Part shown: positions 1 to 64,000 of the stretch, one piece after another
How the letters are laid out: the number at the start of each line of letters is the position of its first letter
How positions within the stretch are numbered: the first letter of the stretch is position 1
NCBI GenBank assembly: GCA_965226795.1
Contig: CBDDDZ010000003.1
Coordinates: 352,001 to 416,000, forward strand
Direction of reading: 5' to 3'
Length of the DNA: 64,000 nt
From: Candidatus Latescibacterota bacterium
GTDB lineage: Bacteria; Latescibacterota; UBA2968; GCA-2709665
Notes under the pieces: generated by a model
The model's database searches: none
What the model saw: only the letters and a program-made list of their open reading frames with translations
What the model was told of the DNA's origin: nothing
Made by a program: the position numbers and the translations under genes

Positions 1-47
1 TCGAGTTTTGAGCGGCACGACGGTACCTTCGCAGCCACGGAGACCGG

Positions 48-1169
48 ATGATGGATGGCGGGTTTCCACTCACCCGAATTGTGCGCGGTTTGCCCGCAAG
101 CGTGCCGTTCGTGGGGCCTGAAGCGCTGGAACGTCGACGCGGAAAGGCCTTCAGGGTGAGGGTCGGGGCAAATGAAAGCGCTTTTGGGATTTCGCCGCGT
201 GCGCGTGACGTGATGTTGCGGGCCATTGACCGGGTGAGTTGGTACAACGATCCGGAGAATTATGCAATCCGTGCCGCAATTGCCGGATTCCACGGAGTTC
301 CGTTTGAAAACGTCAGCGTGGGCAGCGGAATCGATGACCTGCTGGGGCTTGTCGTGCGGGTTTTTGTGGAGCCCGGTGAGACGGTCGTGACATCCCTGGG
401 GGCCTATCCAACGTTCAACTACCACGTGACGGGGTTCGGCGGCCACCTGCATTTCGTGCCTTACCGGGATGACAGAAATGACCTGGAGGGACTGGCTGAA
501 GCTGCCGCGGCGACCGAAGCCCGGTTGGTGTATCTGTCCAATCCGGACAACCCCTCAGGCACCTGGCATACGTCGACGAATATCAGGGCATTTGAAAAAT
601 CACTACCGGAACGGTGTCTGCTGATTCTGGACGAGGCGTATTCGGAATTCGCTACCCAGGACGCGCCATCGCCAATGGCGCCGATCCAGCCACGGGTCAT
701 TCGCATGCGTACGTTCTCCAAGGCGCACGGGATGGCAGGGGCGAGGATCGGATATGCAGTTGCAGACGCAGTCGTAGTGGAAGCGCTTTCGAAGGTGCGG
801 CACCATTACGGCGTGAATCGCGTCGCACAGGCGGGGGCGCTGGCCTCGCTTGAAGATTCGGCTTTCGTGGCGAACGTGGTAAACTCGGTTGTGGAAGGCA
901 GGGCGGACTATGCGAGGCTGGGGGAAAGTCTCGGCTTGCCCACGCTGCCCTCAGCCGCGAATTTTGTGGCGTTCGATGCGGGAACGGCGCAACGCGCGAA
1001 TACGATTCTGGAAACACTGCAGAGGCACGGCGCATTTGTGCGCAAACCGGCGGCGGCGCCTCTGGACAGGTGTTTCAGGGTAACGGTGGGGACGCCGGCG
1101 GAGCGGCTGTTGTTCGCCGGGATATTGAGGTCTGTCCTTGGAGAACTATCGCGGGAGCGGTCCCCGTGA
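48..1169 (+). CDS. PLP-dependent aminotransferase class I/II, histidinol-phosphate aminotransferase-like
   Basis: Motifs NPDNPSG, ILDEAY, RTFSKAHGMAGARIGY (PLP lysine), RVTVG. Confidence 0.9.
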   Translation: MMDGGFPLTRIVRGLPASVPFVGPEALERRRGKAFRVRVGANESAFGISPRARDVMLRAIDRVSWYNDPENYAIRAAIAGFHGVPFENVSVGSGIDDLLGLVVRVFVEPGETVVTSLGAYPTFNYHVTGFGGHLHFVPYRDDRNDLEGLAEAAAATEARLVYLSNPDNPSGTWHTSTNIRAFEKSLPERCLLILDEAYSEFATQDAPSPMAPIQPRVIRMRTFSKAHGMAGARIGYAVADAVVVEALSKVRHHYGVNRVAQAGALASLEDSAFVANVVNSVVEGRADYARLGESLGLPTLPSAANFVAFDAGTAQRANTILETLQRHGAFVRKPAAAPLDRCFRVTVGTPAERLLFAGILRSVLGELSRERSP

Positions 1170-1340
1170 TCGCCTTTGAACCGAAGCTCTGCCCGCACGC
1201 GACCCCCCGGTGCTTTGAGATGCCCAAACGTGTCCGGAGAAACGCGTAAAACGGAAAATGAAATTCGGAAACGGTTACCTCGTGTTCTGTCCCGGAAATA
1301 GATTGCCGTAATTCGGCCGGTGAGTCGCCCGGCTCGCATC

Positions 1341-1443
1341 CTTCGACAGGCTCAGGAACCAGCGCCTGCGACCTGCGCACGGTCAGCGAGCGAGGGCACT
1401 TCGACAAGCTTGCTTCGACAGGCTCAGCACAGGCAGCGCAAGC
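1341..1443. repeat. Cluster of CTTCGACA(A/G)GCTCAG REP-like repeats
   Basis: CTTCGACAGGCTCAG at 1341 and 1413; CTTCGACAAGCT at 1399; all intergenic. Confidence 0.7.
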
Positions 1444-1520
1444 AACGCAGCGAGACGGGATAAACCGGCGGACGAATGGTGACATATTTCTGGGACAGAA
1501 CACCAGCTGCGGAGGCGGAC

Positions 1521-2300
1521 ATGGACGAGCCAAAAACGTTGGATCTATTTCGGCTGGATGGTCGTGCAGCCCTGATTACCGGCGGATCGAAGGGCCTGGG
1601 AAGGGAAATGGCGCTGGCACTGGCCGAGGCGGGCGCCGCAACCATGGTATGTTCGAGAAACGGGGCGGACTGCGAATCGGTTGCGGCGGAAATCGCGGCA
1701 CAGACGGGGCGGGAGAGCCTGGGGCTGGCCGTCGACGTGACAGTGGAAGAGGACGTGGCCCGCCTGATGCAAGTCGTTACGGATCGCTTTGGGCGGCTGG
1801 ATGTTCTGGTCAACTGCGCGGGAATCAACATCCGGCATCCCATCGATCGTTTTCCCGTCGATGAATTCAGACAGGTAATCGATACCAATCTGACCGGATC
1901 CTGGCTTTGCTGCAGGGCCGCGGGGTCGATAATGACGTCTCAGAAAAGCGGATCGGTGATTAACGTGGGGTCGACGCTGAGCGCCGTAGGCCTGGCCGAA
2001 CGCTCGGCATACTGTTCGTCCAAGGCCGGGATCGCCGGACTGACCCGGGCGCTCGCGCTGGAATGGGCGCCGTTCGGGGTGCGGTGCAACGCGCTTTGCC
2101 CCGGGCCGTTTCTCACAGAGATCAACAGGCCGCTTTTGAAGACACCCGACAAGGTAAAGAGTCTGCTCAGCCAGACGGCGTTCAATCGCTGGGGCGAATT
2201 GCGCGAGATCCGTGGCGCAGCGCTGTTTCTCGCCAGCGACGCATCGACTTATATGACGGGAACATCGTTGTTTGTAGACGGCGGATGGACTGCTCGCTGA
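1521..2300 (+). CDS. Short-chain dehydrogenase/reductase (gluconate 5-dehydrogenase/FabG-like)
   Basis: TGGSKGLG, NCAG, YCSSK, VDGG motifs; GGAGG RBS before ATG 1521. Confidence 0.92.
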   Translation: MDEPKTLDLFRLDGRAALITGGSKGLGREMALALAEAGAATMVCSRNGADCESVAAEIAAQTGRESLGLAVDVTVEEDVARLMQVVTDRFGRLDVLVNCAGINIRHPIDRFPVDEFRQVIDTNLTGSWLCCRAAGSIMTSQKSGSVINVGSTLSAVGLAERSAYCSSKAGIAGLTRALALEWAPFGVRCNALCPGPFLTEINRPLLKTPDKVKSLLSQTAFNRWGELREIRGAALFLASDASTYMTGTSLFVDGGWTAR

Positions 2301-2410
2301 AGCGAACGTTCGGAGTCCGGATGGAGACCTGGTGCAGCGCAACAGACGGGATGAACCGGCGGGAGAACGGTGACATATTTCCAGGAAAGGACATTGGAGT
2401 GGGATGGTCA

Positions 2411-3508
2411 ATGGAATTTATCCTGAAGAAGTTTTCACGATGGGCGGTCAGGCTGGTTTTGGGAAGCGTGATGCTGGCGGGCGTCCCGAGTGCCGGGCAG
2501 GGGCCGCCGTTCTACGAGGATAAGATGAAGATGCTGGTCTACGTGGATGCAGAGGGCACGGAGCGGACGGTAACGAACGCGGAGGACTGGAAGAATCGGC
2601 GGGCGCATATTCTGGCGAATATGGAAAAGGTAATGGGACCCCTTCCCGACCGTTCCAACATTCCTGCTCTGGAAATGGAGGTGGTGAGTACCGAGGACCT
2701 GGGCGACGTGACGCGGAAGAAGATCACGTTCGTGTCGGAACCGGGGGATCGCGTGCCGGCGTACCTGCTGGTCCCGAAGGGCTTGAACGGAAAGGCGCCT
2801 GCAATGTTGTGCCTGCATCAGACAACGAAGATCGGGAAGGGAGAACCCGCGGGAGTCGGCGGGAACCCCGATCTGCACTATGCGATGGAACTTGCCCGGA
2901 GAGGTTACGTAACGCTGGCGCCGGACTACGTGAATTTTGGAGAGTACGAATTCGACCCATATCAAAATGGTTACGTCAGCGCCACGATGAACGGGATCTG
3001 GAACCACATGCGGGCAGTCGACCTGCTGCAGTCGCTGCCGGAAGTGGATGCCCGGCGGGTCGGAAGTATCGGGCATTCCCTGGGCGGTCACAATTCCATG
3101 TTTCTGTCCGCATTCGATCCTCGGTTAAAGGTCGTAGTATCCAGTTGCGGTTTTAATTCGTTCTTCAAATATTACAATGGCGACCTGACGGGCTGGAGCC
3201 ATCGGGGTTATATGCCCCTCATTTCAGAACGGTACGGCAAAGATCCGAAGCAGATGCCGTTCGACTTTACTGAGGTGGTTGCCGCCCTCGCGCCGCGGGG
3301 TTTTTTCATCAACGCACCCGCGCGAGACGGCAATTTTGAAGTATCCGGTGTGAAAGACTGTGTCCGGGCGGCCGCGCCTGTCTACACGTTGCTGGGCGCC
3401 TCCGACCGCCTGCTTGCGGTACATCCCGACGCGGAGCACGCGTTTCCGCCGGATATCCGCGAGCAGGCATATGCGTTTGTGGATGAAGTATTGAAAGCCG
3501 GTGATTAG
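2411..3508 (+). CDS. Alpha/beta hydrolase (dienelactone hydrolase/acetyl xylan esterase-like), probably secreted
   Basis: GHSLGG nucleophile elbow; C-terminal His (EHAFP); signal-peptide-like N-terminus from ATG 2411. Confidence 0.85.
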   Translation: MEFILKKFSRWAVRLVLGSVMLAGVPSAGQGPPFYEDKMKMLVYVDAEGTERTVTNAEDWKNRRAHILANMEKVMGPLPDRSNIPALEMEVVSTEDLGDVTRKKITFVSEPGDRVPAYLLVPKGLNGKAPAMLCLHQTTKIGKGEPAGVGGNPDLHYAMELARRGYVTLAPDYVNFGEYEFDPYQNGYVSATMNGIWNHMRAVDLLQSLPEVDARRVGSIGHSLGGHNSMFLSAFDPRLKVVVSSCGFNSFFKYYNGDLTGWSHRGYMPLISERYGKDPKQMPFDFTEVVAALAPRGFFINAPARDGNFEVSGVKDCVRAAAPVYTLLGASDRLLAVHPDAEHAFPPDIREQAYAFVDEVLKAGD

Positions 3509-3577
3509 CGGTAGGAACGCGCATTCATCGGAAACTGAACTGCTGCCAACCGGAGCGTTAACCGGTGGGGAGAAAAA

Positions 3578-4912
3578 ATGGCCGATCTGAAACTGGAAAG
3601 AATCGAGCGCTGGGCACCGCATCCTTCTGCCGCGCCGTTGACCGAGCGGGGCGGAAATACGTTCGCGGCGGCTGCCAATGGAACACGGACCTGCGTGGGC
3701 GGGTGGCAGGCGGTATTCTCGGGGGTCGAACCGGGTCGGACGCTCCGGGCGACCTGGGAGGTGGATTACAGGGCACTCGAACACCCGAGGGACACGCTGC
3801 GCTGCAAATCCTATTGGGGAGAGATGCCGCCGGACAACGCGACAGTACGTACAAATGAAATTCAGGGATGGGACTACCTGCTGCCGGAGCCTGTCGGAAC
3901 GGGAACGATCCGGTTTTCCCGGACGTTCACTGCACCCGAAGGGGTCAGCCGGTTGACGTTGCGCTGCACGTTCCGGTGGGCAACCGCGGGTGAGTCCGAG
4001 TGGCATCTGCCCGAGGTAAAGGTTGTCGAGGCGCCGGAGATGCCCACGGCGATAAAGGTGGCGGTGGTAACCGGCAAGGCGGGATCGCGGAAGGGACCTT
4101 TTACCACGGTTGCCGAAAATATCGACTATTATCTGCCGCTGTGCGAGGCGGCGTGCGAAACGGGGCCGGACCTGATTGTTTTGCCGGAAATCGCCCTGCA
4201 GTGGGGGATTTCAGGGAGTCCCATCGATCTGGCGGTACCGTTGCCAGGCCCGGAAACGGAACCGTTTTCGGATCTTGCCCGCCAACACGGGCTGTACCTG
4301 CTGCTGGGCCTGATTGAGCGAGATGGCGACGCGGTTCACAATACCGCGGCGCTCATCGGGCCGGACGGGGCGGTGGATGGCAGGTATCGAAAGGTGCATC
4401 TGGCCGTGGGTGGCGAGAGCGAATCCGGGATTCTTCCCGGTGACGGGTTTCCAATGTTCGATACGGTAATCGGACGCATCGGATGCAATATCTGTATGGA
4501 CAGCTCGGCCGCGGAATCCTCACGGATGGTGGGATTGAGCGGAGCGGACTTCCTCCTGTTGCCAATCATGGGCGATCACCGCGCCAGCAGGTGGAGTCCG
4601 GGATCGCCGATCTTCAGCGAGGACCGCTGGAAGGCCATCATGCGAACCCGAGCAATGGACAATCAGGTGTGTATGGTGGTTGCACGGAATACGACGCAGG
4701 GCAGCTGTATCGTGGATAGAAAGGGCGACATCCTGGCGTGGAACGAGGGAGATTGCGACCATATTCTGGCAATGGTGGATCTGGCGGACGGGTTTCGGAC
4801 CTGGAATGGGGGGTGCTTCAGGGAGGTGAACTGGATGCAGCGCCGTCCGCATCTTTATGAGGCTTACAGCGACGAGTCAAACCGGGGGTCGTTGACAGCC
4901 TCGGTGTATTAG
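3578..4912 (+). CDS. Carbon-nitrogen hydrolase (nitrilase family) with N-terminal extension
   Basis: Glu-Lys-Cys triad motifs VLPE, YRKVHL, NICMD. Confidence 0.88.
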   Translation: MADLKLERIERWAPHPSAAPLTERGGNTFAAAANGTRTCVGGWQAVFSGVEPGRTLRATWEVDYRALEHPRDTLRCKSYWGEMPPDNATVRTNEIQGWDYLLPEPVGTGTIRFSRTFTAPEGVSRLTLRCTFRWATAGESEWHLPEVKVVEAPEMPTAIKVAVVTGKAGSRKGPFTTVAENIDYYLPLCEAACETGPDLIVLPEIALQWGISGSPIDLAVPLPGPETEPFSDLARQHGLYLLLGLIERDGDAVHNTAALIGPDGAVDGRYRKVHLAVGGESESGILPGDGFPMFDTVIGRIGCNICMDSSAAESSRMVGLSGADFLLLPIMGDHRASRWSPGSPIFSEDRWKAIMRTRAMDNQVCMVVARNTTQGSCIVDRKGDILAWNEGDCDHILAMVDLADGFRTWNGGCFREVNWMQRRPHLYEAYSDESNRGSLTASVY

Positions 4913-4960
4913 GACGTCATCCAAAATCTCCCTTCTTCTCAAAAGGGAATGGAGGAAACA

Positions 4961-4999
4961 CCAGAAGCGCCGGGCGAGACATCCGCCGGGCGCTTCTGG
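4961..4999. terminator. Hairpin between convergent genes
   Basis: CCAGAAGCGCC...GGCGCTTCTGG inverted repeat. Confidence 0.55.
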
Positions 5000-5001
5000 T
5001 G

Positions 5002-5778
5002 TCAGGCCGGTTCTCTATGTTTGAACAACAGAATGCCCGCGGCAACGGCCACATTAAGAGAATTCGTGCCTGCAGCCATGGGTATGGAAACGGTCTGGTG
5101 AACGCGGCGCTGGAGATCCGGGTCGACGCCGACGGTCTCGTTGCCGAACAGAAAGGCGACGCGGCCTTTCTGTGTGATCTTGTAGAATGGCGTACCCTGG
5201 AGTTGGGTGGAAAGAATGTAGACACCCCGCTGCCGGAGGTCCCGGATCAGCGTGGATAGATCCTCGTTTCGAAAAACGGGAAGGCGAAAAATGGAACCAC
5301 GGGAGGCGCGCACAACTTTGGAATTGTAGAGTTCGACGGAACCCGTTGACAGGAAAACGGCGGCCGCGCCGGCGGCCTCGGCGGTGCGGAGAACCAGGCC
5401 GAGGTTGTTGGGGTCGCGCAACCGGTCGAAAAGAAGGAGAGGGCCGCTTGAGTCCAGGGCCTCATCCCGGTTTCGCGCCAGGAATCGCACCACGCCCAGC
5501 ACGCCTTCGGGATTCTGATGTTCGCCCATATTTCTGATCGCGCGACGGTCTGTCTGTTGCACGGATATTTCACGGAACGTAGCCTCGCGGCGAAACTGCT
5601 GCAGGCGTTTGTCGACCTTGAGGATATCCCGGTCGAAGATCAGTTGCTCGATGGGAGCGTCTGACTGGAGGGCTTCTTCGACAAGGCGAATGCCTTCGAT
5701 AACGAATTGACCTTCGCGGTCTCGCGCCTTGCGGTTCCTGATTAGCGCAAGGATCTTGCGCGCGTTTTTTACGGGCAT
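5002..5778 (-). CDS. TrmH/SpoU family RNA 2'-O-methyltransferase
   Basis: DPNNLG..LRTA, FGNE..GV and SLNVAVAAGI SPOUT motifs. Confidence 0.92.
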   Translation of the reverse strand: MPVKNARKILALIRNRKARDREGQFVIEGIRLVEEALQSDAPIEQLIFDRDILKVDKRLQQFRREATFREISVQQTDRRAIRNMGEHQNPEGVLGVVRFLARNRDEALDSSGPLLLFDRLRDPNNLGLVLRTAEAAGAAAVFLSTGSVELYNSKVVRASRGSIFRLPVFRNEDLSTLIRDLRQRGVYILSTQLQGTPFYKITQKGRVAFLFGNETVGVDPDLQRRVHQTVSIPMAAGTNSLNVAVAAGILLFKHREPA

Positions 5779-5817
5779 AGGTAGTTTGAGACGACGGACT
5801 TCGGATCGACGTACCGT

Positions 5818-5988
5818 CTATTGGTGTTCGCCCGAATCGGACTCGGCTTCCCGGTTGCCGATGGATTCGCGTAGTGCCTGGAGTTCGGTCCATATCTCAC
5901 GTTCGCGACGGCCGAGGCCCAGGAAATAGATGAGTATCACCGCCCATATAATGGCGTAGGCGGCGGCCATGTAACCGAGGTGTTGCAT
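5818..5988 (-). CDS. ccmD: CcmD-like heme exporter small membrane protein (56 aa, not in ORF track)
   Basis: Hand translation MQHLGYMAAAYAIIWAVILIYFLGLGRREREIWTELQALRESIGNREAESDSGEHQ; one TM plus charged helix; GGAGG RBS; directly downstream of ccmC. Confidence 0.8.
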   Translation of the reverse strand: MQHLGYMAAAYAIIWAVILIYFLGLGRREREIWTELQALRESIGNREAESDSGEHQ

Positions 5989-6015
5989 AACGATCCTCCG
6001 GAAGCTCCAGACAGG

Positions 6016-6729
6016 TCAGCCCGAGATATGCTGAACCTGCGTTGACGTAACGCGCGCCTCGGCCTTCAGGGATTCGAGTTCGTCCCGGGCAAGTTCGAGC
6101 GAGACGCGTCTGGCCAGAATGGCGGCGAAGAGCACAATGAACACGGCGGCGCAGAAGACGAACGCAAACAGCATGTCTGGCGGGAGTCCAATTTTCTCAG
6201 CCCGAACGACCTCGGGATGCTGGGTGCGCCACAGCCGCGTTGAGTAATGGATGAGTGGGGCGTCAAGAAAGCCGATGATACCCAGTACAGCCCGGAACCT
6301 GGCGCTCTGCAAGGGGTCTTCACTGTAACTCTTCAACATCATGTAGGCGACAAAAATAAGCCAGAGGACCAGAGTGAGGGTCAACTGAGCGTCCCACACC
6401 CACCAGGCGCCCCAGACGGGTTTCGCCCAGATGGGGCCGGTGAGAAGCACGAGCGTGCAGAAGAGGAGACCGACTTCGGCGGCGCACGCAGCCCATATGT
6501 CCCACCGTTTTTCCCTTCGAACGAGATACAGAATGCTGAAGACGAAAACGAGGAAAAAAGCGGCGTACATCGCGAAGGCCGAAGGCACGTGAAAATAGAA
6601 TATTTTCTGAGCGAGGCCCATTTGCCTTTCCATGCTTGCGTACACGAGGGCAAGGTAGGGCGCAACCAGCATACCAATCAGCGCCAGGACGCCGAAGATA
6701 CGGGACCAAAGGTACAGCCGTTTCCCCAT
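6016..6729 (-). CDS. ccmC: Heme exporter protein C
   Basis: IFYFHVP, WWD motif WAKPVWGAWWVWD, and WRTQHP. Confidence 0.93.
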   Translation of the reverse strand: MGKRLYLWSRIFGVLALIGMLVAPYLALVYASMERQMGLAQKIFYFHVPSAFAMYAAFFLVFVFSILYLVRREKRWDIWAACAAEVGLLFCTLVLLTGPIWAKPVWGAWWVWDAQLTLTLVLWLIFVAYMMLKSYSEDPLQSARFRAVLGIIGFLDAPLIHYSTRLWRTQHPEVVRAEKIGLPPDMLFAFVFCAAVFIVLFAAILARRVSLELARDELESLKAEARVTSTQVQHISG

Positions 6730-6730
6730 A

Positions 6731-7411
6731 TCACTCCTCGATCACATAATCGAACAAAAGCACGCAGGCCGCCACGAACAGCAGCGCGAATGCACCGCCG
6801 ATGTTGATCCAGGCGGATATATCGGAGAGAGAATCACCCGCCAGCACCGCCCGGAACGACTCGACGGCCGCCAGAAGGGCCGGAACCAGCACCGGAAGGG
6901 TAAGCATTGGCAACAGGGCCTCCTGGAGCCGGGTCTTGAGCGACATCGCGGCGAAGAGAGTGCCGACGGCCGCGAATCCGAGGGTACCCAGCAGAAGCCC
7001 GGGAAGCAGGCGGGGCAGGTGTTGCCAGACGGCGATATTCAGAAAGACAACCATAAGCGGGAGAATCAGGGCTTCCACCAACAGCATGGCGCAGAGGTTC
7101 GCCAGCATTTTACCCAGGTAGATGGCGCCACTGTCGGCGGGTGAAAGCAGGAGGCCCGTCAGGCAGTCGTTGTCGCGTTCCGAGACGAAGGAGCGCGTCA
7201 GGCCCATGAAACCGGAGAACGTAACGGCGATCCAGAAGACGCCAGGCGCCGCGTTTCTAATGGTTTCCGAGCCGGGTGTGAATGCAAAATTAAAGACGAG
7301 GAGCACCAGAAACGCGAAAAAGCACATTGCGCTCAGCCGTTCTTTGGTGCGTACCTCGGTCTTGAAATCTTTCCAGAAAACAGCGGAAACCTGTTGGAAG
7401 AAGAGGACCAA
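6731..7411 (-). CDS. ccmB: Heme exporter protein B
   Basis: Multi-TM protein; WKD...E.R N-terminus, ERDNDCL..LLL, LLP.LTLP motifs; operon position. Confidence 0.9.
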   Translation of the reverse strand: MVLFFQQVSAVFWKDFKTEVRTKERLSAMCFFAFLVLLVFNFAFTPGSETIRNAAPGVFWIAVTFSGFMGLTRSFVSERDNDCLTGLLLSPADSGAIYLGKMLANLCAMLLVEALILPLMVVFLNIAVWQHLPRLLPGLLLGTLGFAAVGTLFAAMSLKTRLQEALLPMLTLPVLVPALLAAVESFRAVLAGDSLSDISAWINIGGAFALLFVAACVLLFDYVIEE

Positions 7412-7471
7412 CGGCGCTCCCGTTCCCGCGTTGCACCGGACTTCAGAACTCGGCGGACACCTGTTCCGCCC

Positions 7472-8212
7472 TTATCCTGACGCCCGGATTGCGGGAGGAT
7501 ATTGGTTTATGGCATTCTCATAGCAACTTTCCATCGCCTCGATCGACAATCCCCCGGTTTCTCCCTTCGCGACAAACCGCCCCCGGTTCAGGATCGCGAA
7601 CCGATCCGTGAGAGCCAGACCCCGATGCAGATCGTGAGTAACCAGAATGACCGTACGACCGTCCCGGCGAAGCTGGCGCAACCGGTCGCTCAACATGGCG
7701 CATGCGGCGGCGTCCAGGCCCGCGAACGGCTCGTCGAGAAGAAGAACCGTGGGATGGTGGAGCGTGGCCCGGGCAATGGCGAGGCGTTGTTTCATGCCCC
7801 TGGAAAACCCGCGGACACGGTCGTGTTCCCTGCCGAAAAGACCGACGCCCTCCAGCGCCGTTCGCACACGTTCTTTCAGGTCGTGCAGACCGTAAAGGCG
7901 GCCATAGAAACGCAGGTTTTCACCTGCGGTCAGCTCTTCGTAGAGAAGGGTCTGGTGACAGATCAGCCCGATGTCCGCCCGCACGCGTTCCGGTTCCTTG
8001 CGGGCGTCCACGCCCCTGATAAAGATCCGCCCGTGCGTGGGTTTGGACAGGGTCGCAACAAGCCGCAGGAGAGTGGACTTGCCGGCCCCGTTCGGGCCGA
8101 GAAGAGCAAGGGCGCCACCTGGAACGATCAGGTCGATACCCTCCAGGGCGGCGAGGCGGCCGAACCGTTTTTCCACGTTTTCGAGAACGATGGCCGGAGC
8201 GGGCAAGGCCAC
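7472..8212 (-). CDS. ccmA: Heme ABC exporter ATP-binding protein
   Basis: GPNGAGKS, FSRGMKQR, LLLDEP; adjacent to ccmB. Confidence 0.9.
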   Translation of the reverse strand: MALPAPAIVLENVEKRFGRLAALEGIDLIVPGGALALLGPNGAGKSTLLRLVATLSKPTHGRIFIRGVDARKEPERVRADIGLICHQTLLYEELTAGENLRFYGRLYGLHDLKERVRTALEGVGLFGREHDRVRGFSRGMKQRLAIARATLHHPTVLLLDEPFAGLDAAACAMLSDRLRQLRRDGRTVILVTHDLHRGLALTDRFAILNRGRFVAKGETGGLSIEAMESCYENAINQYPPAIRASG

Positions 8213-8217
8213 AACGC

Positions 8218-9312
8218 CTACACCCCCTCATCCAGGACGCGGGTCATTTCAACAAGCTCCGCTTTAAAGGCATTTCGCCGGGCTCGGTAATCCTCTTCCG
8301 CAAGGCGGCCCTTCTCGTATCGGTCGTCCATGTCCGCAATCTGGTGGACCAGGGCGTTTCTTCGGTCCCGAAGGTCGGGCCGGCCTTCGGCTGTTTTCAC
8401 CGCCGGGGAACCGGTCTTTCCGACGGGCCGAAAGAAGATGGCCAGGAGAGCAAAACCGATCGCCAGGCCAAGCAGCACCCACTTCAGGTCGATGTCGCCA
8501 GGCAAAGCCGAAAGGGACCACGGCGACGCATTGAATTCCAGGTCGATCCGGTCCCCCCGGTTGAATGCGGCCCCCGAGAACCTGCGAAAGCTGTGCTGTT
8601 CGAACGTGACATCGCCCCTGTCCTGAAGCGCGCCCGCGGCGATGTCCGTACCCGGCGGGCTGACGAAGACATCCACAGTTCCGGTGGGATAGCTCACGGT
8701 TTGCGACAGACGCCCGGAGGCGGGCATGTCGAAGGCAAACAAAAGCTGGCTAAGGCCCGGACGGACGGGGTCCGGATTCACGAGGACGTCGCCGTGGGTG
8801 TGAAGACCCTGTGGGCCGCCCCTGACTTCCGTCACGCCGTCGGGAAGGAAAACCTCCAGGCCATGTCCATGCCCCTCGCCGGTCTTGAACGTGCGGTTGC
8901 CATGGTTCTGTACAATCAGGATCTGTTCGACCCGCTTTTCGGCCGCGTCGACGATGATGTGGTGTGAAACGACGGAGACGGCCGTGTCAGAGTCGGTGGT
9001 TTCGAAGACGGCGATTTCGTTGGGGCCGTCCACAACCCGCTGGACGTAATTGACGCCAGCATGGGACGCGGAAAGAAACCAGAGCGCGTCACCTCCGTCC
9101 GGGGCCTGGAACGAGAACCGCCCGTGCGCGTCGGTCGTATCTTGAAGGAAAACTTCGGATTCGGCGCCCTGGCGACTCAGCAACACCACGCAGTCCGGCT
9201 GGGGCTGAGATTGCGTTTCGTTGGTGATACGGCCAATGACGAGGCCGTGGGCGGGGGAAGCGTCCGAAAAGCCAACCAGCAGGAAAACGAGGCAGCAGAG
9301 ACGTTTGCTCAT
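8218..9312 (-). CDS. Uncharacterised ccm-operon membrane protein (signal peptide, periplasmic beta domains, TM, C-terminal CcmI-like helical motif)
   Basis: ATG 9312 overlaps the upstream stop; C-terminus LVHQIADMDDRYEKGRLAEEDY. Confidence 0.7.
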   Translation of the reverse strand: MSKRLCCLVFLLVGFSDASPAHGLVIGRITNETQSQPQPDCVVLLSRQGAESEVFLQDTTDAHGRFSFQAPDGGDALWFLSASHAGVNYVQRVVDGPNEIAVFETTDSDTAVSVVSHHIIVDAAEKRVEQILIVQNHGNRTFKTGEGHGHGLEVFLPDGVTEVRGGPQGLHTHGDVLVNPDPVRPGLSQLLFAFDMPASGRLSQTVSYPTGTVDVFVSPPGTDIAAGALQDRGDVTFEQHSFRRFSGAAFNRGDRIDLEFNASPWSLSALPGDIDLKWVLLGLAIGFALLAIFFRPVGKTGSPAVKTAEGRPDLRDRRNALVHQIADMDDRYEKGRLAEEDYRARRNAFKAELVEMTRVLDEGV

Positions 9313-9737
9313 GGAGTTGGTTCCGCGAGGGCTTTGCCGCATCGAGGACAAAAGCGGGCGCCCTCGGGCGTCGAACTGCCGCACCGGTCACAGGTGGCCG
9401 TGTCTCTTTCTCTGAGCGCGGCGATTTCCTGTTCGATGCGATCCTCGATTCCTACCGGGGGGCCGGCGGTTTCTTCGATCGCCCTCATCAGTTCCACGGC
9501 CCGGGTCTCGTAACGTAAGCGGGTGGCGCGGTAATCGTCCTCTTCGACCTTTCCCATGCGGTAGTCGAAGTCCAGTTCGCGGATGGCGTCATATAAGGCT
9601 TCCCTGTCCTCAAGGAGCTGGTTTCCACGACCGGATCCGGCATCCGTCTCTCCAATCCGACCTCGCGTCGTAATAAACGGGCGAAACAGAAAGATGAAGA
9701 CGACCGCGACAATAACGATGCAGACCGCGACGCTCAC
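9309..9737 (-). CDS. CcmI N-terminal-like membrane protein with zinc ribbon
   Basis: N-terminal TM, AIRELDFDYRMGKVEEDDY motif, CDRCG...FCPRCG. Confidence 0.75.
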   Translation of the reverse strand: MSVAVCIVIVAVVFIFLFRPFITTRGRIGETDAGSGRGNQLLEDREALYDAIRELDFDYRMGKVEEDDYRATRLRYETRAVELMRAIEETAGPPVGIEDRIEQEIAALRERDTATCDRCGSSTPEGARFCPRCGKALAEPTP

Positions 9738-10255
9738 AGATCTCGCTCCCTGAGTTCCTGTTCCAGCCTCAATCTGTACGGGTCGTCCGGTTTTGTATCC
9801 GGGACCTGGCTGGCGGCGGGAGCGACACGTTTCCGCGACCAGTTGCGTAACACCACATACACCGCAATGGCGCCGAGCAGCAGGACCACAATGGGCATGA
9901 TCCAGGCGGTGAGGTTGAAGCCCTCGGCCGGGGGCGTCACATACGCTTCCTGTCCGAATTCCGCAACAAAGCCGGCGACGATGGTTTCCTTATCCTGTCC
10001 CGCTTCCAGCGCTTCGGCAATGCGTGATCTTTTTCGATCCGCCCAACCGCAAGCGCACTCATCCAGTGGCCGGCGAGGACAGTCGCCGCAGAGACAGGCG
10101 AGGCCCTTTGCCACTTCTCTCACCTGTTCCTGCGTAACTTCGGCGGATACGGAGTACGCAAGCGAGAGAAGCAGAAGTGCCGGGACGATCATCCCCGCCC
10201 GGAAAACGACGCGCCGTGAAATGACCCTACCGGTTTTCTTCCGCTTTCCATTCAT
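9734..10255 (-). CDS. ccmH: Cytochrome c biogenesis protein CcmH-like
   Basis: LACLCGDC motif, FVAEFG...PP..GFNLTAW..P, TM; follows ccmF; start uncertain. Confidence 0.8.
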   Translation of the reverse strand: MNGKRKKTGRVISRRVVFRAGMIVPALLLLSLAYSVSAEVTQEQVREVAKGLACLCGDCPRRPLDECACGWADRKRSRIAEALEAGQDKETIVAGFVAEFGQEAYVTPPAEGFNLTAWIMPIVVLLLGAIAVYVVLRNWSRKRVAPAASQVPDTKPDDPYRLRLEQELRERDL

Positions 10256-10290
10256 CGATGATACTCTTTTGTTTTTCAGGCCGTAGCCTT

Positions 10291-12273
10291 TCAGGACGCG
10301 GCAGGGAGCCCAACGGTCCGTCCGCGTCTGAGACGGTCCCGCCTGTCCGGCAGGATGGCAATCATCGTCCCGAAGGTGAGAACCCATGCGCCAATCCAGA
10401 CCCACATCACCAGGGGATTGACGTAAATTCTGAACAGGGCGGCACCGTCGGGATCCCGGCCCTCATATAGAACGTAGAGGTCTTCGCGCAGGCTGGAACG
10501 GATGGCGACTTCGGTCGTTCGCTGCCGGTCATTGCGTTTGTAGAAAACGTGCCGTTCGGGCCACATCGTACCCAGGCGTTCGTCTCCCTGGTACACGCCA
10601 AGCTGGGTCTGAATCACGATGGTGAGCGGATTCTGGCTCTCGGAATAGCCTTCGTAGACGAGGCGGTATTTCCCGATGGTCGCGGACTCGCCGTGCTTCA
10701 ATCCCGCCTCGATTTCCCGGTTGAAGGCATTGCCGGTGAACCCGAAGAAGAGGAGCACGACGCCGAAATGGACGATATAACCGCCGTAACGCCGGCGATT
10801 TCGGACGGTGAGGGACCAGAGCGCCTTGAGATACGGCTCATTTGAACTGCTTCCCCGCGCCTTCGCGCCCCTGTGAAACTCAGTGGCAATGGCTCCCGTC
10901 ACGAATCCGCACAGGGTGAAGGAGATCAACGCGTACAGTTCGCGCGCACCGAGGGCGAATGCGATAGCGCTACAGAAGAGACCGAAGATGCCCGGTCCGG
11001 AGAAATGTCTTTTCATACTGCGCGCCGACGTCTTGCGCCAGGCCAACAGCGGGCCAACACCCGTCATCAGGAGAAGCAGCAGACCGATGGGCGTCATGAC
11101 CGTGCTGAAAAAGGGCGGACCCACGGTGACCTTGGAGCCGGTGACGGCTTCGGAGAGCACCGGGAACATGACGCCCCAGAACACCGCGAATGCGGCTGTC
11201 AGGAAGAGAAGGTTGTTGAGCAGAAAGCCCCCTTCCCGGGAGACGGGAGATTCGTATTCGTTCCTGCTCTTGAGCAATGGCCTCCTCCACCACAGGATGC
11301 CGGCGGAAAAGACCACGATAGCCGCCAGAAAATAGAGGAACACGTTGCCGATCGGCGACTGGGCAAACGCGTGCACGGAGGAAACCAGGCCGCTGCGGGT
11401 CAGGAACGTGCCGTAGATACACAGCGTAAAGGTGAGAATGATGAGCGCCATGTTCCAGACTTTGAGCATCCCTTTCTTTTCCTGGATCATCACCGAGTGC
11501 AGAAAGGCGGTGCCCGTGAGCCAGGGAAGCAGGGCGGCGTTTTCAACGGGGTCCCAGCCCCAGTACCCACCCCATCCCAGAACCACGTAAGCCCAGTTGC
11601 CGCCCAGAAGCTGCCCGGTCCCCAGAAAAAACCAGGGCCAGATGGTCCAGCGCCGGGTGGTGCGGATCCACGCTTCGTCCACCTGCCGGCTCAAGAGCGC
11701 GGCCATCGCAAACGCATACGGTACGATGAAACCGACGTAACCGAGGTATAGCATGGGGGGGTGAATGGCCATGGCCGGATGGACCAGAAGCGGATTCATG
11801 CCCTGGCCGTCGGCAGCCGTGAAGCCGAGTTCGCGGAAAGGATTCTCGTAATATCCTATCAGGACGAGGAAAAAGACCTGGGTGAGCGACATAACGACTG
11901 TCGCATAGGAGGCGAGCGGCCCGCGGAACCTGCGGGTGGTGCGCGTGGCGAAGAAATTGAAACCAGCGAGAATGAAGGCCCAGAGCAGGAGAGAGCCCTC
12001 CATGCCAGACCATGCGGCGGTGAACTTATACGGCGTCGGCAGGTCGCGGCTGGAATGGCCGGCCACGTAGTGGAGATCGAATCGGTCGGTGAGGAAAAAG
12101 GACTCCAGCAGGCCGAAGGCCCCCAGAACCATCAGAAAAGTAGCAGCAACCGCGCGTTCCGTGCTGAGAGTGAGATTCAGCCTGCCGGTCCGGCCGGCCA
12201 GAACGCCGGACACCGCCGCGTAGAGGGAGGTGACAACCGAGAACCAGATGAGGAAATTGCCGAGTTCAGCCAT
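10291..12273 (-). CDS. ccmF: Cytochrome c heme lyase CcmF
   Basis: IHPPMLYLGY, WGGYWGWDPVEN, SVHAFA. Confidence 0.95.
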   Translation of the reverse strand: MAELGNFLIWFSVVTSLYAAVSGVLAGRTGRLNLTLSTERAVAATFLMVLGAFGLLESFFLTDRFDLHYVAGHSSRDLPTPYKFTAAWSGMEGSLLLWAFILAGFNFFATRTTRRFRGPLASYATVVMSLTQVFFLVLIGYYENPFRELGFTAADGQGMNPLLVHPAMAIHPPMLYLGYVGFIVPYAFAMAALLSRQVDEAWIRTTRRWTIWPWFFLGTGQLLGGNWAYVVLGWGGYWGWDPVENAALLPWLTGTAFLHSVMIQEKKGMLKVWNMALIILTFTLCIYGTFLTRSGLVSSVHAFAQSPIGNVFLYFLAAIVVFSAGILWWRRPLLKSRNEYESPVSREGGFLLNNLLFLTAAFAVFWGVMFPVLSEAVTGSKVTVGPPFFSTVMTPIGLLLLLMTGVGPLLAWRKTSARSMKRHFSGPGIFGLFCSAIAFALGARELYALISFTLCGFVTGAIATEFHRGAKARGSSSNEPYLKALWSLTVRNRRRYGGYIVHFGVVLLFFGFTGNAFNREIEAGLKHGESATIGKYRLVYEGYSESQNPLTIVIQTQLGVYQGDERLGTMWPERHVFYKRNDRQRTTEVAIRSSLREDLYVLYEGRDPDGAALFRIYVNPLVMWVWIGAWVLTFGTMIAILPDRRDRLRRGRTVGLPAAS

Positions 12274-12320
12274 CGTTGGCGCCACGGGTCATGGGATGAC
12301 CCGGCTTTCCTGGCAGGATG

Positions 12321-12758
12321 TTACCTGCTATAGGATTTCTTGATGTCTTCGTAAGATTGGCCCTCGTATTTTGAGGGACATTTAGCCAACAGGGTTTCCG
12401 CGCGAAAGAGGCCGTTCGCGCCCACTTCGCCTTCCAGGACCACGTCGGCTTCGTCTCTGAAGGTGTCCGGAACAATGCCCGCATATACCACCGAACGTCT
12501 CGCGGAAAAGGCCGCTCCCTCCAGGGGCTCCCAGATCTGGAACTCGACGTTTCGGCCGGGACTTTTCCGGATCGTGCCCGGGGTGACTTTGCCGGCGAGT
12601 TTAATACGTTTGTTCACGAATTCAGTCTCACGGGCTTCCAGTTCCGAGACGGTAAGGTAATACATCGCCATCTTCTGGGAACTGGTTACAACCAGGAGAA
12701 CCAGGCATGCGACAATAACGGCGAATCCGGCGATGAACTTGACTTTTCGGACCTTCAT
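12321..12758 (-). CDS. ccmE: Heme chaperone CcmE, Cys-type (CxxxY)
   Basis: N-terminal TM, Y.GIVPDTF, LAKCPSKY. Confidence 0.9.
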   Translation of the reverse strand: MKVRKVKFIAGFAVIVACLVLLVVTSSQKMAMYYLTVSELEARETEFVNKRIKLAGKVTPGTIRKSPGRNVEFQIWEPLEGAAFSARRSVVYAGIVPDTFRDEADVVLEGEVGANGLFRAETLLAKCPSKYEGQSYEDIKKSYSR

Positions 12759-13168
12759 GATCGGAGTTCCAGGAAAGAATTCAGCTTCAGAAAACCTTCA
12801 GGTGCCGCTGCCTGCGCAAGCATCCGGCCCCCGGTTCGATTCCGTTTCGAGAAGCCTGGACTTGTTGTCGGGACGAACGAAATATATAAAAGATCGGCAC
12901 ATTATCCACACAAAAAAGGAGTTTACGTAGAACGCCGGCGATCCGGATCCCGAGCCCGAACGACTCCGGGTCCATCCCTGTATCAGAGTCTTACAGTGTG
13001 ACTTCTACGCAAAATGGGTACACGTTTGTTACATGTTACTTGTTTAGGGATTCGTGTTGATAATAAAGGGCCAAGGGTAGGGCGTGGCGTTTACGGCCTG
13101 TCTGCCGGCCTGGCAGGCCGCGCCGGGGATCGTTGAAGGGATCTCACATGCCTGATGATAAGCCCACC

Positions 13169-13195
13169 TGTCATTCTGAGCGCAGTCGACGAATC
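13169..13195. repeat. REP-like element TGTCATTCTGAGCGCAGTCGACGAATC
   Basis: Resembles widespread GTCATTCTGAGC...GAATC intergenic repeats; single copy here. Confidence 0.4.
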
Positions 13196-13482
13196 GCCCG
13201 TCCGTCCCGTTTTGCCTGCGGAAGTATCCTCGCGGAGCAATGTGGGACCGATGCTCCCGCCCATCCGTGCTCTCAGCCGAGCGATGTACATCTCATCTCT
13301 TCGTATCGCCATCATTCCCACCATGTCAATTACAGTCTCTTTATGCGGTTTAATCATAGTTAATCACAGTCAAAATGACTTGACAGTGTTCGTTCCGGAA
13401 CCATATTCAGGATCGCCGGCGGTACCGCCGGGAGATTGCCTGGAGTTTTATCATTCCGTTCCACTGGATGAGGGAGGACGAC

Positions 13483-14301
13483 ATGACCGTTCTGGACGCC
13501 GAGGCGTTGGATTTCTGGGAGGAGAACGGATACGTTGTGGTGCCCGAGGCTGTCCCGCCGGAAAACTGCCGAGAGGCCGAGAAGGCCGTGTGGAGGTTTC
13601 TGGGCATGGACTCCGGAGATGCGGATACCTGGTACCCGGATCCGCCGAGGCCCGGAATCATGGTCGAAATGTACCAGCACCAGGCGCTGTGGGACAACCG
13701 GCAGCACCCCAGGGTGCATCGTGCGTTTGCAGAAATATGGGGGAAGGAAAAACTCTGGGTGAGTTTCGACAGGACGAGTCTGAATCCGCCGGAACGACCG
13801 GGTTTTGCGTTCAAGGGACCCTATCTGCACTGGGATATCTCGCTCGAAGATCCGTCGCGTTTCATGGTACAGGGCGTGCTGTATCTGTCCGATACAGCGG
13901 CGAATCAGGGTGCGTTCACTTGCATACCCGGCTTTCATCGGCGAATTGCGGACTGGCTCGAGACGCTATCGGAGGAGGAGAACGCCCGGAGCCGGATGCA
14001 GGCGGAATTCGGACATCAGGCAAAGCCGATCGCCGGCAAGGAGGGTGATCTCGTAATCTGGAACAGTCTGTTGCCCCATGGAAGCAGTCCGAACTCGGCC
14101 GACCAGCCCCGCATTGCGCAATACATCACGATGACTCCGGCGAAGGAGGAGGACGAATCCCATCGGGAAGGCCGCATCGAGGGCTGGCGTGACCGCCTGA
14201 CGGGGCTGGGAAAGAACCAGAAGGAAAAGGAGCACTTCGAAGGCGAAACGGCGCAGTTGACGGCGCTCGGGCGAAAGCTCCTGGGCCTGGATCGCTGGTA
14301 G
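13483..14301 (+). CDS. Phytanoyl-CoA dioxygenase (PhyH) family Fe/2OG enzyme
   Basis: LHWD (HxD), LPHGS and PRIAQY motifs; GGAGG RBS before 13483. Confidence 0.85.
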   Translation: MTVLDAEALDFWEENGYVVVPEAVPPENCREAEKAVWRFLGMDSGDADTWYPDPPRPGIMVEMYQHQALWDNRQHPRVHRAFAEIWGKEKLWVSFDRTSLNPPERPGFAFKGPYLHWDISLEDPSRFMVQGVLYLSDTAANQGAFTCIPGFHRRIADWLETLSEEENARSRMQAEFGHQAKPIAGKEGDLVIWNSLLPHGSSPNSADQPRIAQYITMTPAKEEDESHREGRIEGWRDRLTGLGKNQKEKEHFEGETAQLTALGRKLLGLDRW

Positions 14302-14383
14302 CGCGACGCAATTGCCGGCAGCGGCTGAAACTGAAAGGCTCAGCACTGTTGCCGAATGCCGTTCTTCGGGACTGAGACGACCT

Positions 14384-14575
14384 ATGCAGATTCGCCACGA
14401 TCATCGCGAGTTTATCCTGGATGCCAGATATGACGGCGACTTCTGGATCGTCGAGGTAATTGAGATTGTGGATGGACAGCGGCGTCTGCGGTTTGAGTAC
14501 AAATTAAACACGCCGGCGGATGAATCAGCGGCCTGTAATCGGGCCTGGGTACTCTTTTCCGCGCGGAATATCTAA
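14384..14575 (+). CDS. Small hypothetical protein (63 aa)
   Basis: Protein-like ORF MQIRHDHREF...; ends before the terminator hairpin. Confidence 0.5.
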   Translation: MQIRHDHREFILDARYDGDFWIVEVIEIVDGQRRLRFEYKLNTPADESAACNRAWVLFSARNI

Positions 14576-14622
14576 GGATCGATAAACGATGGCGTAAGAG
14601 CCACCCGATAACCATGCGCAAA

Positions 14623-14670
14623 CAAAACAGCGGAGGCCATCCCGTGGGAATCGCCTCCGCTGTTCTTTTG
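14623..14670. terminator. Probable bidirectional rho-independent terminator
   Basis: AACAGCGGAGGC...GCCTCCGCTGTT hairpin with A/T tracts between convergent genes. Confidence 0.8.
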
Positions 14671-14680
14671 CGATTGTGGA

Positions 14681-16612
14681 TTATTTCTTTTTGTCGTCAT
14701 CCACGACTTCGTACTCCGCGTCGACCACGCCGTCGTCTTTCTTCTCCTCGCCCGCGGCCTGCCCCGGGTCGCCCGGAGCTCCGCCGGCCCCGGGATCCGC
14801 CTGCGAGGCCTGCGAGGCCTGCGCGTAGAGCTCGCTGGCCACCTGGTGCCACTCCTGGGTGAGCGCTTCGGTGGCGGATTTGATTTCGTCCACGTTCTCG
14901 CCCTTGAGCGTTTCCTTCACCCGGTCCACCGCGGCCTGTACCTTTGCCTTGGCGTCTTCGCTGATTTTGTCGTCCATTTCGCCGAGTTGTTTTTCGGTCT
15001 GGTAAACCTGCTGATCCGCCTGGTTGCGAACTTCGATGCCCTCGCGCCGCATCTTGTCTTCGGCGGCGTTTTCCTTGGCGTCGCCGACCATCCGGTCGAT
15101 TTCCGCGTCGGACAGACCAGAGGAGGCTTCGATGCGAATGCTTTGTTCCTTGTTCGTGCCCATGTCTTTGGCGGAAACGTTCATTATCCCGTTGGCATCA
15201 ATGTCGAAGCCGACTTCGATCTGTGGGGTGCCGCGGTGCGCGGGCGGAATGCCGTCCAGGTGGAATCGGCCGATGGTACGGTTGTCAACCGCCATCTCCC
15301 GTTCGCCCTGAAGCACGTGCACCTCCACCGAAGGCTGGCTGTCGGCCGCCGTTGTGAATACCTGCGATTTCTTCGTGGGAATGGTGGTGTTACGATCGAT
15401 GAGCTTTGTCATCACACCGCCCAGGGTTTCAATACCGAGAGACAGGGGGGTCACATCGAGCAGCACCACGTCTTTGACCTCGCCCGAAAGAACACCGGCC
15501 TGTATGGCGGCGCCCACCGCCACCACTTCGTCGGGGTTTACCCCCCGGTTCGGCTCTCTGCCGAAGAGTTCCTTGACCGCCTCCTGAACTTTGGGAATGC
15601 GGGTGCTGCCCCCAACCAGAATGACCTCGTTGATCTCCGACGGGGAAAGACGCGCGTCTTTGATCGCCTGGATACAGGGCCTCCTGGTCCGTTCGACCAG
15701 GTCTTCCACGAGTTGCTCGAACTTGGCACGCGACAGCGTCAGGTTCATATGCTTGGGACCTGACGCATCGGCCGTTACAAAGGGCAGATTGACATCCGTC
15801 TGCATGGAACTCGAAAGTTCGCATTTGGCTTTTTCGGCTGCTTCCTTCAGGCGCTGAAGGGCCATCGGGTCGTTGCGCAGGTCGATGCCGTTCTCCCGCT
15901 GGAACTCTTCCGCGAACCAGTCGATGATGCGCTGATCGAAGTCATCGCCGCCCAGGTGGGTATCTCCGTTGGTGGATTTGACCTCGAAAACGCCGTCGCC
16001 CAATTCCAGAATGGAAATGTCGAACGTGCCGCCGCCCAGATCGTAGACGGCGATGATCTCGTCGGTCTTCTTATCCAGGCCGTAGGCCAATGACGCGGCC
16101 GTGGGTTCGTTGACGATGCGCCTCACTTCCAGACCGGCAATTTTCCCCGCGTCCGTGGTGGCTTTGCGCTGGGCGTCGTTAAAGTAAGCCGGGACCGTAA
16201 TCACCGCGTCCGTAACGGTCTCGCCGAGGTATTCTTCGGCCGTCTGTTTCATTTTCTGGAGGACCATGGCCGAGATCTCGGGAGGCGTATACGTCTTGTC
16301 GCCCAGTTTTGCGGTAGCCAGGCCATTGTTCTCTCTTTCGACTTCGTAGGGCACTTCTTTAATTTCATTGGGCACTTCCTCGTAGCGCCTGCCCATGAAG
16401 CGTTTGATGGAATAGACGGTGTTGTGCGGGTTCGTCACGGCCTGTCGTTTCGCCACCTGACCGACGAGACGTTCGTCATTTTTGGTGAAAGCGACCACCG
16501 AAGGCGTCGTACGCCCGCCCTCGGCATTGGGAATCACGACGGGATCGCCCCCCTCCATAACGGCCACACAGGAGTTGGTCGTTCCCAGGTCGATTCCGAT
16601 AACTTTGCCCAT
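14681..16612 (-). CDS. dnaK: Chaperone DnaK (Hsp70)
   Basis: [32 protein letters not shown] tail. Confidence 0.99.
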
Positions 16613-16646
16613 TGGTTGAATTCCTTTCTATAGAATCCGACGTGTT

Positions 16647-16940
16647 TTATGCCGCTTTTTCCTTGTTCTTGGACTTGGCACCGCTGCCGCTCTTGTCTTT
16701 TGAATCCTTTTTCTTGTCTTTCGGGGCGTCTTTTTTTGCGGCCTCTTTATATCCGTCGCTCCGGTAGTCGGTAATGTAGAAACCCGATCCTTTGAAGAGG
16801 AGCCCTGCGCCGGCGCCGATGAGCCGCTTCAGCTTTAGTTCGCCGCATTCCGGACATTTGCGCAGTGAAGACGACGTAATGCTCTGAAAATGCTCGAATT
16901 CATGGCTGCACGCTTCACAAGCATAGTCATATGTGGGCAT
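16647..16940 (-). CDS. FmdB family zinc-ribbon protein
   Basis: MPTYDY.C..C...CP.CG and FKGSGFYITDY. Confidence 0.9.
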   Translation of the reverse strand: MPTYDYACEACSHEFEHFQSITSSSLRKCPECGELKLKRLIGAGAGLLFKGSGFYITDYRSDGYKEAAKKDAPKDKKKDSKDKSGSGAKSKNKEKAA

Positions 16941-16997
16941 AAACGGCTTCCTTTTCTTTGAACTACGGATTGATGAAATAACCGATGATGCATTTAA

Positions 16998-17013
16998 AGC
17001 AACATGGGTACCA
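16998..17013 (-). promoter_or_regulatory. Putative sigma-54 (-24/-12) promoter for the FmdB-dnaK unit
   Basis: Minus strand TGGTAC-CCATG-TTGCT with exact GG-N10-GC spacing. Confidence 0.6.
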
Positions 17014-17133
17014 AAGAGTTATAAACATACTGAAATATATGAAAAATAACTAGATACCGAATACGGCACGCGGCCTGGACTCGCGGGGGTACTGCCATTT
17101 TTGCATAAATATGCTATTGTGTCATATGCCAAA

Positions 17134-17164
17134 AGGGATGGCTGCAAAGAATGCAGCCATCCCT
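17134..17164 (-). terminator. Terminator downstream of sucC
   Basis: AGGGATGGCTGCA...TGCAGCCATCCCT hairpin followed by TTTT on the minus strand. Confidence 0.8.
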
Positions 17165-17198
17165 GGGTACGAGGTACCGGTAGTGGGAGAGCAGGCCT

Positions 17199-18386
17199 TC
17201 AATCGCTATTGGTCGTGGCCGGGGGCAGCCCGCGAACCGCCGCCACAACCGCTTCCGCCGCTTCTTTCAATTCGCGGGCGACCGTGAATTCCAGATCCGA
17301 GTTCTCCAGAATTCTCGCGCCCTCTTCGGCGTTGGTACCCTGCAGGCGTACCACGATCGGCAGGTCTACGGAAAAATCCTCGAGCGCCTGGACAACACCC
17401 TCAGCGACCCGGTCGCAACGCACGATGCCTCCGAAAATGTTGATGAGCACCGCCTTGACACCGGCGTCGGACAGCAGGATACGGAAGGCGTTCCGAACCC
17501 GTTCCACGTTGGCGCCGCCGCCCACGTCCAGGAAATTCGCGGGGGACGATCCCGCATATTTGACGATATCCATGGTGGCCATGGCCAGACCGGCGCCGTT
17601 GACCATGCAGCCGACCTCGCCGTCGAGCTTGATGTAGTTCAGGTCGAATTTGGAGGCGTCCACTTCCAGAGGGTCCTCCTCGTCGGTGTCGCGCAGTTCC
17701 CGAATATTCCCGTGGCGGAAGAGCGCGTTGTCGTCGAAGTTCATTTTAGCGTCCAAAGCCACCAGGTTTCCGTCGTCCGTGACCACAAGGGGGTTGATTT
17801 CGGCCAGAGAACAGTCGGTGCCGATGTAGGCTGCATAGAGCCGGTCGATGAACCGCACCCCCTGTTTATTCGCTCCGGATTCAAGGCCGAGGCCGAATGC
17901 CAGCCGGCGGGCCTGGAAGGGCTGAAGCCCAACCGCCGGATCGACGGTTTCCCTGAGGATTTTTTCCGGCGTGGCGGCGGCCACTTCTTCGATGTCCATC
18001 CCACCCTCACTGGATGCCATGATGACCAGCCTGGAACGATCCCGGTCCAATACCACGCCCAGATAGAGTTCACGGGCGATATCGGTGGCGCTTTCGATCC
18101 ACACCTGTTTGACGCGCTGCCCTTCAGGGCCTGTCTGAGGAGTGACCAGATTCCGTCCGATCATGTCCCTGGCATATCCGTAGGCCTCGTCCGGATCCCG
18201 GGCGAGTTTGATGCCGCCGCCCTTACCGCGGCCGCCTGCGTGGATCTGGGCCTTGACGACGACGGCGCCGCCGAGTTCGGCTGCCGCGCTTCTGGCCTCG
18301 TCGGCCGTTGTGGCCAGACGTCCATCGGGTACGGGTACGCCATACGACTTGAGGATTTCTTTGGCCTGGTATTCGTGGATCTTCAT
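17199..18386 (-). CDS. sucC: Succinyl-CoA synthetase beta subunit
   Basis: [38 protein letters not shown]. Confidence 0.97.
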
Positions 18387-18420
18387 GGGGTCTCCTCGTG
18401 GGAGGGTCGTGGAGCGGGTT

Positions 18421-19995
<1,575 letters not shown>

Positions 19996-20053
19996 CACGG
20001 TGTCCGAAAATACGTTTTTGACGTACGAAAGGCAAGTTGAAACGGGAATGAAA

Positions 20054-20941
20054 TCAGCCCAGACCGGAAAGGTTCGAGGGGATGGTTTTTCTGAGCACCT
20101 GATGGAAAGATCTTACGATAGGACGGGCGAAGGTGGTACTGCGGCCAACAAGCGCGATCGGCCGGGAGAGCCCGGGATCGGGGAAACGAATAAGCCTCCG
20201 GTCGGGAATGCCCAGCGCTCTGGCGATACCCAGCGGCACCAGTCCGTGGCCGAATCCGCAGCGGGCCATCTGCGCGATGCCCGCGAAGGATTGAAGGGTC
20301 TGTACGGTTTCGATGCGCATGTTCCAATTCCTGGAGAGGATCCTGATCCGCTGTTCCAGGTGACGCCAGGTCGCGGCATGGGGTTCGATGGTGATGACCG
20401 GAAGCGATGTATCCCGGCGCAGTCGAAACGGCTTCAGTCCGGAGGGCACCAGGACCATGGGCTCGTCCACGAGGGGCTCCGACGTCATGCCGGCGCTGTA
20501 TTCCCCCAGATCCGCGCACAGCGCGAGCATATATTCGCCCGAGCGGACATTGTCAATAACAACGGGGCTTCTATGGGCATTGATGACGAGTTCAAGCTGC
20601 GGAATGGCCTGTACGACGTCGGCCAGGACGCGCGAACCCCACGAAGAGAGAATGGATTCGGAGATGCCAATCACAAGGCGGCTGCCCCGAACGGGGGACT
20701 CGGCGGCCACGGCCTCCCGCAGGGCGGCCATGAACGGCGCGGTCTTTTCGAGCAGTTGAATGCCCGCGGCCGTGAGACGGACGCGTCTGCCAACGGGTTC
20801 GATGAGGTTCCGTCCCAGCGTATTTTCCAGTGCGGCGATGCGTTTGCTGACGGCCGATTGGGAGATTCGCAGCCGGATGCCCGCTTTGGTCATCGTGCCG
20901 GCTTCGGAAAGCGCAGCCAGGGTTTCGATGTTTTCGATCAT
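20054..20941 (-). CDS. LysR family transcriptional regulator
   Basis: N-terminal HTH (ISQSAVSKRIAALE..LG), substrate-binding domain. Confidence 0.92.
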   Translation of the reverse strand: MIENIETLAALSEAGTMTKAGIRLRISQSAVSKRIAALENTLGRNLIEPVGRRVRLTAAGIQLLEKTAPFMAALREAVAAESPVRGSRLVIGISESILSSWGSRVLADVVQAIPQLELVINAHRSPVVIDNVRSGEYMLALCADLGEYSAGMTSEPLVDEPMVLVPSGLKPFRLRRDTSLPVITIEPHAATWRHLEQRIRILSRNWNMRIETVQTLQSFAGIAQMARCGFGHGLVPLGIARALGIPDRRLIRFPDPGLSRPIALVGRSTTFARPIVRSFHQVLRKTIPSNLSGLG

Positions 20942-21164
20942 AACGCGATGTCCTCAGTATGGGGGATCCTCCCGCGCCGTCCAGCCCGACGACACCTCGC
21001 CACCACTCTCCCCTTGAGGGTGGTCGCCCCCACCGGCGGCGGCGGGGGAACCGCCCGTGCGCGCTACGCCTCTCCCCGTGGGAGCGCGGGCACCTGCCCG
21101 AGCCGGTTTCTGCTGGGCAGGAAGGTCCCGTCCGCCCGGGGTTCCGGCCAACAAACGATAATTG

Positions 21165-21179
21165 ATTCCTTTTAGGAAT
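21165..21179. promoter_or_regulatory. Putative LysR binding box
   Basis: Palindrome ATTCCT-TTT-AGGAAT with T-N11-A core, in the AT-rich divergent promoter region. Confidence 0.55.
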
Positions 21180-21553
21180 ATAATCTATAACAACGATTCG
21201 TTTTTATCTTGTATTGAATTTAGCTAAATTTGATTCGCGTGTAAAGCGGGAAATCCGCGAATCGCAAAGGCGGGGAATGGTAACCCATTTCCGGGGCGGG
21301 CAACTGGATCCCGACTTGCAAACTTTAGATTATATTATATATTGCGTAAGCAGTTCATTGATTCAGTGAGAGGGGAAACGTAAGAGGACCCCAGGACAAC
21401 CGCGAGACGTTAGAAGTGAGAAGCAGGAGGTCCACCCGGCACCCCGTTGTTTTTCGTGTTGTCTCACTTCTCCCGTCTTGCCGCTTTTTGCTGACCGCTG
21501 ATCGCTGTTTCTTCTTACGTCTCACTTCTTACTGCCTTGTGAGGATTCCCGTT

Positions 21554-24253
21554 ATGAGCAACGTTAAGGATCCCTTCGGATTACGCGACAGGTTGTCCAC
21601 GGCCGGCGGCGAGGTTCAAATATATCGCCTGGATCGATTGGAAACGTCCGGCATCGGCGCGATTTCGCGATTGCCCTTCACCATAAAGGTGTTGCTGGAA
21701 GCGACGCTGCGGAATCTGGACGGATTTCTGGTGACCGAAGACGATGCCGCGGGGCTGGCCGGATGGAATGCGGCGGCGCCGACCCAGGCGGAGGTCCCTT
21801 TCATGCCGGCGCGCGTGGTGTTGCAGGATTTCACCGGCGTGCCCTCCCTGGTCGATCTGGCCGCGCTTCGTACCGCCATGGCCCGGATGGGAAAGGATCC
21901 GCGGCGGATCGAGCCGCAGATTCCGGCCGACCTGGTGATCGACCATTCGGTGCAGGTCGACCGGTTCGCCCGCCATGACGCGCTGCGAATCAACGCGGAG
22001 ATCGAATTTGAACGGAACCGGGAACGTTATGAGTTTCTCAGGTGGGGAGCCAATGCGTTTGAGAAGTTTCACGTGATACCGCCCGCTACGGGAATCGTGC
22101 ACCAGGTGAACCTGGAATACCTGGCGAAAGGCGTGGTGCACCAGCGAGGCGTGGCGTTTCCGGACAGCCTCGTGGGAACCGATTCCCACACCACCATGAT
22201 CAACGGCCTGGGCGTGCTGGGTTGGGGCGTTGGCGGGATCGAGGCCGAGGCGGTCATGTTGGGGCAGCCAATCTATATGGCGACGCCCGAGGTGGTGGGC
22301 TTCAAGCTGCACGGCAGACTGCCCGAAGGCACGACCGCTACGGACCTGGCGCTAACGGTAACCCAGATGCTGCGCGCAAAAGGGGTGGTCGGCAAGTTCG
22401 TGGAGTTCTACGGCACGGGTTTGTCGAGCATCAGCTTGGCCGACCGTGCAACCATCGCGAATATGGCGCCGGAATACGGCGCTACCGTGGGTTTCTTTCC
22501 CGTAGACGCGGAGACGTTGCGTTACCTGGAGCGCACAGCGAGGTCGGCTGAGAAGGTCGACCTGGTGGCGCGGTATACCCGGGCGCAGGGTCTGTTCCGT
22601 ACGGACGAAACGCCGGAACCCGCGTTTACGGAAACGCTCGAGATGGACCTGGGCACCGTGGAACCGTGTCTGGCCGGGCCGAAGCGGCCGCAGGACCGCG
22701 TGCCGCTGGACGCCCTGAAGCGGGGATTCGAGCATGCGTTGACATCACCCGTCGGTCACAGCGGGTTCGGTGTGGATGAAGCGGTTCGCGGGAGGAAATT
22801 GACCGTGGCGGCCAACGGCCGGTCTCAGATCGGACACGGCGCGGTGGTAATCGCGGCGATTACCAGCTGTACGAATACGAGCAATCCCTCGGTGATGGTG
22901 GGTGCGGGGCTTCTGGCCAAGAAGGCGGTGGAACGGGGGCTCACGGTACCCTCTCATGTGAAAACAAGCCTGGCGCCGGGGTCGCGTGTGGTCACGGATT
23001 ATCTGAACGCGGCCGGGTTGACGCCCTACCTGGAACGACTGGGATTCCATACGGTCGGATACGGATGCACCACCTGTATAGGCAACAGCGGTCCGTTGCC
23101 GGAACCGGTGGTGGCTGCTATCGACGAAGGCGATCTGGTGGCGGCATCGGTTCTTTCGGGCAACCGGAATTTCGAGGGCCGGGTAAACCCGCACGTAAAG
23201 GCGAACTATCTCGCGTCTCCTCCCCTGGTGGTGGCCTATGCCCTGGCGGGCCGGGTTGACGTGGACCTGGCGAACGAGCCGCTGGGAGAGGATGCCGATG
23301 GAAATCCGGTAACCCTGAGTGACATCTGGCCTACCCAGGAGGAAATCTCCGATACCATCGCACAGGCGCTGAAGCCTGAGATGTTTGAATCGCGGTACAG
23401 CAACGTATTCGACGGTAACGAGACCTGGAACGCCATTACCGGGCAGGAAACGGCGCTGTATTCCTGGAATGCGGACAGCACCTACGTGCAGGAGCCGCCG
23501 TTCTTCCGGGACCTCGCGGAACAACCGGCGCCCATTCGGGAAGTTCACGGCGCCCGGGTGCTTGTGATGTTGGGAGATTCCGTGACAACCGACCACATTT
23601 CACCGGCGGGCAGTATTGCCGTGGACAGTCCGGCGGGGCGTTACCTGATCGAAAAGGGAGTGGCGCCCATGGATTTCAACTCGTACGGGTCCCGGCGGGG
23701 CAATCACGAAGTAATGGTACGCGGCACGTTTGCGAATATCCGCATCCGCAATCTGCTGGCGCCGGGGACGGAGGGTGGCGTCACCGTTCATCTGCCGGGC
23801 GACGAGCAAATGGGAATCTACGATGCGGCTATTCGTTACGCGCAGGAGGGTGTACCGCTCGTCGTACTGGCCGGGAAGGAATACGGTACCGGGTCGTCGC
23901 GGGACTGGGCGGCCAAAGGGCCGGCGCTGCAGGGGGTGCGCGCCGTGATCGCGGAGAGTTACGAACGGATTCATCGGAGCAATCTGGTGGGCATGGGCGT
24001 GCTGCCGCTGCAGTTCAAGCAGGGCGAAACCGCGGCTTCGCTGGGGCTAACGGGCAGAGAGGTATTCGATATCGAGGGCATCGGCGACGATCTGCGCCTG
24101 CTTCAGGACGCAACGGTAACGGCTACGGCGGAAGATGGATCCGTAAAGACGTTCTCCACAACGGTGCGCATCGATACGCCCGTGGAAATCGACTACTATC
24201 GGAACGGAGGCATTCTGCACTTCGTGCTGAGAAACTACCTTAAGGAACCCTGA
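21554..24253 (+). CDS. acnA: Aconitate hydratase A
   Basis: [44 protein letters not shown] before ATG 21554. Confidence 0.97.
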
Positions 24254-24318
24254 TTCCGGGCTTCGAAACGGCCGGACCGAAGCGCAGGCTTCCGGCCCGA
24301 CGGCCCTTTCATCCGCAC

Positions 24319-24348
24319 AAAAAAAACCGGGTCCTTCAGGACCCCGGC
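24319..24348 (-). terminator. Terminator downstream of mdh
   Basis: CCGGGTCCT-TC-AGGACCCCGG hairpin next to an A9 tract. Confidence 0.75.
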
Positions 24349-24389
24349 CGTGCGAAAAGTTCGGATGTAGAATGAATCGAAGCCTGTTT

Positions 24390-25313
24390 TCAGAGCTTAA
24401 GTTTCCGGACGCTGGATCGAACGGCCTCGGCGGATGCATGAAAGGCTTTCTGTTCGTCCGGCGTGAGGCCGATTTCGATGATTTCCTCTACGCCCGAAGC
24501 ACCCAGCTTCACCGGCACACCCATAAACAGATCCTGGACCCCGTATTGGCCGGTAAGCCAGGCAGCGCATGGCAGGATACGTTTCTTGTCCCGCACAATG
24601 GCCGCCACCATTTCGGCAATGGCGGATGCGGGCGCGTAATAGGCGCTGCCCGTTTTGAGGTGTCCGACAATTTCGGCACCGCCATTCCGGGTGCGTTCAA
24701 CCAGCCGTTCGATGGCGGCTTCGTCGAGCAGTTCGGAGAGCGGAATGCCGGCGACGGATGAGTAGCGGGGCAGGGGCAGCATGGAATCGCCGTGGCCGCC
24801 CAGAACGAAGGCGGTAACGTCTTCCACGGAAACGTCCAGTTCATCCGCGATGAAATAACGAAAACGCGCGGAATCCAAAATGCCCGCCATGCCAACGACA
24901 TGAGCGGGCGAAAATTCCGTAACTTTCAGCGCCACGTAAGCCATTGCGTCGAGGGGATTCGTTACCACGATAACAATGGCGTCGGGCGCTGTTTCTTTTA
25001 CGCGATCGCAAACCGAACCGACGATGTCCGCATTTGTGGACAGCAGGTCGTCCCGGGTCATCCCGGGCTTACGCGCCAGGCCGGCGGTAATGACGACGAT
25101 GTCGGATCCGGACAGGCTGCCGGAATCGCTCGTACCCGTAACCCGGGTGTCGAAGCGGTCAACCGGCGATGCCTCAGCCAGGTCCAGGGCTTTGCCCTGT
25201 GGAATGCCCTCGGCGACGTCCAGCAGTATCAGTTCGCGGGCGAGTTCCCGTTCCGCAATATGCTGAGCGGCGGTCGCTCCCACGTTGCCGGCGCCAACCA
25301 CTGCGATTTTCAA
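24390..25313 (-). CDS. mdh: Malate dehydrogenase (LDH-like type)
   Basis: [37 protein letters not shown] start. Confidence 0.95.
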
Positions 25314-25320
25314 TGCCGGG

Positions 25321-25581
25321 CTACTCCGCCTTGGGGTAAACGCTGACCTTTTTGCGACGCTTGTTCAGGTCCTGGAAGGTCACAATGCCGTCGACCAGCG
25401 CAAAAAGCGAATCGTCTCTGCCGCGCCCTACCTCGTCTCCGGGATGGATCCGGGTGCCGCGCTGCCGGACAATGATGCTGCCCGCGGTGACAAACTGCCC
25501 GCCGAAGACTTTGACGCCCAGGCGCCGTCCCCGGCTGTCGCGGCCGTTCCGGGAACTTCCGGCCCCTTTTTTGTGGGCCAT
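25321..25581 (-). CDS. rpmA: 50S ribosomal protein L27
   Basis: [16 protein letters not shown]...RQRG. Confidence 0.98.
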
Positions 25582-25643
25582 GCCGTTGACCTCCTACCCA
25601 TGCCTCTGCTGGATTGGGAATTTCCCGATACCGCGCGGGGGGT

Positions 25644-25955
25644 TTATACTGAAATGCCGTCGATCCGGAGATCCGTATAAGGCTGCCGATGGCCGTTTTT
25701 CCGCCGATAGCCCTTTCGACGTTTCATTTTGAAGACAATGACTTTGTCGTGCTTTCCGTGCTCCAGGACACTGGCCTCCACGGCGGCCCCTTCGACCTGC
25801 GGCCTGCCGATGCTGGTTTCGCCGTCTTTCGATACCAACAGAACCCGATCCAGGGTGACCGATTCTCCGGCCTCGACCTTGAGGCGGGAGACGCGAATGC
25901 GATCGCCTTCCTGAACTTTGACCTGTTGGCCGGCGATGACGACGACGGCGTACAT
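25644..25955 (-). CDS. rplU: 50S ribosomal protein L21
   Basis: MYAVV..GQQ.KV and KRRKGY...GHRQPYT; GGAGG RBS. Confidence 0.97.
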   Translation of the reverse strand: MYAVVVIAGQQVKVQEGDRIRVSRLKVEAGESVTLDRVLLVSKDGETSIGRPQVEGAAVEASVLEHGKHDKVIVFKMKRRKGYRRKNGHRQPYTDLRIDGISV

Positions 25956-26040
25956 GAAAACCTCCATAAAACGATTTGGCGCATCCATTCGTTTCACCCG
26001 CGAAACGCGGCCGGAACGGTAACAAAGACGGGTGGTTTTG

Positions 26041-27582
26041 TCAAGTTTTAAATTTGTCCGTAATGTCCAGATTTCGTTTCCGGGAATACATCCGGTAGGC
26101 GTCCACCTGCAGATCGTGGTCATTTTCCACGTTTAGCCACACCCGCGTGGACCGTCGCAGCCTCTTCAGACGTTCGCGACGGTTTTCGAGGATGAATTCT
26201 CCGACCGAGGGGTTGACATGCACGGTAAGCCTGCGTTCAACCGAGTCGGCCCGCGACCGCTTGAGCCACCGCTCGATTCGGGCGAGGGTGGACTCCCGGC
26301 TGGGCACGCGACCGCTGCCGTTGCAGTTGGGACAGGATTCGCTGAAGGTGAACATGAGGCTGGGGCGGACCCTCTGGCGGGTCATCTCCATGAGGCCAAA
26401 CTCGCTGATCTCGGAGAAGCGGGGCTTGGACCGGTCCCGGCGGACGGCCTGTCGAAATTCGGATTCCACCTTTTTGCGGTTCTGGACAAAGGCCATGTCG
26501 ATGAAATCGATCACGATGATACCACCGATATCGCGCAGGCGAAGCTGGCGTGGGATTTCCTTGGCGGCCTCGAGGTTGATTTTCAACACGTTGTCTTCCT
26601 GGTTCGATCTGCCCACGAACCTGCCGCTGTTCACGTCGATGGCAAATAAAGCCTCGGTGTGATCCAGAACCAGGTATCCGCCACCCTTCAGCCAGACCCT
26701 GCGGTCCGAGCATTTTTCAATTTCATTCTCGATACCAAAGGCGTCGAAGACGGGCGTGCTGTCTCGGTGGTATTCCACCCGGCTGCGGAGGTGGGGCGAA
26801 GTGGATTTGAGATAAGCCAGTATCTTCTTGTATTCCTGTTTTGCGTCAACCACCAGGCGGTCGACGTCGTCGGTAAACAGGTCGCGGATCAGACTCGACG
26901 TCATGCCCATTTCTTTGTGCAGAATGCTGGCCGCGTCGGCGTTTCGGTACTGTTTCTGGACGCGCGACCAGACATTCATCAATTGCTTCAGGTCTCGCAT
27001 CATCTCCCGGTCGCCCTTGCCGGAGGCTTCGGTCCGCACAATGATGCCGCAACCGTCGGGGCGTATGTCGTGGCCGAGTTCCTTCAGCCTTCGTTTTTCG
27101 GATATGTTGGTGATCTTACGGGAAACGCCCACCTTCTCCCCGTTGGGCACCAGCACCATAAACCGTCCGGGCAGGGAGGGCACGGCCGTTACCCTGGGCC
27201 CCTTCGTGCCGATGGGTTCTTTCTTGACCTGAACAAGAACCTCCTGGCCCTTCTGGATGAGTCCTTCTATGGGAATGACCGATTTTCCGTTTGCGTTGGT
27301 TCGCGCGTCGATTTCCTCGAGGGTTTCTTCATCCAGCCCCACCATTGACCCGGGCGAACCGGGCATATCGGACGCGTGAAGAAAAGCGCTTTTCTCCAGT
27401 CCGATATCCACAAAGGCAGCCTGCATTCCGGGGAGCACCGCGGCAACTGTTCCTTTGTAAATATCGCCGACCATGCGCTGGTTCTCTGCGCATTCGACGA
27501 GGATTTCAACCAACTTTCCATCTTCCAGAACAGCAATTCGTGATTCGTGGGACCCTACGTTGATTACAATTTCGTTCTTCAC
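26041..27582 (-). CDS. Rne/Rng family ribonuclease
   Basis: GMQAAFVDIG (S1), IDVNSG, RLRDIGGIIVIDFIDM, CP.C.G.G; GTG start 27582. Confidence 0.95.
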   Translation of the reverse strand: MKNEIVINVGSHESRIAVLEDGKLVEILVECAENQRMVGDIYKGTVAAVLPGMQAAFVDIGLEKSAFLHASDMPGSPGSMVGLDEETLEEIDARTNANGKSVIPIEGLIQKGQEVLVQVKKEPIGTKGPRVTAVPSLPGRFMVLVPNGEKVGVSRKITNISEKRRLKELGHDIRPDGCGIIVRTEASGKGDREMMRDLKQLMNVWSRVQKQYRNADAASILHKEMGMTSSLIRDLFTDDVDRLVVDAKQEYKKILAYLKSTSPHLRSRVEYHRDSTPVFDAFGIENEIEKCSDRRVWLKGGGYLVLDHTEALFAIDVNSGRFVGRSNQEDNVLKINLEAAKEIPRQLRLRDIGGIIVIDFIDMAFVQNRKKVESEFRQAVRRDRSKPRFSEISEFGLMEMTRQRVRPSLMFTFSESCPNCNGSGRVPSRESTLARIERWLKRSRADSVERRLTVHVNPSVGEFILENRRERLKRLRRSTRVWLNVENDHDLQVDAYRMYSRKRNLDITDKFKT

Positions 27583-27731
27583 TCGCACCTCGCCCTTCTT
27601 CACATATAAACATCTGGTATTATTGTATGTTACGAACAATGTAACAAAAACCCGGACTATAGACAAGGAGATTGTTCCGTCGCAGCGGCATGTACGCGTG
27701 AACGGGGCGTTCGATCTCCAGATCGCAAGCC

Positions 27732-28469
27732 CTACTTTGCAACGACCCGCCTTGGGAAGATCGTGATTTCTTCCACGATCGCCCGGCCGGGCAGCTGCGC
27801 GACCATCAGCGCGGTGGCGGCGATGTCTTCCGGCGGGAGCGCGGCGGCACGTTTTTCATCGGAGACAGGGTTGGGACGGAGATCCAGGATGGGCGTGTCG
27901 ACCTCTCCTGGAAAGATACAGCACGCCCGGATACCGGTCTCGCGGAACTCGGCGTTGATGGACTGGTTCAGGGCGGCCATTCCGAATTTGGATGCGCAGT
28001 AGGCCACCCCCGCAACCATGCCGGACCGTTTGCCGGCCATGGATGAGATATTGATGACCAGACCGTCGACCTGTTTCTCCATGTGCGGCATGACGGCCCG
28101 AAATGCATTGAATGCGCCGGTGAGATTGATATCGACAACCCGATCCCAGTCCTCGTCGGAGATATCTCTGAGGCCGCGCTTCAGCGTATTGATACCGGCG
28201 TTGTTCACCAGGATGTCGATGCGCCCGAAACGCTCGATGGTACGATCCGAGAGGGCTTTGACAGACTCACGACAGGTGACGTCGGCCGGTACACAAAGCG
28301 TCTCTGCCTGGGGATTACGCGTTGCTTCCGCCGTTTCGTCAAGGACTTCGGCGCGGCGTCCGGCGAGGACGCAATTCATACCTGCATTGGAAAACGCCAC
28401 GGCGATGGCGCGGCCGATACCCGTGCCGGCGCCCGTGATGATGGCGGTCTTGACGTCAGTGCCTGTCAT
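27732..28469 (-). CDS. SDR family oxidoreductase
   Basis: TGAGTGIG, NNAG, YCASK. Confidence 0.92.
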   Translation of the reverse strand: MTGTDVKTAIITGAGTGIGRAIAVAFSNAGMNCVLAGRRAEVLDETAEATRNPQAETLCVPADVTCRESVKALSDRTIERFGRIDILVNNAGINTLKRGLRDISDEDWDRVVDINLTGAFNAFRAVMPHMEKQVDGLVINISSMAGKRSGMVAGVAYCASKFGMAALNQSINAEFRETGIRACCIFPGEVDTPILDLRPNPVSDEKRAAALPPEDIAATALMVAQLPGRAIVEEITIFPRRVVAK

Positions 28470-28928
28470 GAGGTTCTGAACTCCGGGAATGATTTGGGAT
28501 CGGACTCAAAAACAAGAATAGAACCTGTGATGTTTGCGTGTTACGGTCCGCTCCGGGGTTGTGCATATCGGCGGTGTGTCGGCAGCGCCGAACCCGTCGG
28601 TTTCGTCGCTTCGCCCATGTGGATAATGTAGGCATTCGATGCGGGAATGTCAAATCGGGACCCCGGAGAATCGCGTTACCGGCGAATGGGTTAACAAAGT
28701 CGCGTGAAGGCGCTGCGGGGTGACCGTTTGCGGCCTCGTTCGGGCGGTTTTCCGGGGCAGTGTGTCGACTTGCAATCGTATCGTCCGCATTTTGGGCGAA
28801 CCTCGGATTCTGCCCCGACCCTGGCCGTAACCGAATCGGAGGGCCAGTTTTGAAGTGACATTTGAACCGGCTTTGTATATATTTATCGCCTGGCGCCGGA
28901 GCATTCGGCGCAATGAAAGGGATCGCCG

Positions 28929-30155
28929 ATGGATATGATCACCATGGACGAGGCGATTCGCGTCGTCCTGCAACATACGTCCGAGATCGACCGAACAAAC
29001 GTCGATCTGATGGACGCCCTGGGATGCACGCTCGCGGAGGATGTGCGATCGGACATCGACATGCCGCCGTTCGACAAAGCGACCATGGACGGTTACGCGG
29101 TGGTCGGGGCGGACGTCGCGGACGCACGACAGGAAAATCCGGCCGTTCTTGAGGTTATCGAAGAGATTCCGGCCGGGTCGGTTCCTAAAAAAACGGTTTC
29201 ACCCGGTCAGGCCGCCCGAATAATGACGGGCGCGCCGATGCCGGACGGCGCGGACACGGTGGTGATGGTGGAAGAGACCGTGTCGGAGCGGGAGGGGGAT
29301 GGTGTGCGGGTGCTGGCGCCGACGGAGCCGGGACGCAATGTCGTGCCTCTCGGAGAAGACATCAGGCGCAATCAGGTGGTGCTTGAGGACGGAACGTGGA
29401 TTCGGCCGCCGGAAATCGGGATCCTCGCGGCGGTGGGTATGGTCAGCGTACCCGTCTATCGACGGCCGGTCATCGGCGTCGCTGCGACGGGCAGCGAGAT
29501 TGTGGAGCCCGGAAACGACCCGGCAGCCGGACAGATCCGGAACAGCAACGGGTATTCCATGATGGCGCAGGCACTGCGGTCCGGAGCGGAGACGCGTTAT
29601 CTCGGCATCGTGGAAGACGACGAAGCCGCCCTGAATGCGGTGATTTCCCGCGGCCTCGACGAATGCGACGTGGTTCTCCTTTCCGGAGGCGTATCGGCCG
29701 GTATTTATGATCTGGTTCAGGGCGCGATGCGGGATTGCGGCGTGGAGATCTTTTTCGATCGGATTCGGATGAAGCCGGGCAAACCGCTCACCTTTGGCGC
29801 ACGAGGGGAAAAACTCGTCTTCGGTTTGCCGGGCAACCCGGTCTCGGCTGTGGTGGGCCTGGAACTGCTGGTCCGGCCGGCCGTTCGAAAGATGCAGCGG
29901 ATGTGCGAGCTCCATCGGCCGATGGTACGGGGTAGGCTGGCGCAGGCGTTCCGGCAATCGCCGGGGCGAAAGCAATTCGTGCCGGCCAGGTCCCGGGAAG
30001 TCAACGGATGCTGGGAGAGCCGCTGGGTGGGCCACCACGGATCGGCTGACCTGTTTTCTCTTTCACGAGCGAACAGCCTCTTCGTTGTGGAGGCCGAGGT
30101 GGAGGCTCTCGAGGCGGGGTCGGAAGTGGACATCGTGCTTCTGGAAGAATGGTAG
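28929..30155 (+). CDS. moeA: Molybdopterin molybdenumtransferase MoeA
   Basis: MDGYA, IMTGAP.P, SGGVSAG, KPGKP, LPGNPVS. Confidence 0.95.
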   Translation: MDMITMDEAIRVVLQHTSEIDRTNVDLMDALGCTLAEDVRSDIDMPPFDKATMDGYAVVGADVADARQENPAVLEVIEEIPAGSVPKKTVSPGQAARIMTGAPMPDGADTVVMVEETVSEREGDGVRVLAPTEPGRNVVPLGEDIRRNQVVLEDGTWIRPPEIGILAAVGMVSVPVYRRPVIGVAATGSEIVEPGNDPAAGQIRNSNGYSMMAQALRSGAETRYLGIVEDDEAALNAVISRGLDECDVVLLSGGVSAGIYDLVQGAMRDCGVEIFFDRIRMKPGKPLTFGARGEKLVFGLPGNPVSAVVGLELLVRPAVRKMQRMCELHRPMVRGRLAQAFRQSPGRKQFVPARSREVNGCWESRWVGHHGSADLFSLSRANSLFVVEAEVEALEAGSEVDIVLLEEW

Positions 30156-30192
30156 CGCGAATCGCGCCTCCAGAATCGTTCCGGCATTTGAC

Positions 30193-30663
30193 ATGGCGAA
30201 TCTGACACATATTGCCGAAGACGGAACCGTGCGGATGGTGGACGTCACGGAGAAAGCCGTGACCGACCGCGTGGCGGTTGCGGGCGGTGAAATTGCCATG
30301 GCGCCCGAGACGGCGCGGCTGGTTTCCGGGGGGGAGCTGCCCAAGGGTAACGTATTGGAGACCGCCCGGATTGCGGGGATCATGGCGGCGAAACGCACGT
30401 GGGAGCTGATCCCGCTCTGCCATCCCGTGGATCCCACGGGCATCGAACTCAGCTTTGCCGTGGGACATGACCGTATCGAAGCGGAAGCCAGCGTACGCGT
30501 GACGGGCAAGACCGGAGTGGAGATGGAGGCGTTGACGGCCGTAAGCGCGGCGCTGTTGACCGTCTACGATATGTGCAAGGCCGTGGACAGGGATATGGCG
30601 ATCCGGAATATCCGCCTCCTGAGGAAAACCGGCGGCCGCAGCGGGGACTATGTCCGGACGTAG
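30193..30663 (+). CDS. moaC: Cyclic pyranopterin monophosphate synthase MoaC
   Basis: LTH...MVDV, LIPLCHP, TGVEMEAL, YDMCKAVD, KTGGRSG. Confidence 0.96.
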   Translation: MANLTHIAEDGTVRMVDVTEKAVTDRVAVAGGEIAMAPETARLVSGGELPKGNVLETARIAGIMAAKRTWELIPLCHPVDPTGIELSFAVGHDRIEAEASVRVTGKTGVEMEALTAVSAALLTVYDMCKAVDRDMAIRNIRLLRKTGGRSGDYVRT

Positions 30664-30842
30664 AAATCCGTAGCAAACGTTGTTGTTTTTCTTTGTTTGA
30701 TCTCGAATAGATACTTGCCTTGATTCGTAAACGTCGCGCACAACTGTTAGTTTGCGCGACGGCTTCACACACCGTCACCCGCCTGCCGCGCGGCGAGGCA
30801 CACTGGCGCCGATAAACCGATGGTCGTACCACGAAAGTCAAT

Positions 30843-30918
30843 GCGCCCATAGCTCAATAGGCAGAGCAGCTGACTCTTAATCAGAAGGTTCGGGGTTCGA
30901 TTCCCTGTGGGCGCACCA
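30843..30918 (+). tRNA. tRNA-Lys (CTT)
   Basis: 76-nt cloverleaf, anticodon loop CTCTTAA, GTTCGA T-loop, encoded CCA. Confidence 0.95.
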
Positions 30919-30941
30919 ATTTCCGGCTGCCCCTTCCGGCG

Positions 30942-31024
30942 GCCTGACGGATACGACAAGACCCCGCCTGACGGATACGACAAGACCCCGATGGACAATC
31001 CCGCCGGGGTCTTGTCGTATCCGT
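30942..31024. repeat. 24-bp tandem duplication plus 20-bp inverted copy
   Basis: GCCTGACGGATACGACAAGACCCC at 30942 and 30966; reverse complement of 30971-30990 at 31005-31024. Confidence 0.9.
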
Positions 31025-31268
31025 GCCGCAAAAAGCGGGGGGTAGACGACGAGATGTGCTTGCTGGATGCAGAGGCAAATTCACTCCAATTGCGGTGTAT
31101 CGCATATCTGGCCCCGTCGGGATCATATAGCGTATATATCCTTTTTCGATAATAACGACCTTTGTTGTTTTCACAACTGCAAATAGGGCACAGCAGTGAC
31201 GCCGGGTCCTGAAGTCGAGCAACTGAAATGCACCATAGTAAATGGGCAACCTATCCTGGAGCTAACCG

Positions 31269-33422
31269 ATGAACCACAGTGAGATCGTCAGCTTCATCTG
31301 GGGTGTTGCGGATCTGATTCGCGACAGCTTCAAACGCGGCAAATACCAGGACGTCATTCTGCCCCTGACCGTGCTGCGCCGTCTTGACTGCGTCCTTGCT
31401 CCGACCAAGCGACAAGTGCTCAAACGACAGGCGGAGTTGAGAGGTCGCGGCCTTGAAGATCTGAAAGGACAACTGCGCGAAACATCCGGCTTCGCATTCT
31501 ACAACACTTCACGCTATGACTTCGACACGTTGCTGGCCGATGCGCCCCAACTTGCCGCCAACCTGAGGAACTACATCGCCGGCTTCAGCGATAACATGCG
31601 CGAGGTGTTGGAACGATTCGACTTCGACAACACGATCAGCAAACTTGACGAAGCAGGGTTGCTGTTCCAGGTGCTGGAGCGTTTCAAGAACGTCGACCTG
31701 CACCCCGATCTGATCGACAACGCGACCATGGGGACGGTCTTCGAAGAGTTGATCCGACGCTTCAACGAAGCCCTCGACGAGAATCCCGGTGAGCACTTCA
31801 CGCCGAGGGACGTGGTCCATCTGATGGTGGACCTCATGCTCGCCGGCGAAAAAGACCGCATCGCCCGACCCGGCGTTGTGCGTAGTGTTTACGACCCATG
31901 CTGCGGCTCCGGCGGCATGTTGACCATCGCCAAGGAACACATGACGAGGGGCATGCGAAGCAACGGCGAAGTCCTTCGCCCCGCTATCAATCCGGAGGCG
32001 GAGATCCATCTCTTCGGCCAGGAAGTGAACCCTGAGACGTGGGCGGTCTCAAAGTCTGACATGTACATGAAGGATCCGACGGGCCGCGACGCGGACAAGG
32101 TCGTTTTTGGCAGCACGCTCTCAAACGATCGGCATGCCGCCCACCATTTCGATTACCTGATCGCGAATCCTCCCTACGGCAAGGACTGGAAACGCGACAA
32201 GGCCGCGGTGGAGTCGGAACATGAACGTGGCGCGGCCGGGCGCTTCGGCCCCGGGCTTCCGCGCATCAGCGACGGACAGACCCTGTTCCTGCTTCACATG
32301 CTCTCCCATGCCCGGGCTCCGGAGCAGGGAGGCGCGCGCATCGCGATCATCATGAACGGTTCTCCCCTGTTTACCGGCGACGCAGGCAGCGGCGAAAGCG
32401 AAATTCGCCGATACATCATGGAGAACGACCTGCTGGAGGCGTTGATCGCACTGCCCGAGCAACTCTTCTACAACACCGGCATTGCAACCTACGTGTGGAT
32501 TTTGAGTAACCGCGAGGCCCCGGAACGCCGGGGCAAGGTGCAGCTTATCGACGCCACGACCTTCTGGAAGCCGATGCGCCGGAGTCTGGGTGACAAGCGG
32601 CGGGAGATACCGCCGGAAAAAGCAGACGAAGTACTGAAACTCCTGCGTGGCTTTCAGGATGGCGAGACGCGGAAGGTCTCCGAAGACGGCGAGGAAGAAG
32701 ACAAAATCGTCAGCCGTGTCTTCTCTACGAAGCGGTTCGGGTATCGGAGAATTACGGTTGAACGCCCGCTGCGACTCAATTTCCAGGCGAACGCGGAACG
32801 CATCGCCCGGTTGAGTGAACAAACGGCATTTCAGAATCTGGCCAAATCGAAGAAGCGGGGAGACGCCGGCGCCAGGGAAGAGGCCGAAGGCCGCGCCCTA
32901 CAGCAGGAAATTTCGACCATGCTCGAAACGCTGCCCGACACCCTTTACAAGGACCGCGAGGTATTTCTGGCAGGACTCGCGGAAGCGGCACGGAGAGCCG
33001 GTCCTAAACTCGCGGCGCCGGTGCAGAAGGCAATCCTCACGGCTCTTGGCGAACGCGATGAAACAGCCGCGATTTGCCGGGGAAAGAACGGCGCGCCCGA
33101 ACCCGACCCGGATCTCCGCGACACCGAGCGCGTGCCGCTCGCCGATGGGGAGGACCCAGTGGAAGGCGACGGCGTCCCAGCCAGCGTCAGAGCCTTCTTC
33201 GAGCGCGAGGTCACGCCTCATGTTCCCGAAGCATGGATAGATACATCGAAGCGCGATCATCGGGACGGTAGGGTCGGCTTTGTGGGCTACGAAATCAACT
33301 TCAACCGATATTTCTACCGTTACAAACCGCCACGACCGCTCGCGGAGATCGAGGCCGATATTCAGGATATCGAAAGAGACATAATGGAGATGTTGAAGGG
33401 AATGTCCGGCGCAACGGTCTGA
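31269..33422 (+). CDS. hsdM: Type I restriction-modification methyltransferase subunit
   Basis: GEHFTPRDVV, YDPCCGSGGML, ANPPY, LFYNTGIATY, GYEINFNRYFY. Confidence 0.95.
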   Translation: MNHSEIVSFIWGVADLIRDSFKRGKYQDVILPLTVLRRLDCVLAPTKRQVLKRQAELRGRGLEDLKGQLRETSGFAFYNTSRYDFDTLLADAPQLAANLRNYIAGFSDNMREVLERFDFDNTISKLDEAGLLFQVLERFKNVDLHPDLIDNATMGTVFEELIRRFNEALDENPGEHFTPRDVVHLMVDLMLAGEKDRIARPGVVRSVYDPCCGSGGMLTIAKEHMTRGMRSNGEVLRPAINPEAEIHLFGQEVNPETWAVSKSDMYMKDPTGRDADKVVFGSTLSNDRHAAHHFDYLIANPPYGKDWKRDKAAVESEHERGAAGRFGPGLPRISDGQTLFLLHMLSHARAPEQGGARIAIIMNGSPLFTGDAGSGESEIRRYIMENDLLEALIALPEQLFYNTGIATYVWILSNREAPERRGKVQLIDATTFWKPMRRSLGDKRREIPPEKADEVLKLLRGFQDGETRKVSEDGEEEDKIVSRVFSTKRFGYRRITVERPLRLNFQANAERIARLSEQTAFQNLAKSKKRGDAGAREEAEGRALQQEISTMLETLPDTLYKDREVFLAGLAEAARRAGPKLAAPVQKAILTALGERDETAAICRGKNGAPEPDPDLRDTERVPLADGEDPVEGDGVPASVRAFFEREVTPHVPEAWIDTSKRDHRDGRVGFVGYEINFNRYFYRYKPPRPLAEIEADIQDIERDIMEMLKGMSGATV

Positions 33423-33446
33423 GTCACCAAAAGTATCTATGGCAAC

Positions 33447-33504
33447 TGCTTTGCGTGGCCGGATTGCCGGTCCCGCTGATGTGGAGATCTTCGACTATCA
33501 CTAA
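33447..33504 (+). pseudogene. HigB (RelE-like) toxin 3' remnant
   Basis: Reads CFAWPD/AGPADVEIFDYH* across a frameshift, matching the typical HigB C-terminus (VEIVDYH); directly upstream of higA. Confidence 0.65.
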
Positions 33505-33526
33505 CGATTTACCAAAGGTTTGGATC

Positions 33527-33790
33527 ATGGTACGTATTCCAACCGATCGTGTCCCCACTCATCCGGGCGTGATGTTGCTTGAGGAGTTTCTGAATTCGTT
33601 GAATTTAACACAACGGGAATTGGCTACCGCCATTCATGTGCCCTGTCAATGGGTCAACGAACTGGTGAACGGTCGACGGGGTATCACTCCGAGCACCGCA
33701 TTGCGCCTGGGGAGACATTTCAATGTGTCGGCCGCGTTTTGGCTGAATCTCCAGCTTCGCTGGGATCTGTATCACGGCAATCTGTCCTAG
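33527..33790 (+). CDS. higA: HigA family antitoxin (HTH), possibly shortened by a TAG
   Basis: PTHPGVMLLEEFL, NGRRGITPSTALRL, FWLNLQ..WDL; frame continues TEKLEAIAP after the TAG. Confidence 0.85.
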   Translation: MVRIPTDRVPTHPGVMLLEEFLNSLNLTQRELATAIHVPCQWVNELVNGRRGITPSTALRLGRHFNVSAAFWLNLQLRWDLYHGNLS

Positions 33791-33873
33791 ACTGAGAAAC
33801 TGGAAGCGATTGCGCCACGCGGTCAGGACCTCGAGTATAACGAGATTACATGAAGCATTAGACGGATTTTCCG

Positions 33874-33930
33874 TTGACAATTAAGCAAGAATACAATATA
33901 ATGTCGGCAATCCTTAATAAGATGCCGACA
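33874..33930 (+). promoter_or_regulatory. Consensus sigma-70 promoter and AbiEi-type operator
   Basis: TTGACA(33874)-17-TATAAT(33897); inverted repeat TGTCGGCA-N13-TGCCGACA. Confidence 0.8.
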
Positions 33931-33935
33931 ATTTT

Positions 33936-34547
33936 ATGAGCACGCCTACAATTCAACTCGACAGAGATCGCCTTCACAGCGCCGGCCTCGGTGTCTTCTT
34001 TCGTCCGAGCCAGATCGATGAGTTGGGGATCACGTACGACCAACTCCGCCGTTTGGTCTCAACCGGGGCCGTTGAGCGGGTCAACCGGGGCCTTTATAGG
34101 CTCGCCAGTGCGGAGCCGACTGAACACGACACACTCGCTGCTGTATGCGCGCGTGTACCCAATGCCGTCATATGCCTGCTTTCGGCGCTCAGCTTTCACG
34201 AAATCGGTACCCGGCTGCCACACGAGGTCTGGATTGCGATTCCCCATAAGGCGAGACCCCCTCGCCTTCCGCAATTCCGAACCCGACTCATCAGGTTCAG
34301 CGGCGCCGCCTGGACCTATGGTGTGTCAGACACCGCATTCGAAGGCGTTCCGGCGCGAATAACCTCGCCCGCTCGCACGATCGTCGATTGTTTCCGATTC
34401 GAACACTTAATCGGACGCGAAACTGCTATTGAGGCATTGCAAGACGGTTTCCGGGAAAAAAAGGTGACTACCGGCGCCCTGCTGCGAACACTTGAGGAGC
34501 TACCTTCGCGCCGGCTGAGCGCGGCCCTGGAAATAGGAATTATATGA
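33936..34547 (+). CDS. Type IV TA antitoxin, AbiEi family
   Basis: wHTH ERVNRGLYRL, SALSFHE, TSPARTIVDCFR. Confidence 0.88.
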   Translation: MSTPTIQLDRDRLHSAGLGVFFRPSQIDELGITYDQLRRLVSTGAVERVNRGLYRLASAEPTEHDTLAAVCARVPNAVICLLSALSFHEIGTRLPHEVWIAIPHKARPPRLPQFRTRLIRFSGAAWTYGVSDTAFEGVPARITSPARTIVDCFRFEHLIGRETAIEALQDGFREKKVTTGALLRTLEELPSRRLSAALEIGII

Positions 34548-35497
34548 TCACCGACGTCGCGGCGTCCATCAGATCTCGCCTGTACAATAAGGCAAAAAAA
34601 GTCGTATCGAGTTCCAGTTTTTCCTCGTGCGCTACGCCTGCGAAAGATTCCTATATCGCCTCGGCGCGTGCCCAGTACGTGATCGGTTTATACTCAAAGG
34701 CGCAACTCTGCTTGCCGTTTGGATGGATGAACCCTACCGCGCTACTCGCGATATCGATTTATTGGCGTCCTCCGGTGTCCCTGACGAAATGTACGTGCGA
34801 GAAACTATGAAAACCATCTGCAATGTCCCCTGCCCGGAGGATGGCCTGGTTTTCGATCTCGATAGCTTGCGGATTTCTATGATTCGTTCGGAGCAAGCGT
34901 TCCCGAGCCAACGCGCCAAGCTCAACTGTTATCTTGGAAGCGCGAGAATTCTCACCCAGGTAGACTTTGGTTTCGGCGACGTCGTCACGGCCGGTGCCGA
35001 GCAAGCGAAATTAAAGACCCTCATTGGCGGTGTCCCCGAACCCTCGTTGCTAGTTTATCCGCTGTCGACAAGCGTTGCCGAGAAGTTTGAAGCCATGGTG
35101 CGATTTGGGCAGCGCAATAGCCGTATGAAGGACTTCCATGACATTTGGGCCCTGTCGGATCGGTTTTTCTTTGATGGCGAGAAACTCCGCCGGGCCATCC
35201 GGGACTGTTTCAGCCGGCGTGGCACGGATCTGAACTCCGAGACTCCGGTTGCTCTCACTTCGTCGTTCTACTCGGACAATGACCGGAATAGGCTGTGGCG
35301 CAACTATCGGGTTGAGAACGGGCTCATGACACCGCCACCCGAATCTTTCGGAAATCGTTGGTGAGCGGTTGCAGAGATTTCTTGAGCCTATCCGTGAAAG
35401 CGTCCTGGCCGACACTTCGTTCGACCTTTGTTGGCCCGCTGGTGGACCGTGGCAACCCGTTTCGGACAAAGACAGCGAGAACGGAGACCGAGCTTGA
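34544..35497 (+). pseudogene. AbiEii nucleotidyltransferase toxin with two frameshifts
   Basis: VAASIRSRL start; shift at the A-run near 34600; FILKGA, RATRDID, NSRMKDFHD; second shift near 35350 restores ...WPAGGPW..., stop at 35497. Confidence 0.85.
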
Positions 35498-35822
35498 GGT
35501 CATCAGGTACAGCGGTTGAGATGGCGTGCCCAAAACGAAAACGAAAACGCCTGTGTGTTGCTGCGGTTGAAGACCCTTCCGGACCTTGTAGACTTCGGCA
35601 CCGAGCGGCTTACATATGATTGAGTGGCATCGTGACGTCTCTGCCGGAAATCGGATTGCCCACGTCGCTAACAAACTTGAAATGCTGAAGGGTTTGCGCG
35701 AAGAATCGCCTGAGTGACATCAAATGTCGGCAGTTACGATATAGTGCCGACATTTAACGTCTTTCCAGGCTCTCGACCAGACGAACTACAGCAAGAATAG
35801 AATATCTTCAAGGGCGATTTAC

Positions 35823-35942
35823 ATGTCCGAACTTGGTGCAACACAGATTCCCAAGCCTAGCGACGAGCAAGCCTTTGAGCGGTGCAATGTTACGCTTTAT
35901 CAGAGGAGGATAGACGCTTGGAAGGCGACGTCAGGAGATTGA
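35823..35942 (+). pseudogene. Truncated N-terminus of a restriction-endonuclease-like protein
   Basis: MSELGATQIPKPSDEQAFERC resembles the IPxPxxxxxFExLC start of Mrr-like REase domains; breaks off at the next gene's RBS. Confidence 0.45.
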
Positions 35943-37243
35943 TCGACGATCCCCGGTTCCGGGCATACCATCGGGAGCTCCTGAAACCAAGGGAGTTCAA
36001 CACGTTCGACGTTCTCCAGTACGCGGACTACGAAATCCGCCACAGCAACGTGTTGGCGTGGCTGCTCCAGCCCGGCGACACCCACGGTATCGGCGCACGG
36101 TTCCTGAAATGGTTTGTGGACCAGATCGATAAACGGCTCCCGGTGGCGAATGCGGACCGCCTTCCCGCAATCGGCTTTGAGGTGTCGAATGTCGCTGTCT
36201 GGAGAGAACGGGACCACGTCGACATCACGGTCTTGTTCAAGGAAGAGCGGTGTTTGATCGCCATCGAGAATAAGGTGGGACCGGCGTCTACCGACCACGT
36301 TCAGCAAGCCTTGGGCTACGAACGGGAGCTGCGCGAAAAGCACAAGGACCACACGGTGAGAAGCGTCCTGTTGACCACCTCGCCCAACGGAAGCGTGGAC
36401 TTCCCGGGCATTGTCCACGTTGGTTGGGAGTCGGTCCACGAAGTCATCGGCAGATTCTATGCGGAAGGCAGGTTCCAGTCCTGTGGCGTACGGACCTTCG
36501 TACTACAGTACCTTGAACTGGTCGAAAGGTGGTTTGGTTCCGCAGGAGTCGAGGGCTTCAAGAAGCTTCTTGACGACTATCACTCCATCCTGCAGAAGAT
36601 GCGGCAGGTCCTGGACAAGGACGGCGATGACGGTGTCCGTGGGATGGCGCCGGAGGATCGGACGGCGTACCGCGACGCGCTTGTCACGCTGGTGAAGGCA
36701 TCGAGACAGGATCCCTTGGATCTGCGAACGGCGGTGGCAAATTGCCTCAAGCGGCAAGGCTGTAAACTCCAATACGCAATGAATCCCCCGAAGGGGATTT
36801 ATTGGTTGAATTGGCGCAATACCGACCTGGCCGGTTTCGCGCGGAGACTGGGCTGCGGAGACTTCGCCCTCTCGTGGGGGATGACGTTCACCCATCACGA
36901 AGTCCGGGCGGGTTTCTATCTCTATCAAAAGAAGCCAGAGGAGCAGGCCTCGCTGGACCGGCTCAAGCATTTCCTGAAAGCCACGCCGATCAACAGACAT
37001 ATGCCGGACGAATACGTCATGCGGGACAACGGCTTCGGCTGGTATCAGGTCTACGACCTGGAGGTCCTTTCCAGGGATGAGCTTGCCGGCATGTCGGGAC
37101 ACGAGGTCAAGGAGGAAGTGATCCGGAGACTGGAGAACTTCATGGGTCCGGACGACTCGGAGTACAGACGCATCGACGACTACTTCCAATGCCTCGCCTT
37201 CACACCCGACGATTCGGCATCCGCGCGGGAGGATTCGCCATAG
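35918..37243 (+). CDS. PD-(D/E)XK nuclease family protein (PDDEXK_4-like)
   Basis: EIRHSNVLAWLL.P...HG.G..FL, VDI...IAIENKV; GAGGAGG RBS before TTG 35918. Confidence 0.82.
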   Translation: MEGDVRRLIDDPRFRAYHRELLKPREFNTFDVLQYADYEIRHSNVLAWLLQPGDTHGIGARFLKWFVDQIDKRLPVANADRLPAIGFEVSNVAVWRERDHVDITVLFKEERCLIAIENKVGPASTDHVQQALGYERELREKHKDHTVRSVLLTTSPNGSVDFPGIVHVGWESVHEVIGRFYAEGRFQSCGVRTFVLQYLELVERWFGSAGVEGFKKLLDDYHSILQKMRQVLDKDGDDGVRGMAPEDRTAYRDALVTLVKASRQDPLDLRTAVANCLKRQGCKLQYAMNPPKGIYWLNWRNTDLAGFARRLGCGDFALSWGMTFTHHEVRAGFYLYQKKPEEQASLDRLKHFLKATPINRHMPDEYVMRDNGFGWYQVYDLEVLSRDELAGMSGHEVKEEVIRRLENFMGPDDSEYRRIDDYFQCLAFTPDDSASAREDSP

Positions 37244-37339
37244 CGGTTTGAAACTGCCGCTCCATTGAAGCGCCGAATCGGTGCTATATTGCTTTTGCGG
37301 TCTTGCGGGACAACTCGAAATCCAACGCTGGAGGGATCA

Positions 37340-37828
37340 ATGATATCCGGATCCGCCGGTTCCCTGGTTTCCGCCGAGTGGGGCGCGGCCTCGGTCGCGC
37401 TACTGCTCGGCCTGCTCGCCGCGACCGGCTGCCGTGAATCGACGCTCGATCCGGGTGTCCCCGATAGCAACGTGGTAGTCGCCGACGACCGCGACCGGGG
37501 AGACGACCCCTGCGTCGTGAACTCGGCCGCCATCGGCGGACACCGGTTGACCATCGAAGTCTCGTACGCCGGCGGCTGCCGGAGGCACGACTTCACGCTG
37601 GTAATCTCGAAATCGTTCAGAGAGTCGGATCCAGTGCAGCTTCCGGCCGTGCTCGCCCATAATGCGAACGGCGATCGCTGCGAGGCATGGCTGACCGAGT
37701 CCCACGTCTTCGACCTCGCCTTGGTCAGGACGCGCTATCAGTAGTTATACGGACCCGGTCCGGGCAAGGTCGTCCTTCGAATCGAGGGCGTGTCCGGTGA
37801 CAACTTCTTGTACGAATTCGACGGATAG
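37340..37828 (+). pseudogene. Putative lipoprotein with internal TAG at 37742
   Basis: Lipobox-like LAATG-C; YAGGC..HDF motif; frame continues LYGPGPGKVVLRIEG... to TAG 37828. Confidence 0.6.
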
Positions 37829-38363
37829 CGCCGGGCGGGTCGCCCAACTCGAAACCGGCAACTCCTGCTTTCTTCGATTGAACGCGACGAGAGTCCTGAC
37901 CTCTCTAATTTACAGGCGCTATGCAATTATATCGGTCATACGGGTGCGGATCTTCAGTCACATACCGCCCTCGGCGCCGGATTCATTAATGCCCTATGGG
38001 CGAGCGCCCGACCTATTGTCCTGTCTGACGTTCCCGTTGATTCAAAGACTCTTAAAGCCACAGACCAGGTGTCACGTGCGCTGATCGGCGAAAATAAAAA
38101 CGAAGAATGGTCAAGATGGGCGGCTAAGCTCTTCCTTGGGTTGGCGAAGCTCCAGCACTTTATCTTCTCCGCTGGTGCGAGGGGAAATTTTTGCCTGTCG
38201 ATCAAATTCGAAAGATTCTGCGAGAAGAGATGGATTGACGGGAGTGGCTATTCGGGGTTCGTTTAGAACGGGGGCAAACGGACAATAGATAGTAAATGAT
38301 CTGAGACGAAGAATTCGAATACCAAGGGAATTTGCGTGATAATAGACACGGCACGGAGGTAGT

Positions 38364-39761
38364 GTGAATTACCGGAAGGCGAACACCAACCATCCATTGA
38401 AGAATAGGCTAAATCCCTACCCGGCCTACAAGGACTCCGGCATCGAATGGCTGGGTGGGATACCAGCGCATTGGGAGGTGAAACGGCTGAAGTATGCTGT
38501 AAATTTGAACCCAGCGTCAACCGAGGCAAGAACCCACGACGATTCGCTTGAGGTCTCGTTTGTACCGATGGAGGCTGTTGGAGAATACGGCGGCCTTGAA
38601 TTGGTGACAACTAAGCCAATACGCGATGTATACGATGGTTACACGTACTTTCGTGAAGGGGATGTTTTGGTCGCGAAAATTACCCCGTGTTTCGAAAATG
38701 GCAAGGGCGCGATCGCTACTGGGCTCGTTAATAAAATTGCATTCGGGACCACGGAGCTGCACATCCTACGGACCAAAAGGACGACAAACCGGCAATTCCT
38801 GTTCTACTTGTCTATGGGAGATGCGTTCAGAAAACTTGGCCAAGCCGAAATGTATGGTGCGGGCGGCCAGAAACGCGTGCCCGAATCATTCATTGCCGAC
38901 TTATTGCACCCGCTCCCACCTCTCCCCGAACAGCGGGCCATCGCCGCTTTCCTTGATCGCGAGACGGCCAGGATCGACACCCTCGTCGAGAAGAAGGAAC
39001 GGCTAATCGAGTTGCTACAGGAAAAGCGCTCCGCGCTCATCAGCCACGCCGTAACGCGGGGTCTCGACCCCGACGTACCCACGAAGGACTCGGGAATCCA
39101 GTGGCTGGGAGAAATTCCGGTGCATTGGGAAGTAAGGAAGATCAAATCTCTGTTGGTTTGCCGAAAAGGTGCAATCAAGACTGGTCCATTCGGCAGCCAA
39201 TTGCACAGTTTCGAAATGACGCATAGCGACATAAAGGTGTTCAATCAGCGGACAGTGATTGATCGCGATATTTGGACCGGTGTGAACTACATTTCGATGG
39301 CTAAATTTAACGAACTACAAGCCTTCGAAGCGTTTCCAGGTGACTTGCTAATTACTACACGGGGCACGATCGGACGATGTCTGATTATTCCATTCGAAGC
39401 TCCTCGAGGTATTCTCCATCCCTGTCTAATGAGGATTCAAATAGACTCAAAGCATGCGTACGATCACTATATCGAGTTGGTCATAGAGAAAAGCGGATTG
39501 ACTTTGGCACAACTTCAATTGATGAGTCATGCTACGACAATTGACGTGATTTATTCGGATTCATTAAAAGAGACTCTACTATCAATTCCACCACTCCCCG
39601 AACAACGCGTTATCGCCGCCTTTCTTGACCGCGAGACGGCAAAGATTGACGCCCTCGCCACAAAGGTCCGAGAAGCCATCGACCGCCTGAAGGAACTCCG
39701 CTCGGCTCTCATTTCCGCGGCGGTGACGGGCAAGATCGATGTGCACGAAAACGTGCCATGA
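38364..39761 (+). CDS. hsdS: Type I R-M specificity subunit
   Basis: Two KDSGI.WLG.IP.HWEV and two PPLPEQR.IAAFLDRETA.ID repeats; AAVTGKIDV end. Confidence 0.95.
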   Translation: MNYRKANTNHPLKNRLNPYPAYKDSGIEWLGGIPAHWEVKRLKYAVNLNPASTEARTHDDSLEVSFVPMEAVGEYGGLELVTTKPIRDVYDGYTYFREGDVLVAKITPCFENGKGAIATGLVNKIAFGTTELHILRTKRTTNRQFLFYLSMGDAFRKLGQAEMYGAGGQKRVPESFIADLLHPLPPLPEQRAIAAFLDRETARIDTLVEKKERLIELLQEKRSALISHAVTRGLDPDVPTKDSGIQWLGEIPVHWEVRKIKSLLVCRKGAIKTGPFGSQLHSFEMTHSDIKVFNQRTVIDRDIWTGVNYISMAKFNELQAFEAFPGDLLITTRGTIGRCLIIPFEAPRGILHPCLMRIQIDSKHAYDHYIELVIEKSGLTLAQLQLMSHATTIDVIYSDSLKETLLSIPPLPEQRVIAAFLDRETAKIDALATKVREAIDRLKELRSALISAAVTGKIDVHENVP

Positions 39762-39910
39762 ATTATCCAGGCGACTGGTCCATTATGGACCATACGTGGA
39801 GACATGGAGCGAAATCCAAAAAGACCGCGGAATACGGCGAATCCCTTGAAACCTGTTCTTGAGTAACTTAGATTTACTGGCTTGATCCCGTCTTTGCGAT
39901 GGGTTTAAAT

Positions 39911-40761
39911 TCACTGTTTTGTCGTCAAATTCCATCCACCTCCGTCTTTGAGAATTAGCTTCATATTCCCGTCCTGATCCGTTCGGTATACCTTGTTTCC
40001 CTTGTTGGAACCGCCAGAATATTTCTCGTATAGTTCGATGGCCTTAGAGTTGGGGTGGCCGTGTGGGTTATCACCAACGGACACAATTGTCATCGCTGGA
40101 TCCATCGCTTCTTAACGTGATCAACGTAGTAGTGTTTTTCATCTTGGGGGTCATCGAAAAACGTGCTTGATCCATGATGGCCTGCTAAAAGTATGTCGCA
40201 CAAGAGTTCACTATTGTTGTAGTCTTCTTTAACTGCATATCTCCATGTCTCAGCATCGCTATCGCCCGTAAGCATTACGCTTCCTTCTCGCGAGACGTCG
40301 TTTGCACTACGTTGCTCAACCTTAAGTACTATGCCTTGCGCGTTGGCGTTTTTGGGTAGTCGTTCGTCTCGCGCACTCAGAAAGCGAAATCGTGTGCGAC
40401 CAAATCCCTGGCGCTTCAACTTCTCTTTGAGAACCGCGCCGACGGTTCTCCTTAGCTGCATGTATTGACGATATTCCGGGGCGTCAATCGAGGTTCCTGG
40501 ATGCCCGCTATCCCAGATCTTCTTAATGGGAAAGTATTCGTTTAACTTGGTTATACCGCGAATATGGTCGGCGTCTCGGTGAGTGCATACAAACGCGGCT
40601 AATATAGACTGCCAACCGATCTGTCTAGCGACGTACTGTAATACTCTATCTTCGTTCTCGTCGGTGATGTTGCAATCAACGACAAAATTGTCTCCATTTG
40701 CCGCTTCAATTAGCGACATGTTGCCCTGTCCAACGTCTATGAAATGTACAATCGTACTCAT
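39911..40761 (-). pseudogene. ComEC/Rec2-like MBL-fold hydrolase, frameshifted near 40107
   Basis: HFIDVGQG, THRDADH, LTGD, GHHGS; continues in the 39911-40105 frame with SVG.NPHGHP and YRTDQDG. Confidence 0.85.
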
Positions 40762-40850
40762 TGTTGGATACTCCACTTCAAGAACTCGAATCTAAAATGC
40801 GTCAGTGTAGATTGCTATTGCATGGAGATCACTTGCTACGAAACTTCCAT

Positions 40851-41603
40851 TTAGTTTTGGCAACTATCAGTGAGATCGTCCCTGTTAAGGCCTACAACCG
40901 CCGCGAAAAAACTTTCTGCGTAACGATCGGCCTTTTGGCGAGTATACTTCGGTAGGATGTATCCTAAGATTACAGTTCCCACCGCGATGAGTGTAGAAAT
41001 GAATGCCAAGAGTGAAGAACCGTTCTGACAGAGATATGTTACCCAGCATCCGACGAGGCTGGCCATAGCGAATGTAATCCACACGCATCTGAGCCCCGTC
41101 AAATTTCGCGCAAACCCGTAGTCGCTGTTGTGTAGACGTACCCGCTCCCCGATAGGTGATTTCCACAACCGACTGCGAAGCTCACTGAGAGCATCGTTAA
41201 TCACGGCCTCAATCTCGTGTTCATTGCCAGTCTCGACGGCTTGAGCGATGTCAAGGCCAACCAAGTCCTTTATGACCTGATACCAACGCTTTTTTTGTTG
41301 ATCGGAAGTTGAATTATCGTCTGGATGGAGCCATCGGTTCGTCGGAGCGTCGTGGGGCCAGGCAGGCCACATTTTTGACTGCAATCGATTGCCAAATGCC
41401 GAAGCAAGATGAGACGCGAATACAGCTAGAAGGGTACTGAACACAACGTAGGACACAAGAAGCTTCACAATTCCGAGAATCGGGATACCGAATGCAACTG
41501 CGACGGTCCACAACGGTAGAACAGAAAGTGCGGCAGGGATAAAACGGGCTTTTCGTTCGTATTGGTCACTCAGGTTTAGGTAGTTGAGCCATCCCTTATT
41601 CAT
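40851..41603 (-). CDS. Four-TM membrane protein, candidate defence effector
   Basis: Two N-terminal and two C-terminal hydrophobic helices; ARFIPA and N.DYGFARNL.G motifs; start overlaps the upstream stop. Confidence 0.75.
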   Translation of the reverse strand: MNKGWLNYLNLSDQYERKARFIPAALSVLPLWTVAVAFGIPILGIVKLLVSYVVFSTLLAVFASHLASAFGNRLQSKMWPAWPHDAPTNRWLHPDDNSTSDQQKKRWYQVIKDLVGLDIAQAVETGNEHEIEAVINDALSELRSRLWKSPIGERVRLHNSDYGFARNLTGLRCVWITFAMASLVGCWVTYLCQNGSSLLAFISTLIAVGTVILGYILPKYTRQKADRYAESFFAAVVGLNRDDLTDSCQN

Positions 41604-43881
41604 TCGCTATCGCCTCACGTTGGAAGGTGCTTTTCTCCGTTTTGCCAATGTAAAATCCAATATCTCGCCCTTCCCCCACTATTGTCATCGTTGCTGGGTA
41701 GCCGTCGGCTTGCATCAGTTCCTCAAGCCATGCAAGAACCTTCAGATCGTCCTTGCTTGGCTTCGTGCCTGCACCGCTCGGATGTGAATGCCATTCGCCC
41801 ACATACTCAATCATGCCGTGGACTACTTTGGTACGTTGTGCGACTTTCTCCGAAAGCCCCTCACATCCCCGGATGTATAGAGTAGGCCATTCTTCGCTAT
41901 CAGGTGGCGAAGGCAACGCATCGACGACATAGACGATACGTCTCTCCATATCGAAGGAACCCAGTAGAACGCCACCAGTTTCGTTTGGAAGTTTGGATTG
42001 ACGCACACGCGAGAGGGTCTCTATTACGACGTTGTCAGTGACAACTGTCCAATCGTTGGTAATTTTACGCACAACGGGGGCGGGGGATACTTTGACACGA
42101 TTTACGACACCGTCCTCGTTTGAACGCCAGATCGTAATTTGTGCGTCAGCACACCGTACGGCATCGCATACTGCTCTCCCGCCATTGCTCGCGTGAAGAC
42201 CTACCATGTATTGGGGGAGTATGCTTGTGATATCCCGACAGGATTGGGCATAGCGATACCTCCCGGGTGGCTTGTCAAGATGTCCTGACAAGCATCGGTT
42301 GTTTAGAACGGCTCTATAGTACTGCATTTCGAGGGCATCGACGGTAATGTTTCGTTGCTTATCTTCCGCGAGCAGAACGAGGTCTTTCCCGGACGGCGAC
42401 AGGAATAGCGAGATCCTCCGCGCTGTGCTATTGCAATCCTGCGCAATCATCCGTGCAACGCCAACCGATGCCGACATGTCTAGGATCAGGTCGGCCTTAG
42501 CCAGCGCATTGGATAGTTCTTGAGTTCGTCCACCAGGGGATAGCACATTTACTGGAAATGAGCTAAACAGGTCGGAACCGAAAATTATAGTATTCGCTAA
42601 GTGTGCAACGGCATCTGCCTTGTTCCAACCCACAAAACTACCGTCGAGGGCATGCCGGGCTAAATTGTGTGGCAATAGTATGTCGTGATCGATCAGTGTC
42701 CAAGTACCAAACCCTGTTCTCGCAATATTGATTGCAACTTGGGAACCAAGCGCACCCATACCGATCGCAACAACCCTCATATCGACCAATTCATCCTCGC
42801 CATTGAGCTTGGCTGCCATTGAGCGATCGAGGTGATGAACCAGATTCAGCACTGCTATGTCTACATCGTCGCCCGTTTTCGATGTGTCGGGCGGCAATAA
42901 ATAGCCAACCTCTTCTCCCAGTAAATCCCAAAGGCCGATCTTGGCGCCCAGTTGGCGAATTTGCAAGCCCTCAGCACTCTTGTCTTCTGCACTATCCAAA
43001 AGCAAAAACGCCCAACTATCAACTGCCTCGCTCTCTTCTTTTTCATGCCGCATTTTTGGAAACAAAATAACGACGAGAAGATTGGCGTCGAGAACAGATC
43101 TGTCCGTCTGATGCCAGGTCTGGAGACGTTTTCGTAATTCAGAAATAAGGTCGACCTTGGCAACCGCCGTCATGGCAGCAAGGTCAGCAAGTGTCGACGG
43201 AATTTGATGAATGACCCCATGCGTCTGAGGTTCGCAACGATGTACACTTGCAAGTAGCGGCGGCGGTCCTTCATGCGGTTCGCCTGTTAGTGCGATCAGA
43301 AAAAGGCCTTTACTATTATTGTCCGATGTCACCGAAACTACGACTAGCGGGGTTGGTAGGCGCTTCTCCAATTGTTTGGTAGAAGGAAGGACGATGTGCC
43401 CGTGGAAATCCATAAGAAGGGGTTCAAGAGGTTGGTCGTCCTGGTGGAGTTTTCCTTGACTGTTTAAGGATAGCCACCGACGGATGTCGTGGACGAACCT
43501 AGGGGAAGTCCAGCATCGCTTGATTTCCTCGTAAGGTTCTTCGTACACACACATATTTCGAGGATACTCTTGCCGGTGCAGATTGAGGTGCGGCACTCGC
43601 GGGAAATTAACACGTAGGGCATGGACAACAGGTACGTTGTCGTCCTCTTTAGTAAACGACGCGGATATGCGCTCTGTTGCCTTGATCGGGTAACGCTGCA
43701 CCTGTGCGATTTCAACGTCGACCTCAAACACCACAATTTCAATTTTATCCCGCTTACGACATTCGACGAACCGGGCAAAGTCAATGCGCTCAGCCGATAG
43801 ACTGAGCGCGAGATCCTTGGCCTTTGAAATCTCAAGGTCGTTTGGCCGGACGACGTCCCCCGAGACATCAAAATAGCTCAT
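41596..43881 (-). CDS. E2 - ThiF/E1 - JAB fusion (Cap2-Cap3-like)
   Basis: E2 FPRVPHLN...MCVYE; E1 GMGALGS and LIDHDILLPHNLARH; JAB ETGG, EWHSHP, PSKDD. Confidence 0.92.
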   Translation of the reverse strand: MSYFDVSGDVVRPNDLEISKAKDLALSLSAERIDFARFVECRKRDKIEIVVFEVDVEIAQVQRYPIKATERISASFTKEDDNVPVVHALRVNFPRVPHLNLHRQEYPRNMCVYEEPYEEIKRCWTSPRFVHDIRRWLSLNSQGKLHQDDQPLEPLLMDFHGHIVLPSTKQLEKRLPTPLVVVSVTSDNNSKGLFLIALTGEPHEGPPPLLASVHRCEPQTHGVIHQIPSTLADLAAMTAVAKVDLISELRKRLQTWHQTDRSVLDANLLVVILFPKMRHEKEESEAVDSWAFLLLDSAEDKSAEGLQIRQLGAKIGLWDLLGEEVGYLLPPDTSKTGDDVDIAVLNLVHHLDRSMAAKLNGEDELVDMRVVAIGMGALGSQVAINIARTGFGTWTLIDHDILLPHNLARHALDGSFVGWNKADAVAHLANTIIFGSDLFSSFPVNVLSPGGRTQELSNALAKADLILDMSASVGVARMIAQDCNSTARRISLFLSPSGKDLVLLAEDKQRNITVDALEMQYYRAVLNNRCLSGHLDKPPGRYRYAQSCRDITSILPQYMVGLHASNGGRAVCDAVRCADAQITIWRSNEDGVVNRVKVSPAPVVRKITNDWTVVTDNVVIETLSRVRQSKLPNETGGVLLGSFDMERRIVYVVDALPSPPDSEEWPTLYIRGCEGLSEKVAQRTKVVHGMIEYVGEWHSHPSGAGTKPSKDDLKVLAWLEELMQADGYPATMTIVGEGRDIGFYIGKTEKSTFQREAIANE

Positions 43882-45017
43882 CTTTGGCTACCTGCCCTCG
43901 GTGCGCGCCCTGACGTAGCGATAATTCCCGCGCTTACCACACTCTTTTTCAATGTTGCTTTGCTTTGTCCGATTTCAATCACCAACGGCTTAGGTGAGTT
44001 ACGTGACGGATGTTCCATCGTGACGACGAATTGCCCAACGAGGGCACGCGTGACGTCCTTGTAATAATTCGCAGCCTGTCGATGGGGTGGCTGCGAGTCC
44101 TCGTCTTCGTTACTACCTCCTACGGGAATGGGCTTGCTTGTTGATACCGCGATCGCCCCACGGTGTCCCTTTTTTTCGCATAGCCGCGCCACCTGAGTCA
44201 CGGGTGTGGTTTTGCTTGTGCCCTTTTCGGATCCTATGGAAAGATAGCTGCAGTGGTGGGGAATCTTGAGGATATCCCATTCAAGGTATTCTTCGTTTCC
44301 CTTGAACTCGGTAACGTCAACAATCTGTGACAGCACTTCATGGGTGGAATCAGCCAACATCAGCACTTTGGTATGTACTCCTGCGACATCGAAGGTTGCA
44401 TGCAGCACAAGCGAGTCCTCGTTCCGATCCTCGACCGGTTTATCGTTCTGTCGGATAGCAAATGGCGAGTGAACAAAAAACTCGATATGATCTTTACACA
44501 GAGAAAACTCAGGTGCGATCTCTCCCGCATCCGTAATCAAGTGAAGCCGGTCGTGGAGCTTCATGTCATTTTTTTCGCACCACTTCTCCAACCGTTCCGG
44601 CCGGGAGAAAACACGGATCCCTTTCGCCTGGCGGAATCGATAACGAGCCTCTTTCTGCAAAATGCGCGCCTCATCATCGTCAGGGCTCGTCTCCGTGATG
44701 AACGCAGAGGGCACCCACATCATGTTCATCTTGATGCGTTTTCCAACTTGGTACTTCATCGCATGTTCAAGGTAAAAGAAGTCGGAGGCCCCCTTGAAGT
44801 GATCTTTATCCAGGTGACTGAACGCTACGACGTCGAAGTAGTCACGATTGTTCTTCTTTAGGCCGTCTTTGAGGAGTTCCGGAAGGTCGCACCTAAGGTC
44901 ATTGTCGTCATTTTCATCTTTGGTTGCAGCGTAATCGATAAGGATTGTACGGTCACACGACAGTTCAATGCGACAGCAGTCGGCGTTTCCCAAAGGGAAA
45001 AAGGTCATTGTATGCAT
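43878..45017 (-). CDS. MBL-fold metallohydrolase
   Basis: FFPLGNAD, SHLDKDH, KIPHHCS; C-terminus APRAGSQR; ATGA overlap with the E2-E1-JAB gene. Confidence 0.88.
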   Translation of the reverse strand: MHTMTFFPLGNADCCRIELSCDRTILIDYAATKDENDDNDLRCDLPELLKDGLKKNNRDYFDVVAFSHLDKDHFKGASDFFYLEHAMKYQVGKRIKMNMMWVPSAFITETSPDDDEARILQKEARYRFRQAKGIRVFSRPERLEKWCEKNDMKLHDRLHLITDAGEIAPEFSLCKDHIEFFVHSPFAIRQNDKPVEDRNEDSLVLHATFDVAGVHTKVLMLADSTHEVLSQIVDVTEFKGNEEYLEWDILKIPHHCSYLSIGSEKGTSKTTPVTQVARLCEKKGHRGAIAVSTSKPIPVGGSNEDEDSQPPHRQAANYYKDVTRALVGQFVVTMEHPSRNSPKPLVIEIGQSKATLKKSVVSAGIIATSGRAPRAGSQR

Positions 45018-45215
45018 TTTAGCCTCCAACAGGGGTAGTGTTTGTAATTGTCATTTCACGTGAGTTTGGCGAACCGGGAAATGCCGGCCTAAACCGAAAT
45101 CCCAGATTGTCCGCCCAAACCTCCAGCGATGAATCACGCTGATTATCGCGTATGTTTCGGCGATCACTATCCATCTTGATGTCCGGATGACTAACGTCAA
45201 CTATATCGAACCTGG

Positions 45216-46466
45216 TTAAATTCCGTTACTTCCTTCATCGTCGAGGCTCAGGTCGGAAACCGCGTCATCCACTTCGCCGGCATCCACATTCAACATGCCG
45301 ACTAAGTCGATAAGTTCGGCACGGGAGATTCTTTTCCGCCTTAATGCTTCCAGGGCTAACCCGACAAACCGGTCGCGGAATTCGTTACGCAGAGCCTGGT
45401 GGTCCGGTTCCGGAAAGCCCAAGAGCTGCTCCAATTTACGCCCCTTATCCATTCTCTCTTGTTCTAACAGGCTCTCGAGTTCGCTAGCTGTGAGGAGTCG
45501 GGTGCTTCTCAGGCGATAGCAGGCGGCGATTCGGCTGACGCCGAAGTGGTGCGCCATACGCACTACATCGTAGAGCTGTATTTTCTGGCTTCCTGCGGTA
45601 GATCGAGCCCGCCCACGAATTGGCGATCCCTCATCGAACACTTCGGCTTCCATACGGCTGGGTCGCCCCTTTCCGGAAGCGTGGATAAACTGGCGCACTG
45701 CCTCAGCAGGCATCAGAAAGCTGGCGGCAAAGGAGTTGGCACGGACCTCACGTAACTGATCTCGGTCGTGCTCTCGACTGACGAAACCGCCGTGGTCTCG
45801 GTCCATAAGCACGTGACAATATTCGTGTGCGTACGAGAATCGCCTGCGCGAAAAATGGTGCTCCCGATTTGCTACAATGAGGACTCCGATCTCCTGCTTG
45901 ATGAGTGTAAAACCTGATACGTCGTCCGGCAACGTGACCAAGGCAGTACGAACGTCCTGCGATTCGAGAAGCTGGGCGATTTCGGAGATTGACGTAAGGC
46001 CGAGCCCAAGGCGGCCGCGTTCTTCCATTGCGACGCGTTCACCTTGTTGAATAGCCTCCCACGTGGTGCGTGGTTGTGGAAGCGGGTACGCCGCGACTGT
46101 AACTAGATCGCGGTCAATATCCAGCAATTGCTCAAGTCTGGTCATTTCCCGGCCCAAAGCTAAACACCGGAGGAGGGCCTCTCGCAAATCCTCCTTGCTC
46201 GACAGATCCGGGTGAAGTCGGTACAACGCGACGAGTGCATTCTCCTCTTCAGGTTCCTCCTCCGCCACAAAGCTCTGCAGATCCTTACCGAAGAGGATGG
46301 CAAGGCGAAACAGTTCAATACCGTTGACCGTACGGTTGCCCAGTTCGATCTGTGCCACAGTAGAGCGCGAGACTCCGAGGTGATTTGCAACCTCGTCTTG
46401 GGTCAGGCTGCTGGATTCTCTGGCGCGCCTAAGCCTCTGGCCCAACTCTTTATGGTCAATTGCCAT
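45216..46466 (-). CDS. XRE-HTH plus ImmA/IrrE (M78) metallopeptidase fusion
   Basis: LTQDEVA..LGVSRSTVAQIELGNR HTH; RRFSYAHEYCH; EVRANSFAASFLMP. Confidence 0.92.
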   Translation of the reverse strand: MAIDHKELGQRLRRARESSSLTQDEVANHLGVSRSTVAQIELGNRTVNGIELFRLAILFGKDLQSFVAEEEPEEENALVALYRLHPDLSSKEDLREALLRCLALGREMTRLEQLLDIDRDLVTVAAYPLPQPRTTWEAIQQGERVAMEERGRLGLGLTSISEIAQLLESQDVRTALVTLPDDVSGFTLIKQEIGVLIVANREHHFSRRRFSYAHEYCHVLMDRDHGGFVSREHDRDQLREVRANSFAASFLMPAEAVRQFIHASGKGRPSRMEAEVFDEGSPIRGRARSTAGSQKIQLYDVVRMAHHFGVSRIAACYRLRSTRLLTASELESLLEQERMDKGRKLEQLLGFPEPDHQALRNEFRDRFVGLALEALRRKRISRAELIDLVGMLNVDAGEVDDAVSDLSLDDEGSNGI

Positions 46467-46553
46467 TTCGCCCCTAAGATCATGCCGTAGATTTGCACCG
46501 TGTTCCGCTACACCAAATAGGCGATCGTCGTCGGAAGACTTAATCCGAATGGA

Positions 46554-46594
46554 AAGATAGCTATTCGAACACTATTTGTCAACTTTGGACAAAT
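46554..46594 (-). promoter_or_regulatory. Sigma-70 promoter with operator overlapping the -35
   Basis: Minus strand TTGACA(46582-46577)-17-TATCTT(46559-46554); inverted repeat ATTTGTC-N7-GACAAAT at 46574-46594. Confidence 0.65.
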
Positions 46595-47115
46595 GTGTTA
46601 GGATTTCATATATTCTCTTCGGGGTTTGACCGCGTCTCCGAAGGCTCGGGGTGAGTGTGTAGATAGGCTATATGCTTGATATCGACGTTTCCATCTGCAC
46701 CAAGAAATTTCACCACGGATTCGGCATCTACCCTGTTTCAGGGGAGTGGATGCCGGAAAATGATCCGGTTCTTTCCTTCCTAATTCATTCGCATTATATT
46801 ATTTTCGATTCAAAGCGTTACCGCTAATAGGAATCGTTCTTATTTTCCCAACCGAAGACAAGGCAAGTTGGTGACACCTGCCACCGATGTAACGCGCGCG
46901 CCTCATGGTCGCACCGTGCGATGTCCGGGGGGCTAGACCGCATCCGGAGAAATGGATAGACGCAGATGAAACAAGGCGAAATTGTCTTTGAAGTGCGCGA
47001 GGCGGTCGAAGTTGGCGATAACGTCAAGCGGGAAGTTGATGCCACAGATACAGCATTGTCCCGCTCAACGGTGGCGAATCCGCAGCCATACGGCGCGAAA
47101 GCGCCAACGACGCGC

Positions 47116-47144
47116 TTGATGAGACCAGTCTGACTGGTTATATT
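47116..47144 (+). promoter_or_regulatory. TA promoter with palindromic operator, likely leaderless mRNA
   Basis: TTGATG-17-TATATT with ACCAGTC-T-GACTGGT in the spacer; ATG 6 nt downstream. Confidence 0.65.
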
Positions 47145-47150
47145 CACGCA

Positions 47151-47431
47151 ATGACACTGATCTACTCAACTTCTGAAGCAAAGGCGCGGTTTTCGGAGGT
47201 CATCCGTGCAAGTGCGCGAAGGCAGGACCGTCACGGTTTCTTTATCGAGGAGAGCCCGTGGCTGAGATCCGCGGAATCCAGCGTCACCAGCAGACGACGA
47301 TCGAAGAGCGACTGGACGATCTCCAACGACGCGGGGTCCTGGTGCGATCGGGAGCGCCAAGGCAGGCGTTTCAGCCAGTGGCGCGTCGGCCGGGTGCCCT
47401 GGCGCGGTTCCTGGCTGAGCGTGGCGAATGA
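47151..47431 (+). pseudogene. Phd/YefM antitoxin with two frameshifts
   Basis: STSEAKARFSEVIR / QVREGRTVTVS / YRGEPVAEI...GALARFLAERGE*. Confidence 0.8.
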
Positions 47432-47583
47432 GCGCGGCGAACGTCGATACGTCGGTATTGGCCGCCATCGCCTTCGACGAACAGAACCCCGGCGAACTCC
47501 TGCTCTTCACGCTTGACGACCGATAGTGCGCTGTGGCCGCCGTGCTCGGCTTTGTCACTCCGGAGGGACTGTATTCGCTATGA
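47428..47583 (+). pseudogene. VapC/PIN toxin remnant (internal deletion plus TAG)
   Basis: MSAANVDTSVLAAIAFDE joined directly to FTLDDR*..AAVLGF; ATGA coupling to the antitoxin. Confidence 0.7.
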
Positions 47584-47755
47584 GCCTCGCGGTTTCAGAA
47601 ACCTCTTTCCAGTACACCATCTACCTGGAACTGGCTTATATTGTGGAAGCCGGTTCTTTTCTTTTTCGCCCATTTGCATTATATTATTAGCGACTTAAAG
47701 CAATGACGCTAATAAGATTGACTCCTATTTTCATATGTGCAAACAAGGCACGGTC

Positions 47756-48955
47756 ATGACACCAGGAAACAACGGGCGTAGCCCGCCCCCCGGTCGCACA
47801 ATCCGATGTCCGGAAGGCTATAGCGCATACGTACCGGCGCCACTTCCGCCCGATATTGCCTGGGACAAGGAACTCGCCCTCGCGCTTTCCCATGCCGACC
47901 GTGCAGTGGGCCGGCTCGCGGGCGAAGGCCGGCTGATGCCGATTCCGTATCTCTTTATCAGGGCATTCCTGTACAAGGAAGCGGTGCTTTCCAGCCGCAT
48001 CGAGGGCACGCAGGTTTCCCTGGGCGAATTGTTCGCCGCAAATGCCGGAGCGAGAGTCGAGCGAAGCGCAGAGGAATTGGAAGAGGTGGCAAACTACATC
48101 GTGGCGTTAGACTACGGCATCGATCGCTTGGCAACGCTTCCGCTTTCATTGCGCCTGGTTCGGGAACTGCACGAGCGGCTGATGCGCGGCGTGCGCGGCG
48201 ACACTGCGACGCCGGGCGAGTTTCGCCGCATCCAGAACTGGATCGGCCCGCCCGGATGTGGTGGGAGCAACGCGACTTACGTTCCACCGCCCCCGGATGA
48301 ACTGATGGATTGCCTCGGCGCGTGGGAGCGATTTCTCCACGACGAAACACTTCCTCCTCTCGTCCACGCCGCTCTCATCCATTCGCAGTTCGAGGCCATC
48401 CATCCGTTTCTCGACGGGAATGGACGTATCGGTCGGCTGCTCATTCCGCTGCTGTTCGCTGCCCGTGGCGTTTTACCAACACCGCTTCTGTATCTGAGCG
48501 CATACTTTGAATCGACGCGGCAGGAGTACTATGAACACCTTCTAAGGGTGACCCACGACGGAGAGTGGGAGGCGTGGCTGGTGTACTTTCTGCGCGGTGT
48601 TGCCGAGCAGGCCGAGGACGCCATTCGTCGGATCCGCCGCATCGACGAATTGTTCCATCGTTGGTCGGAGCAAATCGCAGGCGTCAGATCGGGGAATCTG
48701 GAGACGGTTTTGGAACTGTTCGTCGAATTCCCGTTCTGGAACGTGCGCATGCTCGCATCAAAGCTGGGGGTCGCCTACACGACGGCTCGGCGCGCCGTCG
48801 ATCGGTTGGAATCAGCAGGTATTGTCACGCAGGTTGGCGACGCAAAGCGAAACCGTGTATATTGTGCGGACGCAGTACTCGAAGTCCTCGACGCGCCGCA
48901 TATCGAAAATCAAGACGAACCGAAAGCCACAATGACTTCGCGAGTCGCATTATGA
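47756..48955 (+). CDS. Fic family protein (Fic_N, Fic, C-terminal HTH)
   Basis: EAVLSSRIEGT and HPFLDGNGRIGR. Confidence 0.93.
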   Translation: MTPGNNGRSPPPGRTIRCPEGYSAYVPAPLPPDIAWDKELALALSHADRAVGRLAGEGRLMPIPYLFIRAFLYKEAVLSSRIEGTQVSLGELFAANAGARVERSAEELEEVANYIVALDYGIDRLATLPLSLRLVRELHERLMRGVRGDTATPGEFRRIQNWIGPPGCGGSNATYVPPPPDELMDCLGAWERFLHDETLPPLVHAALIHSQFEAIHPFLDGNGRIGRLLIPLLFAARGVLPTPLLYLSAYFESTRQEYYEHLLRVTHDGEWEAWLVYFLRGVAEQAEDAIRRIRRIDELFHRWSEQIAGVRSGNLETVLELFVEFPFWNVRMLASKLGVAYTTARRAVDRLESAGIVTQVGDAKRNRVYCADAVLEVLDAPHIENQDEPKATMTSRVAL

Positions 48956-51900
48956 GTCCCGTTATTTCCGAAAAAGCCTTCGAAGACGCCATCGAGGCGG
49001 CTTTGCTTGGCCATGGCAAGGATGAGTCGGGGGGTCTTCCGACCGGGGTGCGTGAAGGCGGGTTGCCGATAGGCGGCCAGGCGATGGAACCCGGTGGCTA
49101 TTTCAAACGAAGGCACGAGGACTATGACCACGCACTCTGCCTTCTGCCCAAAGATGTTCTGGATTTCATTATTGCGACTCAGCCAAAGGAGTGGCGGAAG
49201 TTGTCCCAGCACTATGGCGCCCAGGTCAAAGGACGATTTCTCAAGCGCCTATCGTCGGAAATCGAACGCCGGGGCGTACTCCACGTGCTGCGGAACGGGA
49301 TCAAGGATATGGGCTGCACGTTCCGATTGGCCTATTTCCGGCCGGCCAGCGGGCTCAACGAGGAGACGCGCCGACTGTATATGGCCAACTTCTTCGCGGT
49401 TGTCCGCCAGGTACGCTACAGTATGAAAAACGAGAAAAGCCTCGATTTGGTTCTGTTCCTGAACGGTATCCCCATTTTCACCGCCGAACTCAAGAACCTG
49501 CTCAGCGGACAGACGGTCGAGGACGCGATCCGCCAGTATAAGACAGACCGGGACCCGCGCGAGCCGCTGTTCGGCTTTGGCCGATGTCTGGCGCATTTCG
49601 CGGTTGATCCGGATCTGGTCTACGTCACCACACGTCTCGCCGGTCCCAAAACGCGCTTCCTTCCCTTCAACCAGGGTAACAACCGCGGTGCGGGAAACCC
49701 GCCGGTGCCGCCTACGCAATCCGGCTATGCCACTTCGTATCTCTGGGAGGAGACATGGTCGCGGGACAGTGTGCTTGATTTGGTGCGCCAGTTTGTCCAC
49801 GAAGTCGAGGAGGAAGACGAGAACGGCCGCAAGACCGGCAGGAAATCGCTGGTCTTCCCGCGCTACCAGCAACTCGATTGCGTGCGAAAGCTCATATCGG
49901 ATGCCCGTAAGACCGGGGCGGGACAGCGCTATCTCATCCAGCACTCCGCCGGAAGCGGTAAGACGTTCACCATCGCCTGGCTCGCCCACCAGTTATCCAC
50001 GCTGCACGACATAGAAGACCGCCGCGTTTTCGATTCGATCGTAGTTATCACGGACCGGCGCGTGCTCGACCGCGCCCTCCAGGGCGCCATGCGCCAGTTC
50101 GAGCAGACCCTGGGCGTTGTGGAAAATATCGACACGACCTCGCGCCAACTCAAAGAGGCGCTCGAATCCGGCAAGACAATTATCGTGACCACGCTGCAGA
50201 AATTCCCGGTGATCGCCGCGGAAATCGGCGAATTGCCGGGCAAGCGATTCGCACTGATCGTCGACGAAGCGCACTCGTCCCAATCCGGCGAGAGCACCAA
50301 GAGCCTAAAGGCGGTGTTGGCGACGGGGTCTTTAGAAGAGGCGGAGGGCGAGGAAGCCGGGGCCGAGACGCCAGAAGAGGAACTCGAAAACGCGATCCTG
50401 GCGGAGGTGGAGAAGCGCGGGCGCCTGCCCAATCTCTCGACTTTCGCCTTTACCGCGACCCCCAAGCCCAAGACGCTGGAGCTTTTTGGCACCCGCCGCA
50501 CGGACGAATCGTTCGAACCGTTTCACCTCTACAGCATGCGGCAGGCCATCGAGGAGGGGTTCATCCTCGACGTCCTGGAGAACTATACGACCTACAAAGC
50601 CTATTGGCGGCTATTGAAGAAGGTGGAGGACGACCCGCGCTACGACAGGCGCAAGGCTACCGTCCTGCTCAAATCGTACGTTGAACTTCACCCGCACGCG
50701 ATTGACGAGAAGGTACGCATCATGGTCTGCCACTTTGTCGAGCAGGTGCACACCCAGATCGACGGGAAGGCAAAGGCAATGATCGTCACCCGCTCGCGAC
50801 TGCACGCCGTTCGCTTCAAGCTGGCGGTGGACAAATACCTCGCCGAACAGGGGCACGCGTTCAAAGCGCTGGTTGCGTTCTCGGGCACCGTCGAGGATGG
50901 CGGCAAGTCCTATACCGAGCCCGGCATGAACGGCGTTTCCGAGGTGCAGACCGCAAACACATTCAAAGGATCGGAATATCGATTCCTGATATGTGCGAAC
51001 AAATTCCAGACCGGTTTCGACCAGCCGCTGTTGCACGCGATGTACGTCGACAAAAAACTCGGCGGCGTGAACGCGGTGCAGACACTCTCACGGATTAACC
51101 GTACAGAACCAGGAAAAGACGGCACGATGGTACTCGATTTCGCCAACGATGCCGACGACATCAAGGAGGCCTTCGAACCTTATTACGAAACAACACTGCT
51201 GTCGGAGGCGACCGATCCCAACCTGCTCTACGAGATCCAGATGCGTCTGTCCGACTTCCCGGTATACGATCAGTCCGATGTGGATGAATTCGCAAGGATT
51301 TTTTTCGACAAGGCCGCCACACAGGACCAGCTTCATGCCGCGCTCAATCCCGTGGTCCACCGATTTCAGACGTTAGAAGAAAGTGAACAGCAGGAATTCC
51401 GGGGTCAACTTGTCGACTACGTGCGGCTTTACGCGTTTCTCGCACAGATCCTTCCGTTCGCCGACGTCGATCTGGAGAAGCTGTACGTCTTCTCGCGACA
51501 CTTACGCCGCCTGTTGCCAATGGACCGGGCTGAGTTGCCGCTCGAAGTTCAGCAGAATATCGACATGGAGTCGTATAGGATTCAGGAAACCCGCAAAGGC
51601 AAAATAAACCTGGAGCGAGGGACGACGAAGCTCGAGCCCGTCGGTACAAAGGACACATACTCGCTACAGCCGGAAGAAATGGAGACCCTTTCGCGGATCA
51701 TCGCCGAATTGAACGAGCGCTTCGGGGTCGAACTCGGGCAGGAGCACCGCGCCACCCTCGGCCAGATGATGGACAGACTTTCTGAAGACGCTGCACTCGG
51801 CGCCGCGGCGCGGGTGAATACGCGCGAAAATGTGCGATTGACTTTCGACCACAAGGTTGAAGAGACCATCCAGGGTATTGTGGATTCCAATTTCGATCTA

Positions 51901-52482
51901 TACAAACGGATCACCGACGACCTCGCTTTTGGAAACGTCATCAAAGATGTCCTCTTCGACCAGTTCCTGCGCACGAACCGTAGCGCGGAGGACCTCATCA
52001 AACAGGGCGAGTCGAAAACCCTGGAATTTAAATCGACGCTGCGCTGGAACCTGAAAGAGGACCGCAAGAACGATAAGCGCGTCACCCATGCGGCGCTCAA
52101 GACAATCGCCGCATTCCTGAACACGGAAGGCGGCGACCTTCTGCTAGGCGTCGCCGACGACGGCGCCGTCGTTGGAATAGAACGCGACCGGCTAGATACC
52201 GAAGACAAGTTCATGCTGCATCTCGCGCAGATCGTGCGCAACGGTCTCGGCGACCGCGCAGGCACGTGCATCGATCCCGGAGTTCAGATCGTCGACGGCA
52301 AGGCGGTATGCGTGGTGAGTTGCCAACGGAGCCCGGAACCGGTGTTCCTCTCGTGGAAGGGACTTGAGAAGGAAAACGGAGGTGACTTTTTCGTGCGCAG
52401 CGGTCCGGGAGCCGTTAAGCTCTCGTCAGACGACACCAGGGAATACATCCGTTCCCGGTTTGCCGGTTCAAATCCCAAGTGA
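48952..52482 (+). CDS. hsdR: Type I R-M restriction subunit with C-terminal Schlafen/AlbA_2-like domain
   Basis: D.VLF.NGIP..AELK nuclease, QHSAGSGKT, DEAH, FTATP; C-terminal GESKTLEFK...IAAFLNTEGG.LLLGV.DDG. Confidence 0.93.
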   Translation: MSPVISEKAFEDAIEAALLGHGKDESGGLPTGVREGGLPIGGQAMEPGGYFKRRHEDYDHALCLLPKDVLDFIIATQPKEWRKLSQHYGAQVKGRFLKRLSSEIERRGVLHVLRNGIKDMGCTFRLAYFRPASGLNEETRRLYMANFFAVVRQVRYSMKNEKSLDLVLFLNGIPIFTAELKNLLSGQTVEDAIRQYKTDRDPREPLFGFGRCLAHFAVDPDLVYVTTRLAGPKTRFLPFNQGNNRGAGNPPVPPTQSGYATSYLWEETWSRDSVLDLVRQFVHEVEEEDENGRKTGRKSLVFPRYQQLDCVRKLISDARKTGAGQRYLIQHSAGSGKTFTIAWLAHQLSTLHDIEDRRVFDSIVVITDRRVLDRALQGAMRQFEQTLGVVENIDTTSRQLKEALESGKTIIVTTLQKFPVIAAEIGELPGKRFALIVDEAHSSQSGESTKSLKAVLATGSLEEAEGEEAGAETPEEELENAILAEVEKRGRLPNLSTFAFTATPKPKTLELFGTRRTDESFEPFHLYSMRQAIEEGFILDVLENYTTYKAYWRLLKKVEDDPRYDRRKATVLLKSYVELHPHAIDEKVRIMVCHFVEQVHTQIDGKAKAMIVTRSRLHAVRFKLAVDKYLAEQGHAFKALVAFSGTVEDGGKSYTEPGMNGVSEVQTANTFKGSEYRFLICANKFQTGFDQPLLHAMYVDKKLGGVNAVQTLSRINRTEPGKDGTMVLDFANDADDIKEAFEPYYETTLLSEATDPNLLYEIQMRLSDFPVYDQSDVDEFARIFFDKAATQDQLHAALNPVVHRFQTLEESEQQEFRGQLVDYVRLYAFLAQILPFADVDLEKLYVFSRHLRRLLPMDRAELPLEVQQNIDMESYRIQETRKGKINLERGTTKLEPVGTKDTYSLQPEEMETLSRIIAELNERFGVELGQEHRATLGQMMDRLSEDAALGAAARVNTRENVRLTFDHKVEETIQGIVDSNFDLYKRITDDLAFGNVIKDVLFDQFLRTNRSAEDLIKQGESKTLEFKSTLRWNLKEDRKNDKRVTHAALKTIAAFLNTEGGDLLLGVADDGAVVGIERDRLDTEDKFMLHLAQIVRNGLGDRAGTCIDPGVQIVDGKAVCVVSCQRSPEPVFLSWKGLEKENGGDFFVRSGPGAVKLSSDDTREYIRSRFAGSNPK

Positions 52483-52757
52483 TCCTCGAAGCTTGCCAGG
52501 AATGGGTCCGGTAGGGGGCCATCGTCGCCAGACTCTGTCAGACAATGGTCACCCAATTCCGTAAATTGTCAAATTTCGACTCCGTTATTATCGAATTAAA
52601 CTGTAAACGCTAATAAGTGTCTTCCTTATTTTCGCAATCGCAAATAACGCGTGGTCGTGACGTCAGGTATCGATGGGAGAAACCGACCCTGCGGTCGACA
52701 GGCCAGCACCTGCACGGCATCGTGGTCCAGGCGCCCGCGCCTGTCTAAGCCCCACCC

Positions 52758-52786
52758 GTAGGGGCAGGTTTCAAACCTGCCCCTAC
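52758..52786. repeat. GTAG-type REP palindrome
   Basis: GTAGGGGCAGGTTT-C-AAACCTGCCCCTAC with perfect 14-bp arms. Confidence 0.8.
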
Positions 52787-52902
52787 CCTCAATACATCCG
52801 CGGATGCAGGTGAAATCGACGGGGCGTTGATGCGGGGTTGACATCTCCGATGAGGATGTGTATTATCTATACACACTTTTCCGCGAACCAGGAGGTGCCC
52901 AA

Positions 52903-53178
52903 ATGGCCAGAGTTCAGCTTGTATTATCCGACGAGGACCGCGACCGCTTCGTTCATCAGGCGCGAAGAGAAGGTAAGACCTTGAGCGCTTGGCTAAGAAC
53001 CGCAGCCCGCCAACGGCTCGAGGAACAGCAGCGGTCCCAGCCCTTCAAGTCGTCGGCTGACGTGGAGGCGTTCTTTCGCGCGTGCGACGCGCTGGAAGGT
53101 CCTGCTAGGGAGCCTGAATGGAATGAACACCTGGCGGTCATCCAGGAATCCCGCAGAAGGGGTATATCCAACACGTGA
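52903..53178 (+). CDS. Putative VapB-type antitoxin
   Basis: RHH-like MARVQLVLSD...LSAWLR; GGAGG RBS; GTGA overlap with the PIN toxin. Confidence 0.75.
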   Translation: MARVQLVLSDEDRDRFVHQARREGKTLSAWLRTAARQRLEEQQRSQPFKSSADVEAFFRACDALEGPAREPEWNEHLAVIQESRRRGISNT

Positions 53179-53567
53179 TATTTGTCGACACCAATGTCTT
53201 TATGTACGCCGTGGGCAGGCCGCATCCGCTCCGGGATACTGCCCGGGGCTTTTTCACTGAGTGCACCCTTAACCGCACGCCTCTGTGCACGTCGGCGGAA
53301 GTGCTGCAGGAGTTGGCACACGCTTACCTCCCGGTGGCGAGGCTGCAAACGCTCGATGCGGCCCTGTCGTTGATCGCCAGATTCCGCGTGGATGTATGGC
53401 CGCTGGAAGAGGAGGATGTCACGCTTGCGCGTCAGCTCTGCGAACAACATCCCACCCTGGCAGCCAGGGACCTCTGCCACCTGGCCAGCTGCCGGCGGCG
53501 CGGCGTGAGCGAGGTTCGGACCTTCGATCAGGCTCTCGGCGCCGTTATCGGCGGAACGGCGGGGTGA
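53175..53567 (+). CDS. VapC PIN-domain toxin
   Basis: MIFVDTNV, EVLQE, RD..H.A, TFD. Confidence 0.9.
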   Translation: MIFVDTNVFMYAVGRPHPLRDTARGFFTECTLNRTPLCTSAEVLQELAHAYLPVARLQTLDAALSLIARFRVDVWPLEEEDVTLARQLCEQHPTLAARDLCHLASCRRRGVSEVRTFDQALGAVIGGTAG

Positions 53568-53781
53568 GAGGGCCGGAACGGAAATATATCCCGTGGACCG
53601 AAACCGGTTTTAATCCTGTGATCATTTGACCTATTCTTCAGTCGATTAGTGTGGCTCATCCCAAGGCAAGTAACCCAGGTTTACACGCCAATCATCCTGC
53701 GGTTGAGAGCCTCGGTCGTGCACAGTATCTTAATCGCCACTGATTTTGCGATAACCTGAACCGGAGAATTCAAGAGTCGCG

Positions 53782-55146
53782 ATGTCAAATTTAAAGCGCG
53801 TTGAATCGTGTTCCCTGGACCGCATTAAGAGGATGAGAAGCCTGGTCGCGGGGGAGATCGAAAAGATTGCCCGCCGGTTGGACGCAGAAGAAGAAAAAAT
53901 CAACCGCATGGCCAAAACAGCGGACACGGTGGGCCTGAGCAAGAGGCACGGCCAATACGAACTGAACCTGGATACGGCCGATTCGCGGATTTCGACGCTA
54001 AACGAGGAAAAACAGGAACTGAAGGACAAGGCCCGGATCATTGAACAGGCCTTCCAGAAGAAACATCTGATGGATAGGCAGGCCGAAAAACTGGGTAGCT
54101 CCTGGCGCGTGAAGGTCAAAGACATCATCATCTTCCTTCTCATTCTGTTTCTGATCTCGATCCTTGTCATGGACCTGCTCGGCATCGGCGCCAGCGGAGG
54201 TGGCGCGGTTGCAAATGCGGAGGTAAAAAAAGGAAAGATCCACAATATTGTCATTACGAAAGCGGGCGCCGGGTATGTGCGCGTGAACATTTATATCGTG
54301 GATCCGGCCGGGGCCGGCGCACTCGTTTCCGGGCACCTGACCGGAGGAAATTTGACAGGGGTGGACGTCGTCGACGGCGGGGAAAAATACAAGAACCCCG
54401 TTGTTGAGGTCCACCCCCACTTCTCGGTGGGCACGTTGTGGATATTCTGGATCATAGACGTGGTATGCTGCACCATCTTCATGGCCAACTTCGTCTTCGA
54501 ATGCAGGCTTGCCGCTTCCAAGAAGTGGTATTGGAAGAACAACTGGATCGACTTCATCACTTCCATTCCGCTTCCCCCCGTGCAGGTTATCGCAGTCTCC
54601 GGCGACATCGGCGTCGTACGCCTGGGGCGTCTGCTCCGGGCCGTGCGAATTTTGCGGGCGTTGCGGTTAATGCGCATCGGACTGTTCTTCTGGCGGGGTA
54701 TGGACCACCTCAGTACCACGCTGGACGTTCGCCTCCTAAAAAGGTCCCTTCTTTACGGCCTGTTATCGCTCGTGTTCGGCGCCTGCGTTTTTATGGGCCT
54801 GGAACACATGGAGTCCGGTTCCGGGTTCTGGGAAAGCCTCTGGTGGAGCTTCACCACGCTTGTGACCGGTGGTTACGCCGACATCCACAACCCGGAGACT
54901 GCTTCCGGCAGAATCCTCACGGTTTTTCTGGTGATAACCGGAATGGTTCTGGTGGGCGTATTCACCGCCACACTGACGAGCATCCTCGTCAAGGACAAAG
55001 ACTCCTTAAGCGCGGAAGAGCTTGAAGAGCAGATCGGAATCGCAACGAAAATCCACGAAGACCTGGAGACCACCAACCGCCGCCTGGACCGGCTGGAAGG
55101 AAGCGTCCGCGAGATCAGGGACGCTGTCACGGGCCGGGAGAAATAG
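53782..55146 (+). CDS. Voltage-gated-type ion channel (Ion_trans) with N-terminal coiled coil
   Basis: NWIDFITSIP (S3), RLGRLLRAVRILRALRLMR (S4), WWSFTTLVTGGYAD pore, C-terminal coiled coil. Confidence 0.85.
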   Translation: MSNLKRVESCSLDRIKRMRSLVAGEIEKIARRLDAEEEKINRMAKTADTVGLSKRHGQYELNLDTADSRISTLNEEKQELKDKARIIEQAFQKKHLMDRQAEKLGSSWRVKVKDIIIFLLILFLISILVMDLLGIGASGGGAVANAEVKKGKIHNIVITKAGAGYVRVNIYIVDPAGAGALVSGHLTGGNLTGVDVVDGGEKYKNPVVEVHPHFSVGTLWIFWIIDVVCCTIFMANFVFECRLAASKKWYWKNNWIDFITSIPLPPVQVIAVSGDIGVVRLGRLLRAVRILRALRLMRIGLFFWRGMDHLSTTLDVRLLKRSLLYGLLSLVFGACVFMGLEHMESGSGFWESLWWSFTTLVTGGYADIHNPETASGRILTVFLVITGMVLVGVFTATLTSILVKDKDSLSAEELEEQIGIATKIHEDLETTNRRLDRLEGSVREIRDAVTGREK

Positions 55147-55301
55147 GCGCACCCTGCATTCTTTGTTTCTGTCCGGTTAACGTGAGCCCCGGGAAGGAAA
55201 TCTCCGGGGTTTGTTGTATCCCGCGGCGGCCGCCAAAGCGGTTGGCCTTCCTGGAGGACGGACCTTTGAACCCAGTTCCCTGCAGGAGTACCTGACCCGG
55301 C

Positions 55302-56579
55302 ATGTCGGTTTCGAGGAAACACGATCCCTATGCGGCCTTCCGCATTCAAAGCTACCGGCGGTACATTCTGGGCTGGTTTTTTGCCATCGTAGGCAACCAG
55401 ATCCAGGGCATCGCTATCGGCTGGGACATTTACCAGCGCACCGGCCAGGCGCTCTCCCTGGGCCTGGTCGGGCTCGCCCAGGCCCTGCCCACCATCATAC
55501 TCGCCCTGCCCGCAGGCTACCTGGCGGACAGATTCGACCGCCGCAGGGTGGTCATCTTCAGCATGCTGGGCACAACCCTGACTTCGCTGGCGCTCCTCGC
55601 GCTCTCCGTTGCAAAGGGGCCGATTCTCATGATGTATGCGTTACTGGCGCTGGATGCCACGGCCACGTGTCTGGGCCGCCCTGCCAGAACCGCCCTTGTC
55701 CCCCTGCTCGTCCCGCGCGACATTTTCCCGATCGCCGTAACATGGAACAGCAGCCTCATGCAGATGGCCTCGGTGGTCGGACCGGCCCTCGGCGGCTTTG
55801 TGGTGATGTTCAACGTTCCCGCCGCCTACGCGCTCAGTGCGGCGAGCACCCTCGTTTTCGTCGTTCTGCTCACGCGGGTGGACTTCCGTGCAGAACCTGA
55901 AAGTGCGGTACCGGCTTCGATCACGACCCTGCTGGCGGGCATCCGCTATGTCTGGCGCACCCGCCTGATCCTTTCCCTGATGGCCCTGGATATGTTCGCC
56001 GTACTGCTGGGCGGCGCCGTCTACCTGCTGCCCATCTATGCGGAGGATATTCTCCACGTCGGCGCCCAGGGCTTCGGCTGGCTTCGCGCCGCCCCGGGCG
56101 TCGGCGCCTTCTGCATGGCGATCCTCCTGGCCTACCTGCCACCCATGCAGCGCGCCGGCCGGAACCTCCTGCTGGCCGTGGCTGGATTCGGCGTAGCCAC
56201 CATCGTCTTCGGCCTCTCTCAATCCTTCTGGCTCTCCCTGGCGATGCTTTTCCTCACCGGCGCCTTCGACAACGTCAGCATGGTCGTCCGGCACACGCTG
56301 GTTCAGCTTCTCACAACCAATCGGATGCGAGGCCGTGTGCTGGCGGTCAACTACGTGTTCATCGGCGCCTCCAATGAACTGGGCGGCCTGGAATCCGGCC
56401 TGGTCGCCCACTGGTTGGGACCGGTCGTCTCCGTGGTCAGCGGCGGAATCGGGACCGTCCTCGTGGTTCTCGGCACCGTAGCCGGCGTTCCCGGCCTTCG
56501 ACGATTCGGCGCGCTCCACGAAGCCAGGCCGCGGGAAGAGGAGTTGGAAGTGGACGCGAACGGGAAGGGGGAACCCTGA
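55302..56579 (+). CDS. MFS transporter (EntS/DHA3-like)
   Basis: About 12 TM; GYLADRFDRRR motif A; SNELG. Confidence 0.9.
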   Translation: MSVSRKHDPYAAFRIQSYRRYILGWFFAIVGNQIQGIAIGWDIYQRTGQALSLGLVGLAQALPTIILALPAGYLADRFDRRRVVIFSMLGTTLTSLALLALSVAKGPILMMYALLALDATATCLGRPARTALVPLLVPRDIFPIAVTWNSSLMQMASVVGPALGGFVVMFNVPAAYALSAASTLVFVVLLTRVDFRAEPESAVPASITTLLAGIRYVWRTRLILSLMALDMFAVLLGGAVYLLPIYAEDILHVGAQGFGWLRAAPGVGAFCMAILLAYLPPMQRAGRNLLLAVAGFGVATIVFGLSQSFWLSLAMLFLTGAFDNVSMVVRHTLVQLLTTNRMRGRVLAVNYVFIGASNELGGLESGLVAHWLGPVVSVVSGGIGTVLVVLGTVAGVPGLRRFGALHEARPREEELEVDANGKGEP

Positions 56580-56765
56580 ACACTGTCCGGGCGCGCGGCT
56601 CCGGAGGGTTGTGGGCCTGTAAAGCACCGTATGTAAAGCCCGTTCGGACACGGTAATCAATTCTGAAGACGGATCCCTATGGTACATATTTCACGCCCAA
56701 CGACGTCGTGGCATCGACATTCGCCGGCTAATTCGCAGGCGACTGTCCAGAATGGCGCCCGCGGG

Positions 56766-59700
56766 ATGTCACGCTTGTCGTCGGTCGCCATGCCTTTCCG
56801 GCGGGTGTTGCCGGTTCTGTTTGCGCTCGTGGCAATCTGCACATCGCCGGCGCAGGCGCAGCGGGTCCCGCCGGACGAATCGTGGCGCGCACTCAATACG
56901 GAACACTTCCGCGTCACCTTTCCCGAGCATCTGGAGGACTTCGCCCGGCGGATGGCCGGGCAAGCGGAGTGGGCCTACGCACGGCTGACAGAAAATTTCC
57001 TGCCCGGGCCCCGGGAGCCGATCGATATCCTCATCACCGATCACGTCGACGTCTCCAACGGCTACGCGACCCCATTTCCTTCGAACCGCATCGTTTTATT
57101 CGCGCGTCCGCCTGTCGACAGTTTCGTGCTCGGCTACTTCGACGACTGGCTGGAACTTCTGATCGTTCACGAATTGACGCACATATTTCACCTGGACCGG
57201 CAGGGCCGTTACAGCCTTCGAGGGCTTTTCGGGCGGATCCCGTTCCCCGTATTCGGTTTCCCGGCAGCCACCATGCCGCGGTGGGTGATCGAAGGCATCG
57301 CCACCTGGTACGAATCCGCGCTCACGGGCAAGGGCCGCGTTCTGGGAACCTACCACGACATGGTGCTGCGTACGGCAGCCCTGGAGGGCCGCTTCGAATC
57401 CATCGGCCAGGCCGGGGGATGGTCGCCGCAGTGGCCCGGCGGAACCCGCGTGTACGCGTACGGATCGCTCTTTTTCGAACACCTCATGCGAAGGTACGGG
57501 CGGGGCAGGATGGCCGCGTTCGTTCAGGCGGTCGAGGACCAATGGATACCCTATCGGCTCGACGCGGCCGGAAGGAACGCATTCGGCGCCAGCCTGTCGA
57601 GCGAGTGGACCACGTGGGCAAAGGCCTGGCGGGATTCGGCCGCGGGGCTGGATACCCGCCTCACCCGGTTCGGTGCGATTTCCGAGCCGGAACGGCTGAC
57701 CCATGGCGCCCGTTACGCGCGCCACCCAAAGGTGTCGCCCGACGGATCGGCGCTGGTCTATCTTCGCTCCGACGGCCGTACGGATCCGAAACTCGTATCC
57801 GCCAGGCTGGACGCCGGCGGCGAATCGACCGTCGCGTTGATACAAGGGAACACGTTCGCGTTCACGCCCGGCGGCGACATCCTGGTCGACCAGTTGGAAT
57901 TCTCCGGGCGCTACCGGCAATTCAGCGACATTTATCGGGTGACGCATGATAGCGCGATTCAGCGGCTGACCACCGGCGCCCGTCTGACCGCCCCGTCGGC
58001 CGGACCCGGAGATTGGGCGGTCGCCGTCGCGGAAGGCGAGGGCACCAACGGTCTGGCCCGGGTCAATACCCGTACGGGCGCCGTCGAGACGTTGGCTCAC
58101 CCCGAAGCCGGCGTCTACTGGGCGTTTCCGGCGGTGTCTCCCGACGGCCGCTGGATTGCGGCGACCCGCTGGACAGGCGGGAAACACGACATCGCCATCC
58201 TGGATGGGAGCGGCAGCCTCGTCAGCCAGGTCACCCATGACGGCGCGCTGGACTTCGCCCCCACATGGAGCGCCGACGGGCAGTGGCTGGTATGGTCGTC
58301 CGACCGCACCGGCATCCCGAACGTACTCGCGGCAAGATTCGACAGCGGACGGACCACACCCCCGGTCATGCTCACGAACGTCCGCACGGGCGCGGCGTGG
58401 CCCAGCGTGGACCCGTCGGGGCAATGGCTCTATTTCTCGGGGTACCACGTGGACGGATGGGAGATCGAACGTATTCCGTTCGATCCTGCCGCCGCGAGGC
58501 CGGCCCCTCGTTACATGGCCGATTCGACGCACACCGCGGCGGGAGTGCTCGCGGCAGAAGTCGAGACCACGGCAAATGAACCCGGCGCGCGGCCGGGCGG
58601 ACAAATACGCACCTATTCGCCGATGCAGACCCTCCTTCCCCGCTATTGGGTCCCAATTGGGACTCTGACCTTTTCCGGCGCCGGGAGCAGCACATCGCCC
58701 CGCTCAAAGGTTCTCGGTTCGTCCGTCGGCGCCTTTACGTCAGGGGTGGACCTCGTGGGCCGGCACGCCTATAACGTCGGCGCCCGCATCTTTCTGCCGG
58801 CAGGAGGATATTCGGGAGGGAGGGCGGCCGGTTTTCTGTCCTATGGGTACGCCGGACTCGGCAACCCCACGTTGGGTTTATCGCTATCGCAAAACTGGGA
58901 CGAGGATCTCGTCGGGATGAGGGAAGAGGGCAACGACGCCCCGGCGGACACCACGTTTATTCTTGAACGAAGTCGCCGGGCGGCCGTATCGATGACCCTG
59001 GCGCGCCCCAGGGCGTGGAGCGCGTTCTCATTTACGCTTTCCGGCGGGCTGCTTCAGGAGGACCGGGAGGCGCTGAATTCCGAACTCCGGCCAGCGGATC
59101 TGTCGAAATTCGACAGCCCCCACAGCACCCTGGGCGAAGTGACGGCGCGGTTTTCGGCCTCCACGGCCAGGTCGCATGCGTTTCAGATGGGCAGGGCTGC
59201 CGGCGCGTCATTCTCCGTCGGGGCCACGCGGCGCATCGACTTTTCCGGGGAGCCTTCAGACGACCGGTCCGTCGACGCCGTCTCTGGCGACTTCAGGACC
59301 TACGTGAAACTGCCGGGAGGCGGATTTGCCGCGCCGGTGATGGCGCTCCGGGCAAGCGCGGGCGCGGTGCGGGGCCCGGACAGCGGCAGGGGCTACTTCA
59401 AGGTTGGCGGCTCTGCCCGGCGGACCTTTCCGGTGCGGGGATACGAGAGCACCCCGCGATCGGGGCGGCGCGCCTGGTCCGCCTCGCTGGAGTTCCGGGT
59501 ACCGGCCGTGCTGGTTAACCGCGCCCTGCGAACGCCGCTGCTGCATTTCGACCGCCTCTTTCTCACGCTCTTCGCCGACGCGGGCAACGCCTGGGGCCGC
59601 GACAATCTCAGCCAGGCATCGACGCCGCCCGCACTCCTGTCCGCCGGTGCTGAGTTCCTCTACGATTTCGGTATCCTCTATGTTCCATTCCGCTTCCGCG

Positions 59701-59771
59701 TTGGCGCAGCGTACGGGTTCACCGATCCGAAAGGCGCCGTCCCCCACCTCCACCTCGGCACGTCGTTCTGA
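56766..59771 (+). CDS. Outer-membrane protein: zincin (HExxH) domain, TolB/PD40 repeats and Omp85-like barrel
   Basis: Signal peptide; HELTH and WVIEG.A; P..SPDG repeats; FPVRGY, FADAGNAW, terminal Phe. Confidence 0.8.
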   Translation: MSRLSSVAMPFRRVLPVLFALVAICTSPAQAQRVPPDESWRALNTEHFRVTFPEHLEDFARRMAGQAEWAYARLTENFLPGPREPIDILITDHVDVSNGYATPFPSNRIVLFARPPVDSFVLGYFDDWLELLIVHELTHIFHLDRQGRYSLRGLFGRIPFPVFGFPAATMPRWVIEGIATWYESALTGKGRVLGTYHDMVLRTAALEGRFESIGQAGGWSPQWPGGTRVYAYGSLFFEHLMRRYGRGRMAAFVQAVEDQWIPYRLDAAGRNAFGASLSSEWTTWAKAWRDSAAGLDTRLTRFGAISEPERLTHGARYARHPKVSPDGSALVYLRSDGRTDPKLVSARLDAGGESTVALIQGNTFAFTPGGDILVDQLEFSGRYRQFSDIYRVTHDSAIQRLTTGARLTAPSAGPGDWAVAVAEGEGTNGLARVNTRTGAVETLAHPEAGVYWAFPAVSPDGRWIAATRWTGGKHDIAILDGSGSLVSQVTHDGALDFAPTWSADGQWLVWSSDRTGIPNVLAARFDSGRTTPPVMLTNVRTGAAWPSVDPSGQWLYFSGYHVDGWEIERIPFDPAAARPAPRYMADSTHTAAGVLAAEVETTANEPGARPGGQIRTYSPMQTLLPRYWVPIGTLTFSGAGSSTSPRSKVLGSSVGAFTSGVDLVGRHAYNVGARIFLPAGGYSGGRAAGFLSYGYAGLGNPTLGLSLSQNWDEDLVGMREEGNDAPADTTFILERSRRAAVSMTLARPRAWSAFSFTLSGGLLQEDREALNSELRPADLSKFDSPHSTLGEVTARFSASTARSHAFQMGRAAGASFSVGATRRIDFSGEPSDDRSVDAVSGDFRTYVKLPGGGFAAPVMALRASAGAVRGPDSGRGYFKVGGSARRTFPVRGYESTPRSGRRAWSASLEFRVPAVLVNRALRTPLLHFDRLFLTLFADAGNAWGRDNLSQASTPPALLSAGAEFLYDFGILYVPFRFRVGAAYGFTDPKGAVPHLHLGTSF

Positions 59772-59812
59772 CCGGACGGGAATAGAATGGCGGGCGACCT
59801 AAGACTGCACGC

Positions 59813-59847
59813 AAAAAAGCCCCCGGAGATTCCTCTCTCGGGGTTGT
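59813..59847. terminator. Terminator hairpin
   Basis: A6-GCCCCCGGAGA...TCTCGGGGTTGTT between convergent genes. Confidence 0.6.
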
Positions 59848-59903
59848 TCTGCCAGTCCTGCCACTTTGTCACCCGTGCCGTGCGGTACGTCAACTATAGA
59901 TTC

Positions 59904-60090
59904 TCACCGCTTACCTCCGCGCTTCAGGTCCCTTTCGTATCGATTCGTGGTTAGAACACGAACGGATCAAACATGCTCAGCCTTGAACGCCTCCAGGTCG
60001 GTGTATTCAATTAGGCCGTCTTGTGACCGTGCTTGCCGTAGCGCGTCCAAAGTCTCGGTATTCGGAATCCTCACCTCGAAGGGCAAAACC
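59904..60090 (-). pseudogene. RelB/DinJ antitoxin 3' remnant followed by a YafQ-like toxin 5' remnant
   Basis: LPFEVRIPNTETLDAL... is typical of the DinJ C-terminal half; then VLTTNRYERDLKRGGKR*. Confidence 0.6.
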
Positions 60091-60187
60091 CTGTGCAGAG
60101 TGTCCTGGAAATAAGGTTTCACCCGGGCGCGGATAAAAACTGAGGGCATGATGCGGTCAAAAACGCTTGCTATTCGATGAAAAAATC

Positions 60188-61294
60188 TCATCCGTAGGAC
60201 CACTCGCTTTGAAACCCCTGTTGTTCTGCAATTGACATGAGAGGCTTCAAGGTCTTGTGATACGCAGATTTCAATTTCTCGTAGTCCAGCGTTTGATCTG
60301 CGCAAATAAACAGGTCCGTCGTATACGGCTCTATTTCCTTTTCCCATTTCTTACTGCTCAAGCTGTCCCGTGCGATGGATAACGCGGCACTCTGGGTTTC
60401 AGCTAAGCGATCAATGTAAATCTCAGATGGGATTTGGTCGCTTTTGCAACTGTTCGCTTGGGAATCAGCCGGTATCAGGTTCCACAACTGATTGTGCGCT
60501 ACGAATCTCCATGGCAAAAAATGATCCAATTCATAACCGCGATCCAGCTTCTTACCCGTGTAAATGCATCGGATATCCGTTTTATCAATAGCGATATTCC
60601 AGAAGCTTCTCTGTGCGTTAAGAGACTCCCTCTTATCTGGCGGGAGCAACTTTCGTGTTACAGCAGGAATACCGGGATTGCGCCGCTGCATATAATCTGC
60701 CCAATGCCACAGCGCCCATCCCTCGATAATCCCTTGGTTTTGTTTCAAATACGCGATCCAATCCGGATGCAAAAGGATGCATTCTTCGGAATTGTCGAAA
60801 CGGAAAAGAGGGCGTCGTTCACGGAAATGTTTGGCGGCGAGCTTGGTAACTTTCTGGTTCACCTTTTGATCTGGCATACCTCTGGTTTCTGTGGCGAAAA
60901 ACGGGCGCAAAATCCGGTAAGGGACAAAACGCGTTAATTTGTAATCTGACAACTTACTATTACAGGCGAGATGTTTCCGCAATTTATCGCGCCCGGTTTT
61001 GGACAGGACATTTCGATAATCTTCGTTGAACTGGATCGGTTCTAAAGCCGAAGCAATTTGGTCCCGAGTGCCAAACGACAATTTGAAAAAGACGAGAGGA
61101 TACCATGCAGTAAGCAGCATCTCAATCTCTATTTTTCTCAATGGAATTCCGTCATCAATCTCAAATTGCCTGTCCCTTATCAAATTCATTAACGAGATAA
61201 AAAAGAGATATTTGTACGAATTGGTCGTATGCCTGAACAAGCTGCTCAGTGTAGCGATATCCAGTTGGTGCGAATGTGGTAATGGCTGGGTCAT
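60188..61294 (-). CDS. HNH endonuclease domain protein
   Basis: C.YTG, ELDHFLPW, WNLIP...N..KSD; N-terminal TNSYKY. Confidence 0.85.
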   Translation of the reverse strand: MTQPLPHSHQLDIATLSSLFRHTTNSYKYLFFISLMNLIRDRQFEIDDGIPLRKIEIEMLLTAWYPLVFFKLSFGTRDQIASALEPIQFNEDYRNVLSKTGRDKLRKHLACNSKLSDYKLTRFVPYRILRPFFATETRGMPDQKVNQKVTKLAAKHFRERRPLFRFDNSEECILLHPDWIAYLKQNQGIIEGWALWHWADYMQRRNPGIPAVTRKLLPPDKRESLNAQRSFWNIAIDKTDIRCIYTGKKLDRGYELDHFLPWRFVAHNQLWNLIPADSQANSCKSDQIPSEIYIDRLAETQSAALSIARDSLSSKKWEKEIEPYTTDLFICADQTLDYEKLKSAYHKTLKPLMSIAEQQGFQSEWSYG

Positions 61295-61650
61295 AAAGGT
61301 TCAATCCGATTGGCGAATCTCTTCGACCTCTGCAGAAACAAACCTGTCCATTTGAACCGGCAATTCCTATGTCTCGTGGCGTTTCAAAGCGTTGCGCATG
61401 TCGCAAAATGCAACACCCCCTTACAATCGTACGGTCCGGCAGTGTTGTTGTCAACCTGAATCCCCTCGTACGCAAAAAACAAAGCCCGATGGGAAAACTT
61501 ACCCACCGGGCTCTACATGTCGCCAATTATACCTGACGTATCACAGTGTTCAGATAGGCCACACCAAAAAGGCGTCGAAATTACGAAGCGTAGCGAGTAG
61601 GCCCGTCTCGTACGACCTGTCTTGCCTTCGCCCTCGCCTGTCCCGTGTAC

Positions 61651-62156
61651 CTATTCAATCCACGTCAATCCCGCCCGCACTAATTCCCATCCCTCAGAGT
61701 TCCTTTCCAGGAAAGCCCTTCCCCCGGTGTATTCGATCCGGTATTCGGCGATGGCCTTTGAGAGATCTCGATTGAAAACGATGCTCGTCACGAAAGGATG
61801 GGTCTCGAAGTGCCAGCCTTCCCAGTGGCTCCTGAAAATCTTTAGCTCCTGGTTCAGAAAATCAAGCCGTCTGTTCGTGAGCGTGTCCTGATGTGTAGAC
61901 TGAAAACCGGTTTCGTCGGATAAGACCTTGCTTGATTCCAGAAACCTTTCGAGAATGCCTTTCAGAGTTGGAACGAGATAAACCGGCGTGCGTTGATGCG
62001 GTTGCACTCGAGGGCGGAAATCCAGAATACGCAGGTGTGCAATGGCCTGCTTCAATCGCTTTTCAAATTCACGCTGCGTTTCCCGGGATCTATCATCGGG
62101 TTCCGGGAGTGTTTCAACGATGTAAATTTCGATCTCACTTTGTATAAGTGAGTATT
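61651..62156 (-). pseudogene. Hypothetical gene interrupted by the IS (5' part lies beyond 63970)
   Basis: Removing the IS and one TSD gives an open frame AEKIYGKIQYSLIQSEIEIYIVE...LKQAIAHL. Confidence 0.7.
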
Positions 62157-63969
62157 GAGCCCACTCCGAAAAGTCGTGTTTACTTAACCAGGGAAAAGTA
62201 CTAAATTCGAGGTGTCAACAGGTTGCAATGTTTCAGATTGATGTTTGATCACAAAGAAGCGAGGGACATATGTTTAGAAGGAGTGCCCCTTCAAGTCAGC
62301 CGGATCTGTTTAGCAGCTTCGAGTCGCATTTCAAAGGTCCGAAGCTGGATCGGCTAAATGATCCGGCCGCCTGGAATAATCTGTTCTACGAGCACATCAC
62401 GTCAAAGGTCGATGAGGATATTTTTCGTGTGGTGTTTGACCCTGACATAGGCCGTCCCAATGCGCCGATCCGGCATCTGGTGTCGATGATGATCTTGAAG
62501 GAGGGCTTTGGGTGGAGCGATGCCCAACTTTTTGAGCAATGTCGGTTCAACATCCTGGTGATGGGGGCATTGGGGTTGGTGAATCTTACGGATGAAGTGC
62601 CTGTCGAGTCCACGTATTATCTGTTCAAGCAGGCTTTGTATGCGTATCAACTGAAGACCGGTCGCGATCTGGTAGGAGAGACCTTTTTCAGCTTAACAAA
62701 GACGCAGGCCAAGGCCTTTGGTGTATTGGGTCAACAAATCCGAATGGACAGTAAGTTGATCGGCGCCAACATTGCCTTGTGTTGTCGGTTGCAGTTGGTG
62801 GTTTGTTGCTTACAAGGGTTCTGGAGGTCATTGGACAAGGATGAGAAGGGACGATTATCGGCAACGGATCAGCAGGTTTTGGAGGATCTGATCCAAGGGA
62901 AGCCCCATCAGGTTGTCTACCGTCTCACCCCTACTGAAAAAGGCGAGAAGCTACAGGAATTGGGGCGGTTATTGAGCAGGCTACAAGAGACCTATACCGA
63001 GAAAGACAGCGATCGATATGGTCTGATCGTGCGTGTTTTTGAGGACCAATATACGGTTTTGTCTTCCCCCGAAGAGGTGCTACCCAAGCCGCCGAAAGCG
63101 ATCTGTTCATCCTCGTTGCAGTCTGCCCATGATGACGATGCGGCCTTTCGCAGGAAAGGCGAGAATAAGGTGAAAGGGTATAATGTCAACCTCACCGAGA
63201 CCTGCGATGAGGATGGCCTCAATTTGATCACGGATGTTGACGTCAAACCGGCGACGAGTCCCGACAACGCGTTTGTCCAACCTGCCATTGAGCAGACACA
63301 ACGCGTGGTGGGTGACGTCTTGGAAGTGTCAATGGATGGGGCCTATAATGATCAATCCAACGCCGAGTACGCAAAAGAACAGGACAAGCAATTCTATTAC
63401 AGTGGCCTGCAAGGAACCCCAGGGCGTTTCAGTTATGAACGCACAGCAGACGGTGTCAAGGTCATTGATCAACAAACCGGAGAGGTTCAGCTTGCCCAAG
63501 AATACAAACCGGGAAAATACAAAATCATCATCGATGGCAAACCACGATACTTTAAAGAACAACACATCGACAGTTACCTCAATCGCAAACAGATCGAAGC
63601 ACTCCCTGCCCATATTAGAAACAGACGCAACAATGTCGAGGCCAGCATCTTCCAGTTGAGCTATTACACCCAAAATGGCAAGACGCGCTATCGCGGACTG
63701 ATGCCACACCAACGGTGGGCCTGGTGTCGTGGCCTATGGATCAACCTGGTTCGGATCAAGAACTACCTCGCTACACCCCTGATGATCCCCGCATAATCGG
63801 GGATTTCTTGTGCAAAACCCTGATTGACAACACCCAGACCAACCTGGTGGCCTCCCTCTACGTTGATGCGCCGCAGGTCGCTGTAAAATCCCGGCACCAC
63901 GATACATCCCTATACGCATCGCTGTCCACCAACACGAATCCTTCGCGGCCCCCTTTTCGGAGGCGACTC
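62157..63969. mobile_element. Insertion sequence (1813 bp, IS1182/IS5-like DDE type)
   Basis: 17-bp imperfect IRs (GAGCCCACTCCGAAAAG vs reverse complement GAGTCGCCTCCGAAAAG); AGTATT TSD at 62151-62156 and 63970-63975. Confidence 0.9.
62270..63796 (+). CDS. DDE transposase
   Basis: GRP...MMILK...WSD N-terminal domain; RMDS, MDGAY and RNNVEA DDE motifs. Confidence 0.9.
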   Translation: MFRRSAPSSQPDLFSSFESHFKGPKLDRLNDPAAWNNLFYEHITSKVDEDIFRVVFDPDIGRPNAPIRHLVSMMILKEGFGWSDAQLFEQCRFNILVMGALGLVNLTDEVPVESTYYLFKQALYAYQLKTGRDLVGETFFSLTKTQAKAFGVLGQQIRMDSKLIGANIALCCRLQLVVCCLQGFWRSLDKDEKGRLSATDQQVLEDLIQGKPHQVVYRLTPTEKGEKLQELGRLLSRLQETYTEKDSDRYGLIVRVFEDQYTVLSSPEEVLPKPPKAICSSSLQSAHDDDAAFRRKGENKVKGYNVNLTETCDEDGLNLITDVDVKPATSPDNAFVQPAIEQTQRVVGDVLEVSMDGAYNDQSNAEYAKEQDKQFYYSGLQGTPGRFSYERTADGVKVIDQQTGEVQLAQEYKPGKYKIIIDGKPRYFKEQHIDSYLNRKQIEALPAHIRNRRNNVEASIFQLSYYTQNGKTRYRGLMPHQRWAWCRGLWINLVRIKNYLATPLMIPA

Positions 63970-64000
63970 AGTATTGAATCTTGCCATAAATTTTCTCAGC

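Follow-up and report, generated by a model that had tools for sequence, protein, structure and literature searches.

The DNA analysed here (the window) is a stretch of 64,000 nucleotides from a Candidatus Latescibacterota bacterium (contig CBDDDZ010000003.1, positions 352,001 to 416,000 of the forward strand). Five co-oriented genes, all on the minus strand, are found within positions 39911-46594 of the window and are listed with their associated features in Table 1. This co-orientation, and two gene overlaps, had been put forward in the original prediction and are borne out by the ORF coordinates: the gene for the first MBL (MBL1) and the gene for the E2-E1-JAB triple fusion, together referred to as the core, are joined by an ATGA overlap, and the core and the membrane-protein gene by an overlap of 8 bp. 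MBL1 starts at an ATG with a ribosome-binding site at position 45017, and an in-frame TTG is located at 45029. Sigma70-like sites numbered 10 in the region versus 7.1 +/- 2.7 in shuffles, so that the promoter candidate in Table 1 is a weak one; neither promoter nor terminator counts were higher than in shuffles.

Table 1. Features of the five-gene operon in the window, in the direction of transcription.
Feature	Position in window	Strand	Basis
Sigma70-like promoter candidate 5' of the regulator	46554..46582	-	Consensus match only, 10/12
XRE-HTH/Peptidase_M78 regulator	45216..46466	-	Pfam HTH_3 and Peptidase_M78; PADLOC RmrA, capP and capH matches
MBL1 (6A-MBL enzyme)	43878..45017	-	NF058524, 391 bits versus cut-off 220
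Arg-Ala-Gly conjugation motif of the MBL1 tail	43890..43898	-	Homologue tails and predicted model
E2-E1-JAB triple fusion (6A-MBL cap2_3)	41596..43881	-	NF058523, 624 bits versus cut-off 320
Membrane protein, four-helix, putative effector	40851..41603	-	Unannotated MBL-associated family; homologue loci
MBL2, second ComEC-like MBL	39911..40761	-	Lactamase_B, ComEC_Rec2 and PDC-M48B matches

The GC content is 0.510 in 39911-46594 versus 0.584 across the remaining window, and the third-position GC of the operon (0.50-0.60) is below that of moeA, hsdM, the Fic gene, hsdR and an MFS gene (0.66-0.81). The lower-GC DNA predicted between hsdS and hsdR is therefore real, but its limits are not those of the operon, as hsdS itself is likewise low in GC (0.514) and the low-GC stretch thus begins earlier. 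The operon is placed inside a type I restriction-modification locus, together with AbiE, a PD-(D/E)XK gene and Fic (Pfam). The restriction-modification genes are scattered over 21 kb (window 31269-52482) by cargo comprising an HTH gene, an AbiEi/AbiEii pair, the PD-(D/E)XK gene, a small lipoprotein-like ORF, the 6A-MBL operon and Fic; the C-terminal end of HsdR is a Schlafen/AlbA_2 domain. A decayed Phd/VapC-like pair and the Fic gene are located between the regulator and hsdR; the decayed antitoxin/PIN-like pair (window 47151-47558) has frame breaks, as judged by eye from its translation, and its longest ORF gave no Pfam match. As had been predicted, no gene for a CD-NTase or a beta-grasp ubiquitin-like protein is visible, neither in the ORF list nor in a Pfam scan of the ORFs of at least 80 aa. 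A core orthologue was found in one of 14 same-genus genomes searched, which marks the core as an accessory element. In viral contigs, one MBL1 locus was found, ending at the contig edge.

Both core proteins score above the cut-offs of the NCBIfam models for 6A-MBL (Table 1), and the core is therefore assigned to this named system, whose name had been given correctly in the original prediction. Like 6A-MBL, the window encodes E2, E1 and JAB in one chain and in that order (Pfam Prok-E2_A, ThiF, Prok-JAB) beside a specialised MBL whose gene adjoins that of the ligase through the ATGA overlap, and a ubiquitin-like gene is absent; the catalytic residues are intact and the MBL carries a glycine tail. 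The E2 cysteine (C111), the E1 GxGxxG motif (374-379) and the JAB residues (E634/H698/H700/D712), described as intact in the original prediction, are indeed present and, together with the E1 cysteine C548, invariant in 46 aligned homologues. The best match of the fusion protein among PDB sequences was Cap2 (E 1e-11). The two-gene operon is type 6a in Table 1 of Iyer, Burroughs and Aravind 2006 (PMC1779556), the relevant passage of a review credits the anti-phage activity of P. aeruginosa 6A-MBL to van den Berg et al. 2024 (PMC13276650), and a preprint, where it touches on the system, counts 6A-MBL among the known jumbo-phage defences (10.1101/2025.09.30.679545). The core is thus already known, and with its core catalogued the locus alone would be ordinary; the membrane-protein addition is unannotated. 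Beyond the 6A-MBL genes, the window has this membrane gene, a fused regulator and, as an optional part, a second MBL. No description of a third gene, an optional second MBL or a fused regulator of 6A-MBL was found in the searchable literature, a scope outside which the naming paper and its supplements lie, and a term search of the Ledvina preprint gave no mention of an MBL.

MBL1 carries the motifs HxDxDH, D227 and HH258-259. Its predicted model (pLDDT 89.9) matched best with the MBL domain of ComEC (9IC4, E 1e-13) and next with Pce, and according to this model MBL1 is a ComEC/Pce-type phosphodiesterase fold. Residues 364-383 of the model have a pLDDT below 50 and represent a disordered tail. 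Among 47 distinct full-length MBL1 homologues, the sequence Arg-Ala-Gly (RAG) forms the end of 36, is followed by 2-6 residues in nine more and is not found near the end of two, i.e. it lies within the last nine residues of 45 of the 47; a 46-row alignment, built without the two homologues that lack the motif, shows it unchanged in every row. The MBL1 of the window has three extra residues (SQR) after RAG, so that processing by JAB would be needed. As a control, a terminal Gly is found in two of 34 second-type MBLs, one of which adjoins a lone E2; the pertinent part of Jenson et al. describes the same terminal contrast for cGAS with versus without Cap2 (PMC10097602). Judged by its tail, MBL1 is probably the conjugated protein and stands in the place of the cyclase, as the original prediction had it. 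This idea is already in print, in a passage of Ye et al. according to which a fused E2-E1 serves to conjugate the signalling enzymes of the type II CBASS, Pycsar and MBL pathways (PMC11601596). A CBASS that lost its cyclase was also considered and was rejected, as the tail and the profiles show the MBL as the partner.

For the membrane protein, no match was found in PADLOC, in NCBIfam or among PDB sequences, Pfam gave two sub-threshold matches only, and the protein atlas only hypothetical clusters. Its all-helical predicted model (pLDDT 95.6) gave no Foldseek match at E<=0.001, and the best VIA-align Z was 7.0 (a helical hairpin); these results do not make the fold new. The predicted four transmembrane segments agree with four hydropathy peaks in the protein of the window, but not with the family average, which has three. 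The family is large, with 1895 relatives (E<=0.001) found among representatives at 50% identity. Its predicted co-occurrence with the core was found in metagenome loci with a homologue of the membrane gene (n=80), 64 of which touch a core, in two gene orders (53 directly after E2-E1-JAB and 11 directly before MBL1); in another four the sole partner is an adjoining second-type MBL, and the remaining 12, most of which sit at the ends of contigs, have no partner. With near-identical copies merged (95% identity), 64 clusters remain, 51 of them in contact with a core.

Core loci located via the MBL or the ligase numbered 41 (19 from a genome scan, three relatives, eight from family searches, and 11 plasmid loci taken from the top 21 of 74 matches for genus spread); one plasmid locus and the three relatives among them were fetched after the membrane-gene search. 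The locus sample is weighted toward close relatives, and some loci that entered the counts had also served to build the profiles for patatins, distant membrane proteins and MBL2. A third gene is present in 39 of the 41 cores. It encodes a membrane protein in 22 cases (20 of the membrane family of the window, two of an unrelated membrane gene) and a patatin in 17 (12 as a separate gene, and five fused to E2-E1-JAB, the fusion being recognised by Pfam for three loci and by motif for two). Two cores, L178 and the fragment L019, are without an adjoining effector, and in L164, L167 and L179 a membrane gene and a patatin are both nearby. The conserved unit is three genes: an MBL, an E2-E1-JAB protein and one effector slot. 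The fused patatin is C-terminal on E2-E1-JAB in one frame of 1080-1230 aa (L162:4920-8618, L165, L166, L167:5317-8553, L168:4120-7665), and the fused ligases adjoin a divergent MBL. The unrelated membrane genes in the slot (L180:9341-10033, L181:8516-9103) represent a second unannotated membrane family.

On an MBL1 tree of 45 hand-labelled rows (without near-duplicates or broken genes, and with ten rows that were located via the membrane gene), the effector label switches nine times, and at least seven of these switches are forced by strongly supported branches; the labels are nonetheless clustered beyond chance (one of 500 shuffles as low). The MBLs of L011 and L012 are 85% identical and their effectors different, and L180/L182 are another close pair with different effectors. 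Such swapping between unrelated folds is better explained by a diffusible trigger than by a fixed protein interface, and this pattern of genes suggests CBASS-like signalling to a cell-killing effector that can be exchanged.

The operon is probably, though far from certainly, a CBASS-like circuit in which a conjugated MBL takes the part of the cyclase and sets off an exchangeable effector that damages the membrane; the retention of the glycine tail in core-linked MBLs, compared with its rarity in other MBLs, supports this reading. By homology to the chemistry of Cap2/Cap3, JAB would trim the MBL1 tail to Gly, and E1 would adenylate MBL1 and pass it via C548 and the E2 C111 onto a target, with JAB as the reversing enzyme. 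Conjugation might then prime MBL1, as the cyclase is primed in type II CBASS. On infection, MBL1 would make a small product that diffuses and turns on the third gene, a step to which we give about an even chance; that such a product activates the membrane protein we infer from the gene pattern. The third gene (membrane protein here, patatin elsewhere) would damage the membrane and abort the infection. MBL2 would be an optional extra, either a second sensor for the same effector or an enzyme clearing the signal, and the HTH-peptidase a locally recruited regulator.

With type II CBASS the operon shares a Cap2-like E2-E1 and a Cap3-like JAB, an enzyme with a conserved terminal glycine, a swappable patatin (cf. 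CapV) or membrane effector, and the existence of E2-only versions. It differs from type II CBASS in that the Cap2 and Cap3 functions are fused, that no CD-NTase was found in the operon (ORF list, Pfam, PADLOC; a SMODS gene is located on another contig), and that none of the CBASS effector models of PADLOC matches the membrane protein; the likeness in effector signalling is one of gene pattern only. The operon is also different from Bil/Bub systems, as there is no beta-grasp ubiquitin-like domain in its five proteins.

The MBL domain of ComEC is a nuclease, and since MBL1 and MBL2 resemble the ComEC and Pce hydrolases, MBL1 could act directly. MBL1 would then itself be the effector, a nuclease or phosphodiesterase activated by conjugation that destroys phage or host nucleic acid, and the membrane protein and the patatin would be helpers or back-ups that answer the damage without a dedicated signal. 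The closest folds of MBL1 are in line with this explanation, as is L178 with its core alone; furthermore, just two 6A-MBL family models in NCBIfam match these proteins, which fits a tested two-gene form and speaks against a three-part circuit. We nevertheless regard an effector role of MBL1 as rather unlikely, because the slot is occupied in all but two of the cores, the third gene is sometimes fused into the ligase, and it was retained through the change of gene order (11 loci).

MBL2 has no glycine tail and a weak match to PADLOC PDC-M48B (E 2e-14). Of the metagenome loci that have both core and membrane gene and leave room of 500 bp or more for it, MBL2 follows in 12 of 43, these 12 forming two clusters at 80% membrane-protein identity, and 31 are without it. 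The MBL2s of the window, L001 and L005 are distant from one another, so MBL2 was recruited more than once. By its distribution, MBL2 is an optional accessory. The fused regulator is co-oriented upstream in one of 61 core loci, with two more having weak divergent matches. On these two counts, and with a core that is named and reported as phage-tested, the five-gene layout as a fixed, undescribed system was rejected. In the present assembly, the MBL2 frame is broken near 40109. The break is in contig X1 and is absent from X2 (same sample) and X4 (other study), contigs that are about 93% identical and both contain MBL2 and the membrane gene; contig X3 has only pieces of the stretch, does not span the break and was not used. 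With two of three covering contigs unbroken, the frameshift was rejected as proof of a dead gene; it may be an error or a polymorphism, the contig depth being low (4-7).

Two nested systems in a defence hotspot, i.e. a two-gene 6A-MBL and a separate, PDC-M48-like unit of membrane protein and MBL2, would be an improbable explanation in view of the 31 loci with room but without MBL2, the 8-bp overlap of the membrane gene with the core, and the close homologues of the membrane gene that come after the core across several phyla. It is nevertheless what the closest relative, L001, might suggest: DNA homology of about 82% over the regulator, MBL1 and the core ends at the end of the core, and the genes that come next are a remote homologue of the membrane gene (probability of 72% in hhalign) and a different MBL2. 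Similarly, when 30 membrane-family loci were picked regardless of their neighbours, 10 lay near a core, 16 near an MBL that has no such core (five of these 16 had seeded the MBL profile, and are independently named MBL by RefSeq) and four near neither. The MBLs beside such stand-alone membrane genes match PDC-M48B, with up to 497 bits; the tested membrane homologues, in contrast, match no PDC-M48 model, and in the window there is the weak component B match of MBL2 and no match for component A. A literature search on the name PDC-M48 found no paper.

In the same neighbour-blind sample, 26 of the 30 loci have the membrane gene within 1.5 kb of a core or a lone ComEC-type MBL, which speaks for the CBASS-like circuit. 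A family almost never without an MBL is also what would be expected for a toxin needing a guard, and the membrane protein could accordingly be the conjugation target, or a toxin checked by the MBL product, which fires once phage disturbs the MBL or the ligase; the ligase-fused patatin would likewise join effector and conjugation site. However, the exchange of unrelated effectors beside near-identical MBLs is at odds with a specific interface, and the lone MBL partners are without a glycine tail, so that direct contact or guarding is considered very improbable.

The circuit with a signal-generating MBL might extend beyond 6A-MBL. ComEC-type MBLs could be the signal generators of an unrecognised CBASS-like second-messenger family with minimal (MBL and membrane effector), E2-only and long 6A-MBL forms, in which membrane and patatin effectors swap freely, extra MBLs are further sensors, and the membrane protein, which has no close solved fold, is the receptor of a messenger made by hydrolysis and not by a cyclase; we put this forward tentatively, as a possibility somewhat short of an even chance. 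The third gene is what matters at this locus, and it provides a sharp, testable case for a signal: should 6A-MBL depend on an exchangeable effector, a small molecule is its probable output, and it would come from a fold more familiar as a destroyer of such signals. An E2-only counterpart of the operon is found in L039:4257-7752 (a Gly-ending MBL, a short CBASS-type E2 on its own, the membrane gene and another MBL), and L172 resembles this layout. L150, L154, L156 and L171 lack a ligase and carry, after the membrane gene, two ComEC-like MBLs that differ from each other; in L154, a patatin-like gene is found farther along.

The regulator carries the peptidase motif HEYCH at 214-218 and is, from its sequence, likely a stress-cleaved autorepressor of the CapH/CapP or RmrA type. 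As in these, an XRE HTH and an M78 peptidase are encoded upstream of an immune operon; unlike these, the regulator of the window is fused and co-oriented, and its paralogues in this family precede a PIN-like gene. Split, divergent versions precede 6A-type cores in L035 and L175, and plasmid cores have split HTH/peptidase or WYL regulators instead. The regulator of the window is, on this comparison of loci, a local accessory. No PIN remnant was found behind it. Elsewhere in the same genome (contig C4, L187:1-2652), a regulator paralogue with 38% identity is located before a PIN-like gene and a SMODS-type CD-NTase, the latter apparently split over two frames.

What the first reader, a model, noticed from the sequence alone, without database searches (positions are those of the whole stretch)
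43878..43940. MBL tail ...GRAPRAG-SQR* looks like a masked conjugation glycine
Seen: the MBL ends in a flexible tail with PRAG followed by three extra residues. Known: Cap2 activates CD-NTase C-terminal Gly/Ala, and JAB peptidases trim precursors to expose Gly. Inference: the fused JAB removes SQR, then E1/E2 ligates the whole MBL enzyme to a host or phage target, so the MBL itself is the ubiquitin-like modifier.
Basis: inference. Interest (0 to 1): 0.8.

Follow-up and report, generated by a model that had tools for sequence, protein, structure and literature searches.

The report
Masked glycine tail of 6A-MBL enzyme
An enzyme of an already named bacterial anti-phage system (6A-MBL) ends in a flexible tail with a strictly conserved glycine hidden behind three extra residues, which the neighbouring enzyme probably clips off before attaching the whole enzyme to a target; this is a real but largely expected variant, and the evidence is comparative only.

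Summary
Observation confirmed. The 379-aa MBL-fold protein ends PRAG-SQR, its stop overlaps the ATG of an E2-E1-JAB gene, and residues 360-379 are predicted disordered. Both genes pass NCBIfam's 6A-MBL cut-offs. PRAG is present in 120 of the 120 best homologues: 93 end at the Gly and 27 carry 1-10 extra residues of 20 different sequences. Masked and unmasked tails interchange at least 25 times on a 176-protein tree, and the window protein lies in a 10-member all-masked clade. The partner keeps both cysteines and the JAB motif here and in 18 of 18 masked loci with a full partner. Best reading (0.72): JAB trims after Gly376, then E1/E2 conjugate the MBL, as Cap2 does CD-NTases. No cleavage, binding or target is shown. 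Conjugation of the MBL is already stated in print (PMC11601596), JAB trimming is shown for BilA and BubAB, and this scan noted the same on other DNA. The extension looks like tolerated read-through into a gene overlap, not a designed latch. One lead: the third gene slot holds membrane proteins or patatins, like CBASS effectors.

The parts
43878..45017 (-). 6A-MBL system MBL-fold enzyme, 379 aa; ComEC-like fold; HxDxDH 68-73, D223, PHH 253-255
   Evidence: NCBIfam NF058524 391 bits, cut-off 220; motif residues invariant in 120 of 120; best fold match ComEC beta-lactamase-like domain 9ic4, E 1.6e-12, TMq 0.50
43878..43940 (-). Flexible C-terminal tail, residues 360-379, plus stop codon
   Evidence: pLDDT under 50 for 360-379; translation
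43890..43901 (-). Invariant PRAG motif; Gly376 (43892-43890) is the predicted conjugation residue
   Evidence: 120 of 120 best homologues; all four Gly codons used in 76 loci, 29/16/16/15
43881..43889 (-). SQR extension masking Gly376; variable in relatives, absent in most
   Evidence: 27 of 120 have an extension, 20 different sequences; 7 different extensions in the window's 10-member clade
43878..43881 (-). ATGA overlap of the MBL stop with the partner's start codon
   Evidence: sequence
41596..43881 (-). cap2_3: fused E2-E1-JAB protein, 761 aa
   Evidence: NCBIfam NF058523 624 bits, cut-off 320; Pfam; best PDB sequence matches are Cap2 E1 domains, E 1.4e-11
43549..43551 (-). E2 domain Cys111, putative catalytic (role inferred from invariance)
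   Evidence: C in 120 of 120 homologues
42238..42240 (-). E1 domain Cys548, putative catalytic (role inferred from invariance); GxGxxG 374-379 and R409 also kept
   Evidence: C in 120 of 120 homologues; invariant in alignment A2
41731..42024 (-). JAB metallopeptidase domain with E634, H698, H700, S709, D712
   Evidence: Pfam PF14464 residues 620-717; residues present here and in 117-119 of 120 homologues for E, H, H, D
40851..41603 (-). Third gene: 250-aa all-helical, probably membrane protein of unknown family; overlaps the cap2_3 stop
   Evidence: homologue downstream in 28 of 45 non-redundant loci with at least 800 nt of flank; no credible Pfam, PADLOC, NCBIfam or fold match
45216..46466 (-). 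Upstream XRE helix-turn-helix plus M78 (IrrE-like) peptidase regulator; not a core part
   Evidence: Pfam; PADLOC RmrA E 1.5e-26, capP 4e-17; strong matches in only L001, L100 and L056 besides the window's own locus

Best explanation
The tail is the conjugation handle of a 6A-MBL system, made here as a short precursor. Step 1 (inferred): the JAB domain of the fused partner cuts after Gly376 and releases SQR. Step 2 (inferred): the E1 domain adenylates the exposed Gly, and the MBL passes through thioesters on Cys548 and Cys111. Step 3 (inferred): the whole MBL enzyme is ligated to an unknown amine acceptor, and the same JAB can take it off again. This cycle sets the activity or location of a ComEC-like metallo-hydrolase during phage infection; whether conjugation switches it on or stores it is open. 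Shown here: the anatomy, family membership, protein-level invariance of PRAG, variability of the extension, and intact catalytic motifs. The extension is most simply tolerated read-through: because JAB recognises the residues before the scissile bond, loss of the stop after Gly costs little.
For: PRAG in 120 of 120 best homologues, 93 ending at Gly and 27 extended by 1-10 residues. Synonymous codons vary freely in 76 loci (four Gly, four Pro, six Arg codons), so the constraint is on the protein. On a tree built without the tail, 176 proteins (127 unmasked, 49 masked) need 26 (FastTree) or 25 (IQ-TREE) state changes. The window protein sits in a 10-member all-masked clade (support 0.992; SH-aLRT 99), 81-96% identical, with RAG in 10 of 10 and 7 different extensions. 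All 18 non-redundant masked loci with a full partner keep both Cys and JAB E/H/H/D. Among distant representatives about 25 of 87 that reach the tail have [RK]xG plus an extension (six rows removed by eye). Four MBL relatives have an AGS-C domain in place of the tail, a domain named for nucleotide cyclases. Precedents read as passages: BilC cuts BilA after Gly97 and BilA homologues carry up to nine extra residues; BubCD cuts BubAB after Gly229; Cap3 cuts a linear fusion at the cGAS C-terminus; MBL pathways said to conjugate their own enzyme.
Against: No biochemical or structural test. Intact JAB does not discriminate: 28 of 28 unmasked loci keep it too. Within the window clade 230 of 350 body columns are also invariant, so RAG invariance there is weak alone (about 0.28 by that rate; about 0.05 by the rate of tail columns 359-372, 5 of 14). 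The 176-protein set required the motif for entry; 13 of 103 loci had no match to it, among them L101 with no Gly near its end and L087 with a scrambled tail. P0139, probably the partner of masked P0011 (same longest-contig length), loses the JAB metal site in an apparent frameshift; this could be an assembly error or a real exception. [quoted passage not shown]
Confidence: 0.72

Rival explanations
1. The tail is cut and bound but not ligated to a target: JAB cleavage or E1 binding or adenylation of the tail controls the MBL, or the Gly becomes a thiocarboxylate as in ThiS/MoaD.
For: The E1 domain also resembles MoeB/ThiF; no conjugate has been seen here.
Against: The E2 Cys111 and E1 Cys548 are each present in 120 of 120 homologues; the nearest solved relatives are Cap2, which ligates its substrate.
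Confidence: 0.1
2. The MBL is conjugated after trimming, but a host protease and not the fused JAB removes SQR; JAB only deconjugates.
For: JAB is equally intact in unmasked systems, 28 of 28; one probable masked pair lacks the JAB metal site (P0011 with P0139).
Against: Extensions differ in length (1-10) and in first residue (16 kinds among 49), which suits a peptidase that reads the residues before the bond; BilC, BubCD and Cap3 all cut linear peptide bonds after their substrate's Gly.
Confidence: 0.1
3. Masked copies, including this one, are dead or dying: the stop after Gly was lost, the tail cannot be activated, and PRAG has not yet decayed.
For: 11 of 24 first extension codons are one base from a stop, against 18 of 61 sense codons; many masked proteins are lone tips of the tree; a neighbouring second MBL gene is frameshifted.
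Against: An all-masked clade has diverged to 81% identity with intact frames, RAG kept in 10 of 10 and the extension itself rewritten; four more masked clades of 2-4 members with differing extensions and SH-aLRT 92-100; partners intact in 18 of 18.
Confidence: 0.05
4. PRAG is conserved because its DNA serves as the ribosome-binding site of the overlapping partner gene.
For: In the window the Ala-Gly codons read GCAGGT 8 nt before the partner ATG; GCA and GGT are the commonest codons, 36 and 29 of 76.
Against: All four Gly and Ala codons, four Pro and six Arg codons occur; PRAG is kept where the partner starts 15-26 nt away (L007, L048, L056).
Confidence: 0.03

Closest known systems
6A-MBL anti-phage system (row 6a operon of PMC1779556; NCBIfam NF058524 and NF058523; named in van den Berg 2024, seen only second-hand in PMC13276650 and PMC13700489)
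   Same: MBL gene directly before an E2-E1-JAB triple fusion; both genes pass the curated cut-offs.
   Different: The Gly is masked by three residues, as in 27 of 120 close homologues; a third membrane gene and an XRE-M78 regulator flank the pair. Anti-phage activity of this copy is untested.
Type II CBASS: Cap2 (E2-E1) and Cap3 (JAB) acting on the CD-NTase C-terminus (PMC10097602; PDB 7TO3, 7TSQ)
   Same: A non-ubiquitin enzyme with a flexible tail and terminal Gly next to an E2-E1 fusion and a JAB; E1 domain closest to Cap2.
   Different: The substrate is an MBL-fold hydrolase, not a cyclase; JAB is fused; the CD-NTases in the passages read end at Gly/Ala with no extension.
Bil (BilA-D; bioRxiv 2023.09.26.559546) and Bub (PMC11601596) bacterial ubiquitination systems
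   Same: JAB pre-processes a precursor to expose the reactive Gly; BilA homologues carry up to nine residues after it.
   Different: Their modifiers are beta-grasp proteins; here the modifier is a 376-residue enzyme with no beta-grasp match.
ComEC beta-lactamase-like nuclease domain (PDB 9ic4)
   Same: Best fold match of the MBL body, E 1.6e-12.
   Different: 13% identity; no membrane competence domain in the same chain; substrate unknown.

Membership tests
6A-MBL system | MBL-fold gene of the 6A family | tested here: met
   NF058524 391 bits vs cut-off 220
6A-MBL system | Adjacent single polypeptide with E2, E1 and JAB in that order | tested here: met
   Pfam 49-171, 357-486, 620-717; NF058523 624 bits vs 320; ATGA overlap
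6A-MBL system | Catalytic motifs intact (E2 Cys, E1 GxGxxG and Cys, JAB E-HxH-D; MBL metal ligands) | tested here: met
   roles assigned from invariance, not from a structure
6A-MBL system | Protects against phage | not testable with these tools
   needs plaque assays
Cap2-type conjugated non-ubiquitin substrate (works like) | Flexible tail with conserved terminal Gly/Ala | tested here: met
   Gly is terminal in 93 of 120 and masked here
Cap2-type conjugated non-ubiquitin substrate (works like) | Forms a thioester with E1/E2 and a covalent conjugate | not testable with these tools
   needs biochemistry
JAB-processed precursor (as BilA, BubAB) | Invariant Gly followed by a variable, dispensable extension, with an intact cognate JAB | tested here: met
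JAB-processed precursor (as BilA, BubAB) | Cognate JAB binds the tail and cuts after the Gly | not testable with these tools
Type II CBASS (membership) | Encodes a CD-NTase | tested here: not met
   the gene in that position is an MBL; none of the 16 neighbouring ORFs scanned had a CD-NTase family match in Pfam; the only nucleotidyltransferase hit is an AbiEii gene about 5.5 kb beyond the third gene
Ubiquitin-like (beta-grasp) modifiers | Beta-grasp domain before the terminal Gly | tested here: inconclusive
   the model is an MBL fold ending in a disordered tail, and the listed fold matches are MBL-fold proteins or complexes that hold one; no beta-grasp entry is listed, which by itself does not exclude one

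The most novel reading that the evidence does not exclude
6A-MBL is a third signalling branch beside type II CBASS and Pycsar: the MBL fills the cyclase slot and makes or releases a small signal, rather than killing as a nuclease, and the gene after cap2_3 is its interchangeable effector. In 45 non-redundant loci that slot holds this membrane family (27 adjacent, 1 further off), a patatin phospholipase (7), other membrane-like proteins (6) or nothing evident (4), and some MBL relatives swap the Gly tail for an AGS-C domain. In masked lineages, trimming by the fused JAB would be a gate before the first round of conjugation.
Probability: 0.2. Interest if true: 0.72.

Novelty: new member of a known kind. 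Interest (0 to 1): 0.3.

Why it matters
If right, it extends ubiquitin-style conjugation of whole enzymes beyond CD-NTases and gives the fused JAB two jobs, maturation and deconjugation, in the same chain as the ligase. It also has a practical use: annotators and experimenters should look for an internal PRAG, since about a fifth to a quarter of these enzymes do not end in Gly, and a JAB-dead control would block both maturation and removal in such operons. Natural masked and unmasked pairs make the test easy. The core idea is anticipated, so the gain is confirmation plus one lead (the effector-like third gene).

Tried and rejected
PDB sequence search with the MBL found only a ComEC domain at E 0.97, and no 6A-MBL structure appeared for either protein. 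A count of stop-start overlaps in masked versus unmasked loci (19 of 23 vs 24 of 49) is rejected as a test: Gly codon plus TGA creates false start codons. A first regular-expression check of JAB motifs gave false negatives and was replaced by alignment columns. The tree counts cannot tell gain from loss of the extension (no root). The third gene gave no credible family or fold: Pfam only two weak hits under cut-off, PADLOC and NCBIfam none, Atlas clusters unnamed, Foldseek best E 0.28, VIA best Z 6.8 on helical hairpins; its link to the other membrane family is weak (hhalign probability 8.9). No plasmid held a full MBL-AGS-C fusion, 0 of 117 records at 80% cover, so its gene context is unknown. 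Viral contigs gave 1 locus from 42 pattern matches, not analysed. Papers not held: Ledvina 2023 Nature, van den Berg 2024, a 2019 paper on Csx27-like membrane proteins recalled from memory; their text and supplements may already show tail extensions or JAB cleavage. The Ledvina preprint has no mention of lactamase, metallo or Pycsar. PMC10449767 and PMC13069673 passages added nothing.
Full report
What is there. The finding covers the last 20 codons and the stop of a minus-strand gene, 45017-43878, for a 379-residue protein ending PRAG-SQR. Its TGA overlaps the ATG of a 761-residue gene with Pfam Prok-E2_A, ThiF and Prok-JAB domains in that order. NCBIfam names both: 6A-MBL_enzyme, 391 bits against a cut-off of 220, and 6A-MBL_cap2_3, 624 against 320. 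The AlphaFold model (40-sequence alignment, mean pLDDT 86) is an MBL fold whose residues 360-379 score under 50; the best fold match is the ComEC beta-lactamase-like domain, E 1.6e-12. Upstream lies an XRE-M78 regulator; downstream a 250-residue helical, probably membrane protein and a second, frameshifted MBL gene. The block lies among type I restriction, Fic and AbiE genes, at 49-52% GC for 38001-46000 against 55-66% in most other 2-kb bins. In the window's phylum 11 of 168 genomes hold the MBL family, and 1 of 14 others of the genus, a patchy pattern usual for defence genes.

Is the glycine conserved? The homologue search gave 3748 proteins at E up to 0.001 among 5671 candidates; I examined the best 120 (59-100% identity, the window's own protein included). 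All 120 have PRAG; 93 end at the Gly; 27 continue by 1-10 residues in 20 different sequences. Only 46 of 379 columns are invariant, and PRAG is one of two invariant four-residue runs. The last residue is Gly in 95 of 120 MBLs and in 12 of 120 partner proteins. Of 103 loci with DNA, 90 matched a relaxed motif; of the 13 that did not, 3 run off the contig, 2 break before the tail, L087 has a scrambled tail, L095, L096 and L105 have RVG followed by 3-5 residues, L097-L099 end in SHG, and L101 has no Gly near its end. Among the 150 listed 50%-cluster representatives I took the 87 that reach the tail region: 34 were classed as ending in [RK]xG, 31 as [RK]xG plus extension, 13 as ending in another Gly or Ala, 9 as other. 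By eye six of the 31 are misclassed (four end in Gly, two are spurious), leaving about 25. In 76 non-redundant loci the motif uses all four Gly codons (29, 16, 16, 15), four Pro and six Arg codons, so the constraint is on the protein and not on a ribosome-binding site.

Is the masked form alive? On a tree of 176 non-identical proteins built without their tails (127 unmasked, 49 masked; entry required the motif), the state changes 26 times with FastTree (label shuffles 36-49, mean 42.9) and 25 times with IQ-TREE; direction cannot be told. The window protein belongs to a clade of 10, all masked (support 0.992; SH-aLRT 99), 81-96% identical, with RAG in 10 of 10, Pro in 9, and seven different extensions. 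Alone this is modest evidence, since 230 of 350 body columns are also invariant in the clade. In the partner, C111 and C548 are present in 120 of 120 homologues and the JAB residues E634, H698, H700, D712 in 119, 117, 118 and 117. All 18 non-redundant masked loci with a full partner keep both cysteines and the JAB motif, but so do all 28 unmasked ones, so this is a passed requirement and not a discriminating test. One possible exception: P0139 loses its JAB metal site in an apparent frameshift and shares its longest-contig length with masked P0011.

Where does SQR come from? In the window the partner ATG lies 8 nt after the Gly codon. Unmasked relatives such as L002, L004 and L006 have stop plus five bases plus ATG, the same 8 nt. 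SQR is thus what results when the stop is lost and the spacer is read into an ATGA overlap; three residues is the commonest length, 24 of 49. Eleven of 24 first extension codons are one base from a stop, against 18 of 61 sense codons, a mild excess among related sequences. My formal overlap count was confounded and is not used. An earlier scan note (e1-7232775) read its extension as a tolerated leftover of gene overlap; my data agree, and nothing here shows a purpose-built latch.

Mechanism. Shown: anatomy, membership, invariance, variable extension, intact motifs. Inferred by analogy: JAB cuts after Gly376; E1 adenylates it; thioesters on Cys548 and Cys111; ligation to an unknown acceptor; JAB reverses it. 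Precedents, read as passages: Cap2 forms a thioester with the C-terminal Gly of cGAS, and Cap3 cuts both conjugates and a linear fusion (PMC10097602); BilC cuts BilA after Gly97, and BilA homologues carry up to nine further residues (bioRxiv 2023.09.26.559546); BubCD cuts BubAB after Gly229 (PMC11601596, first part of Results). Whether conjugation activates or stores the enzyme is open; a Bacillus cyclase is conjugated to the membrane protein PspA (PMC11153139, passages). A complex model could not be obtained.

What is known. The operon is row 6a of PMC1779556 (passages). [quoted passage not shown] 6A-MBL is named as a defence system in PMC13276650, PMC13700489 and bioRxiv 2025.09.30.679545 (passages). 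The two primary papers (Ledvina 2023 Nature; van den Berg 2024) were not held. I recall, without a call, that the first models MBL tails in the E1 site and tests JAB on tail fusions; if so, even the cut is in print. A 2025 review still calls Cap2 the only transferase known to activate a non-beta-grasp protein (PMC12355090, passages). Ten searches and the passages read showed no text on masked MBL tails, but the missing papers and their supplements may hold it. Earlier notes of this scan reached the same reading on other genomes; they are not independent support.

A lead beyond the finding. In 45 non-redundant loci with a full partner and at least 800 nt downstream, the next gene is a homologue of the window's membrane protein in 27 (one more at 1.2 kb), a patatin in 7, another membrane-like protein in 6 (judged from sequence; two have weak Csx27 matches) and nothing evident in 4. 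The Gluconobacter oxydans plasmid copy has a masked tail and a patatin. Four of 12 long or odd MBL representatives scanned carry AGS-C instead of a tail. Patatin and membrane effectors and AGS-C are CBASS and Pycsar parts (own knowledge), which suggests the MBL may stand in the cyclase slot of a signalling circuit. Against: the operon was described as usually two genes, the closest named relative L001 has a different third gene, and the membrane gene may instead pair with the second MBL (PADLOC PDC-M48B matches).

Verdict. Real feature, sound inference, known system. New member of a known kind; interest 0.3.

Noticed in passing
window 39911-40776 (-): A second, ComEC-like MBL gene (PADLOC PDC-M48B E 2e-14) stops early at 40090; a plausible C-terminal part continues in another frame from about 40110 to a stop at 39911, so it is frameshifted or misassembled. 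Distant homologues follow the membrane gene in 7 loci.
   Followed up: partly
window 40851-41603 (-) and the gene after cap2_3 in 45 loci: Variable third slot: this membrane family in 28 of 45, patatin in 7, other membrane-like proteins in 6.
   Followed up: partly
P0268, P0277, P0292, P0324: MBL relatives of 482-507 aa with a C-terminal AGS_C domain in place of the Gly tail; gene context not found.
   Followed up: partly
L056 MBL end; P0248: Doubled motif: PRAG followed by a short extension that itself ends in RAG, giving two possible conjugation glycines.
   Followed up: no
P0274, P0308, P0319: Distant MBL tails end in Ala after an aromatic residue, echoing the Gly/Ala ends of type II CD-NTases.
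   Followed up: no
P0317: An MBL part joined directly to a JAB domain with no E2 or E1 between; deletion product, misassembly or real fusion.
   Followed up: no
window 45216-46466 (-): XRE-HTH fused to an M78 peptidase ahead of the operon, a one-gene analogue of CapH plus CapP; present beside few relatives.
   Followed up: partly
window 33936-39761 and 47735-52482 (+): The minus-strand block sits between a type I specificity gene and a Fic gene plus a type I restriction subunit with a C-terminal Schlafen/AlbA domain; AbiEi/AbiEii and a PD-(D/E)XK nuclease lie nearby.
   Followed up: no
L107 (NZ_ON146836.1): On this plasmid the MBL matches in three pieces and the partner region is annotated as several short ORFs, so the system looks broken.
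   Followed up: no

Follow-up and report, generated by a model that had tools for sequence, protein, structure and literature searches.

A HsdR subunit with an intact C-terminal Schlafen domain in Candidatus Latescibacterota: a possible latent tRNA-cutting back-up of type I restriction

Precedents for cell death that guards restriction-modification (R-M) are PrrC, Ronin and EcoR22I; the background on PrrC, on SLFN13 and SLFN5 and on the type I complex R2M2S, which holds two HsdR subunits, comes from parts of PMC12839542, PMC3874165, PMC12707154, PMC5862951 and PMC12602166. The Schlafen fold cuts tRNA in antiviral proteins of both humans and bacteria. Every bacterial Schlafen characterised in the parts consulted of the papers on RorSlfn5, Cash and RzAgo is a tRNase. 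RorSlfn5 is a hexamer whose activity depends on a trigger, the direct binding of a phage chaperone, Cash is a trigger-dependent tRNase that acts as a filament (PMC13462974), and in RzAgo two single lobes, as a dimer, rebuild the mammalian horseshoe (bioRxiv 10.64898/2026.05.29.728809). Intact motifs are no guarantee of cleavage, because human SLFN5-N, like mouse SLFN1, keeps the catalytic glutamates and yet did not cut tRNA. Additionally, only two of the seven cloned pSlfn systems gave protection. Schlafens have also been linked to R-M: the examined parts of Weickert et al. 2026 (PMC13462974) describe Schlafen-methyltransferase fusions and the R-M-linked clusters 3, 4 and 7, and flag the gating of R-M-linked Schlafens as a question.

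The window analysed here is the whole stretch of 64,000 nucleotides from Candidatus Latescibacterota bacterium (assembly GCA_965226795.1, contig CBDDDZ010000003.1, positions 352,001 to 416,000). It encodes an HsdR with a Schlafen domain at its C-terminus:

48952..52482, + strand: hsdR-Schlafen fusion gene (P0001), 1176 aa
49381..49647, + strand: HsdR PD-(D/E)xK endonuclease, HSDR_N, aa 144-232, 59 bits; D165, E179 and K181 intact
49867..51231, + strand: SF2 translocase, aa about 306-760; Walker A HSAGSGKT, DEAH and motif VI QTLSRINR intact
51970..52482, + strand: C-terminal single-lobe Schlafen/AlbA_2 domain, aa 1007-1176, by profile, fold and motif
52009..52158, + strand: predicted Schlafen active site, E1020 (52009), E1025 (52024), K1027 (52030) and D1069 (52156)

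The initial annotation had read the HsdR frame as continuing into a Schlafen/AlbA_2 domain within one polypeptide, and had named a Pfam AlbA_2 match as the way to check this. Such a match was obtained: PF04326 covers aa 1020-1156 (52009-52419) with 65.4 bits against a gathering score of 25.3, and the fold of the hsdR tail agrees with that of a Schlafen C-lobe. The ExxxxEFK motif that it had picked out was borne out as E1020, E1025 and K1027, to which D1069 is added. E1020, E1025 and D1069 align with E205, E210 and D248 of rat SLFN13, and the Ex4(E/D)xK motif, the third carboxylate and the Schlafen box AAFLN are all present. By profile, fold and motif the tail is a Schlafen domain with a putative cleavage activity, while its lack of net positive charge (26 K+R versus 26 D+E) counts against a tRNase. 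The whole protein misses the curated TIGR00348 cut-off (197.8 versus 284.55 bits), which we regard as a trait of the subfamily because the plain-type HsdR paralog scores alike (193.7 bits). The profile scan gave no DUF262 match in the protein.

The fusion gene belongs to a complete hsdM-hsdS-hsdR system, with hsdM and hsdS lying 9-18 kb upstream of hsdR beside a tRNA-Lys gene:

30843..30918, + strand: tRNA-Lys(CTT) gene, left edge of the island
31269..33422, + strand: hsdM, 717 aa, DPCCGSGG and NPPY motifs, MTase_I 879.5 bits
33936..34547, + strand: AbiEi, between hsdM and hsdS
34544..35364, + strand: AbiEii, between hsdM and hsdS
38364..39761, + strand: hsdS, 465 aa, two Methylase_S stretches
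47735..48955, + strand: SoFic-type Fic gene directly upstream of hsdR, SoFic 392.7 bits

The start codon of hsdR overlaps the stop of the Fic gene in an ATGA, and the start of AbiEii sits in another frame, which gives an apparent frameshift. We infer that the tRNA-Lys(CTT) gene is likely the integration site of the island. The cargo between these genes and hsdR is of a defence type: AbiEi/AbiEii, a PDDEXK_4 nuclease, two metallo-beta-lactamase (MBL)-like proteins, E2-ThiF-JAB, HTH/M78 and SoFic. The order hsdM, AbiE, hsdS, variable cargo, Fic, hsdR is repeated in three genomes of the same genus, AbiE and hsdS being present in all three and hsdM in two of the three within the stretch covered. 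Of the 43 loci having hsdM, hsdS and the tail, 33 have AbiEi and 26 have AbiEii, and neither gene was found in the 19 loci of other HsdR (13 of which have an hsdM match); these counts take in 33936-35364 of the window and loci L001-L027 and L040-L119, related loci being non-independent. None of the ORFs scanned in the interval from hsdM to hsdR encodes a separate ABC-ATPase/HEPN anticodon nuclease of the PrrC/RloC kind.

Several further features surround these genes. An opposite-strand block inside the locus (40090-46466, - strand) encodes an HTH/M78 peptidase, an MBL-like protein, a 761-aa E2-ThiF-JAB fusion, a 250-aa membrane protein and a second MBL that appears to be split near 40090; this block showed no cyclase, and locus L001 shares three of its genes. 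Upstream of Fic the sequence reads as a decayed-looking toxin-antitoxin pair (47151-47516). On the 3' side of hsdR there is a short palindromic REP-like element (52756-52787), which has loose ends in all four runs and of which the genome contains a few copies (7 strand matches when up to 4 mismatches are allowed). It is followed by a small antitoxin-like gene and a PIN toxin (52858-53567) with a near-consensus promoter at 52838-52866. Outside the island, a low-GC gene for a 368-aa HNH_4 nuclease lies at 60188-61294 on the - strand.

The initial annotation would have been refuted by a fusion unique to this assembly, and this is not what we found: the fusion forms a widespread, conserved clade in many phyla. 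When only residues 140-900 were used as the query, the PF04326 tail was present in 102 of the 120 closest HsdR cores; of the 18 tail-less ones, 16 stop at the normal HsdR end and two are broken earlier. A query that included the tail gave 2069 matches and PF04326 in all of the best 120 listed, a set that is biased toward the tail. A metagenome scan with a tail-less query returned 80 loci: 56 full fusions, five fusions cut by the contig end, one tail-less HsdR and 18 that are not assessable, so that 61 of the 62 assessable loci carry the tail. hsdS lies near the fusion in 54 of these 61, and the remaining seven have at most 2.3 kb of upstream DNA. The fusion records are labelled Latescibacterota, Gemmatimonadota, Acidobacteriota groups, Binatia, Myxococcota, Chloroflexota and Deltaproteobacteria (labels from 27 loci, including one without the tail, one with another fusion and several partial ones), and identity across these many phyla is 65-95%. 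The closest named record, labelled Candidatus Latescibacterota, is 95% identical over the last 277 aa. Among the records seen, P0075, labelled Pelomicrobium sp. G1, is the single named one that does not come from a MAG. The spread is patchy: the full domain occurs in 4 of 14 genomes of the genus, and any match at 1e-20 in 15 of 168 genomes at the phylum level.

The alignments and trees indicate that the tail is selectively maintained, dispensable for the HsdR frame and repeatedly lost. Of the 102 fusions that had been chosen on the HsdR core only, 98 retain the full set of four catalytic residues, and Ex4ExK is intact in 60 of the 61 fused metagenome loci; in the wider Schlafen subfamily E14, E19, K21 and D63 (domain numbering) are kept in at least 90%. 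Degenerate active sites were seen in the other 4 of the 102 fusions and in P0313. On the HsdR side, D165, K181, K337, D438 and E439 are intact in 102/102 fusions and E179 in 101/102, and this near-invariance suggests that DNA cutting is retained. Mean pairwise identity among 96 full-length fusions is 0.83 in the tail, 0.87-0.90 in the nuclease and motor and 0.80-0.85 in the HsdR C-terminal region, the HsdR regions being compared from aa 140 on. The dN/dS of the tail (Nei-Gojobori) was 0.08-0.22 in nine of ten pairs and saturated in one, close to that of other regions, for pairs that were hand-picked and are not independent of each other.

In the FastTree phylogeny rooted on the S24 paralog, tail-less HsdR are nested at several places within the fused clade, and seven tail-less proteins end just past the first Schlafen-domain helix, at most two residues from E1020. 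Together, the nested relatives and the stops near E1020 give the pattern of a costly, dispensable add-on. P0326, P0327, P0329 and P0331-P0334, which stop near E1020, are interleaved in the tree with alleles of that clade which do carry the tail. The opposite arrangement also exists: in L159:1415-2632 (-), P0175, P0157, P0159 and P0191 the HsdR core is deleted and an intact tail remains in frame, preceded by remnants of Fic, the HsdR N-terminus or AbiEii, or by an unrelated 650-aa region. P0191 is an unrelated 816-aa protein whose Schlafen domain is about 60% identical. The core-deleted genes in L159, P0175 and P0157 are consistent with a lone Schlafen lobe being harmless, and they may simply be unexpressed.

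The same C-terminal position is used in other ways. A second HsdR of this genome (G000:C5:90059-93610, - strand; L038:10060-13596) is 44% identical and has Peptidase_S24 in place of the tail. HsdR-S24 without Schlafen occurs in five genomes of the genus (L038, L120-L123); hsdS is found upstream of it in four further genus genomes, and no hsdM or hsdS match lies within the 20 kb covered around the copy of this genome. A transposase-like gene is located near that copy, which has an apparent self-cleavage site and dyad. S24 peptidases undergo RecA-stimulated self-cleavage, and HsdR-S24 might thereby contain its own switch for alleviating restriction once DNA has been damaged. The deep search also revealed HsdR-Schlafen-S24 triple fusions, P0254 at full length and P0183 and P0227 as fragments. 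Their S24 parts retain an Ala-Gly/Ala-Ala-Gly site, Ser and Lys, which we take to be of the LexA type. In the core tree P0254 is the sister of the main fused clade (support 0.999), on a long branch, and in the Schlafen-domain tree the triples branch first with weak support (0.52).

Related Schlafen domains are found in other proteins as well. In the Atlas, a 52-member cluster combines Schlafen with T1RH-like_C (score 0.84) and is probably a separate fusion to another HsdR family. The nearest non-HsdR sisters are proteins of about 430 aa with an ATP12-like N-terminus, a family to which most of the next-nearest relatives from the deep search belong, and further sister domains are fused to Cache, REC, cNMP, TPR, RNase HII and DUF262. 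The ATP12-like, Cache, REC, cNMP and TPR contexts need not be immune, which argues against a tRNase back-up. One 434-aa ATP12-like protein (L024:9188-10492), 49% identical in the Schlafen domain, is encoded directly after the DUF499, DUF3780 and DUF1156 genes of a BREX-related system.

The explanation that we favour, tentatively and at somewhat less than an even chance, is that intact HsdR with a Schlafen tail is a latent tRNA-cutting back-up, which would bring growth to a halt if the restriction complex became blocked or stalled. The tail would be a metal-dependent tRNase on the model of RorSlfn5, Cash and RzAgo. A single lobe would be inactive, and R2M2S with its two HsdR would scaffold two tails into a two-lobed horseshoe. 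The C-terminal domain of HsdR docks on the methyltransferase. The tails would pair in a persistent non-productive state, with a DNA mimic of the Ocr/ArdA type bound or with the motors stalled or collided, and not at every normal restriction event. A blocked or stalled trigger is favoured because suicide at each event would be wasteful with a working DNase, and a fail-safe role is preferred because the HsdR nuclease is kept. The initial annotation had proposed an R-M system with a built-in RNase fail-safe, set off by anti-restriction proteins. What stands of this is a real, widespread fusion that joins an intact Schlafen site to an HsdR likewise intact, under purifying selection and within a complete hsd system. 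The simple PrrC-like picture, in which an active nuclease is caged by the R-M complex and then released, appears to fit poorly, because single-lobe bacterial Schlafens need dimers or oligomers and because core-deleted intact tails occur. A broader proposal, which we regard as doubtful, treats the C-terminal end of this HsdR subfamily as a slot for exchangeable effectors (nothing, Schlafen, S24 or both) and R2M2S itself as the immune sensor, which would pair the lobes of its two motor subunits into a tRNase only when a DNA mimic jams it or it stalls.

The tRNase tail could instead be fired by normal target recognition: an unmethylated site and ATP-driven translocation would pair the tails, and restriction and translation shut-off would come together. 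RzAgo, which according to the consulted part of its description cuts tRNA only on target DNA plus ATP (bioRxiv 10.64898/2026.05.29.728809), offers a model for this, as does SLFN11, which is activated by ssDNA via its helicase domain, and the motor motifs of HsdR are invariant. However, almost every member has kept an intact DNase, so that arrest per restriction event would be costly, and self-sites arising after DNA damage would set the system off; we consider such firing unlikely, with a chance that is still worth keeping in mind. We give a smaller chance to a tail with no physiological RNase activity, which would be an appendage that binds nucleic acids for the motor or regulates it, as for SLFN5, or a cutter of DNA ends or R-loops. 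The catalytic positions, kept in 98/102 fusions and, across the wider subfamily, in 90% or more, speak against it, as do the bacterial Schlafens characterised in the consulted parts of the cited work, all of which are tRNases.

Improbable to a slightly greater degree is an independent phage-triggered toxin that merely rides on hsdR, its tail or the adjacent HsdR C-terminal region being oligomerised by a phage protein whatever the R-M state. The domain clade is promiscuous, having moved to the unrelated 816-aa P0191 and being fused to many sensors, and the direct triggering of RorSlfn5 by a phage chaperone would fit such a toxin. Nevertheless, the fusion has stayed stable in many phyla, with identities of 65-95%, hsdS is present wherever the upstream DNA suffices (54/61, the other seven having at most 2.3 kb), and separate Schlafen fusions to HsdM, to HsdS and probably to a second HsdR family point to coupling with type I complexes. 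The smallest chance goes to a relic of an SOS-gated HsdR-Schlafen-S24, in which RecA-stimulated self-cleavage would have unlocked the RNase or destroyed HsdR, leaving the S24-less form DNA-damage-responsive or inert. The three triples with their retained site, Ser and Lys, the position of P0254 as sister of the main clade, the first branching of the triples in the domain tree and the Schlafen-less HsdR-S24 of five genus genomes would agree with this origin. Yet the triples are only three, their domain-tree support is 0.52, P0254 sits on a long branch, and the clade of the window is under strong purifying selection without S24.

If the back-up reading is true, a type I restriction enzyme would need no separate guard protein to signal that it has failed, and tRNA cleavage could serve as a readout of the conformational state of R2M2S. 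Under the broader proposal of a swappable slot, R2M2S would be a restriction-plus-abortive system in one complex, and a bacterial parallel to the helicase-gated human SLFN11. The fusion offers a clean test of the gating of a single-lobe Schlafen by a nucleic-acid motor, for which nature supplies controls: almost identical alleles that have or lack the tail, as well as the S24-tailed paralogs.

No description of the HsdR-Schlafen fusion was found among the titles and abstract openings searched, subscription journals being mostly outside this coverage. The full fusion is not among the 55 compositions of Perez Taboada et al. 2026 (PMC13056530), whose main text does not contain 'HsdR', and HsdR gave no match in six supplements of PMC13462974. 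The bioRxiv report 10.64898/2026.05.29.728809 describes a Schlatpase-HsdS fusion; 'HsdR' was not found in its text as covered here, and its census of 103,533 Schlafens may include the architecture. That the fusion clade lies almost wholly in uncultured lineages may account for the single fragment in reference-genome surveys. The full fusion is real, intact, widespread and apparently uncharacterised, and its novelty is reduced by the Schlafen fusions to R-M methyltransferases and HsdS already published in the parts of these reports considered.

The closest described proteins are pSlfn7 (DUF262-Slfn), pSlfn19 (TRD-Slfn), pSlfn22 (MTase-Slfn) and pSlfn15 (P-loop-Slfn), which, in the parts of PMC13056530 drawn on, share PF04326, Ex4(E/D)xK and the C-terminal fusion to R-M-type proteins with the fusion described here. 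The pSlfn15 row WP_425517117.1 (516 aa, T1R_D3-like + SLFN) resembles a C-terminal piece of HsdR-Schlafen, whereas pSlfn7 differs by its N-terminal DUF262; the tested EcoSlfn7 is distant from our tail (32% over 69 aa, E 1e-4). In PMC13462974 and bioRxiv 10.64898/2026.05.29.728809, as far as their consulted parts go, Schlafens are similarly fused to or located beside R-M genes, but the partners named are methyltransferases, HsdS or a GHKL ATPase and none is a translocase/nuclease subunit; activation driven by oligomerisation is shown there for Cash and RzAgo, not for the R-M-linked Schlafens. The HEPN fusions to restriction endonucleases and helicases (Anantharaman et al. 2013, PMC3710099, in part) likewise build an RNase into R-M, with another fold. 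As described in part of bioRxiv 10.1101/2023.04.06.535777, Ronin likewise guards R-M, with a different effector fold and without HsdR, and EcoR22I shares the guarding concept but is type III and has no known effector domain. EcoR124I HsdR (PDB 2w00) has the same order of nuclease and SF2 motor and the same motifs; however, it belongs to a distant subfamily (best stretch aa 328-454, E 2e-12) and has no C-terminal nuclease add-on. Finally, EcoprrI/PrrC, by the portions of the literature used here, also ties a tRNase effector to type I R-M and is proposed to act on inhibited restriction. Contrastingly, PrrC is a separate ABC-ATPase/HEPN protein, while the putative Schlafen effector is part of the HsdR chain and has no ATPase sensor of its own. 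HsdR-Schlafen would most likely be a PrrC-like back-up in role, yet not a member of the PrrC family.
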